A stretch of DNA of 32,000 nucleotides from Oikeobacillus pervagus (GCF_030813365.1 NZ_JAUSUC010000008.1:1-32000), one strand, 5' to 3'; counted from the first letter of the stretch, positions 1-32,000 are shown. Numbers and translations: made by a program. Notes: a model not told the origin generated them from the letters alone.

Positions 1-89
1 CTCAAATTATTGAACCGCCGTATACGGAACCGTACGTACGGTGGTGTGAGAGGGTCGAACGAATCAAAATTCCGATTCGTTCACTCTAC
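1..89 (+). mobile_element. Probable 3' terminal fragment (domain V-VI) of a group II intron, cut by the window edge
   Basis: nt 15-44 (ccgccgtat...acgtacggtgg) have the same ccgtat/acgtacgg arms as the domain V copies at 20127-20160 and 22719-22752. A 9-bp hairpin follows (gaacgaatc/gattcgttc) with an unpaired A, then a ...ctac end. It is atypical: CGC instead of AGC at the triad position and a shorter upper helix with a GAAC loop. Confidence 0.5.
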
Positions 90-186
90 TCGATTTACAC
101 CATGTTTATAAAAACAGCTAAAACTGGGCGAGTGTTTTTACAAGTGTTGCATGGAGGACACAGTTTTTCTTTATTTTGAAATAATA

Positions 187-231
187 TGTAATCGTATTGT
201 AATCTTCGTAACTGTTTGAATATGGTATAAC
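187..231 (+). promoter_or_regulatory. WalR (YycF)-type direct repeat plus extended -10 upstream of the 3D-domain gene
   Basis: TGTAAT (187-192), 5 nt spacer cgtat, TGTAAT (198-203) is an exact match to the TGTWAH-N5-TGTWAH WalR consensus. tgg-tataac (223-231) is an extended -10 candidate. RBS gaaagggg lies at 247-254. Confidence 0.5.
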
Positions 232-260
232 TGTTATTAACAGCAGAAAGGGGTTGTCCT

Positions 261-1397
261 ATGCGATTCATTACACGAACCATTGCTTTTTTGATGGTCG
301 GTATACTTCTATGTATACATGCAACAATTGAAGTTCGCGCAGAAACAAGTCAGGAAAGCTTACATAAAGTTCAAAAGGAATTATTACAAAATAAGGAAGA
401 TATTCAGCAAAAAGAGAAGGAGAAGACATCCTTAAATAAAGAAATTAAAACATTGCAACAAGAATGGAAGTCACTTCAAACTGAGATTTCAAACAATGAA
501 AAAGAATTAAACAAAATTGAAAGTAAAATAAAGGAAACAAATAAAGAAATTGAAAAGAAAAAAGAGGAAATTGTTAAACTAGAAGATGAAGTTCTAGCTA
601 GAGAATCGATCATTTCCAAACGGATGATTGCCTATCAGGAAAAAAGTCGTACTAATTTGATCATTGATACATTATTAAGTTCTGAGGGCATTGGAGATTT
701 TTTTAACCGTGTAAATGCTGTCACACTTGTATTAGATGCCGATCAAGATATATTAACACAGCAACAACAAGATCTTGAGCAAATTGAAAAAGATAAACAG
801 AAAATTGCCGAACAAGAAGCGATTTTGAAAGAAAATCAAGGAGCTTTAGCGGTCACACATGAAAAATTGGAAGGGATTTTAGAAAAACGTCAAGAAACGA
901 TCAAAAGTCTTCAATCAAAATACGCGTTGATTGAAAAAGATATTGACCAATCCAAAAAAAATGATGCCAATCTACAATCACAGATTAAACAAATGGAAAG
1001 TAAAATAAAAGAAGAACAAAAGGCGGCAAAAGAAAGAGCCGAAAGAATTGAATCTGAGACGGCAGTTGAAACAACTCCAAATGTAGTCAGTCAAAGTCAA
1101 GGTCCAGTAGAAGGAAAAGAATTATACGTGACGGCAACAGCCTATAGTCATGAAGAAAATGGTTCAGTCACAGCTTTAGGATATAATATTAAGAAAAACC
1201 CAAATATGAAATTAATCGCAGTCGACCCATCAGTCATTCCATTAGGGAAAAGAGTATGGGTGGAAGGGTATGGAGAGGCGATTGCAGGGGACACAGGTGG
1301 AGCAATCAAAGGCCATAAAATCGACGTTTTAATGCCAAACAAAAAAGCAGCAAATGCGTGGGGACGGAGAACGGTTAAAATTATAATATTAAATTAA
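261..1397 (+). CDS. Secreted coiled-coil protein with a C-terminal 3D domain (YocH/YuiC/YabE-like cell-wall lytic transglycosylase-type fold)
   Basis: 378-aa ORF with a good RBS and an N-terminal signal peptide (MRFITRTIAFLMVGILLCIHATIEVRA). It has about 240 aa of K/E/Q-rich heptad-like coiled coil. The C-terminus YVTATAYS...IAVDPSVIPLG...GDTGGAIKGHKIDV is typical of the 3D domain. Confidence 0.8.
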   Translation: MRFITRTIAFLMVGILLCIHATIEVRAETSQESLHKVQKELLQNKEDIQQKEKEKTSLNKEIKTLQQEWKSLQTEISNNEKELNKIESKIKETNKEIEKKKEEIVKLEDEVLARESIISKRMIAYQEKSRTNLIIDTLLSSEGIGDFFNRVNAVTLVLDADQDILTQQQQDLEQIEKDKQKIAEQEAILKENQGALAVTHEKLEGILEKRQETIKSLQSKYALIEKDIDQSKKNDANLQSQIKQMESKIKEEQKAAKERAERIESETAVETTPNVVSQSQGPVEGKELYVTATAYSHEENGSVTALGYNIKKNPNMKLIAVDPSVIPLGKRVWVEGYGEAIAGDTGGAIKGHKIDVLMPNKKAANAWGRRTVKIIILN

Positions 1398-1400
1398 AGG

Positions 1401-1438
1401 AAGGCTCCAAAGTGCTAAGCACGAATTGGAGCCTTTTT
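1401..1438 (+). terminator. Rho-independent terminator
   Basis: 10-bp perfect stem aaggctccaa / ttggagcctt followed by a T-run. It sits between convergent genes, so it could act on both strands. Confidence 0.75.
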
Positions 1439-1505
1439 AACATTAAGAAAGAATAAACTGCAAAAATCCGTACGCCGATGGACGAGGCGCTTTCGCATTT
1501 GTTCA

Positions 1506-3617
1506 TTATTCTATTGTTAAAACATCACTGTAGATCGTTAAATAATCTACTTTTGGTAAGGAATCGAAGTTTTGTAATAATATACTTTTGTTGTAATCGA
1601 CAATAAATCTAGAATAATGATCTTCTTGGTCAATTTCCGTTGAGTTTGGTGTTGGAGATGCTTCGTCAATTTTATAGATTTCTCCTCGAATTACGTTAAT
1701 TTCTAAATCTTTTTTAGCAAATAAACCACCATTAATAAAGAACAAAGAACCAACACCGTATAATTCAGCATTACTTTCTGTATAAAAGAAGGCTTTTAAT
1801 GGTGTGATGGCTTCATTTTCATGTGGTATATAGTCCTGTGCGTCTTTGGTCTCTTTTGGATGATGAAAATTATTGAACTCATTTACCCGAGTAATTAAAA
1901 GCTTGTCCCTTGATAGGAGGATTAACTGTTTTTTTATTTGTCCTCTTGGTAGACCCTTAATATTTAAGTTAGAAACCGTTGCCTTTCCTTGTGTATAAAT
2001 GACAGCATCGAATTCAATTGAATCATTTTCTTTTCGGTCGCCACCATCCCCTTCATCGTCTGAATCACCGCGTATGGTTAAGTCTTCTACAGATAATAAA
2101 GTTCCAGCAATTTGGGTATCATCATTATTATGGGAAATCAATTTCATTTCGCCTGTTGAATACATATCACCAGAAAAATTTAGAGATTGTGAGTTTTCTA
2201 GTATGATGGTACCCGAACTGACAAGATCAGTCTCAATCGTTAGATTCCCTTTATTATTGAACTCCAATTTCTCTCCAGAATATAGATTTGATAAAGATTG
2301 AATGTTCATCATTCCTATATTTTTAATGAATACTTTCCCTTTACTCGCAATCGATCCGTTTATTTTCATCGTTTTTTTATTCTCAATTCTAATTTCATCT
2401 TCAGAAAAAATAGCCTCCATCGATAAGGATCCTTCCTCTGTGTTGATCACCTTGATTGATTTTGCTTTTACTTTTCCTTGCACAGTAAATTGGCCGTGAT
2501 TATTAATGATTTCCACTTTACCATCAACGATTAGATTGTCTACACTCATATTTTGGTTTGCCACAATGGTGAGGTCGCCACCTATTTCAACATTTTTGAA
2601 GTGTGAAGGTGAATTCGTATTTGTGATCGTTAAATCTCCCGTTTGTTTTATATGTGAACCATGTAATGAATGGACAATAGCCTTTCCTTTCTCATCGTAA
2701 GTCCAGTATTTCCCGTCCACAATTTTATCAGTAAGGAATTCTTCATGTTCTGGATATTCTATAGTCGGAAAATCTTCCATGGTAAATAAATTTACCTTGC
2801 CTTCGATTTTTTTCTTTTCCTCTTCAAACGCCTCATCGAAGTGAACTTCTTGATACTGACTGTCATTTTTTAAATATGGTATTCTTTGTTTATAAAAATG
2901 ATCCGCTTTTAAAACATGATAGATTTTATCGGCTTTAAAATCGTTAGCATAAAGGTCCCCTATGACAGAGGGGTAGGGAGTTTTGATTGTGCTCGGATCA
3001 TCTTCCGCATCGTTTGGTAAGAAATATTTGGCTTCTTCTTGAATATGTAGATTATTTGCGAATACGTTTCCAGCAATATTAGGTGAGCCGTTTAAAGAAA
3101 GAATCCCTTTTTCTGATCCTACTGCATACTTTAAAAAGCTTGGAAGAGGGGAGATAATCAATCGTTTTTTCGCAGTGCGGTCAATTTTACCTTTCCCTTC
3201 TTCAGTTTTGGTTGTGACGGAAATTTCAAATACACGTGTAAGTGTTTCCGATGGTTTTACTTCTTTATAATTAGTTGTTACATCTTTATATTCGATACGT
3301 TCAATTCCGTTTTCGGAGAGATATTCATTTTTGATAGAATCAAGAATCTCTCGAATTTTATTAGAAACAGTTGCTGTTCGTAAATTCTCAATTTCATAGT
3401 CTTCAACTCGAAGATGACGTGATAAGTCGGCTGTGATCTGGTCAAGTACTTTCACCGCTTCATATGTCGTATTGACTTCGGCTTCTCGAATCGAGGTACG
3501 TTTCGAGCCACCGATCGTAGCGGCAACGATAGCCATTCCGATCGTCATAAAGATTACAGAGATTAAGAGAACAAGTATTAAGGTATTCCCATTTTCAGTC
3601 ATTATCCATTTTTTCAT
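1506..3617 (-). CDS. Large PilX-like pilus-associated protein (N-terminal pilin-like hydrophobic anchor, central beta-helix-like repeats); putative tip or adhesin component
   Basis: 703-aa ORF translationally coupled to the upstream minor pilin (1-nt overlap). The N-terminus NGNTLILVLLISVIFMTIGMAIVAATIGG resembles the PilX N-terminal domain. The middle has repeated G(D/N)LTI / GKV.I.N segments suggestive of a beta-helix. Confidence 0.6.
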   Translation of the reverse strand: MKKWIMTENGNTLILVLLISVIFMTIGMAIVAATIGGSKRTSIREAEVNTTYEAVKVLDQITADLSRHLRVEDYEIENLRTATVSNKIREILDSIKNEYLSENGIERIEYKDVTTNYKEVKPSETLTRVFEISVTTKTEEGKGKIDRTAKKRLIISPLPSFLKYAVGSEKGILSLNGSPNIAGNVFANNLHIQEEAKYFLPNDAEDDPSTIKTPYPSVIGDLYANDFKADKIYHVLKADHFYKQRIPYLKNDSQYQEVHFDEAFEEEKKKIEGKVNLFTMEDFPTIEYPEHEEFLTDKIVDGKYWTYDEKGKAIVHSLHGSHIKQTGDLTITNTNSPSHFKNVEIGGDLTIVANQNMSVDNLIVDGKVEIINNHGQFTVQGKVKAKSIKVINTEEGSLSMEAIFSEDEIRIENKKTMKINGSIASKGKVFIKNIGMMNIQSLSNLYSGEKLEFNNKGNLTIETDLVSSGTIILENSQSLNFSGDMYSTGEMKLISHNNDDTQIAGTLLSVEDLTIRGDSDDEGDGGDRKENDSIEFDAVIYTQGKATVSNLNIKGLPRGQIKKQLILLSRDKLLITRVNEFNNFHHPKETKDAQDYIPHENEAITPLKAFFYTESNAELYGVGSLFFINGGLFAKKDLEINVIRGEIYKIDEASPTPNSTEIDQEDHYSRFIVDYNKSILLQNFDSLPKVDYLTIYSDVLTIE

Positions 3618-4225
3618 TAAAATCCGAACTCGCTTTCTAATGTTAATGATTGATCTGTTTTTCCAGGCTGGCTCATGTTGTTTGTTAACTTAATAATGCC
3701 ACTTGAACATTTTTCATCCTTTTTGTTTTCATTTGGACAAAAAAATTCTAAAGTCGAACCTGTGAAATCAGACTCTGTTTCCAAAATTTGATCATTCATT
3801 TTATATGAGGTTTTTCCATTCTCTTCAATTATTTCAATTCGAGTTTCCTCAGCAGTTATTTCTTCTTTTTCTACCTCATAATATTTCAAGGAATCCTTTT
3901 CTACTGGAGCAAGTGTTGTCCTTTCGGATTGGATTATTTTTATGCAATTTTTCCCGCATTTTTCCACATAATTAAATGGTTCTGAATAAAATTCATTCAT
4001 CACTAAAGTAACGACATAGTCTGCATCATCACGAAACTGAACTTCTGTTGATTGTTTTACATATATTTTTTGCCCCGTCACCAATACACCCCAAATAATC
4101 GGAGCTAGGATGGCGAATATCGTGATGGCTGCCAGTATTTCCACGAGTGTTAATCCATGTTTATCGTAGATCTTCGCTTTTAATCGTGCCATCAAGTGTA
4201 GTTGCTTTTTCATTTTCATTTTCAT
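3617..4225 (-). CDS. Minor pilin / pseudopilin (prepilin-type N-terminal cleavage/methylation domain)
   Basis: Leader ending ...KHG followed by LTLVEILAAITIFAILAPIIWGVLV (the G|xTLxE prepilin motif plus a hydrophobic helix). The SD gggaggg favours the third Met codon (4219) as the start. It overlaps the upstream ORF by about 59-65 nt. Confidence 0.75.
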   Translation of the reverse strand: MKMKMKKQLHLMARLKAKIYDKHGLTLVEILAAITIFAILAPIIWGVLVTGQKIYVKQSTEVQFRDDADYVVTLVMNEFYSEPFNYVEKCGKNCIKIIQSERTTLAPVEKDSLKYYEVEKEEITAEETRIEIIEENGKTSYKMNDQILETESDFTGSTLEFFCPNENKKDEKCSSGIIKLTNNMSQPGKTDQSLTLESEFGF

Positions 4226-4676
4226 TTCCCTCCCATTCCACCTTCACTTGGATCGGCATATAATAATTTGGATCTTGATCCTGATTGAAATGCTTGTCGG
4301 GATGGGGGTAAATGGAAACTTTATATGAGACATTATTAATCCGAATATTTTCACATTTACCTAATGAATCTGATTCTAAAAGACTATACTTTTTATCACA
4401 AATAGCAAGTCGATAACTTTCATTATGACGATCGGCGCTGATATTTGATTGAAGGAAATAACCTCGTACTTTAATAAAATCTTGCTTTTCCATAAACATT
4501 AAGGCATTTCTCGCCACATTTATGGCCACCGTTTTATTTTCATTCATGACTTTGTATTTGCCTGAATGATAAAAGAAGTTCATGACGCTTAATAAAATCA
4601 TCGATAAGATGGTGACCGAAAGCAATAATTCAATGAGTGTGAAACCTTTTTGGTTTTTTAGGACAATTTTTGACAA
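4161..4676 (-). CDS. Minor pilin (PilV-like; prepilin-type N-terminal domain)
   Basis: TTG start with SD aaagga. N-terminus MSKIVLKNQKG|FTLIELLLSVTILSMILLSV is a canonical prepilin peptidase site with Glu at +5. Confidence 0.75.
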   Translation of the reverse strand: MSKIVLKNQKGFTLIELLLSVTILSMILLSVMNFFYHSGKYKVMNENKTVAINVARNALMFMEKQDFIKVRGYFLQSNISADRHNESYRLAICDKKYSLLESDSLGKCENIRINNVSYKVSIYPHPDKHFNQDQDPNYYMPIQVKVEWEGNENENEKATTLDGTIKSEDLR

Positions 4677-4792
4677 TCGAATCCTTTTCCCTTCTTTTAA
4701 AATTCTTTGTTTTATTATACAATAGTTTATAGTTCTATTTTCATAAAAAATAGATAAAAAGGTTAAAATATCCTATTATTTGAGGCGTAGAA

Positions 4793-6388
4793 ATGACAAA
4801 AATTATAACTTTACTATTATCAATATTCCTTATTATCCCGATATTGTATTTAATTCCTTTGAGCTTATCGGTAAAAGGGAGGATGGTTATTACAAGTGTG
4901 ACGGTTTTTATCGTTTTGATGGGATTTTTTACCCAGCTGATTTTACCACTTTGGCAAGTGTTCATCATTTTAATTATTCTCCTCTGTTTGTCAGCTTATT
5001 TTCTTAATAAATATGGTGCAAAATGGTTATTTGAACAAACAAGCGATGAGGAAATAGTGGAGGAAATTGGAAATCCCGCCCACAATACAAAACCTGTTAT
5101 GCCTAATGATCATAAGGAAGCCATAATTCCTCCAACAAAACATTCAAAGACTATGGATGGAATAGCAGCTGGGATACAGGAAGATGACCATGTGGAACAA
5201 CAGGAAAAGCTTACTGACGAATTACATCCGATAGAAGAGTCTTCTAGAGTAGATTCAGAAAAGATAGATGAAGAGGAAGTAAATAGAGTAGAAGATTACA
5301 TCGCCCCTTTGAAGGAACAAGTAGTAACAAAGGAAGAGGATCAGTTGTTAGAGGAATTTTTCGATCATGATGTTGGTGGAATAAATGAATGGGATATGCT
5401 TGAGAAATTAGATGAAAACATTCCGGTAGGATCAAGTGGTCATCAACAAAAAGCGGATGAAGATTCGTATAATATTGAAGAATTATTTTCGGAAGAGTTA
5501 TTGTACATAAATGATGAGGGTGAACCATTAGATAAGTCCAAACATGAATCAAATGTAGTAGAGGAGGAAGAACCACTCATTCTTGATGGAGAAATTCATG
5601 TGCCAAGCGAATCTTCTACACTAGCGGAAATGACAGGAAATACAGAAGATTGCTACAACGAGAAGAATGAGAAAGAAACGAGTGATCCAATCGAACGAGT
5701 TGAGGATGAGGATCAGGATCAGGATGAAGTGGTTAAGTCCCTTAGTCCACTCCCACAAGATCAAGAGGGGTACGATATTGAAAGTGAAACTCAAAAAAAA
5801 GAAGTCAAAGACGAAGAAGAGGAAAATTACGAATATTTGGGACAGGATGAAACCATCCCAACGGAAATATATAAACTTGAACAGGCTCATCTAGAGAATA
5901 TAGAAGACAATCTAGAGGAGAAAGATATTAGGGTTGAACCCGTTTTTTCACAAAATGAAATGAATGAACAGGGGGGAAGAGCTACGCAGCTTGAATTTAT
6001 TGATGAGAAAATGGAAGAACAAATAGAGGACAAAGAAGTGGAAATAGTAGCAGACGTAGAGGAGAGAATGATAAAAGAAGAAAAGAAAGTGATCCATCAT
6101 GAATTATTAACCTCGATGCTTTTGCAAATAGAAATGAAAAAACAATTACTTCCGCGATCGGATTATGAGGCGATGATCAAGTCCCACCTTCATACGAATT
6201 TACATGATCGAGATTATTTTATTTTTGCAAAAGTGTTACTCGCTTCCTATATGGAATCAGAAAATGAAGCTGAATTTCGCACTTTTACTCATGAGTTAGA
6301 AGAGAAATTTCGTACATATCCATTTATTATGAAAGAGATTGCGACCTTTAGGTTATTATTCATGAAAATAATGGATGATAAACAATAA
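4793..6388 (+). CDS. Membrane-anchored, highly acidic (E/D-rich) protein of unknown function
   Basis: 531-aa ORF. Residues 1-75 form about three hydrophobic helices. A stretch of about 330 aa of E/D-rich low complexity follows, then a non-acidic C-terminal domain of about 110 aa. I recognise no family. Confidence 0.6.
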   Translation: MTKIITLLLSIFLIIPILYLIPLSLSVKGRMVITSVTVFIVLMGFFTQLILPLWQVFIILIILLCLSAYFLNKYGAKWLFEQTSDEEIVEEIGNPAHNTKPVMPNDHKEAIIPPTKHSKTMDGIAAGIQEDDHVEQQEKLTDELHPIEESSRVDSEKIDEEEVNRVEDYIAPLKEQVVTKEEDQLLEEFFDHDVGGINEWDMLEKLDENIPVGSSGHQQKADEDSYNIEELFSEELLYINDEGEPLDKSKHESNVVEEEEPLILDGEIHVPSESSTLAEMTGNTEDCYNEKNEKETSDPIERVEDEDQDQDEVVKSLSPLPQDQEGYDIESETQKKEVKDEEEENYEYLGQDETIPTEIYKLEQAHLENIEDNLEEKDIRVEPVFSQNEMNEQGGRATQLEFIDEKMEEQIEDKEVEIVADVEERMIKEEKKVIHHELLTSMLLQIEMKKQLLPRSDYEAMIKSHLHTNLHDRDYFIFAKVLLASYMESENEAEFRTFTHELEEKFRTYPFIMKEIATFRLLFMKIMDDKQ

Positions 6389-6480
6389 TTTTTGAATTTA
6401 TCTAGTAAAGTATACTTATGATCAAAAAGGAAGAATGATATACTTTTGTCATGAATATAAAGACAGGTGAGGTATGAAAA

Positions 6481-7185
6481 ATGAAAAAATCAGCGGAAAT
6501 TAAAGGATTGCCCATTATAAGTATTATGGATGGAATTGAAATTGGGCGTGTAAAATCGTTAGTGATTAATCCGGACCAAGGAAGTGTCGACTTTTTCACA
6601 GTCGAGCATGAAGAATGGCAATATAGTGGAAAAGCGATCCCATTTCGGAAAGTAGTCGGAATTGGGGAATATGCCTTAACAGTAGAAAATGAGAATGCTG
6701 TAATTGATTTAAATGAAATTCCAATTGCAAATGATCTTTTTAATAAAAAAACAAAGATTGAAAATACAAGATTAATGACGAGAAAAGGGCAGTTAATCGG
6801 AGAGGCGAAAGAGTACTATATCGATGAGCAATCAGGGAAAATTGTTTCTATAGAAGTACAAATGAAAGAAGAGAAAGTATTATTGGAAACTGAATATGTT
6901 GTGACATACGGAAAGGATATTATCATCGTGGCGGAACAGGCGACGGAACATTTAGTAGGGACAAATATAACTGAAATGGAAAAGGATTTTAATAAGAGCC
7001 TTGAAGAAATTGAACGGAAACAAGATCAATTATTAGTGGGAAAAACGGTTGTAAAAGATATACAAGATCGTCATGGTGAAATCATTATCGCAAAAGATGC
7101 CGTTCTCACGGAAGAAAGTGTAAGAAAAGCAAGATTGGCGGGTCCGGAAATATTTATCGAATTATCCATGAATATTATTGAATAA
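6481..7185 (+). CDS. PRC-barrel domain protein (two PRC-like modules; YlmC/YmxH-like fold)
   Basis: SD aggtgagg lies 8 nt upstream. N-terminus IKGLPIISIMDGIEIGRVKSLVINPDQGSVDFF is a typical PRC-barrel signature. A second similar module sits around LMTRKGQLIGEAKEYYIDEQSGKIVSIEV. Confidence 0.6.
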   Translation: MKKSAEIKGLPIISIMDGIEIGRVKSLVINPDQGSVDFFTVEHEEWQYSGKAIPFRKVVGIGEYALTVENENAVIDLNEIPIANDLFNKKTKIENTRLMTRKGQLIGEAKEYYIDEQSGKIVSIEVQMKEEKVLLETEYVVTYGKDIIIVAEQATEHLVGTNITEMEKDFNKSLEEIERKQDQLLVGKTVVKDIQDRHGEIIIAKDAVLTEESVRKARLAGPEIFIELSMNIIE

Positions 7186-7205
7186 TCCATTTGGGGGCGT
7201 CTAAA

Positions 7206-8492
7206 TTGAAGGATATACAGTTCATTAAAGTGTTTATAAGTATGGTCTTATTAACCACCTATTTCATAACCTTTTCACACTACGGCGCCTTCGCTTATGA
7301 AAAGGTATTTCTATCAAGTTCAACATTTGCAGAGGGGACGAAAATAGGTCCTGTTGATGTATCGGAAAAAACAAAACCGATGTCTTTGAAAATATTAAAC
7401 AATCAAATTGATAAATGGAAGCAAGAAGCGAAGTTAAGCTTTCAATATGTTGAGAAACATGAAGAAATGGATGTGTCGATGATTGAAATAAGAAAGAAAG
7501 ATTCCGTTGCAAAAGCGGTTTCAGGTGAAACCAATCCTTTAATGGCCGATGTTTCCGAAAAACAATTAAAGTCCATGATTGCTTTTTCTTTTCCACAACT
7601 AGACCTTAATACATTTGATTTACAAAGTTTGCAGAAGGATCTAGCAGATATTGGTTCTTATTTACAAAAAGGAGAAACCGTCATCGATTTAACTTTGTAT
7701 TTAAAGGAGCAAAAGAAGCGGGATATTGTGGCAGAGAGATTATTTAAACATCAAGTAGGCCCAGACCTACAAGATTTTATCCATAAGCATTCGTCCATTA
7801 AAGTAACTGCAAATGCTGTTTTCTCCTTTAATGAATGGATCGAAAAAACAGGATTTCGCTCGTTGGAGGAGGATGATTTAAACCTATTATCCACTTCCTT
7901 GTTCCAGATCATTATGCAGTCAAATTTTTTAATTTTGGAAAAAAACCAGAGTGAGAGTTTACCAGGAAATATCGAGCTTGGAACAGAAGCAAAGGTCCAA
8001 CCAGAGAAAAATCTGAATTTTTCCTTTATGAATCCAAATGATCAAGAATACATAATTGAAATGAAAATGGTGAATGGAAAATTATATATGGCATTAAAAG
8101 GGATCCCCTTTGCCTATCAATATAAAATGATACTGAAAAATAAAGAAACGATCGCACCAAAAGTTGTCGTAAGGTATTCACCATCCCTTCCGTTTAATGA
8201 GATGAAAGTGAAGACTTCTGGAAAAAAGGGGTTACTTATACAAGTGTATAGAGTGGCTTCTGAACTAAATGATAAATATAAGGAAGAAAAAATTTCTGAG
8301 GATTTTTATCCACCCGTTCACCGAGTAGAAATTCATAGCTCGTTAAAGCCACCTGAGCCAAAGCAAGTAGAGGAAGAGGACTCAAAAGAAAGTACACAAC
8401 AACCCAAATCTGATCAGCTAAACAAGAATGAACCAAATGAAGGTCAAAAGGATAACGAAACTAAAGCAGAAAATAAACAGCAAGCATCTTAA
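7206..8492 (+). CDS. VanW-like domain protein with N-terminal membrane anchor and Pro/Glu/Lys-rich tail
   Basis: ORF open from 7191. The TTG at 7206 has SD ggggg 8 nt upstream. The FSFNEWIEKTG...LSTSLFQIIMQSNFLILEKNQS...LNFSFMNPND pattern resembles the VanW domain in degenerate form, lacking the GGGVCQ-type stretch. It lies 5 nt downstream of the PRC-barrel gene. Confidence 0.5.
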   Translation: MKDIQFIKVFISMVLLTTYFITFSHYGAFAYEKVFLSSSTFAEGTKIGPVDVSEKTKPMSLKILNNQIDKWKQEAKLSFQYVEKHEEMDVSMIEIRKKDSVAKAVSGETNPLMADVSEKQLKSMIAFSFPQLDLNTFDLQSLQKDLADIGSYLQKGETVIDLTLYLKEQKKRDIVAERLFKHQVGPDLQDFIHKHSSIKVTANAVFSFNEWIEKTGFRSLEEDDLNLLSTSLFQIIMQSNFLILEKNQSESLPGNIELGTEAKVQPEKNLNFSFMNPNDQEYIIEMKMVNGKLYMALKGIPFAYQYKMILKNKETIAPKVVVRYSPSLPFNEMKVKTSGKKGLLIQVYRVASELNDKYKEEKISEDFYPPVHRVEIHSSLKPPEPKQVEEEDSKESTQQPKSDQLNKNEPNEGQKDNETKAENKQQAS

Positions 8493-8620
8493 TGTGTATT
8501 AGAGTTCGTTTGAAGATGGAAAGAATTATGAACAAAGTGGAGGAAGAATGTAAAGACCAAGAACAAAAAATTCGTCTTGGCATCTTCCCCTCCTTATGTA
8601 TAGAAAAAAGGTGATTTGAT

Positions 8621-10279
8621 TTGCGAAAACCACGGAAACGACTTGGAGATTTACTCATTGAATCTGGACTTATTTCTGATGATCAGTTACAAAAGGCATT
8701 AGCGGAAAAAGGAGAAGACCAAAAGCTTGGGGATGCTCTTCTACAAAGGGGTTATATTACAGAACAACAACTGATAGAAGTATTAGAATTTCAGCTAGGG
8801 ATTCCTCATATAAGTTTATACCGTTACCCATTTGATCCAACATTATTTCATCTTATCCCGAAAGAAGTGGCAAAGCGACATTTAATCATTCCTTTAAAAA
8901 AGGAAGAAAACCGCTTATTCGTGGCGATGTCCGACCCCATGGATTATTTTGCGATCGAAGATTTACGTCTATCTACTGGTTTTCAGATTGAGACAGCGAT
9001 TGCGACAAAAGATGATATTGTCCGGTCTATTAATAAATATTATGAGATCGATGCGGGGTTAGAGGAGTTTTTTGTTGAGGCAAAATCTGATCAACCGAAA
9101 AATGAAGCGGTTGTAGATGATGATTCACCAATCGTGAAATTAGTGAATCAAATTTTAGCCAATGCCGTTGCTCAAAAGGCAAGTGATATTCATATCGATC
9201 CTCATGAAACAAAAGTATTGATTCGCATACGAGTAGATGGCCTCTTGCAAACGGAAAGACAGCTGCCAAAGTATATGCAAAATATGCTGATTGCTCGTGT
9301 GAAAATTTTAGCGAATTTAGATATTACTGAACATCGTGTACCTCAAGATGGGCGTTTTAAAGCAACAGTTGATTTACGCCCCATTGATTTACGTGTTTCA
9401 TCATTGCCGACTGTATACGGGGAAAAGATTGTCATGCGTTTACTTGATATGAGCAGTTCTTTAAATGATCTTCAACAATTAGGTTTTAATCAAGTAAATT
9501 TAAAGCGGTTTGAAAGTATGATCAAGCGGCCAAACGGAATTGTCTTGATTACAGGGCCAACAGGATCAGGGAAATCTTCTACGTTATATGCAACACTAAA
9601 CCGATTAAACCAAGAAGAAGTGAATATTATTACGGTGGAAGATCCGGTGGAATATCAAGTAGAAGGAGTCAATCAAATACAAGTTTATCCTAATGTTGGA
9701 TTAACGTTCGCAGCAGGATTAAGATCAATTCTCCGTCAAGACCCGAATATTATTATGGTAGGGGAAATTCGCGATAAGGAGACGGTTGAAATTGCTGTCC
9801 GCGCATCTTTAACCGGGCATTTAGTGTTAAGTACAATCCATACGAATGATTCCTTAAGCACGATTACACGATTAATGGATATGGGAGTTGAGCCATTTTT
9901 AATCGCCTCCTCAATCAATGGAATTGTTGCCCAACGGCTCGTGCGTAAAGTTTGTCGTGATTGTGCCCATAGAGAATCAGCTTCGAAACGAGAAATTGAG
10001 ATTTTTGCTAGACGAGGAATTAAGATTGATCATGTAGTTCGTGGAAAAGGCTGTTCCTCTTGCAATATGACAGGATATAAAGGGCGACTTGCCATCCATG
10101 AAGTACTAGATTTGAGCGATGAAATCAAAAACCTCATTTTAAATGATGAACCATTTTCAAGGTTAAGAGAAGAAGCCAGAAGACAAAAGACGATTTTTCT
10201 TTTAGATGACGGTTTATTAAAAGTGAAGCAAGGACTAACTACGACAGAAGAAGTACTTCGCGTAGCGTTAATGGAGTAG
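8621..10279 (+). CDS. pilB: Type IV pilus assembly ATPase PilB (GspE family) with N-terminal MshEN-type domain
   Basis: TTG start with SD aaaggtga. Walker A GPTGSGKS, Asp/His boxes and a C-terminal tetracysteine (CRDC...CSSC) are present. The N-terminus has tandem RLGDLLIESGLI.../KLGDALLQRGYI... motifs. Confidence 0.9.
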   Translation: MRKPRKRLGDLLIESGLISDDQLQKALAEKGEDQKLGDALLQRGYITEQQLIEVLEFQLGIPHISLYRYPFDPTLFHLIPKEVAKRHLIIPLKKEENRLFVAMSDPMDYFAIEDLRLSTGFQIETAIATKDDIVRSINKYYEIDAGLEEFFVEAKSDQPKNEAVVDDDSPIVKLVNQILANAVAQKASDIHIDPHETKVLIRIRVDGLLQTERQLPKYMQNMLIARVKILANLDITEHRVPQDGRFKATVDLRPIDLRVSSLPTVYGEKIVMRLLDMSSSLNDLQQLGFNQVNLKRFESMIKRPNGIVLITGPTGSGKSSTLYATLNRLNQEEVNIITVEDPVEYQVEGVNQIQVYPNVGLTFAAGLRSILRQDPNIIMVGEIRDKETVEIAVRASLTGHLVLSTIHTNDSLSTITRLMDMGVEPFLIASSINGIVAQRLVRKVCRDCAHRESASKREIEIFARRGIKIDHVVRGKGCSSCNMTGYKGRLAIHEVLDLSDEIKNLILNDEPFSRLREEARRQKTIFLLDDGLLKVKQGLTTTEEVLRVALME

Positions 10280-10285
10280 GTAAAA

Positions 10286-11341
10286 ATGAGAGAAAAGATA
10301 GATCATATATTATGTACTGCCTTTGAATTAAAGGCATCTGATATTCATTTAACCGTCGGGTCACCACCTATTTTTCGTATCCATGGAGATTTAAAGCGAT
10401 ATGGAAAAGAAATATTATGTCCAGATGATACGGAAGCGATGGCGAAAACAATTGTTCCAAAACATTCCTGGAATACGTTTAAAGACCAGGGAGAGCTCGA
10501 CTTTTCTTATGGGATTGCAGGTGTATCGCGTTTTCGTGTGAACGCTTTTCATCAGAGGTCATGTATTTCTTTGGCGATCCGCGTCATCCCAACGAAAATT
10601 CCCACTATTGAGGAGTTATCATTGCCACCCATTTTGAAGCAAATAGCTAATAAGCCACATGGACTTGTGATTGTAACAGGACCAACAGGAAGTGGGAAAT
10701 CAACAACACTTGCGAGCATGATCGATTACTTAAATCAAAATATCCCGAAGCATGTGATTACACTTGAAGACCCGATTGAATATTTACATAAACATGGGAC
10801 ATGTATTATCGATCAGCGGGAAATTGGATATGATACGAAGAATTTTGCGAGAGGGTTGCGAAGTGCTTTAAGGCAAGACCCTGATGTCATTCTCGTTGGG
10901 GAGATGCGTGATTTAGAAACCATTCAAACGGCGATCACAGCAGCAGAAACCGGACATTTAGTGTTAGCTACATTACACACTTCAAGTGCTCCTGCAACAA
11001 TTGAACGAATCATCGATGTATTTCCAGCTGAACAGCAGCCACAAATCCGTACCCAATTGGCGACTGTCCTTGCTGCGGTCATTTCTCAGCGATTATTCCC
11101 AACAACCGATAAAAAAGGGAGAAGAGCTGCGATTGAAATTTTGCTTCATTCACCCGCCGTTGCAAATTTAATTCGCTCTGATAAAGTTCATCAAATCGTG
11201 AATATTATGCAAACATCGAAGCAACAAGGAATGCAGCTTATGGCAGATCATGTACGTGATTTATATGAAAAAGGTGTAGTCGTAAAAGAAACGATCGTAC
11301 CATATCTCCGAGAAAGGGAGATGCTAAATGGCTCGGTTTAA
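10286..11341 (+). CDS. pilT: Twitching-motility retraction ATPase PilT
   Basis: 351 aa. Motifs: ASDIHL, GPTGSGKSTT, ALRQDPDVILVGEMRD, TGHLVLATLHT and AIEILL. The size and the lack of an N-terminal extension are typical of PilT. Confidence 0.9.
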   Translation: MREKIDHILCTAFELKASDIHLTVGSPPIFRIHGDLKRYGKEILCPDDTEAMAKTIVPKHSWNTFKDQGELDFSYGIAGVSRFRVNAFHQRSCISLAIRVIPTKIPTIEELSLPPILKQIANKPHGLVIVTGPTGSGKSTTLASMIDYLNQNIPKHVITLEDPIEYLHKHGTCIIDQREIGYDTKNFARGLRSALRQDPDVILVGEMRDLETIQTAITAAETGHLVLATLHTSSAPATIERIIDVFPAEQQPQIRTQLATVLAAVISQRLFPTTDKKGRRAAIEILLHSPAVANLIRSDKVHQIVNIMQTSKQQGMQLMADHVRDLYEKGVVVKETIVPYLREREMLNGSV

Positions 11342-12539
11342 ATATACTGGACGGGATCGCAAAGGAAAAAAAACAGGAATAGTCACCGCTGATTCCCGAA
11401 AAGAGGCGATCCAAAAACTACAAAAAACGGGAGTTCGTGTCATTGATGTTCAACAGCTTCCTGAAACATTGTTTACAAAAGATATTATGATCGGCAACCC
11501 TGTGAAATTAGCGCATCTCGTTATTTTTTTACGGCAATTTTCTACGCTCATTCAAGCAGGTGTAACGATTATCGATGCCACCGTGATTCTATCCGAACAA
11601 ACGGAAAGTAAAGCTTTACGTAAGGCACTTGTAAATATTCAACAAGAATTAAGAGATGGGATTCACCTTTCTGATGCCTGTGAAAAGCAAAAGAAAGTAT
11701 TTGAACCGCTTTTTATTAATATGTTAAGGGCAGGGGAAGCGACAGGAAATTTAGATGAAACATTAGATGAGATGGCGACCCATTATGAAAAACAGCATCG
11801 TACAAAGCAAAAAGTGAAAGCTGCGATGTCATACCCTGCGGTCGTTGGGGTGATTGCGATCGGGGTCGTCATCTTTCTCCTCGTTTCCGTCGTTCCTACT
11901 TTTGTTGATATGTTTAACGATTTCGGCGGAGAATTGCCGGCAATCACAAAATTTGTCATTGGAGCTAGTAACTGGATGCAACAATATTGGTATTTTGTCA
12001 TTGGGCTCATTCTCCTCTTTTTTGGTGGAATCTGGGCGCTCAAACAACGGAAAGAAACGAAATATTATGTAGATTTGGTTGTATTAAGAACTCCAATATT
12101 TGGAAAAATAGCTCAAAAGGCTGTGCTGGCGAGAATGACGCGGACCCTTAGTTCCTTGTTTTCTAACTCTGTCCCGATTTTACAAGCGATGACCATCGTT
12201 GAGAATGTCGTAGAAAATGAAATTATCGCCCGAGTCATTCATAAGTCAAAAGATTCATTAGAAAGTGGTGGCTCCTTAACAGAGCCGATGAAAAAACATT
12301 GGGCCTTTCCACCTTTAGTTTCTCATATGATCGCTATAGGAGAGGAAACAGGCTCTCTCGATACGATGCTTTCGAAAGTGGCCGATTTTTATGAAAGTGA
12401 AGTAGAGGCCTCAACAGATCAGCTTAAATCATTAATCGAGCCATTAATGATCGTGTTACTAGCAGGACTCGTCGGGACAATCGTTACATCTATCCTTGTA
12501 CCTATGTTCGAAATCTTTAATACAGTCCAAACCTCCTGA
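11328..12539 (+). CDS. pilC: Type IV pilus platform protein PilC (GspF family)
   Basis: 403 aa with duplicated GspF domains (FSTLIQAGVTI... / LSSLFSNSVPI...) and three TM segments. It overlaps the pilT stop by 14 nt. Confidence 0.9.
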   Translation: MARFKYTGRDRKGKKTGIVTADSRKEAIQKLQKTGVRVIDVQQLPETLFTKDIMIGNPVKLAHLVIFLRQFSTLIQAGVTIIDATVILSEQTESKALRKALVNIQQELRDGIHLSDACEKQKKVFEPLFINMLRAGEATGNLDETLDEMATHYEKQHRTKQKVKAAMSYPAVVGVIAIGVVIFLLVSVVPTFVDMFNDFGGELPAITKFVIGASNWMQQYWYFVIGLILLFFGGIWALKQRKETKYYVDLVVLRTPIFGKIAQKAVLARMTRTLSSLFSNSVPILQAMTIVENVVENEIIARVIHKSKDSLESGGSLTEPMKKHWAFPPLVSHMIAIGEETGSLDTMLSKVADFYESEVEASTDQLKSLIEPLMIVLLAGLVGTIVTSILVPMFEIFNTVQTS

Positions 12540-12568
12540 AAAAATTGTAAAAAATGTAGAAATTTTGG

Positions 12569-12597
12569 TTGATTTTTTGGATGTAAAATATTAACAT
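12569..12597 (+). promoter_or_regulatory. Candidate sigma-A promoter for pilA
   Basis: ttgatt, 17 nt spacer, taacat, within the 104-nt AT-rich pilC-pilA spacer. Confidence 0.3.
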
Positions 12598-12643
12598 AGC
12601 ATTATAGTTATTTTATACTAATACTTTTTTAGGGGGAAAAGGC

Positions 12644-13090
12644 GTGCTACAAAAAATGAAAACAAGATTAAAAGAGCAGAAAGGGTTAACATTAATCGAG
12701 CTATTAGCCGTAATTGTGATTTTGGCAATTATTGCAGCGATTGCGATCCCGGCGATAGGGAAGCTAATTGATAACACTAAAAAGGACGCTATAATTTCCA
12801 ATGCACAACAAATGGAAAGTGCAGCAAAAACGTATATTAGTGCTGAGAGAAACTTTAAAATTCCTGGGGATATAACGTTAGATGAATTAATTAATAAAGG
12901 TTATTTAGATGAATTTGATGACCCAGATACAAAGCAGGCTTATACAAATGAACAGAAGCAAAACTCAAAAGTCGTAGTTTCAAAGAACACAACAACTAAT
13001 AACACTGAGTATAAAGTAGTTTTAAAAGGTGAGCGTGGTATCGATACAGCTACAAAAGCATCTGCAATTACCAGAGGAGAAATTAAATAA
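12644..13090 (+). CDS. pilA: Major type IV pilin
   Basis: GTG at 12644 (SD aggggg 7 nt upstream) or ATG at 12656. ...KEQKG|LTLIELLAVIVILAIIAAIAIPA is a prepilin signature. It is 148 aa and contains no cysteines. Confidence 0.85.
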   Translation: MLQKMKTRLKEQKGLTLIELLAVIVILAIIAAIAIPAIGKLIDNTKKDAIISNAQQMESAAKTYISAERNFKIPGDITLDELINKGYLDEFDDPDTKQAYTNEQKQNSKVVVSKNTTTNNTEYKVVLKGERGIDTATKASAITRGEIK

Positions 13091-13098
13091 AATTATTT

Positions 13099-13845
13099 AT
13101 GAAAACCCTAATCTTCCTATACGCTCTCCTCTTCGGCTCATTCTTTAATGTCGTGGGCCTGCGGGTTCCGTTAAAACAGTCGATTGTAAAGCCAAGGAGT
13201 GCCTGTCCCCATTGTGGGCATCAGTTGACAGGGTGGGAGTTGATCCCTGTCTTATCGTACTTAATACAAGGGGGGAAATGCCGTGTATGTCGTGCACGGG
13301 TTTCCCCAATTTATCCTTTAACAGAGCTGGGAACGGCACTGTTATTTTTATATGCGTATCAAACTTTCGGCTTCACATTTGAATTTGTCATCGCTATTAC
13401 GTTCCTTTCAATGATGATCATCATTACGGTATCTGATCTTGCTTATATGATCATTCCTGATAAAGTGCTATTATTTTTTAGCCTTGTCTTTATTGCGGAA
13501 CGTTTGTATGTACCTTTAAACCCATGGTGGGACTCGATTGTCGGGGCTCTTGTTGGGTTTCTGCTATTATTGGCGATTGCCATCGTCAGTCGCGGCGGAA
13601 TGGGCGGAGGAGACATTAAATTATTTGCTGTCATTGGCTTTGTCATGGGATGGAAAAACGTATTGCTCACATTTTTCTTAGCTTGTGCAATTGGAGCTGT
13701 CATCGGGTTGATCTTAATGGCTTTTGGAATTGTGAAAAAAGGAAAACCAATTCCTTTTGGTCCTTTTATTACGTTGGCGGCGATCATCGTCTATTTGTAT
13801 GGTGATCCTATTTTTTCTTGGTATTTTACATTTTTTGATCGATGA
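13099..13845 (+). CDS. pilD: Prepilin peptidase / N-methyltransferase (A24 family; ComC/PilD)
   Basis: 248 aa, polytopic. It has the CPHCGH...CRVCR zinc motif and the catalytic-type aspartate contexts (VSDLAYMIIPD; GGGDIKL). Confidence 0.9.
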   Translation: MKTLIFLYALLFGSFFNVVGLRVPLKQSIVKPRSACPHCGHQLTGWELIPVLSYLIQGGKCRVCRARVSPIYPLTELGTALLFLYAYQTFGFTFEFVIAITFLSMMIIITVSDLAYMIIPDKVLLFFSLVFIAERLYVPLNPWWDSIVGALVGFLLLLAIAIVSRGGMGGGDIKLFAVIGFVMGWKNVLLTFFLACAIGAVIGLILMAFGIVKKGKPIPFGPFITLAAIIVYLYGDPIFSWYFTFFDR

Positions 13846-13884
13846 GAAATGGAATTGACATCTAGTTAAAAAGGGGAAGATAGA

Positions 13885-14829
13885 ATGGCTTTTCGACTAT
13901 TTTCTAAAGTAAATAAAACAGCCAATCTTATTTTTACTGATTATGCCATTCGTTTCGTTGAAATGAAGCAAACAAGTCCTATGATCGTTCAACAATATGA
14001 GGAAAGGATTCTTCCATCTGGCTTGATCGAAAAAGGGTCCATTATCGATTATGAAGGCTTACTTGAAATCGTAGAAAATTGTGTGACGGATTGGAAGATT
14101 AAAAACCGGCCTGTACGCTTTAATGTACAGGACGACTATATTACCGTCCGAACGGAAACTCTTACAGAAGATTTAGAGGATGATGAGATCGAAAGCTACT
14201 TATTTTTACAAATTGGGAAGACGATTCATCTTCCATTCGAGGATCCTGTGTTTGATTCGGTCGTTGTCGGTGAGAAAGATGGAAAAAAAGAAGTACTATT
14301 AATCGCAGCTCCAGAAGAAGAAGTTCGGCAATATCAAAATTTACTAGAAGATGCCAAACTAAAACCTATTGCAGCTGATATCGATGCCCTTTGTTTGTAT
14401 CGCTTATTTACCTTAAAAAATTTAACAAATCCAAAAGAGCATGAAATGGTATTACATATAAAGAAACGGACTTTAACGGCATCGATTTACAATGATCATC
14501 AACTAGCATTTATGAAACCTATTTTTTTCGGTGAGAAAGAAACAGTAGATGGTCAAATTTCAGAAGGAGCGTTTCTAGAAGATGCCCTAAATGAATGTCA
14601 AAATGTCGTCAATTTCTATGAAAATTCATTGCACAAAGGCCAAGTGCATATTGAGAAAATCTTTATTAGTGGAGAACATGAAAGACGAACCTTTATAGAA
14701 GACTATATCGAAAAATCGTTTGAGATGAAAATCATCAAGCAGGATGAAATGGTCGTAAAGGATAAAGACGGACGGGCGGTACCGGAAATCTATCATCCAG
14801 CAGTTGGATTGGGATTGAAAGAGGTGTAA
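13885..14829 (+). CDS. pilM: Type IV pilus assembly protein PilM (actin-like ATPase fold)
   Basis: 314 aa. Called from its position directly before pilN/pilO, its typical length and its soluble profile. SD aaagggga. Confidence 0.75.
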   Translation: MAFRLFSKVNKTANLIFTDYAIRFVEMKQTSPMIVQQYEERILPSGLIEKGSIIDYEGLLEIVENCVTDWKIKNRPVRFNVQDDYITVRTETLTEDLEDDEIESYLFLQIGKTIHLPFEDPVFDSVVVGEKDGKKEVLLIAAPEEEVRQYQNLLEDAKLKPIAADIDALCLYRLFTLKNLTNPKEHEMVLHIKKRTLTASIYNDHQLAFMKPIFFGEKETVDGQISEGAFLEDALNECQNVVNFYENSLHKGQVHIEKIFISGEHERRTFIEDYIEKSFEMKIIKQDEMVVKDKDGRAVPEIYHPAVGLGLKEV

Positions 14830-14833
14830 CGCG

Positions 14834-15475
14834 GTGTTAGTTGATATTAATCTATTACCGGAAAAAGAAACGAGAAGTAAAAGCGTTCTATATATTCTTT
14901 TGGTCCTCATTTTACTCGCGATCATCCTTGTGGTTACGAACTTTATTTTAATCCAAACAAAAAAAAGTGATTTAGCACTGCTTGAGTCTAAAATCAAAAC
15001 GGCGGAACAACTACGAACGGCATTGGAGTCAAGCGTCGAAAATGATGAAAGTGAAAATAGTGTGGAGAAACTGAATGAAGCAGTTGAGTGGGCTGAATCA
15101 AAAAGAATTCGAACAGTTCCTGTATTACAACATTTAATTGAATTATTACCAAAACGGGGTTTTTTTCGGTCATTTTCTTACACATCGACAGAGAATTTAA
15201 AGCTTGAGGTACAATTTGATGTCAATAGAGAAGCGGCGTTTTATTTGATTGAACTTCAATCTTCCAAATGGATTCAATCTGTTCGACTTTTGTCTGTTTC
15301 AACAGATGAACTTGTGAAAGAAGGAGAAAAGTCAAACGATGATATGAAAATAAAGAAAGATTTGCCGAGATATATTGCCGAATATGAAATTTCATTAAAG
15401 GATACCAACATTAAAAAAGACGAAATGAAGACAGTCGATACAGTCGATAAAGAGCGAGGAGAAGATCAGCCATGA
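14834..15475 (+). CDS. pilN: PilN (fimbrial assembly protein)
   Basis: GTG start. N-terminus VDINLLPEK followed by a single TM helix is the PilN signature. Confidence 0.75.
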   Translation: MLVDINLLPEKETRSKSVLYILLVLILLAIILVVTNFILIQTKKSDLALLESKIKTAEQLRTALESSVENDESENSVEKLNEAVEWAESKRIRTVPVLQHLIELLPKRGFFRSFSYTSTENLKLEVQFDVNREAAFYLIELQSSKWIQSVRLLSVSTDELVKEGEKSNDDMKIKKDLPRYIAEYEISLKDTNIKKDEMKTVDTVDKERGEDQP

Positions 15476-16155
15476 GTTTTTTTCAAGAGAAACGGAATAT
15501 ATGGATTCTCTCCTTAGCGATTCTTTTACTAATTGGAATCATAATGATTACATATATATTTTATTATCGCCCTGTTACCGAAGATATAAATAGAAAAGAA
15601 AAGCAATTGCAGTCTGAGGAGAAATTAATTGAAGTGTTGGAAAAGAACGATCGTTCGTCCACAACTCAAAATCGAGTGGTGACAAGCAATTTACAACAAA
15701 AAATACCAGTGAAGCCGATGACCGATAAGCTGTTATTAGATTTGGAAAAAGTTGAATTGATGTCCCATTGTTTGATTGAATCGATGGATTTTAAAGATGA
15801 TGAAACGTCTGATGAAACGGGAATAGACGGAGCAGAGGAAAAAGGGAAGTCCCGGCCGGCTGAGATTAAAGAACTGACAGCGGAGTTAACCGTTATTTCT
15901 CCCGGATATTTTGAAATGCAGGAATTTTTATCTGGATTGGAACAACAAATCCGTACAATAAAAATTGAGGAAATCATTTTTGATGTCCCAGATGAAGCGA
16001 CGAAACTAAAAGGAGAAGGAAAAGAGTTCACTTTCAATGTGACGATTCAGACGTACTATATGCCAAACCTAGTTGATTTATTAAAAGATTTGCCGAAAAT
16101 CGATACACCTGGTCCAGCTAATAAGAAATCCCCCTTCGTGATTGTTGGGGATTAA
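15472..16155 (+). CDS. pilO: PilO-like bitopic pilus alignment protein
   Basis: ATGA overlap with pilN. It has a single N-terminal TM, a coiled segment and a C-terminal domain. The call rests on position and topology. Confidence 0.65.
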   Translation: MSFFQEKRNIWILSLAILLLIGIIMITYIFYYRPVTEDINRKEKQLQSEEKLIEVLEKNDRSSTTQNRVVTSNLQQKIPVKPMTDKLLLDLEKVELMSHCLIESMDFKDDETSDETGIDGAEEKGKSRPAEIKELTAELTVISPGYFEMQEFLSGLEQQIRTIKIEEIIFDVPDEATKLKGEGKEFTFNVTIQTYYMPNLVDLLKDLPKIDTPGPANKKSPFVIVGD

Positions 16156-16181
16156 ATGAATAGGGAAGGCATCGTCTATGA

Positions 16182-16370
16182 ATGAAAAAGGCTTTACTCA
16201 TCCCTCCATCAGAGGCAACTTACGCAGTCACTGATCAAAAGGGAAAAATTACCGCGATCTGTTTAAAAGGAATGACAAAAAAACTTTGCTCCTATCAGAA
16301 AGGAAATGCCACCATCGAAGGGCCTGTTCCCATTCGGAAATTAATAAAAGAAAATATTACGGACAATTAA
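16182..16370 (+). CDS. Small hypothetical protein (62 aa), last ORF of the pil operon; coding status uncertain
   Basis: ORF only. The SD gggaagg (16163-16169) is better spaced for the out-of-frame ATG at 16178 (18 codons, MNEKGFT...). A terminator follows at 16392. Confidence 0.3.
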   Translation: MKKALLIPPSEATYAVTDQKGKITAICLKGMTKKLCSYQKGNATIEGPVPIRKLIKENITDN

Positions 16371-16391
16371 AAAATTTGACGAAAACCTTTC

Positions 16392-16427
16392 AGAACGAGA
16401 CGACAAAAGTCTTGTTCTTTTTTATTT
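16392..16427 (+). terminator. Rho-independent terminator ending the pil operon
   Basis: Stem agaacgagac / gtcttgttct (one G-T pair) followed by tttttatttt. Confidence 0.7.
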
Positions 16428-16541
16428 TCACTATGCTAGTATTAGCGAATGGAATAGAAGGTTAATTGGAATCGGGGAATACATGGCTAAGGACTTTCTA
16501 GCTTCCTTTTAAATATGAATATGGAAGAAGGGAGATATATT

Positions 16542-17540
16542 ATGGACAAGCAGACGAAAAAATCAACGGTCAAAATTAAAATCGATGGGAAGGAACAAAA
16601 ATTTGAAGATGATCTGCTTGTACATCATTGGAGTGGACAAGAAATGGCAGCTGCCGCAGAGAAAGATCAAAAGGAAGAAGATGACTTTGATTGGGTATTG
16701 CCTGATGAAGAAGCAGTCACTAAAAAAGAGGAGTTTCAACCGATGTATTATGTTCCAAAGCCAAAGCGAAAGAAACTCATGCTTCCAGGGAATTCTGGTA
16801 AAAGTATCGCTTCGATCATGTTTTCAATTGTAAGTGCGATGGTGATTGGAATCTCATTAGGATATGGAATCATTCATTTTATGCAGAAGGAAGATACCCC
16901 TAATTCCCAACCTACAAATCAAATGCTTCAAGAAAATGAGGGGAAGGATAGTAAAGCGGCTACTTCACCTCCAGAACAAAAGAAAGGGAGAGAGATTACC
17001 TTACCAGAATTGTCTACAAATATCGTTCAAGGTGGAGTATTTGGCGAGGAGGATGCTGCTAAAAAAGTGAAACAGTCGATTGCGGCGAAAGAGGTACCAG
17101 TTGAAATCGTCAATCAGGACGGAAATCAATTATTAGTTTTAGGGACAAGCAATGAATTGGGTACGGCTAAACTTTTAGGGGAAAAATTGAAAAAGAAAGA
17201 TATGGATGTCTATGCAAAAAGCCTATCCATTTCTGGAACCGCATCCGAATTTTCGAAAAAAGATGAAGCCTTATTAACAGAAATGCTCGCATTATTTGAT
17301 CAATCCTCAAAAGAAAGTATGGATATTCTTTTAAACAAAGAGGTAGACGATTCTACTATCGCTTCACTGCGAAAGAAAATCGAAAAACAAAAGACTAACA
17401 ATGAGAAAATGATCCAATTACAAACCGCCCTATTACAAGCAACAAAGGAAATCGAGTCATTCCAACAGACGAAAGATATCAAAAATGGCGAAAAGGCACA
17501 GGGATATTTATTAAAATTCATGAAAATCTATTCAAAATAA
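16542..17540 (+). CDS. spoIIB: Stage II sporulation protein B (SPOR-domain septal protein)
   Basis: SD gggaga precedes the ATG at 16542. N-terminus KKSTVKIKIDGKE, FDW, one TM helix and a SPOR-like segment (VQGGVFGEEDAAKKVKQSI...LLVLGTS) resemble B. subtilis SpoIIB. It lies directly upstream of maf, as in B. subtilis. Confidence 0.7.
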   Translation: MDKQTKKSTVKIKIDGKEQKFEDDLLVHHWSGQEMAAAAEKDQKEEDDFDWVLPDEEAVTKKEEFQPMYYVPKPKRKKLMLPGNSGKSIASIMFSIVSAMVIGISLGYGIIHFMQKEDTPNSQPTNQMLQENEGKDSKAATSPPEQKKGREITLPELSTNIVQGGVFGEEDAAKKVKQSIAAKEVPVEIVNQDGNQLLVLGTSNELGTAKLLGEKLKKKDMDVYAKSLSISGTASEFSKKDEALLTEMLALFDQSSKESMDILLNKEVDDSTIASLRKKIEKQKTNNEKMIQLQTALLQATKEIESFQQTKDIKNGEKAQGYLLKFMKIYSK

Positions 17541-17545
17541 AAGGT

Positions 17546-17577
17546 GAACCTGTATCGAGTGAGATGCAGGTTTTTTG
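17546..17577 (+). terminator. Rho-independent terminator after spoIIB
   Basis: Stem gaacctgtatc / gatgcaggtt followed by tttttt. Confidence 0.7.
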
Positions 17578-17756
17578 TTGGTTTTGGAGTAGCGCAAATA
17601 TTTAAGGGAAATAATCAAATCCTTTCGGTAAATGGTCAAACCTGAAAAAGAGGCCCTAGACATAGGAAAGTTTCCCCAGCCAATCGGTCAGATTTTCATC
17701 CTATTCTAAAGTTCAAGAATCATTCGTTCAAAAACCAAAGCATTTTCTGTAGAACA

Positions 17757-17785
17757 TTGTAACTTAGTAACAAATTTGGTAAGAT
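17757..17785 (+). promoter_or_regulatory. Candidate sigma-A promoter of the maf-radC(-mreBCD-minCD) unit
   Basis: ttgtaa, 17 nt spacer, taagat, with TG at the extended -10 position (tggtaagat). It lies 45 nt upstream of maf. Confidence 0.45.
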
Positions 17786-17829
17786 GATGATGGTGTATCT
17801 CCCTATTCAGATGAAGGAAAGGTGAATGA

Positions 17830-18423
17830 TTGATTTTGGCAAACATCATATTATCCTCTACCTCCCCGAGAAGAAAACAACTCCTTGAACAAATAAATCT
17901 CCCTTTTACCATTCAAACAACCCAAGTGAATGAATCTTATCCGAAACATTTATCACCTAAAGAAGTGGTGATGTATTTAGCGAATAAGAAGGCAGAAGCG
18001 ATTTCAAGTAAACAAGAAGATGCTTTTGTCATCGGTGCAGATACGATTGTCGTTTTCGAGAATGAAATTTTAGGTAAGCCTGAATCAAGTGAAGAAGCAA
18101 GGCAAGTTTTAAAGAAATTATCAGGGAATACCCATTCTGTCTATACGGGTGTGTCTATCCATTACAAACGAGAAAAAGAGATCTTTTATGAAAAAACTTT
18201 AGTTACTTTTTGGGAGTTAACGAATGAGGAAATCGAAGGCTATCTACATAGCGGTGAGCCTTTTGATAAAGCTGGTTCTTATGGAATTCAAGGAATAGGG
18301 GCCGCATTTGTAAGAAAAATTGACGGTGATTATTTTTCTGTCGTTGGCTTACCAGTAGCAAAAGTATATCGACAATTAAGAAGGATGGGCTATGTAGGGC
18401 CTCCGTTTTCCTTCTCGTCCTAA
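17830..18423 (+). CDS. maf: Maf nucleoside-triphosphate pyrophosphatase (septum formation protein)
   Basis: ILSSTSPRRKQLLEQ, VIGADTIV, KP and SYGIQG motifs; 197 aa; TTG start. Confidence 0.9.
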   Translation: MILANIILSSTSPRRKQLLEQINLPFTIQTTQVNESYPKHLSPKEVVMYLANKKAEAISSKQEDAFVIGADTIVVFENEILGKPESSEEARQVLKKLSGNTHSVYTGVSIHYKREKEIFYEKTLVTFWELTNEEIEGYLHSGEPFDKAGSYGIQGIGAAFVRKIDGDYFSVVGLPVAKVYRQLRRMGYVGPPFSFSS

Positions 18424-18442
18424 AAAAGAAGGGAGAGAAGAA

Positions 18443-18928
18443 ATGACTAAGGAATCGTTTATGATTCGGGATGTCCCTCAAAAGGACCGACCCCGTGAAC
18501 GAATGACCCAACACGGACCAGAAAGTTTGTCCAATCACGAGTTATTAGCGATTATTATACAAACAGGAACGAAAAATGAATCGGTCCTCCAATTAGCCAA
18601 TCGCCTCTTAAATCACTTCGATGGGCTAAGGTTGTTGCAGACCGCCTCTTTTGAAGAGATGACCTCTATTAAAGGAATTGGAAAAGCAAAGGCCGTGCAA
18701 ATTATGGCGGCAGTTGAATTAGGAAGGCGCATCAGCAACTTAAAATATGATGATCGTTATGTCATCCGCTCCCCAGAAGATGGCGCGAATTATATTATGA
18801 ATGATATGCGCTTCTTATCTCAGGAACACTTCGTATGTCTTTACCTCAATACCAAAAATCAAGTTATCCACAAACAAACCATTTTTATCGGCAGTCTAAA
18901 CGCATCCATCGTGCATCCACGTGAGGTT
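18443..18928 (+). CDS. radC: radC exon 1 (RadC/YsxA JAB-domain protein, residues 1-162)
   Basis: MIRDVPQKDRPRERM...HELLAIIIQTG...IKGIGKAKA (HhH)...SLNASIVHPREV. Homology stops exactly where GTGCG begins at 18929. Confidence 0.85.
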
Positions 18929-20221
18929 GTGCGCCCATAAGGGGATTTAGAAAATCTGTTCTAGCAAAGCAGTAGGGAATATCGCAATCTTTACCCTATC
19001 ATCAGCCAACTTATCCGTAAGGGAAACCGAGCGGGGAGTGTAGCATGTTGGAAAAGCCATAAGTTGTCTAGTTACCAAGGCACGACTGCATGGCGAGATG
19101 AAAATTCATAGACAAGGATGAAAGCTGAATTGCTTGAATGATAGCTCAAGGTGGATTACGGGAACCTTCAGCGGGAGGTAACGATATACGCTGTGCGAAA
19201 TGTGCATGTTTCTTAAAACACTTCGAGGAACATGAAGCGATACCATTTCGACCAACTTCTATATGGAAGAAACGAGTGAAAGTCACATCCGAAACTATGA
19301 AGTGCTATGTTTCTAAATGTCTAAATGGGGATTGCCTAAGTCAGAACGCTGTCAACACAGCTATGCATAATACCAAATAAGGTGATAAATTTCAAGCTGA
19401 AAAGCAAGAAAGATGATGCTGAATATCTGATATGGCAACGGAGCTCTCGTAGTAGTCCGAGATAGGGAAAGCCTATTACATGGCGAAGGGGAGCAGTTTA
19501 TCTCGTTTAATACAAAATTGGAAGGAGCGTGAGGCTCTGAGAAATCCAAAAGTAGTATTAAGCAATCTAACTACCAAAGCAAAAGTCGAAGCATAATGAT
19601 GACCTAGAAATTCTTCGAGCATACAATGCGGAAATTGAAGGATTATATAATTATTATCGACTAGCAAGCAATGTACATGTTCTTCAAACATTCCGACAAA
19701 CCATGATATACAGCATGATTATTATGCCAAATATAAAAGCACCGTTAGTAAAATTATTACAAAATACGGGATAAACAGGGAAATTGGTATATGATATATA
19801 ACGAAGGACGTTCCTAAAATTTCCTTTTTTACGGAACAACGAATGGAAAAAACTCGGAAATCCAAAAACAGTCAGTCGATATAATTGAAAATACGTTACT
19901 TTACGGTGGCAGAACAAGTCTCATCGAGCGCCTTTTTAGCCCAAAAGTGTGAGTGGTGTGGTGCAGAAAATGTTCCATTGGAAATGCATCATGTTAATAA
20001 ATTCAAGAACTTGAAAGGTAAGAAACGATGGGAGCAAATTATGATTGCGAGAAATCGCAAGTCGATTGCCATGTGTGTGAAATGCGATTATGACTTACGC
20101 AATGGAAAGTTAGATTGATAAATGGAAAGCCGTATACTCTGAGAGGGGTACGTACGGTTTGGAGGGGAGTTCTTGGAAACCTACTTAGGCAACTAAGCAA
20201 GGCGCTGAGTACTTACCCTAC
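18929..20221 (+). mobile_element. Group II intron 1 (RT-deleted, ORF-degenerate derivative), 1293 nt
   Basis: 5' GTGCGCC. Domain I motif aaagctgaattgcttgaat (19121-19139) is shared with intron 2. The 34-nt domain V at 20127-20160 (aAGCcgtat...GAGA loop...acgtacggttt) is present. The 3' end is taccctac. It is flanked in frame by radC exons. Confidence 0.85.
19480..20118 (+). pseudogene. Remnant of intron-encoded protein: N-terminal 38 codons, then X (maturase) and HNH fragments in different frames; RT domain absent
   Basis: 19480-19596 encodes MAKGSSLSRLIQNWKEREALRNPKVVLSNL...stop. 19604 onward encodes LEILRAYNAEIEGLYNYYRLASN, which aligns with LEILYIYNAELIGIANYYKLANN of the intron 2 IEP. AKYKSTVSKIITKYG, RTSLIERL and LAQKCEWCG...HHVNKFK...CVKCDYDLRNG each lie in a shifted frame. 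Confidence 0.8.
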
Positions 20222-20284
20222 TTCAAAGAAGCTTTCCGCCGCTCTGCCGCCTCCATTATATGTGCACATAATCACCCATCTGGT
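20222..20284 (+). CDS. radC: radC exon 2 (63-nt micro-exon, FKEAFRRSAASIICAHNHPSG)
   Basis: Translation continues RadC homology directly from ...HPREV and supplies the H-x-H part of the JAMM motif. It is bounded by the intron 1 3' end (taccctac) and the intron 2 5' GTGCG. Confidence 0.85.
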
Positions 20285-22813
20285 GTGCGCCTGCAAGGTG
20301 CGTAATTTTAGTGTTTCTTTAGAAACTAGAACTCCTTACAATGTTCTATGGTCAGCATCTTACCTTGAGGGGAAACCTATAGAGGGAACAGAGCATGATG
20401 TGAAAAGGAGAAAAGACGACAAAGCTATCTAATGTCGAGTCAGTTCTTCAGACCAAGTGATGTATGGTAAAAGCTAAACTGCTTGAATCCTAGACGAATG
20501 AGCGATGGGTGCGCCATTGTCTACGGTAGCTTATAGGCAATGAGGACAAAATGGGAGACATATCGCCAGAATGTCTACGGGTATCTCCAGAGCCCATACC
20601 ATAGTAAGGTTTGTCCTTCAATCCTCAACTAGAGGAAACCGTCGAAAGGGATACCTAACCATCACGTATCTAAAATTATGTCATAATGCAGGGATTACCT
20701 AAGTGCAAGTGCCTATTGGCTATTAGACATAAGTCTATGAAATTGGATATGGTAACGGAGTCTCCATAGTACCCAACGTTTGCTTGTAATGAGCTTAGCA
20801 GGGGGAAGGGAGACAGGTTGATGTTAACGTTAACTAGAGAGGAGTCATGAATATGACAACAAATCCATTTCGACAGTTAGACGTTATAAGGAATGCTTCT
20901 CAAAAAGGAAACATCATTACGGATTGTTATCGTCTCATGTATAACAAAGAGTTGTGGATTAAAGCATATGCAAAACTATATCCAAATGCAGGAGATTTAA
21001 AAAAGGGTACAACTGATGAAACAAAAGATGGTTTCAGTTTACAGAAAATAGATGACATCATCGAGCAATTAAAAGCTGGAACATTTCGCTTTGCACCTGT
21101 AAAAAGGGTTTATATCCCAAAATCTAATGGGAAAAAGAGACCTTTAGGAGTTCCTAACTTTAAAGATAAGATGGTACAGGAAGTTATGAGAATGATACTG
21201 GAGAATGTATATGAACCAGTATTCTCAGACAATTCCCATGGATTTAGGGAGGGCAGAAGTTGTCATACAGCACTTTCCCAAATCAAAAATACTTGGAAAG
21301 GTCTGACATGGTGTATTGTAGGAGATATTAGGGGTTTCTTCGATCATATTGACCATACTGTACTAATCAAACTTATCTCTATGAAAATCAATGACCGTCG
21401 TTTCCTGCTTCTTATTCATAATGCGCTTACTAGTGGTGTCATGGAAAATTGGACATATCAGAAAACATACAGCGGTACGCCACAAGGAGGTATTATCTCA
21501 CCTATCTTAGCTAATATCTACCTCCATGAGTTTGACTTGTTCATGGAAAAACAAATAGAGGAATTTGATATAGGAAAGGTTAGGGCGAGCAATGTCAGCT
21601 ACAAAAAAATCCGTGGGAAAATTTATACTTTATCTCGGAAAATCAAGAGACTTGATGAGAAAAACGGGCATACAAAATGGGAAAGACGAGAGGATATAGT
21701 TCTTACTATCCAAGAACTCAAAAGAAAACAAATAGAACCCCCATCAGTTGACCCAATGGATAATTATGATCAAAGAATGAAATATGTCCGTTATGCCGAT
21801 GATTTTGTAATCGGAATTGCTGGTTCTAAGGAAAGCGCATTATATATAAAGGAAATGATTAAAACTTTTCTTGAAAAGGAGCTCCACCTTGACCTAAGTG
21901 AAGAAAAAACGCTCATCACTCATTTGGAACATCCTATACCCTTTCTTGGATATGAGTTTCGAAGATGGGATGAGATAAAGGTCAAAAGAGTCAGGTATCA
22001 AAACCAAAAGCATTCATTGAAAAAGCGAACACGATCAGGTGCAATAAAGTTAGAAATCCCTGAAAAGAAAATCAAAGAATTTGCAATGAAAAATGGATAT
22101 GGAAATTTAGTCACCTTTAAAATAATACACAGAGCAAAATTAATTCACAATTCGGAGCTAGAAATATTGTATATCTATAACGCTGAGCTAATAGGAATTG
22201 CAAACTACTACAAGTTGGCGAATAACTATCATCATCTAGACAAGTTATTCTATCTAGCAGAAAGTAGTTTTATCAAAACCATTGCTAATAAACGAAGAAG
22301 TACTTCTATGAAGGTTGCATCTAGCATGAGAACTTACAAACAAGGTGTTCTGTGTTTAGCTAGGAAGGACAGACAAGGTAACGAAAGACTTCATCAATTT
22401 GTCAAACTAAAGGACTTACCTAAGCATAAAGGTGCAATTAAAGCAGATTCACCTGAAATAGATAGATTAACAAACACCATGAAATACTCAAGTAGAACAG
22501 AATTTGAACAGCGTTTATTAGCAAACAAATGCGAAGCGTGTGGTACAACAGAAGGTCAGATGGAGGTTCATCATGTCCGTAAGTTAAAGACTTGAAGAAA
22601 AAGAAACACTTAACATTTTGGACAAGAAAATGATAGAACGCAATAGAAAAACCATTGTCCTATGTTACAAATGCCATCATGACCACCATGAGAAGCAAAT
22701 TCTGATTAGTCAACTGGCGAGCCGTATACGCTGAAAGGTGTACGTACGGTTCTGAGGGGGGAATTGTGAAACCTGATTTGGAGACAGAGTAAGGCGCATG
22801 GTTCCTACCCTAC
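20285..22813 (+). mobile_element. Group II intron 2 with intron-encoded RT/maturase, 2529 nt
   Basis: 5' GTGCGCC. Candidate EBS2 gatgggtg (20504-20511) and EBS1 gccaga (20565-20570, in a hairpin loop) are complementary to the upstream exon. The IEP ORF sits in domain IV. Domain V at 22719-22752 has the gAGCcgtat...GAAA loop...acgtacggttc form. The 3' end is taccctac. Confidence 0.9.
20847..22595 (+). CDS. Group II intron reverse transcriptase/maturase (RT-X-D; C-terminal HNH endonuclease module frameshifted)
   Basis: 582 aa. RT motifs: RPLGVPNFKDKMVQE, RGFFDHIDH, GTPQGGIISPILANIYL and YVRYADDFVIG. The X domain contains YYKLANNY. The HNH start CEACG...VHHVRKLK is followed by a stop at 22593. 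The rest of the HNH module (KDLKKKKHLTFWTRK, then MIERNRKTIVLCYKCHHDHH) continues in two other frames up to 22734. Confidence 0.9.
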   Translation: MNMTTNPFRQLDVIRNASQKGNIITDCYRLMYNKELWIKAYAKLYPNAGDLKKGTTDETKDGFSLQKIDDIIEQLKAGTFRFAPVKRVYIPKSNGKKRPLGVPNFKDKMVQEVMRMILENVYEPVFSDNSHGFREGRSCHTALSQIKNTWKGLTWCIVGDIRGFFDHIDHTVLIKLISMKINDRRFLLLIHNALTSGVMENWTYQKTYSGTPQGGIISPILANIYLHEFDLFMEKQIEEFDIGKVRASNVSYKKIRGKIYTLSRKIKRLDEKNGHTKWERREDIVLTIQELKRKQIEPPSVDPMDNYDQRMKYVRYADDFVIGIAGSKESALYIKEMIKTFLEKELHLDLSEEKTLITHLEHPIPFLGYEFRRWDEIKVKRVRYQNQKHSLKKRTRSGAIKLEIPEKKIKEFAMKNGYGNLVTFKIIHRAKLIHNSELEILYIYNAELIGIANYYKLANNYHHLDKLFYLAESSFIKTIANKRRSTSMKVASSMRTYKQGVLCLARKDRQGNERLHQFVKLKDLPKHKGAIKADSPEIDRLTNTMKYSSRTEFEQRLLANKCEACGTTEGQMEVHHVRKLKT

Positions 22814-22954
22814 GACCCCGGTCCAAGCAGAGAGGACATTGAGGTGACAAAACGCTTAGTGGAGTGCGGCAAGATTATTGGAATTGATATTTTAGATCAC
22901 TTGATCATCGGGGATAACAAATACGTAAGTTTAAAAGAAAAAGGCTACTTATAA
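22814..22954 (+). CDS. radC: radC exon 3 ([46 protein letters not shown]-stop)
   Basis: It completes the JAMM motif (HNHPSG|DPGPSRED) and supplies the conserved RadC C-terminus. It is in frame with exon 2 once intron 2 is removed. Confidence 0.85.
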
Positions 22955-23019
22955 TGCTAGGATTTTCTTTTTTATTACGTTATAATATAATTTATGATTT
23001 TTACTAACTAATGTTTTTT

Positions 23020-23048
23020 TTGCCAATATGAAATCGACACTTAATAAC
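23020..23048 (+). promoter_or_regulatory. Weak candidate sigma-A promoter directly upstream of mreB
   Basis: ttgcca, 16-17 nt spacer, taataa/aataac, in the 157-nt AT-rich radC-mreB spacer. Confidence 0.25.
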
Positions 23049-23111
23049 GTGAAATGAGCAATACAATAATTGATGAAATTACGTAATTTGTATCAGAAAG
23101 GGAGATACACC

Positions 23112-24125
23112 ATGTTTGGAATTGGGACTAAAGATCTTGGAATTGACTTGGGGACAGCAAACACACTTGTGTATGCAAAGGGGAAAGGTGTTGTATTGCG
23201 TGAACCTTCAGTTGTCGCATTACAAACCGATACGAAACAAATTGTCGCGGTAGGAAATGACGCCAGAAATATGATTGGTCGTACACCAGGGAATATTGTC
23301 GCGACTCGTCCGATGAAGGATGGAGTTATTGCTGATTATGAAACGACTGCAACGATGATGAAATATTATATTAAGCAAGCCACGAAGTCAAAAGGATTAT
23401 TTGCGCGCAAGCCTTATGTAATGGTTTGTGTTCCTTCGGGGATCACAGCTGTTGAGGAACGTGCAGTAAAGGATGCAACTCGTCAAGCAGGTGCTAGGGA
23501 TGCCTTTACAATTGAAGAACCATTTGCAGCGGCTATTGGGGCCAATCTACCAGTTTGGGAACCGACTGGAAGCATGGTCGTCGATATCGGTGGAGGAACA
23601 ACAGAGGTGGCGATTATATCCCTTGGAGGAATTGTGACAAGTCAATCTTTACGTATTGCCGGGGATGAGTTGGATGATGCCATTGTTGCTTATATTCGTA
23701 AGCAATATAATCTCTTGATTGGGGACCGCACTTCAGAGGCAATCAAAATGGAAATTGGATCTGCAAGTGAGCCGGAAGAGAAAGAATCAATGGACATTCG
23801 TGGACGAGATCTTTTAACGGGACTACCTAAAACAATTGAAATTACAGCTGAGGAAATAAGTAAAGCACTGAAAGACACCGTATTTGCGATTGTGGATACA
23901 GTGAAAAGTACACTAGAAAAGACACCACCGGAACTAGCAGCTGATATTATGGATCGTGGGATCATTTTGACTGGCGGGGGCGCTCTTTTAAGAAATATTG
24001 ACAAAGTGATCAGTGATGAAACGAATATGCCAGTAATTATTGCGGAAGATCCGCTTGATTGTGTTGCAATCGGAACAGGAAAAGCATTAGATCATATCCA
24101 TTTATTTAAGAATAAAGTGAAATAA
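23112..24125 (+). CDS. mreB: Rod-shape determining actin homologue MreB
   Basis: [21 protein letters not shown]... The ATG at 23112 has SD aaagggag. The ORF track start at 23070 is an upstream extension. Confidence 0.95.
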
Positions 24126-24239
24126 CCATCAGTAGGAGCCTCCTCGCTGGTGGTTCCTTTCATGGGGGTTCGACAAATAGACGATTATGCAAACGGATCT
24201 TTTAAAAAAACAAAAGTTTGAATGATAGAGGTGGACGTG

Positions 24240-25139
24240 ATGCCACAATTTTTTATGAATAAACGATTGATTATTATGCTCGTCAGCATTATTGTTGTTG
24301 TGGCATTGATTGGTTTTTCCATTCGTGATCGAGAAAACATATCTTGGCCAGAGCAATTTGTAAAAGATATCGTCGGTTTGGGGCAAGTGGCCGTTTCTAC
24401 GCCTGCAAATGCTGTCTCTAACTTTTTTAAAGACTTAAAAAATTTGCAAAATACATATAAAGAGAATGAAAAATTAAAAGAACATTTAAATAGAATGACT
24501 CAAGTTGAAAGTGATGTAAACCGTTTAGAAAAAGATAATAAGGAATTGCGGGCATTATTAGACAAGAAGGAAAGCTTAGCTGATTATAACCCAGAGCAGG
24601 CCACTGTCATCAGTCGAAATCCTGATCGTTGGTTTGACGTCTTTACGATTAATAAAGGGAGATCTAATGGAATCCAACCGGACATGGCTGTAATGACGTC
24701 AAAAGGTTTAATTGGGAAAGTGAAAAATGTGTCTAAATTTACAGCAACCGTGGAAATGTTAAGTGCAAATGACCCGAAAAATAGGGTTTCTGCGATTATT
24801 CAAGATAAGAAAAAAAATCTGTACGGACTCATCGAAGGTTATGATAAAGAAAATGGTTATTTATTAATGAAAGTGAAACCTACCGAAGGGAAAATGAAAA
24901 AAGGAAAAAGCGTAACGACATCTGGTTTAGGCGGAGTGTTTCCTGATGGATTGGCTATTGGGAAAGTCGTTAAGTTAGAGCCTGATCATTTCGGCCTTAC
25001 TCAAATAGCCTATATTAAACCGTCCGCTGATTTTTATGACTTTGAGCATGTAGTTGTGGCTAAAAGAGGGATGCCTGTCGTAAAAGATACGGAAGAAAAA
25101 GAAAGACAGCAAGTCGTAGTGGAGGAGGAAGGCTTGTGA
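24240..25139 (+). CDS. mreC: Rod shape-determining protein MreC
   Basis: N-terminal TM helix, coiled coil (NTYKENEKLKEHL...) and a beta-rich C-terminal domain (GLIGKV...TSGLGGVFPDGLAIGKV). SD agaggtgg precedes the ATG at 24240. Confidence 0.9.
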   Translation: MPQFFMNKRLIIMLVSIIVVVALIGFSIRDRENISWPEQFVKDIVGLGQVAVSTPANAVSNFFKDLKNLQNTYKENEKLKEHLNRMTQVESDVNRLEKDNKELRALLDKKESLADYNPEQATVISRNPDRWFDVFTINKGRSNGIQPDMAVMTSKGLIGKVKNVSKFTATVEMLSANDPKNRVSAIIQDKKKNLYGLIEGYDKENGYLLMKVKPTEGKMKKGKSVTTSGLGGVFPDGLAIGKVVKLEPDHFGLTQIAYIKPSADFYDFEHVVVAKRGMPVVKDTEEKERQQVVVEEEGL

Positions 25140-25654
25140 AAAAAATCCTTCTTCCCTTACTGATGGCAGCTTGTTTTTTTAGTGAAACCGTCTTTATGGA
25201 ATGGTTCCCGGGGAATTCCTTTGATGGCAAATGGATATTCTCACCTCGCTTTTTCCTAATTGCCCTTTTGATATTAACCATCTTTTTTAAACGATCAACT
25301 GCAATGAAGTATGGATTTATTTTTGGTTTTTTATATGATCTTTATTACACAGAAATCCTTGGTGTATATATGCTTTTCTTCCCATTCCTTGTATATATTA
25401 CGTCGAAGTTAATGAAAATGTTGCATAACAATTTATGGGTGGTTGCGCTTGTTGTCTTATTTGACTTGGCTTTATTAGAAGTAGTGATTTACGAGTTAAA
25501 TGTGATTGTTCAAAGAACTTCGATGTCATTTACTCATTTTTTGAGTCATCGTTTATGGCCGACTCTTGTATTAAATTGGCTTTTTTATATTCTTTTTTCA
25601 TTTGCATTAAAATGGAGTTTTGAAAAATTAAGAAAACATTTGTTGGATGAATAA
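25136..25654 (+). CDS. mreD: Rod shape-determining protein MreD
   Basis: 172-aa polytopic membrane protein. Its GTG start overlaps the mreC stop. Position is conserved. Confidence 0.85.
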   Translation: MKKILLPLLMAACFFSETVFMEWFPGNSFDGKWIFSPRFFLIALLILTIFFKRSTAMKYGFIFGFLYDLYYTEILGVYMLFFPFLVYITSKLMKMLHNNLWVVALVVLFDLALLEVVIYELNVIVQRTSMSFTHFLSHRLWPTLVLNWLFYILFSFALKWSFEKLRKHLLDE

Positions 25655-25744
25655 TCATTTTTAGAAATGAATTCTTTCAGCACGTTAAGAGGAAAATGGA
25701 CGATGTTTGTCGAATTAATGTGCGACAGAGGTGAACTACACGCC

Positions 25745-26431
25745 ATGAAAAAAAGGCAAAATGTTATAATAAAAGGGACGAAAGACGGATTAACCTTGCA
25801 TTTAAATGATAAATGTTCCTATGATGAGCTATTAGAGGAGTTAGAGCAAAAAATGGACGGGCAACAGGAGGAAAATGAAACACCTTTAATAACAGTAAAA
25901 ATTCAAGCAGGAAATCGCTATTTGACTGCTAAGCAGAAGGAAGAAATGAAAGAAATTATTCGAAAAAAGAAGCATTTTGTTGTAAAAGAAGTTTCTACGA
26001 ATGTTGTGACGATCGAAGAGGCAACACGCTGGAAAGAAGAATCCGATATGACAAAGGTTGCAGGGATGATCCGATCAGGTCAAGTTCTTGAAGTTCCTGG
26101 GGATATATTAATTATCGGGGATGTAAACCCAGGAGGAACGGTTAAGGCTGGGGGCAATATTTTTATTCTTGGTTCATTGAAAGGAATCGTACACGCTGGA
26201 GTTCAGGGAAATGAGAAAGCAGTTGTTGTAGCATCACGAATGACCCCTTCACAGCTGCGTATTAGTGAGTATTCTACAATTGCTCCGCATCATAATGAAG
26301 AGAAGGAATCACATGAGATGGAATGTGCATACATAGATGAAAAAAAGCAAATTATTGTAGACCGTTTACAAACTTTAAGACAAATTAGACCTAATATTAC
26401 GAGTTTTAAAGGGGGAAGCTACAGTGGGTGA
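25745..26431 (+). CDS. minC: Septum site-determining protein MinC
   Basis: MKKRQNVIIKGTKDGLTLHLND...RSGQVLEVPGDILIIGDVNPGGTVKAGGNIFILGSLKG closely parallels B. subtilis MinC. The track ORF start at 25667 is an upstream extension. Confidence 0.9.
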   Translation: MKKRQNVIIKGTKDGLTLHLNDKCSYDELLEELEQKMDGQQEENETPLITVKIQAGNRYLTAKQKEEMKEIIRKKKHFVVKEVSTNVVTIEEATRWKEESDMTKVAGMIRSGQVLEVPGDILIIGDVNPGGTVKAGGNIFILGSLKGIVHAGVQGNEKAVVVASRMTPSQLRISEYSTIAPHHNEEKESHEMECAYIDEKKQIIVDRLQTLRQIRPNITSFKGGSYSG

Positions 26432-27233
26432 AGCGATTGTTATTACATCAGGTAAAGGTGGAGTAGGAAAAACAACGACCTCTGCTAATTTAGGTACAGC
26501 ACTTGCTCTCCAAGAAAAGAAAGTGTGTTTAGTAGATACGGATATTGGACTTCGAAATTTAGATGTGATTATGGGATTAGAAAATCGCATTATTTGTAAT
26601 TTAGTAGATGTTGTGGAAGAACGCTGTAAGCTCCATCAAGCATTGGTTAAGGATAAGCGATTTGAGGATCGATTATATTTACTTCCTGCGGCACAAACGA
26701 GTGATAAAAATGTGGTCTCACCAGAACAAATGAAGAAATTAATAGATGAATTGAAACAGGAATTCGATTACATATTGATCGATTGTCCAGCAGGAATTGA
26801 GCAGGGATTTAAGAATGCTGTTGCAGGTGCTGACCAAGCTGTTGTTGTCACAACTCCGGAAAAAGCTGCAGTACGCGATGCAGACCGAATCATTGGATTG
26901 TTAGAGAAGGATGGCAGAATCGCTAGACCTAAATTAGTCATTAACCGTATTCGACCTAAGATGATGGAGAATGGGGAAATGCTAGATGTAGATGAAATCA
27001 CTACCCATTTATCGATTGATTTACTTGGTATAGTAATAGATGATGAGAATGTAATAAAATCCTCTAATGAAGGGGAGCCCATTGCACATGATCCGAATAA
27101 TAAAGCATCAATTGCTTACCGAAATATTGCTCGAAGAATTTTAGGAGAGTCTATTCCTCTTCAACCATTAACAGAAGAAAAAGAAGGGGTATTTGCACGG
27201 ATCAAGAAATTTTTTGGAGCAAGATCTAAATAA
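26424..27233 (+). CDS. minD: Septum site-determining ATPase MinD
   Basis: GTG start. Deviant Walker A SGKGGVGKTT. C-terminal amphipathic helix FARIKKFFG. Confidence 0.95.
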   Translation: MGEAIVITSGKGGVGKTTTSANLGTALALQEKKVCLVDTDIGLRNLDVIMGLENRIICNLVDVVEERCKLHQALVKDKRFEDRLYLLPAAQTSDKNVVSPEQMKKLIDELKQEFDYILIDCPAGIEQGFKNAVAGADQAVVVTTPEKAAVRDADRIIGLLEKDGRIARPKLVINRIRPKMMENGEMLDVDEITTHLSIDLLGIVIDDENVIKSSNEGEPIAHDPNNKASIAYRNIARRILGESIPLQPLTEEKEGVFARIKKFFGARSK

Positions 27234-27236
27234 TTG

Positions 27237-27264
27237 AACTGCCACAATTGTAGGCAGTTTTTTC
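27237..27264 (+). terminator. Rho-independent terminator after minD
   Basis: Stem aactgcc / ggcagtt with an 8-9 nt loop, followed by tttttt. Confidence 0.75.
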
Positions 27265-27338
27265 TATTCCACTTTACGGGAAATCCCCCCTACTGAATGA
27301 AGTTTTACTTTATTTGTACTTCCCATCTTATAGGCTTG

Positions 27339-27367
27339 TCATATATTGTGAAGACAAGTCATAAGAT
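27339..27367 (+). promoter_or_regulatory. Candidate sigma-E-type promoter of spoIVFA-spoIVFB
   Basis: tcATAta, 14 nt spacer, CATAagaT, compared with the sigma-E pattern kmATAtt-N14-CATAcanT. The B. subtilis spoIVF operon is sigma-E dependent. The inverted repeat cttgtc/gacaag (27335-27358) overlaps it. Confidence 0.4.
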
Positions 27368-27400
27368 GTTCCCAAAAGGATAAAAAGGGAATGGTGAGGT

Positions 27401-28174
27401 ATGAGAAATCGCGCAGATGAAATTCGTAGACGGATAGCCAAGCGGAACAAGTTAAAACAAAGGAAACAGGAGCGACCATTTAGCCAGTACGATGCCCTTT
27501 GGGTAGAAGAAGAGAATCCATATGAAGACCGTACATTTTCATATGAAGAAGGATCAGATGAACACCACCCATTATTCAAAAAAGAATGGATCATGATGAA
27601 AATATTAGGGGCAGCCTTACTCGTATTATCTACAGCTATCATTATGCAAAACCCATCACCTATTTTTGATGATGGAAAAAAGCTTGTAGAGCATTCGATG
27701 AAAAAGGAATTTCAATTTGCCGCGATTGGGGATTGGTATGAACAACAATTTGGAAAGCCATTAGCCTTTTTGCCGACGAAAAATGAAGGAAAACATGTTG
27801 CCGATCAAGAAAATCAGGCATACGCATTACCGGCATCTGGACGAATTGTGGAGAAATTTGAGGCAGATGGGAAAGGGGTCATGATTGAAATCGGGAAGGA
27901 CGAAAAGGTAGAGGCGATGAACTCAGGACTTGTGATTTTCGCTGGCAAAAAGAAAGACCTTGGAAATACGGTTATTATTCAGCACCCGGATAAAACAGAA
28001 ACATGGTATGGGCATTTACAATCGATAGCGGTTCATCAATATGATCGTGTAGAAGCGGGGAAAACAGTTGGATCAGTGAAGGAACGCGAGGAAGGGCAAA
28101 CTGGTGAATTTTATTTTGCAATGAAAAAGGGGGATGATTTCATCGATCCCATACAGGTGATTACATTTGAGTAA
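27401..28174 (+). CDS. spoIVFA: Stage IV sporulation protein FA (LytM/M23-like domain, regulator of SpoIVFB)
   Basis: MRNRADEIRRRIAKRNK..., one TM helix, and a C-terminal degenerate M23 domain (VIIQHPDKTETWYGHL...VEAGKTVG). Confidence 0.85.
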   Translation: MRNRADEIRRRIAKRNKLKQRKQERPFSQYDALWVEEENPYEDRTFSYEEGSDEHHPLFKKEWIMMKILGAALLVLSTAIIMQNPSPIFDDGKKLVEHSMKKEFQFAAIGDWYEQQFGKPLAFLPTKNEGKHVADQENQAYALPASGRIVEKFEADGKGVMIEIGKDEKVEAMNSGLVIFAGKKKDLGNTVIIQHPDKTETWYGHLQSIAVHQYDRVEAGKTVGSVKEREEGQTGEFYFAMKKGDDFIDPIQVITFE

Positions 28175-29033
28175 ATTCCTGCTTCTATTATCCAAAGTGC
28201 ATATTCACCCCCTTCTTTGGATTGTAATGGCAATCGCCATCTTTACTGGTTATTTCACAGAATTATGGATGGTGCTTTTCATTGTGGTCATTCACGAATT
28301 AGGCCATTCTTTTGCTGCTCAGTATTTCTCTTGGAGGGTTCGAAAAATTTCTTTTCTGCCATTTGGCGGTGTTGCAGAGATGGATGAACACGGGAATCGC
28401 CCATTGAAGGAAGAATTTATCGTCATTTTAGCTGGTCCACTTCAGCATGTCTGGATGGCGATCGCTGCCCTTCTTCTTGAACGATTTGGATTTTTTCCGG
28501 GAATTCAATATGATGTTTTTTTGCAATATAATTGGATGATATTATTGTTTAATCTTCTTCCCATCTGGCCATTAGATGGGGGGAAACTATTGATGCTTGT
28601 TCTCTGTAGAAATCATACATTTTTACATGCGTTGAAATGGTCGATTTTATCTTCATTGATTCTGTTATCTTCGATTAGTTTGCTGACGATTCTTATTTCG
28701 CCAACTCATCTTCATCTATGGTTTGTCATGCTCTATTTATATGTGTCTCTATGGAAAGAATGGAAACAGCGTCATTTTGTGTTTATGAGATTTTTATTGG
28801 AACGTTATTACGGAAAAAAATCAGCCGTGGTTCAACTGGTCCCTTTACATGTATCGGTTGACTCTACATTACCTGTCATTTTAGAGCAATTTCAAAGGGG
28901 AGTGAAGCATCCGATCATCGTATTTCAAAATGGGGAGGAAAAAGGACAGCTTGATGAAAATGAAGTATTACATGCCTTTTTTACTGAAAAACAAACAACG
29001 GCGAAAATTAATGATTTGCTGTACTTATATTAG
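28167..29033 (+). CDS. spoIVFB: Stage IV sporulation pro-sigma-K processing metalloprotease SpoIVFB (site-2 protease)
   Basis: HELGH (HEXXH) in a TM segment, NLLPIWPLDGG motif and a C-terminal CBS-like region. The TTG start overlaps the spoIVFA stop. Confidence 0.9.
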   Translation: MSKFLLLLSKVHIHPLLWIVMAIAIFTGYFTELWMVLFIVVIHELGHSFAAQYFSWRVRKISFLPFGGVAEMDEHGNRPLKEEFIVILAGPLQHVWMAIAALLLERFGFFPGIQYDVFLQYNWMILLFNLLPIWPLDGGKLLMLVLCRNHTFLHALKWSILSSLILLSSISLLTILISPTHLHLWFVMLYLYVSLWKEWKQRHFVFMRFLLERYYGKKSAVVQLVPLHVSVDSTLPVILEQFQRGVKHPIIVFQNGEEKGQLDENEVLHAFFTEKQTTAKINDLLYLY

Positions 29034-29046
29034 GATCTTTTTGATA

Positions 29047-29099
29047 AGGATGTCGATTAAATGTCCCGTACATTTAAGACATCCTCTTTGTGTTTTCGA
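29047..29099 (+). terminator. Long hairpin with U-rich tail after spoIVFB (probable terminator)
   Basis: aggatgtc-ga-ttaaatgt / acatttaa-gacatcct, about 16 bp with a 2-nt bulge, followed by ctttgtgttttcg. Confidence 0.5.
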
Positions 29100-29205
29100 T
29101 TGTGCCTTTTGATTCAGAATGATTAAATAGTAGTAATGCGTTTTGTAGAGTTCTAAAAATAACAAAGTATGCGAAATTGTTAAATAGAAAGAGAAGTGGC
29201 TTTAA

Positions 29206-30663
29206 ATGAATCAGCTTGTGATTAGTACAAAGGGTCGTGAAAAGCGGCTTGCTGTTTATAAAAACCAAGAATTAGAACAGCTTCACGTATTCCAACCTGG
29301 GCAATCATCACTTGTTGGGAATATTTATTATGGAATTGTGACGAAAGTGGAGGCAGGTATGAATGCTTGCTTTGTTCAGATTGGCACAGAAAAAAATGGT
29401 TATTTACACCGAGATCAATTTCCAAATCACCAACATCAGCCGATCCAAAAGCTTGTGCATCAAGGACAAAAAATCATTGTACAAGTTAAAAAAGATGGAA
29501 CGGGTTCCAAAGGTCCAAGATTAACGGCCATTATTGAATGGTCTGGAGAGTTACTCATCTATATGCCTAAAGGAAGATATGTCGCTACCTCCAAAAAAGT
29601 CTCAAACCAAGAGAAAAGAGAAAAATGGAAACGATGGGGAGAAAAGAATAAACGTGAGGAAGAAGGCGTTTTGTTGAGAACGGCTGCATTTTCCAAAACG
29701 AAAGAAATGATTTTAAATGAGTGGAATGCCTTAAGAAATAAACAAGAACAGCTAGAAAAACAGACACAGCATGTAAAGGCCCCAAAGCTTCTTTATGAAA
29801 AGAATGATTTTTTTGAGGAAATCATCTTGCAATTACATCATTTAGAATCAGGGGTGTTGGTAACCGATGATCGCACACTTGTCCAAAAATTATCTGAGGA
29901 GGAAAAAGTAGATTTTTCCCTATGGACTATAGACTACCATTATTCTTCCAGCGACCTTTCTTTCGATCATCAATTAGATATTGAAATTGAAAAAGCGCTG
30001 AAGACAATTGTATGGCTTCCGAGCGGTGGGTTTATCGTCATCGAACCGACAGAAGCGATGACGGTGATTGATGTGAATACTGGAAAGTTTACGGGGAAAA
30101 CTCTTCAGGAGGAAACGATTGTTCAAACGAACTTGCAAGCAGCGAAAGAATTGACTCGACAAATGCAATTACGTGACCTGTCTGGAATGATTATCGTAGA
30201 TTTTATTGATATGAAAAACGAAGAACACCGGAAAAAAGTGAAGCAAGTGGTGGAGCAACAAATAAAGAAGGATGTAAAACATGCCAAAGTACATGAAATG
30301 ACTTCACTGGGACTCTTACAAATTACTCGAAAGAAAACGAAAAAGTCATTAACTGAAACGATTACATCTCCATGTCCTGCTTGTTTAGGGAAAGGACGCG
30401 TAAAAAGTGCGGAAACGATTGCTTTTCAGTTAGAACGGAAAATTTTGGAGTTTGCGCTTGATGACCATGAAGCCATTTTACTTGAAATGACCGAGGATGT
30501 TCATGATATTTTTGTGGGGGAACAATCCCGTGATCTTTCTCATTTGGAAACGCTTATAAAGAAAACATTATTTTATCGTACGAGTCAATCTGCTATTCCT
30601 TATGGCGAAATTCTTCGTTTTGGTACGAAAAATGAATTAAAGGAGATTGGAAAACGTCTGTGA
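29206..30663 (+). CDS. rng: Rne/Rng-family ribonuclease (RNase G / CafA-like)
   Basis: 485 aa. N-terminal S1 domain (GNIYYGIVTKVEAGMNACFVQIGTEKNGYLH). Catalytic-core motifs: VIDVNTGKF, IIVDFIDM and LLQITRKK. Confidence 0.85.
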   Translation: MNQLVISTKGREKRLAVYKNQELEQLHVFQPGQSSLVGNIYYGIVTKVEAGMNACFVQIGTEKNGYLHRDQFPNHQHQPIQKLVHQGQKIIVQVKKDGTGSKGPRLTAIIEWSGELLIYMPKGRYVATSKKVSNQEKREKWKRWGEKNKREEEGVLLRTAAFSKTKEMILNEWNALRNKQEQLEKQTQHVKAPKLLYEKNDFFEEIILQLHHLESGVLVTDDRTLVQKLSEEEKVDFSLWTIDYHYSSSDLSFDHQLDIEIEKALKTIVWLPSGGFIVIEPTEAMTVIDVNTGKFTGKTLQEETIVQTNLQAAKELTRQMQLRDLSGMIIVDFIDMKNEEHRKKVKQVVEQQIKKDVKHAKVHEMTSLGLLQITRKKTKKSLTETITSPCPACLGKGRVKSAETIAFQLERKILEFALDDHEAILLEMTEDVHDIFVGEQSRDLSHLETLIKKTLFYRTSQSAIPYGEILRFGTKNELKEIGKRL

Positions 30664-30669
30664 AAGTAG

Positions 30670-30699
30670 TTGACAGTCTCAGCCTGAAAATGATAATAT
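30670..30699 (+). promoter_or_regulatory. Sigma-A promoter of the rplU-prp-rpmA operon
   Basis: TTGACA (30670-30675), then 17-18 nt, then tgATAATAT (extended -10). Confidence 0.65.
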
Positions 30700-30812
30700 T
30701 TTAATGTTATTGTTTGTAGCACCCGTGCTACAACCGCTCATGAAGGGTTTACAAGATTTTGCCTTGTGCAAAACACCTGAAAATGGCGAGTCTGAGTTAT
30801 TAAGGAGGTGCA
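30700..30812 (+). promoter_or_regulatory. Structured 5' leader of rplU (ribosomal protein L21-leader-like)
   Basis: Hairpin gtagcac-ccg-gtgctac at 30714-30732. cacct (30774-30778) is complementary to the SD aggtg (30805-30809). This is the position of the L21 leader known in Bacillales. No covariance model was run. Confidence 0.4.
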
Positions 30813-30818
30813 GAAGGA

Positions 30819-31127
30819 ATGTACGCAATTATTGAAACTGGCGGTAAACAAGTAAAAGTTGAAGAAGGTCAAACAATCTACATCGAAAAGGTAAATGCTG
30901 CAGAAGGTGATACTGTAACATTTGACCAAGTATTATTTGTAGGTGGCGACAATGTTCAAGTAGGAAGCCCAATCGTAGAAGGCGCTACTGTAACAGCAAA
31001 AGTTGAAAAACAAGGTCGCGCAAAAAAATTGGTTGTATTCAAATACAAACCTAAAAAGAACTATCGACGTAAACAAGGTCATCGTCAACCATATACGAAA
31101 GTTGTTATTGAAAAAATCAACGCGTAA
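30819..31127 (+). CDS. rplU: 50S ribosomal protein L21
   Basis: [18 protein letters not shown]...; 102 aa. Confidence 0.97.
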
Positions 31128-31139
31128 GGCGATGAATGT

Positions 31140-31472
31140 ATGATTAAAGTTCTGATACAAAAAGATTCTTCTGGCAAAATTCGTTCATTTACAATGGATG
31201 GACATGCCAATTTTTCAAAGCATGGAAAAGACATCGTTTGTGCAGGAGCATCTGCCGTATCATTTGGGACATTGAATGCCATCATGTCCATTACAAAGGT
31301 GGAGCCAATCATTGAGCAAGGTGATGATGGTGGTTATATCAAATGTGTATTTCCAAATGATCTTCCTGAAAGTGTAGAGGAACAAGTTCAACTGCTTCTT
31401 GAAGGAATGATTGTCTCATTGCAAACGATTGAACGTGATTACGGAAAATATATAAAAATTACCTTTCAATAG
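31140..31472 (+). CDS. prp: Ribosomal-processing cysteine protease Prp (YsxB)
   Basis: 110 aa, lying between rplU and rpmA. It has the GHA...DIVCAGASA motif with the catalytic Cys/His context. Confidence 0.9.
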   Translation: MIKVLIQKDSSGKIRSFTMDGHANFSKHGKDIVCAGASAVSFGTLNAIMSITKVEPIIEQGDDGGYIKCVFPNDLPESVEEQVQLLLEGMIVSLQTIERDYGKYIKITFQ

Positions 31473-31484
31473 GAGGTGGAATGA

Positions 31485-31775
<291 letters not shown>

Positions 31776-31786
31776 TGGATTCAGAG

Positions 31787-31824
31787 AAAAGCCCTAACCA
31801 AATGGATGGTTAGGGCTTTTCAAT
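31787..31824 (+). terminator. Rho-independent terminator after rpmA
   Basis: 13-bp stem aaaagccctaacc / ggttagggctttt followed by a U-rich tail. Confidence 0.8.
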
Positions 31825-31944
31825 ATTCTTTAAGAATGGTACCGAAAGACTTTTCAGACCATCGGAGACCATAAGCGCGAAAATCACAGGGATACGAAAA
31901 ATGAGCAAAATCTCTAAATGGCTTCTTGCTTATGGATGTATAAG

Positions 31945-31973
31945 CTGACAATCGGGGAAATCTATCATAATAT
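31945..31973 (+). promoter_or_regulatory. Candidate sigma-A promoter for the next downstream gene (beyond the window)
   Basis: ctgaca, 17 nt spacer, taatat. Confidence 0.3.
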
Positions 31974-32000
31974 GCGTGCTCATTTAGATGATTTTCTGTT

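Follow-up and report, generated by a model that had tools for sequence, protein, structure and literature searches.

Among the systems described so far, O.i.I2 is one of the nearest to the locus reported here. It is a group IIA intron of the mitochondrial-like (ML) class in the radC gene of Oceanobacillus iheyensis (Zimmerly & Semper 2015, PMC4424553; class IIA also in PMC8283771); it is described as standing alone, with a protein devoid of YADD (PMC4424553). In the B. cereus group, too, a radC-family gene is on record as harbouring a group II intron (PMC2504315). Comparable residents of other genes are the recA intron of Geobacillus kaustophilus and the groEL intron of Azotobacter vinelandii (both cited in PMC4424553), whilst the cyanobacterium Trichodesmium has multi-intron genes and ORF-less introns, with a trans-acting maturase (cited in PMC2504315), and a twintron (PMC4649490). 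Organellar group II introns share maturases such as MatK and nMat (PMC4424553).

We report a radC gene of Oikeobacillus pervagus, lying within the maf-radC-mreBCD-minCD cluster, that is divided into three exons by two group II introns only 63 nt apart. The window, that is, the whole stretch of DNA analysed, comprises 32,000 nt, and positions are counted from its first nucleotide. This arrangement had been put forward in an original prediction made from the sequence alone, which proved right in all its coordinates. Our overall reading, to which we give a probability of roughly 0.8, is that two IIA introns arrived in radC by retrohoming and are now splicing-only residents. The gene is laid out as follows.

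18443-18928, plus strand: radC exon 1, 162 codons, C-terminal end ...IVHPREV, with GTGCGCC next.
18929-20221, plus strand: intron 1, 1,293 nt, assigned to group IIA (ML-like), an ORF-less derivative; 5' GUGCGCC, 3' ...UACCCUAC.
20222-20284, plus strand: radC exon 2, a 63-nt micro-exon, FKEAFRRSAASIICAHNHPSG, with a second GTGCGCC next.
20285-22813, plus strand: intron 2, 2,529 nt, assigned to group IIA (ML-like), with a protein gene; 5' GUGCGCC, 3' ...UACCCUAC.
22814-22954, plus strand: radC exon 3, DPGPSRED...KEKGYL, stop.

The exon lengths (486+63+141) join in frame to give a RadC of 229 amino acids, and the colinearity that had been proposed for it is confirmed from end to end. The joined protein covers positions 1-120 of the 121 of the Pfam RadC family (PF04002, E 4.7e-50), also matches UPF0758_N, scores 296 bits against the NCBIfam RadC equivalog (PRK00024; cutoff 180 bits) and aligns with PDB 2qlc gaplessly at both joints. 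The JAMM motif, H-x-H-x7-S-x2-D, is complete once the exons are joined, and intron 2 lies directly after HNHPSG, separating H-x-H from S-x-x-D, as had been noted. Left unspliced, the exon 1 frame enters intron 1 and meets a stop four codons in, at 18938-18940, which yields an N-terminal product of 165 amino acids. The 67 codons of exons 2 and 3, downstream of intron 1, are free of stops and frameshifts and, judging by their pN/pS of 0.06-0.21, are under strong purifying selection. Given this selection, both introns presumably splice in vivo.

The group II hallmarks on which the original prediction relied (5' GUGCG, a 34-nt domain V with an AGC triad and GNRA loop, and the 3' end) were all found in both introns. 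Each follows the group II end rule GUGYG ... AY, with a GUGCGCC start and a ...CCCUAC end, and folds with a 2-nt bulge in domain V and a bulged A in domain VI. The Rfam model RF00029 (domains V/VI) matches both above its gathering score of 40, at 20125-20221 in intron 1 (59.5 bits, E 1.8e-9) and at 22717-22813 in intron 2 (65.4 bits, E 6.4e-11), each match ending at the predicted 3' splice site; the Rfam D1-D4 models gave sub-threshold matches only. In comparison with the PDB, the best solved relative of the intron 2 protein is LtrA, the protein of the model IIA intron Ll.LtrB of Lactococcus lactis (PDB 5g2x), matched over its full length (E 1e-127), while outside this class the matches to group II proteins, and those to other RTs, are confined to the RT domain. 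In both introns exon position +1 finds its partner in the nucleotide 5' of EBS1 (delta-delta', not EBS3). We assign both introns to the IIA, LtrA-like (ML) class from this protein match and the delta pairing, rather than from a tree.

The two are, by sequence, different introns and not copies of one another: they resemble each other only in domains V/VI (73%), and an intact protein of the intron 1 family, taken from contig L085, is 44% identical to the L085 ortholog of the intron 2 protein. By eye, their DIVa regions show no obvious likeness. A twintron was considered and rejected, since 63 nt of coding exon, conserved in orthologs without introns, lie between the two. A third intron end, of IIC type with a CGC triad and so of a different class from the radC introns, lies at window 13-94. 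Mobile forms carry in domain IV a protein with RT and X/maturase and, in this lineage, D/En domains, and neither radC intron does; both are derivatives of mobile forms that are no longer mobile themselves. These losses had been overlooked in the earlier reading, namely that intron 1 is ORF-less and that the ORF of intron 2 is frameshifted in its endonuclease domain, as had the fact that the arrangement is not unique.

The elements of intron 1 and its 5' exon are the following.

18915-18920, plus strand: IBS2 candidate AUCCAC, tentative.
18922-18928, plus strand: IBS1 UGAGGUU, the 5'-exon binding site.
19151-19156, plus strand: EBS2 candidate GUGGAU, tentative.
19205-19234, plus strand: EBS1 hairpin, whose loop CACUUCG (19219-19225) pairs with exon positions -2 to -7.
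19533-19604, plus strand: remains of the ORF start, the ATG gone via a 2-nt deletion (about 19538), with the junction of a 1,223-nt deletion at about 19590.
19885-20118, plus strand: remnant ORF of 77 amino acids, the HNH endonuclease domain of the lost protein (PF21368, E 3e-23).
20127-20160, plus strand: domain V, 34 nt, AGC triad, GAGA loop.
20127-20221, plus strand: domains V and VI, with the bulged domain VI branch-point A20215 7 nt from the 3' end.

The 1,223-nt deletion removed the RT domain and part (most) of domain X; what remains of the ORF has decayed, with its ATG gone and several indels, and the 77-amino acid HNH remnant is no functional gene. Of the seven EBS1-IBS1 positions six pair, and among the seven copies compared the pair at -3 changes from C-G to U-A in a compensatory manner; position -1 is a mismatch in the window (U opposite C), and the delta nucleotide A19218 pairs with U20222. 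An RNAalifold consensus of DI-DIVa, derived from the same eight intron 1 copies that it describes, comprises 140 pairs, and compensatory changes are seen in 40. Though ORF-less, the intron in the window keeps 138 of the 140, equal to the ORF-bearing copies, and by this measure its ribozyme appears intact despite loss of the protein gene.

For intron 2 the corresponding elements, two of them inside radC exon 2, are these.

20273-20278, plus strand: IBS2 CACCCA, in exon 2.
20279-20284, plus strand: IBS1 UCUGGU, in exon 2.
20506-20511, plus strand: EBS2 UGGGUG, 6/6 pairs with IBS2.
20565-20570, plus strand: EBS1 GCCAGA, in a hairpin loop, 6/6 pairs with IBS1.
20847-22595, plus strand: intron 2 protein, 582 amino acids, RT and maturase (X) domains, endonuclease cut off.
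22719-22752, plus strand: domain V, 34 nt, AGC triad, GAAA loop.
22719-22813, plus strand: domains V and VI, with the bulged domain VI branch-point A22807 7 nt from the 3' end.

The delta nucleotide C20564 pairs with G22814. Covariation across 19 copies shows EBS1 matched to the exon of its own host, at 5.21 of 6 pairs compared with 4.45 of 6 for the exons of other copies (permutation p = 1e-4), and where one host exon has an AGC serine codon EBS1 compensates fully. The protein keeps YADD in its RT domain (21792-21803) and has lost its endonuclease, of which a truncated HNH domain is left, to two frameshifts, a 1-nt deletion at about 22588 and another at about 22616. Its pN/pS of 0.13-0.21 indicates that the RT and maturase domains are under purifying selection.

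The same two sites are filled in many other Bacillales. Alleles with both introns occur in the window and in contigs L085, L086-88, L114 and L096, and the same three-exon radC is found in Bacillus badius, a B. cereus-group species, a Mesobacillus and one metagenome contig; the Mesobacillus copy keeps exons 2 and 3, its 5' part not having been found, and two or more other genera retain the three-exon allele intact. Single-intron alleles are, on the sequences compared, common: intron 2 alone in L083, L089, L116, L117 and 19 of 20 metagenome contigs, intron 1 alone in L111, L112 and the plasmid L115. The comparison with relatives that the original prediction had proposed also finds radC without either intron (L003-L082). 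Thus the earlier reading describes something real and interprets it correctly save in one respect, its suggestion that the arrangement had not been described: radC hosts of group II introns were already known (PMC4424553, PMC2504315), and the 63-nt micro-exon allele recurs in several genomes.

The sequences of these alleles show that the two sites are occupied independently in other taxa. Oceanobacillus indicireducens and Oceanobacillus senegalensis both carry intron 2-family introns between HNHPSG and D, the protein of the latter having YAGD in place of YADD; YAGD, YAED or YADN is found in many of the shorter proteins of the family. By analogy with these two congeneric species, O.i.I2 would occupy the insertion site of intron 2. 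One Planococcus has an additional intron, distinct from these, 8 nt upstream of site 2, and probably one more directly after LLDH.

That the locus is an assembly artefact or chimera, with intron copies misplaced into radC, has in its favour only the general risk attached to repeated elements, and we regard it as negligible. Over 13.7 kb (window 14847-28595) the locus agrees at 100% identity with L001, a Logan contig assembled separately, and contig L002, from a second run, has the frameshifted intron 2 protein as well, so that the locus is no artefact; the same junctions, moreover, are present in other species and the exon phase is exact. Very unlikely too is that radC is a pseudogene, in which one or both introns, intron 1 especially, have ceased to splice and only the 165-amino acid fragment is made. 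RadC is dispensable in laboratory strains, intron 1 has neither a maturase gene nor a match at IBS1 -1, and the unspliced frame ends four codons inside the intron. However, the 67 downstream codons have stayed open, under the constraint described above, while the ORF remnant of intron 1 decayed, its ribozyme is as well preserved in paired positions as those of ORF-bearing copies, the domain V triad and branch A are intact, and the allele persists intact in other genera, with exons 2 and 3 kept in Mesobacillus. Vertical inheritance from an ancient Bacillaceae ancestor, with repeated loss and no spread by retrohoming, would explain why the insertion sites are identical in distant genera and would accord with the many copies that have degenerate, immobile proteins. 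We consider it improbable, since intron 2 DNA is 80-85% identical in hosts that share 62-72% identity in their radC exons, the closest copy to intron 2 of the window resides in Oceanobacillus indicireducens, one of the two hosts with the most divergent radC, and a plasmid radC paralog, with exons only about 50-65% identical in protein, carries a copy with 92.5% identity to the intron 1 ribozyme. Many copies, furthermore, retain full RT, X and En domains, and in most comparisons the host genes have diverged more at synonymous sites than has the intron 2 protein. Part of this difference could stem from constraint on codons or RNA structure and not from horizontal spread.

How intron 1 splices is a closer question. 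IIA introns normally require a maturase in vivo, as established for Ll.LtrB, and our best guess, put at a little under even odds, is that the intron 2 maturase assists intron 1 in trans. The 44% identity of the two protein families and the dissimilar look of the DIVa regions speak against such help, and the former also favours splicing of intron 1 independently of the intron 2 protein, either by self-splicing with host RNA chaperones, IIA ribozymes being capable of self-splicing in vitro, or with the maturase of another group II intron elsewhere. This alternative we take seriously, though we would wager against it. Bacterial ORF-less introns usually share their genome with related introns (PMC4424553), and a third intron end does lie in the window. 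However, that intron is of a different class, and there is no Oikeobacillus among the named entries, which are only part, of the best 120 intron 1-family proteins (down to 57% identity).

Under the retrohoming reading, each intron would have entered by site-specific retrohoming at one of two conserved sites 63 nt apart in the coding region of the JAMM motif, intron 1 between PREV and F and intron 2 between HNHPSG and D. Both would leave the pre-mRNA by ribozyme-catalysed lariat splicing, the exons being recognised through the EBS1, EBS2 and delta pairings and A20215 and A22807 serving as branch points, to give a normal 229-amino acid RadC. Mobility would have been lost here with the whole RT/maturase gene in intron 1 and with the endonuclease in intron 2, leaving two resident, splicing-only introns akin to those of organelles. 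More tentatively, and with slightly less than an even chance of being right, the region of about 130 nt around the JAMM motif of radC and its plasmid paralogs may be a hot-spot at which several independent group II lineages home across Bacillales, among them two or more IIA families at fixed sites, whose residents repeatedly lose En, mutate YADD, lose the ORF and come to depend on the maturase of a neighbouring intron; the O. pervagus allele would then represent an advanced stage. If this is true, O. pervagus radC offers a tractable bacterial model of mobile introns turning into host-dependent, splicing-only elements.

Of the known systems, O.i.I2 shares with the O. pervagus locus the host gene, the intron class and a tendency for the protein, in a conserved gene, to become immobile and be reduced to a maturase, but here there are two introns, one without an ORF and the other with a protein that has lost En and, unlike that of O.i.I2, kept YADD. 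Ll.LtrB has the same layout (5' GUGCGCC, EBS2 and EBS1 about 55 nt apart, delta 5' of EBS1) and the RT-X-D-En domain order of the full-length relatives; it is, however, fully mobile and resides in a plasmid relaxase gene, whereas the O. pervagus introns lie in a conserved chromosomal gene, intron 2 now lacking En and intron 1 its whole ORF. The recA and groEL introns also interrupt conserved chromosomal protein genes that need splicing for function, but are single, have their own proteins and lack a micro-exon or an ORF-less partner. Trichodesmium, too, has ORF-less introns thought to be served in trans by the maturase of a related intron, though in another phylum and with twintrons included; the O. 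pervagus introns stand side by side, within an operon of a member of the Bacillaceae, and the putative helper shares no more than 44% identity with the lost protein. Organellar introns are likewise resident in conserved genes, with RT/En functions and ORFs lost and maturases encoded elsewhere; in the free-living bacterium O. pervagus, by contrast, the decay is recent and partial, with mobile full-length relatives still in circulation.

The radC gene is divided into three colinear, in-frame exons by two group II introns, and the interpretation of two such introns in this conserved chromosomal gene is supported. The parts of the locus are as follows, where '/' marks the point of insertion.

18443-18928 (+): radC exon 1, 486 nt
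18929-20221 (+): intron 1, 1,293 nt, at PREV/F
20222-20284 (+): radC exon 2, the 63-nt micro-exon
20285-22813 (+): intron 2, 2,529 nt, at HNHPSG/D
22814-22954 (+): radC exon 3, 141 nt

The RadC frame runs from 18443 to ...IVHPREV at 18928, where GTGCGCC begins, returns at 20222 for 21 codons (FKEAFRRSAASIICAHNHPSG) up to a second GTGCGCC at 20285, and returns again at 22814 to end in ...KEKGYL and a stop codon at 22952-22954, exactly as the original prediction had it. Joined, the exons encode a protein of 229 aa that aligns without gaps across both joints to the solved RadC homolog 2qlc, and in which the JAMM motif (H-x-H-x7-S-x2-D), interrupted by intron 2 after HNHPSG, is whole. This protein matches Pfam RadC at positions 1-120/121 (E 4.7e-50), UPF0758_N, and the NCBIfam RadC equivalog with 296 bits (cutoff 180), and its gene lies in the order maf-radC-mreB-mreC-mreD-minC-minD.

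A Logan contig assembled independently (L001) agrees with window positions 14847-28595 at 100% identity and a contig from a second sequencing run (L002) encodes the same 582-aa intron 2 protein, implying that the split gene and the frameshifts in the intron 2 ORF are real and not errors of assembly. The intron 2 protein is also 100% identical to an annotated protein of Oikeobacillus pervagus (Bacillaceae), while a look-up by exact sequence with the 165-aa ORF of exon 1 gave no record. Automatic calling reduces radC to an N-terminal fragment, of 159 aa in the Logan contig (L001 3615-4094) or 165 aa as a mechanical ORF (18443-18940), and leaves the micro-exon and exon 3 without annotation, such that the gene would appear truncated in a standard annotation; since gene callers give radC only as a fragment, intron-aware annotation is needed. 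A promoter and terminator scan returned counts near the level of shuffled sequence, and found no intrinsic terminator between radC and mreB.

The group II hallmarks that had been read from the 3' ends of both intervening segments were borne out by covariance models and by folding. The Rfam model of domains V and VI, RF00029, matches at 20125-20221 (59.5 bits, E 1.8e-9) and at 22717-22813 (65.4 bits, E 6.4e-11), each match ending on the last predicted base of the intron. In both introns the 34 nt of domain V fold into a hairpin that carries an AGC triad, a bulge of 2 nt and a loop of GAGA or GAAA, and domain VI bears a bulged A seven bases before the 3' end (A20215 and A22807). It is not plausible that the coordinates, the RadC matches and the intron matches coincide by chance. 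The Rfam models of domains D1-D4 gave sub-threshold matches only, so the evidence for the 5' part of each ribozyme rests on comparative alignment. BLASTN finds 73% identity between the two introns, confined to some 100 nt of domains V and VI, which rules out their being copies of one element; a twintron reading is likewise ruled out, as the introns are not nested. Two further structured RNAs were seen in the window.

13-94 (+): domains V/VI of a third group II intron (RF00029, 43.5 bits)
30722-30803 (+): Ribosomal protein L21 leader (RF00559, 56.8 bits)

The third intron, the remainder of which lies beyond the window, has a CGC rather than an AGC triad and a very short loop, features typically found in introns of class C (IIC). 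Its 3' end, at 94, lies some 165 nt before a 3D-domain/PcsB-like gene (261-1397), and it is apparently intergenic. The L21 leader, directly 5' of a 102-aa ORF (30819-31127), is ordinary for Bacillaceae.

The 582-aa protein of intron 2 has a reverse transcriptase (RT) domain, a maturase (X) domain and an HNH endonuclease domain reduced to its first 20 residues. Its best solved relative, LtrA of Ll.LtrB, matches over the full length (E 1e-127), whereas the proteins of other intron classes match in the RT domain alone, which places intron 2 among the IIA introns of mitochondrial-like (ML) type. When it is aligned with four orthologs, two 1-nt deletions become apparent where the endonuclease is encoded, close to 22588 and 22616; the stop at 22593-22595 results from the first. 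The YADD motif is kept and the pN/pS of the protein against its orthologs is 0.13-0.21, indicating that the RT/maturase part is a working gene. The first of the two deletions, which changes AAAGG to AAAG (window 22581-22595), has a counterpart at the same alignment column in the intron 2 of Bacillus badius (L086), owing either to repeated slippage at a short run or to common ancestry of an already disabled intron.

Comparison with the full-length copies of a B. cereus-group species (L085, with a 603-aa protein) and B. badius (L086) shows intron 1 to be an ORF-less derivative of a second IIA family; at the B. cereus-group locus, the intact intron 1-family protein is 44% identical to the intron 2-family protein. 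A single clean deletion of 1,223 nt, with its junction at about 19590, has removed the RT domain and part of X, the start codon of the ORF is destroyed by a 2-nt deletion, and there are more small indels, but a 77-aa HNH remnant is still present at 19885-20118.

EBS1 of intron 2 (GCCAGA, 20565-20570, in a hairpin loop) forms 6/6 pairs with the final six exon bases, UCUGGU, and EBS2 (UGGGUG, 20506-20511) forms 6/6 with CACCCA; C20564, just 5' of EBS1, pairs with G22814, where exon 3 starts. Across 19 copies of intron 2 taken from genomes and metagenomes, EBS1 makes 5.21/6 pairs with its own exon and 4.45/6 with the exons of other copies (permutation p = 1e-4). The covariation sits at -1 and -4, both synonymous positions, and one copy is fully compensated where the serine codon is AGC rather than TCN. 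The loops GCCGCT (L085) and TTCACT (L103, another intron 2 copy) fit their own exons poorly, with 3/6 pairs, and may reflect shifted pairing or degenerating exon recognition. For intron 1, the EBS1 loop is CACUUCG (19219-19225) and its partner in the exon spans positions -2 to -7, -1 being mismatched in the window; among seven copies a C-G pair is exchanged for U-A at position -3, and a conserved A 5' of EBS1 stands opposite a conserved U at +1. An earlier candidate for this EBS1, AACCUU (about 19163-19168), was dropped in favour of the CACUUCG loop, which is placed like the EBS1 of intron 2 and that of Ll.LtrB and shows the compensatory change. Tentatively, EBS2 of intron 1 is GUGGAU (19151-19156). 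Eight intron 1 copies, taken over their 5' 550-590 nt, yield an RNAalifold consensus of 140 pairs, and at 40 of these both sides have changed; the ORF-less copy of the window keeps 138/140 as standard pairs and the ORF-bearing copies 136-139, a comparison that is fair between copies, though the absolute counts favour structure because the consensus was built from the same eight sequences.

The 67 codons that follow intron 1 (exons 2 and 3) contain neither stop nor frameshift, and their pN/pS against intron-bearing and intron-less orthologs is 0.06-0.21, with synonymous sites near saturation (one misregistered row, L015, an intron-less locus, is to be disregarded). Over the same period the ORF remnant of intron 1 has visibly decayed, a contrast that is difficult to account for if exons 2 and 3 do not contribute to the RadC protein, which they can do only when both introns are removed; we infer that both are spliced out in vivo. 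How intron 1 is assisted is less certain. We favour, at a probability of a little under one half, help in trans from the maturase of intron 2, a protein of the same class whose gene lies 600 nt further along the transcript that they share. Alternatively, intron 1 could self-splice with host factors or draw on a maturase from elsewhere in the genome; against the latter, there is no Oikeobacillus entry among the named ones in the best 120 intron 1-family proteins, of which only a part carry names. In the best-supported scheme, two IIA introns entered radC by separate homing events, each at its own conserved DNA site, and in O. pervagus both later lost their mobility functions, staying as splicing-only introns on whose excision RadC expression would hinge.

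The distribution of the introns was drawn from relatives of both intron proteins and from a metagenome scan for the HNHPSG/GTGCGCCTG junction; a search of viral contigs for the intron 2 junction pattern gave no match.

Allele states of radC at the two insertion sites
Both introns and an identical 63-nt micro-exon: B. cereus-group sp. BfR-BA-01380 (L085), B. badius (L086-L088), a Mesobacillus (L114), one metagenome contig (L096)
Intron 2 only: Oceanobacillus indicireducens (L083), Peribacillus cavernae (L089), O. senegalensis (L116), Halobacillus karajensis (L117), 19 of 20 metagenome contigs
Intron 1 only: Ectobacillus panaciterrae (L111), Sporosarcina luteola (L112), a divergent radC paralog on Metabacillus plasmid pB218 (L115)
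Neither intron: the best 80 genome matches to spliced RadC (L003-L082)

Intron-less alleles, whose existence among relatives was a further point to be checked, are thus present in the best 80 matches, which were ranked by contiguous match and so comprise intron-less loci only, giving no frequency of introns. Because all four states exist, the two sites are occupied independently. LtrA-type introns have a target footprint of about -25 to +10, and independent occupancy fits this, the two footprints being without overlap across 63 nt. Two loci depart from the common pattern. In the fetched stretch of the Mesobacillus locus (L114, 1-3940) the two-intron radC is without its first ~129 codons and phage-like genes (SPP1 holin, amidase, HTH) lie upstream; there may be a prophage or a rearrangement within radC. 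In Planococcus sp. ISL-109 (L113, 6418-9400 and beyond) radC has intron 1 at its usual site and a second, different intron (5' GTGCGAC, 3' ...TTGCTAT, 627-aa RT) within the Pro codon of HNHP/SG, 8 nt before the point where intron 2 inserts; the frame is broken again after LLDH, adjoining GTGCGCTG, another RT/HNH gene lies downstream, and this radC may have three introns.

Both families bear marks of horizontal spread. Intron 2 DNA is 80-85% identical between hosts whose radC exons are 62-72% identical, its protein differs less at synonymous sites (0.53-0.67) than do mreB, mreC, minD and radC in nearly all pairs, and the closest copy to that of the window is found in Oceanobacillus indicireducens, whose radC is one of the two most divergent among the hosts. 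Over its 5' 632 nt, intron 1 is 92.5% identical to the copy on plasmid pB218, where protein identity in the RadC exons is only 47% (N-terminal) and 66% (C-terminal), and the plasmid is a likely vector for the spread of intron 1. On this plasmid, from Metabacillus sp. B2-18, the divergent RadC/JAB paralog (5509-8726) is split at the same HPRE(I/V)/F site and adjoins DUF3854 and IS3 genes, with a second ltrA gene 2 kb downstream. Many shortened members (~450-550 aa) of both protein families are without HNH (P0121-P0358, the retrieved protein entries), and in these YADD has often become YAGD, YAED, YADN, YADG or YTGS, which suggests repeated conversion to maturase-only proteins in both families.

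Bacterial group II introns are mostly selfish elements that lie outside conserved genes, and those in conserved chromosomal genes are natural experiments on becoming stable, host-dependent introns, a proposed route to organellar and ultimately spliceosomal introns. Here, in one cultivable Bacillaceae species, a 63-nt exon must be recognised by both ribozymes, and the mobile full-length relatives and four allele states in related taxa allow comparison. Published work includes O.i.I2 of Oceanobacillus iheyensis, an intron of the ML class whose degenerate protein has no YADD and whose maturase is held to have been kept because the exons encode RadC (Zimmerly and Semper, PMC4424553) and which has been classed as IIA (PMC8283771), and a radC-family gene of the B. 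cereus group with a group II intron (Tourasse and Kolsto, PMC2504315). On two introns in radC, or on the place where O.i.I2 is inserted, the literature yielded one-line mentions only. Intron 2 most likely belongs to the O.i.I2 family, as two other Oceanobacillus species have intron 2 at HNHPSG/D and one of these copies reads YAGD. The original prediction did not recognise the arrangement as described, and this stands insofar as the freely searchable literature held no description of two radC introns, of the micro-exon or of an ORF-less radC intron; it is qualified in that radC was a known host and other taxa carry the same allele. The kind of system is not new, being one of IIA introns resident in a conserved bacterial gene already known as a host. 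What makes it of interest is that two adjacent introns, a shared 63-nt exon, an ORF-less intron and an endonuclease-less maturase occur together, and that comparison across taxa suggests repeated homing into radC, where introns would degenerate much as they do in organelles.

Follow-up and report, generated by a model that had tools for sequence, protein, structure and literature searches.

The radC gene of Oikeobacillus pervagus is interrupted by two group II introns, the first of which (intron 1) has lost the gene for its intron-encoded protein (IEP) while keeping an intact ribozyme, and we consider it probable that this intron is spliced with a paralogous IEP acting in trans, the protein of the intron in mutS being the favoured helper. 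Under the route that we propose, a mobile LtrA-class (IIA) intron would have homed to one conserved radC site in Bacillales, and in this lineage its IEP would have been inactivated when its start codon was lost and 1,199 nt with the whole reverse transcriptase (RT) region were deleted, frameshifts coming afterwards. Intron 1 would still be excised from the radC transcript by ordinary branch-point splicing, its folding aided by the RT/maturase of a same-class paralogous intron located elsewhere in the genome. The sequences show directly the anatomy and orthology of intron 1, the intactness of its RNA structure and of the exons, and that candidate helpers exist; we infer both the splicing of intron 1 and the identity of its helper protein from sequence comparisons.

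Layout and relatives of the radC introns

We analyzed a window of 32,000 nt (NZ_JAUSUC010000008.1:1-32000), in which radC is divided into three exons (Table 1). A preliminary description of this DNA had given lengths of 1293 and 2529 nt for introns 1 and 2, and both were confirmed together with the intron boundaries. Once joined, exons 1, 2, and 3 encode an intact RadC of 229 aa in which the UPF0758_N and JAB domains and the HNHPSG motif are all present (exon 1 matches PF20582 at E 3.6e-31 and PF04002 at E 7.4e-15). Intron 1 is inserted between the codons for HPREV and FKEA, and the unspliced radC frame runs into a stop after 3 intron 1 codons. The gene would be functional only with both introns removed, and automated annotation pipelines would call it broken. 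Intron 2 still encodes an IEP (20847-22595) with intact RT and X domains and a frameshifted HNH tail, and its 3' end is matched by the Rfam DV/DVI model RF00029 at 65.4 bits (cut-off 40).

Table 1 Features of the radC locus, of paralogous introns in the same genome, and of ORF-less intron 1 orthologues.
Feature	Position	Strand	Length	Description or evidence
radC exon 1	18443..18928	+	162 codons	UPF0758_N and start of RadC JAB domain
Intron 1	18929..20221	+	1293 nt	IIA/LtrA-class group II intron, IEP gene destroyed
DI hairpin with EBS1	19205..19234	+		delta A directly upstream of EBS1; covariation with exons
DII, 11-nt-receptor-like base	19333..19440	+		Consensus fold, indel map, alignments
DIII, internal GAAA hairpin	19444..19496	+		Outer stem covaries across family; single-sequence fold
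DIVa stem-loop	19524..19537	+		Buries Shine-Dalgarno GGAG; stem with compensatory changes across family
Remnant of IEP codons about 2-18	19538..19590	+		Aligned with orthologous IEP N-termini
Junction of 1,199-nt deletion	19590..19591	+		MAFFT against orthologues; Pfam domains of orthologous IEP
X/thumb and D-domain debris	19591..19884	+		7-nt and 1-nt deletions, in-frame stops
HNH (En) remnant	19885..20118	+	77-codon open frame	1-nt insertion 19933 upstream of motif
DV	20127..20160	+		AGC triad, 2-nt bulge, GAGA loop; RF00029 and fold
DVI, bulged branch-point A at 20215	20163..20219	+		RF00029 and fold
radC exon 2	20222..20284	+	63 nt, 21 codons	Terminates in HNHPSG metal-site motif
Intron 2	20285..22813	+	2529 nt	Full-length group II intron, more distant LtrA-class lineage
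radC exon 3	22814..22954	+		
mutS intron (L008)	C9:77419-79930		2512 nt	Full-length paralogue
pcrA/uvrD intron (L009)	C22:30879-33459		2581 nt	Full-length paralogue
ORF-less intron 1, G149			734 nt	
ORF-less intron 1, G030			665 nt	
ORF-less intron 1, Terrihalobacillus insolitus			735 nt	
ORF-less intron 1, Bacillus chungangensis			669 nt	
ORF-less intron 1, Gracilibacillus marinus			about 725 nt	

Intron 1 itself is a genuine group II intron and belongs to the LtrA-like (mitochondrial-like, IIA) class. Its closest relatives, at 80-85% identity, are introns occupying the same radC site (between HPREV and F-K/R-EA) in other genomes. Full-length orthologues at this identical site were found in six Bacillales genomes (G004, G065, G246, G262, G040, and G319); they measure 2.46-2.53 kb, and their IEPs of 596-623 aa are intact in G004, G065, G246, and G262, interrupted by a nonsense codon in HNH in G040, and frameshifted in G319. 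The orthologous IEP P0001 contains RVT_1, Intron_maturas2, and AI2M-like HNH domains, and the intron 1 lineage was assigned to the ML class (IIA) because this protein aligns end to end with LtrA of Ll.LtrB (5g2x, E 7e-161). In the alignments, a delta-delta' pair lies beside EBS1 in place of a separate EBS3, which is the IIA pattern; the pair is A:U for the introns of radC (site 1), mutS, and pcrA and C:G for intron 2. Within its own genome, intron 1 is nearest to the full-length introns of mutS (inserted in the motif GDFYE-MF/FDDA, the slash marking the site) and of pcrA/uvrD (DQSI/YRWRGA).

An exon-intron junction scan of one genome per species (185,579 species) returned 43 matches, all 43 of them in Bacillales, with carriers that include the B. 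cereus group, Lysinibacillus, Planococcus, Sporosarcina, Virgibacillus, Halobacillus, and Gracilibacillus. Between genomes, the host radC genes are saturated at synonymous sites while the introns remain 80-92% identical, which points to horizontal spread of the intron and suggests that the deletion in intron 1 is fairly recent. Some orthologues have themselves been enlarged: in Oceanobacillus bengalensis (O. bengalensis, L078) the intron holds a second group II intron in DIII and thus forms a twintron, and in Bacillus songklensis (L095) it reaches 4.8 kb, probably through an insertion inside it.

More generally, radC is a hot spot for introns, with four insertion sites across Bacillales (loci L058 in G319, L059 in G246, L084, and L085, besides the present window), located after HPREV, after HNHPSG, within the Pro codon that follows HNH, and after LDH. 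The HNHPSG site (20284/20285), which is that of intron 2, is occupied in at least 11 genomes, and the site-2 radC intron of G030 (L056, about 3.1 kb) contains two ORFs of 379 and 331 aa, neither of which matches an LtrA-like IEP at E 1e-10. The Pro-codon and LDH sites hold introns of a different class, matched by Rfam RF02004 at 184 and 54 bits. Elsewhere in the window, a ribosomal protein L21 leader lies at 30722-30803 (RF00559, 56.8 bits). Another group II intron family, multicopy, is found at contig ends of the assembly (window positions 13-94 and 12 further contig ends, with the same RF00029 score of 43.5 bits in 13 places); this family probably causes much of the assembly fragmentation.

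Decay of the protein and state of the ribozyme

Lesions in intron 1 were mapped in a MAFFT alignment to the introns of G262, G004, G065, and G246, with G262, the closest intact orthologue, as reference. Alignment to intron 2 and to genomic paralogues, as the preliminary description had proposed for this mapping, was also carried out, but intron 2 proved a poor comparator, its match to intron 1 at the DNA level being restricted to DV/DVI, and the deletion was placed through the orthologues. Relative to these, a 2-nt deletion after 19537 destroys the IEP start codon, which normally lies just 3' of the DIVa stem, and a larger deletion after 19590 removes IEP codons 19-418, i.e., all RT blocks (RT0-7) along with the first part of thumb/X. 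The "about 1.2 kb" with RT motifs 0-7 previously noted as missing thus amounts to exactly 1,199 nt. Three further frameshifts follow: 7 nt are missing after 19727 and 1 nt after 19850, and 1 nt has been inserted at 19933. The debris aligns with P0001 residues 419-595, and its HNH remnant is still recognized by Pfam (PF21368, E 3.3e-23), with the last catalytic/zinc His residues replaced in comparison with the orthologues.

All the peptides that the preliminary description had quoted, with the X and HNH pieces lying in three frames, were recovered: MAKGSS... (at 19480), RNPKVVLSNL (19540), KYKSTVSKIITKYG (19729), AQKCEWCG, and HHVNKFK in frame 2, LEILRAYNAE... (19604) in frame 0, and RTSLIERL (19911) in frame 1. 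Some of its details needed adjustment. The open reading frame interpreted as the first 38 IEP codons does exist, but only about the last 18 codons are derived from the IEP, the start being an upstream AUG within RNA structure. Similarly, the X segment does match the intron 2 IEP, although at residue 438 and not at about 445; in the orthologous IEP the corresponding residue is 421. With these lesions, intron 1 cannot encode an active maturase in cis and is no longer mobile.

Neither chance nor the misassembly of a full-length copy is a credible source of the short intron. The assembly is admittedly a draft of 110 contigs with many repeated group II introns, but the 1,199-nt deletion has no repeats or microhomology of note at its ends, the remnant bears four other independent lesions as well as amino-acid decay, and the genome contains no second copy of the missing segment at matching identity.

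In contrast to the protein, the ribozyme core is undecayed. Intron 1 begins with GUGCG (18929-18933) and ends in ...CUAC (20218-20221), in agreement with the consensus (5' GUGYG, 3' AY), and RF00029 matches 20125-20221 at 59.5 bits (cut-off 40) with a canonical DV/DVI fold, which bears out the earlier statement that the 5' GUGCG, DV with its GAGA loop, and the 3' end are intact. A permissive search of intron 1 with the Rfam D1-D4 models gave no match, leaving only DV/DVI, and the domain map in Table 1 is therefore a comparative fold. The consensus structure, obtained with RNAalifold from 17 family members aligned over their initial 615 nt or so, comprises 146 pairs, 93 of which show double-sided changes. 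Intron 1 keeps 142 of the 145 scorable pairs and 89 of the 93 covarying ones, and the full-length orthologues form 142-146.

At the exon boundaries, EBS1 (19220-19224) pairs with the 5' exon at 18923-18927, IBS1 being the final 6 nt of exon 1 (18923-18928). The EBS1 loop covaries with the 5' exon in G004, G030, and G319 and in the mutS, pcrA, and intron 2 copies, and the delta nucleotide covaries with the base that opens the 3' exon, as in IIA introns. This EBS1-IBS1 pairing is weak (5 bp only, with one G-U and a bulged C), as it also is in some full-length orthologues. A first EBS1 candidate, the 6-nt exon complement at about 19162-19167, was rejected for lack of covariation in the orthologues, whereas the hairpin loop at 19213-19226 does covary; an EBS2 candidate (about 19151-19157) that can pair in this genome was set aside, as its pairing is inconsistent in the orthologues.

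The DIVa stem-loop of intron 1 equals that of the orthologues and of the mutS paralogue except at the 3'-most stem base, which is C in intron 1, as it is in G004 and G262, and U in the mutS copy, and by analogy with LtrA it is expected to be the maturase anchor. The distal arm of DII contains a 43-nt insertion (19365-19407) common only to the pcrA/uvrD paralogue and missing in all nine orthologues. Including this insertion, the arm is similar to the pcrA/uvrD paralogue at 78% over positions 388-610, a likeness that suggests recombination between paralogous introns.

As a gauge of continuing selection, we compared the rates of change in the different parts of the locus, taking as invariant those positions identical in the six full-length orthologues. 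At such sites, intron 1 has changed 12 times out of 507 in the ribozyme versus 24 out of 326 in the ORF debris (Fisher p = 7.6e-4), so that changes are about three times rarer in the ribozyme. The ribozyme rate of 2.4% falls inside the 1.2-7.6% spanned by functional orthologues, and in a tree of DI (first 420 nt) the terminal branch of intron 1, 0.042, is about as long as the median of 0.038. As the deletion looks recent, given this short branch, the intactness of the ribozyme could partly reflect youth and not selection, which weakens any argument from ribozyme intactness alone. For the exons, we dropped dN/dS because synonymous sites are saturated between all compared genomes, and used instead the contrast in indel rate with the debris: 4 small indels are found in 528 nt of debris versus 0 in 690 nt of radC exons, and zero at the debris rate would have p of about 0.005.

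These rates also bear on whether intron 1 is still excised at all, the alternative being that radC is a young pseudogene. This we judge very unlikely: the loss of a cis maturase, the weak EBS1 pairing, and the recent-looking deletion would all be compatible with it, but the exons are free of stops and frameshifts where IEP debris of comparable length has accumulated four indels and several stops, the ribozyme is visibly more constrained than the debris, and radC stays intact in five other species whose copy of the intron is fully ORF-less.

ORF-less copies and candidate helper proteins

Fully ORF-less versions of radC intron 1 occur in five other genomes (Table 1), and the radC exons around them are intact in all five species. 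The initial view of intron 1 as an RT-deleted intron that keeps its ribozyme landmarks agrees with the six full-length and five ORF-less orthologues at the same site, among which the 1293-nt intron is the only intermediate form found. The deletion end-points of the five ORF-less copies are all different, and in the tree four of the five stand in separate places, three of these adjoining different full-length copies, while that of G. marinus sits on a long, unresolved branch. Because end-points differ and tree positions are separate, these are independent ORF losses, in at least five other species.

The fully ORF-less copies have long terminal branches (0.09-0.48 versus a median of 0.038), i.e., they have evolved faster, or have resided longer, than protein-coding copies. 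In G149 (L055) and Gracilibacillus marinus (L064), both radC introns are ORF-less, at about 0.7-0.9 kb each, and radC reads intact.

RT/maturases with 35-51% identity are encoded in all five genomes that have an ORF-less copy. Because Bacillales commonly carry group II IEPs, however, the co-occurrence of such proteins with ORF-less introns is weak evidence for a helper role. DIVa is kept in two of the five ORF-less orthologues and missing in the other three (G030, B. chungangensis, and G. marinus), and IEP identity is 49-51% in the DIVa-keeping pair versus 35-46% in the three DIVa-less genomes, a trend that is anecdotal. The radC intron 1 lineage may accordingly be able to splice without a DIVa-anchored maturase.

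Taken one step further, intron 1 could splice without any IEP maturase, either by self-splicing in vivo or with a host RNA chaperone. Three independent ORF-less derivatives at the radC site have no DIVa and yet are surrounded by intact radC exons, the nearest IEP in G030 is only 35-37% identical, and maturase-free splicing has been proposed for the lone ORF-less C.te.I1 of Clostridium tetani (PMC4424553). We nonetheless consider this route unlikely for the intron studied here, which itself retains DIVa unchanged; moreover, IIA introns such as Ll.LtrB require a maturase in vivo (PMC1874635), and related IEPs are present in every genome examined.

On a broader scale, we tentatively raise the possibility that the radC intron 1 lineage is a bacterial counterpart of organellar intron domestication, in which a retroelement fixed in a conserved gene would have lost its protein at least six separate times, with some copies also shedding the DIVa anchor. 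If this were true, a shared pool of maturases with relaxed specificity, or no maturase at all, would represent an emerging common splicing apparatus in free-living bacteria. The full-length, intermediate, and stripped orthologues at one site form a natural series from retroelement to splicing-only intron, which is also of interest for the specificity of LtrA-type maturases.

For intron 1 of O. pervagus, we favour splicing with a paralogous IEP in trans. The genome encodes three same-class IEPs in which RT (YADD) and X are intact, with RVT_1 and Intron_maturas2 domains, and their identity to the lost IEP is 57% for the mutS intron (C9), 49% for the pcrA/uvrD intron (C22), and 44% for intron 2. 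The preliminary description had looked for the maturase in intron 2 or elsewhere in the genome: candidates are indeed present, but the intron 2 IEP is the least similar of the three, and the likely ranking of helpers would place the mutS-intron protein first, the pcrA/uvrD-intron protein second, and the intron 2 protein last. It counts against trans-maturation that even the best candidate is only 57% identical to the lost protein, as maturases of the LtrA type often serve one intron specifically. Trans-maturation, with the mutS-intron IEP as best candidate, is favoured because the mutS intron shares DIVa with intron 1 apart from one stem base, because DIVa is the main binding site of LtrA on its intron and LtrA given in trans allows delta-ORF Ll.LtrB to splice (PMC1874635), and because there are precedents for service by related IEPs among natural ORF-less bacterial introns (PMC2882425, PMC4424553). 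The DIVa of the pcrA intron is also close to that of intron 1, and the one in intron 2 differs in both sequence and design.

A group II IEP tends to act close to where it is made, which counts for the intron 2 protein as the specific helper, encoded on the same pre-mRNA only 63 nt away. Its RT and X are intact, its message would be the same RNA in which intron 1 lies, and four genomes with an ORF-less intron 1 (G030, G149, T. insolitus, and G. marinus) also have intron 2. Against this stand its lowest similarity among the candidates, its different DIVa, and a ribozyme match confined to DV/DVI, so that we regard this choice of helper as improbable. Intron 2 was likewise rejected as a general donor, since ORF-less intron 1 copies do not always lie beside an IEP-bearing intron 2: B. 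chungangensis has no intron 2 at all, and in G149 and G. marinus that intron, too, has no ORF.

A separate pattern concerns the HNH domain, which is disabled in all three full-length LtrA-class introns of this genome while RT and X remain open. The mutS copy has a TAA before HNH and a TAG at a Trp codon, the pcrA copy a TGA at the same Trp codon, and intron 2 one or more frameshifts (window 22586-22740); in the orthologues of G040 and G319, too, the En part alone is broken. Across these introns, this looks like a repeated and selective loss of the DNA-cutting domain.

Comparison with known systems

The intron O.i.I2 of Oceanobacillus iheyensis was reportedly described by Simon et al. in 2008. 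This radC intron with its degenerate ML-class IEP is cited as the sole example of IEP degeneration among bacteria (PMC4424553). It resembles intron 1 in being a chromosomal ML-class group II intron of Bacillales located in radC whose IEP is devoid of RT motifs, but its ORF remains open and presumably retains cis maturase activity (PMC4424553), whereas that of intron 1 is destroyed. Because of this destruction, intron 1 is more decayed than O.i.I2, and it is less decayed than classic ORF-less introns. Overall, ORF-less or IEP-degenerate group II introns are described as rare in bacteria and rarer still inside conserved chromosomal genes, and the ORF-less ones as sharing their genomes with related IEPs (PMC4424553).

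The delta-ORF Ll.LtrB of Lactococcus lactis, spliced with LtrA in trans, parallels intron 1 in its IIA/LtrA class, a DIVa with Shine-Dalgarno sequence, the removal of the DIV ORF, and an intact ribozyme (PMC1874635). That construct was engineered and is served by its cognate protein, whereas the deletion in intron 1 is natural and only paralogues 44-57% identical to the lost protein are at hand. Group II introns of the B. cereus group reside in radC, mutS, uvrD/rep, and polC (Tourasse & Kolsto 2008, PMC2504315), and the mutS, pcrA/uvrD, and radC introns reported here occupy the same set of DNA-repair genes; that group also carries the orthologous radC intron. The B. cereus-group copies are, however, described as ORF-containing, and the RT-deleted form is unreported in PMC2504315.

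Finally, the Thermosynechococcus TeI3 family (PMC2882425) and the Trichodesmium introns (cited in PMC4424553 and PMC2504315) share with intron 1 an internal deletion in DIV, N- and C-terminal remnants, and related IEP-bearing introns in the genome. Unlike intron 1, which is single-copy and fixed in a conserved gene, these are IIB/CL-type introns that are multicopy and still mobile; intron 1 also differs from them in keeping about 530 nt of X/En debris, an intermediate stage. The kind of decay seen in intron 1 is thus already known, and what this intron adds is a rare half-way stage of it.
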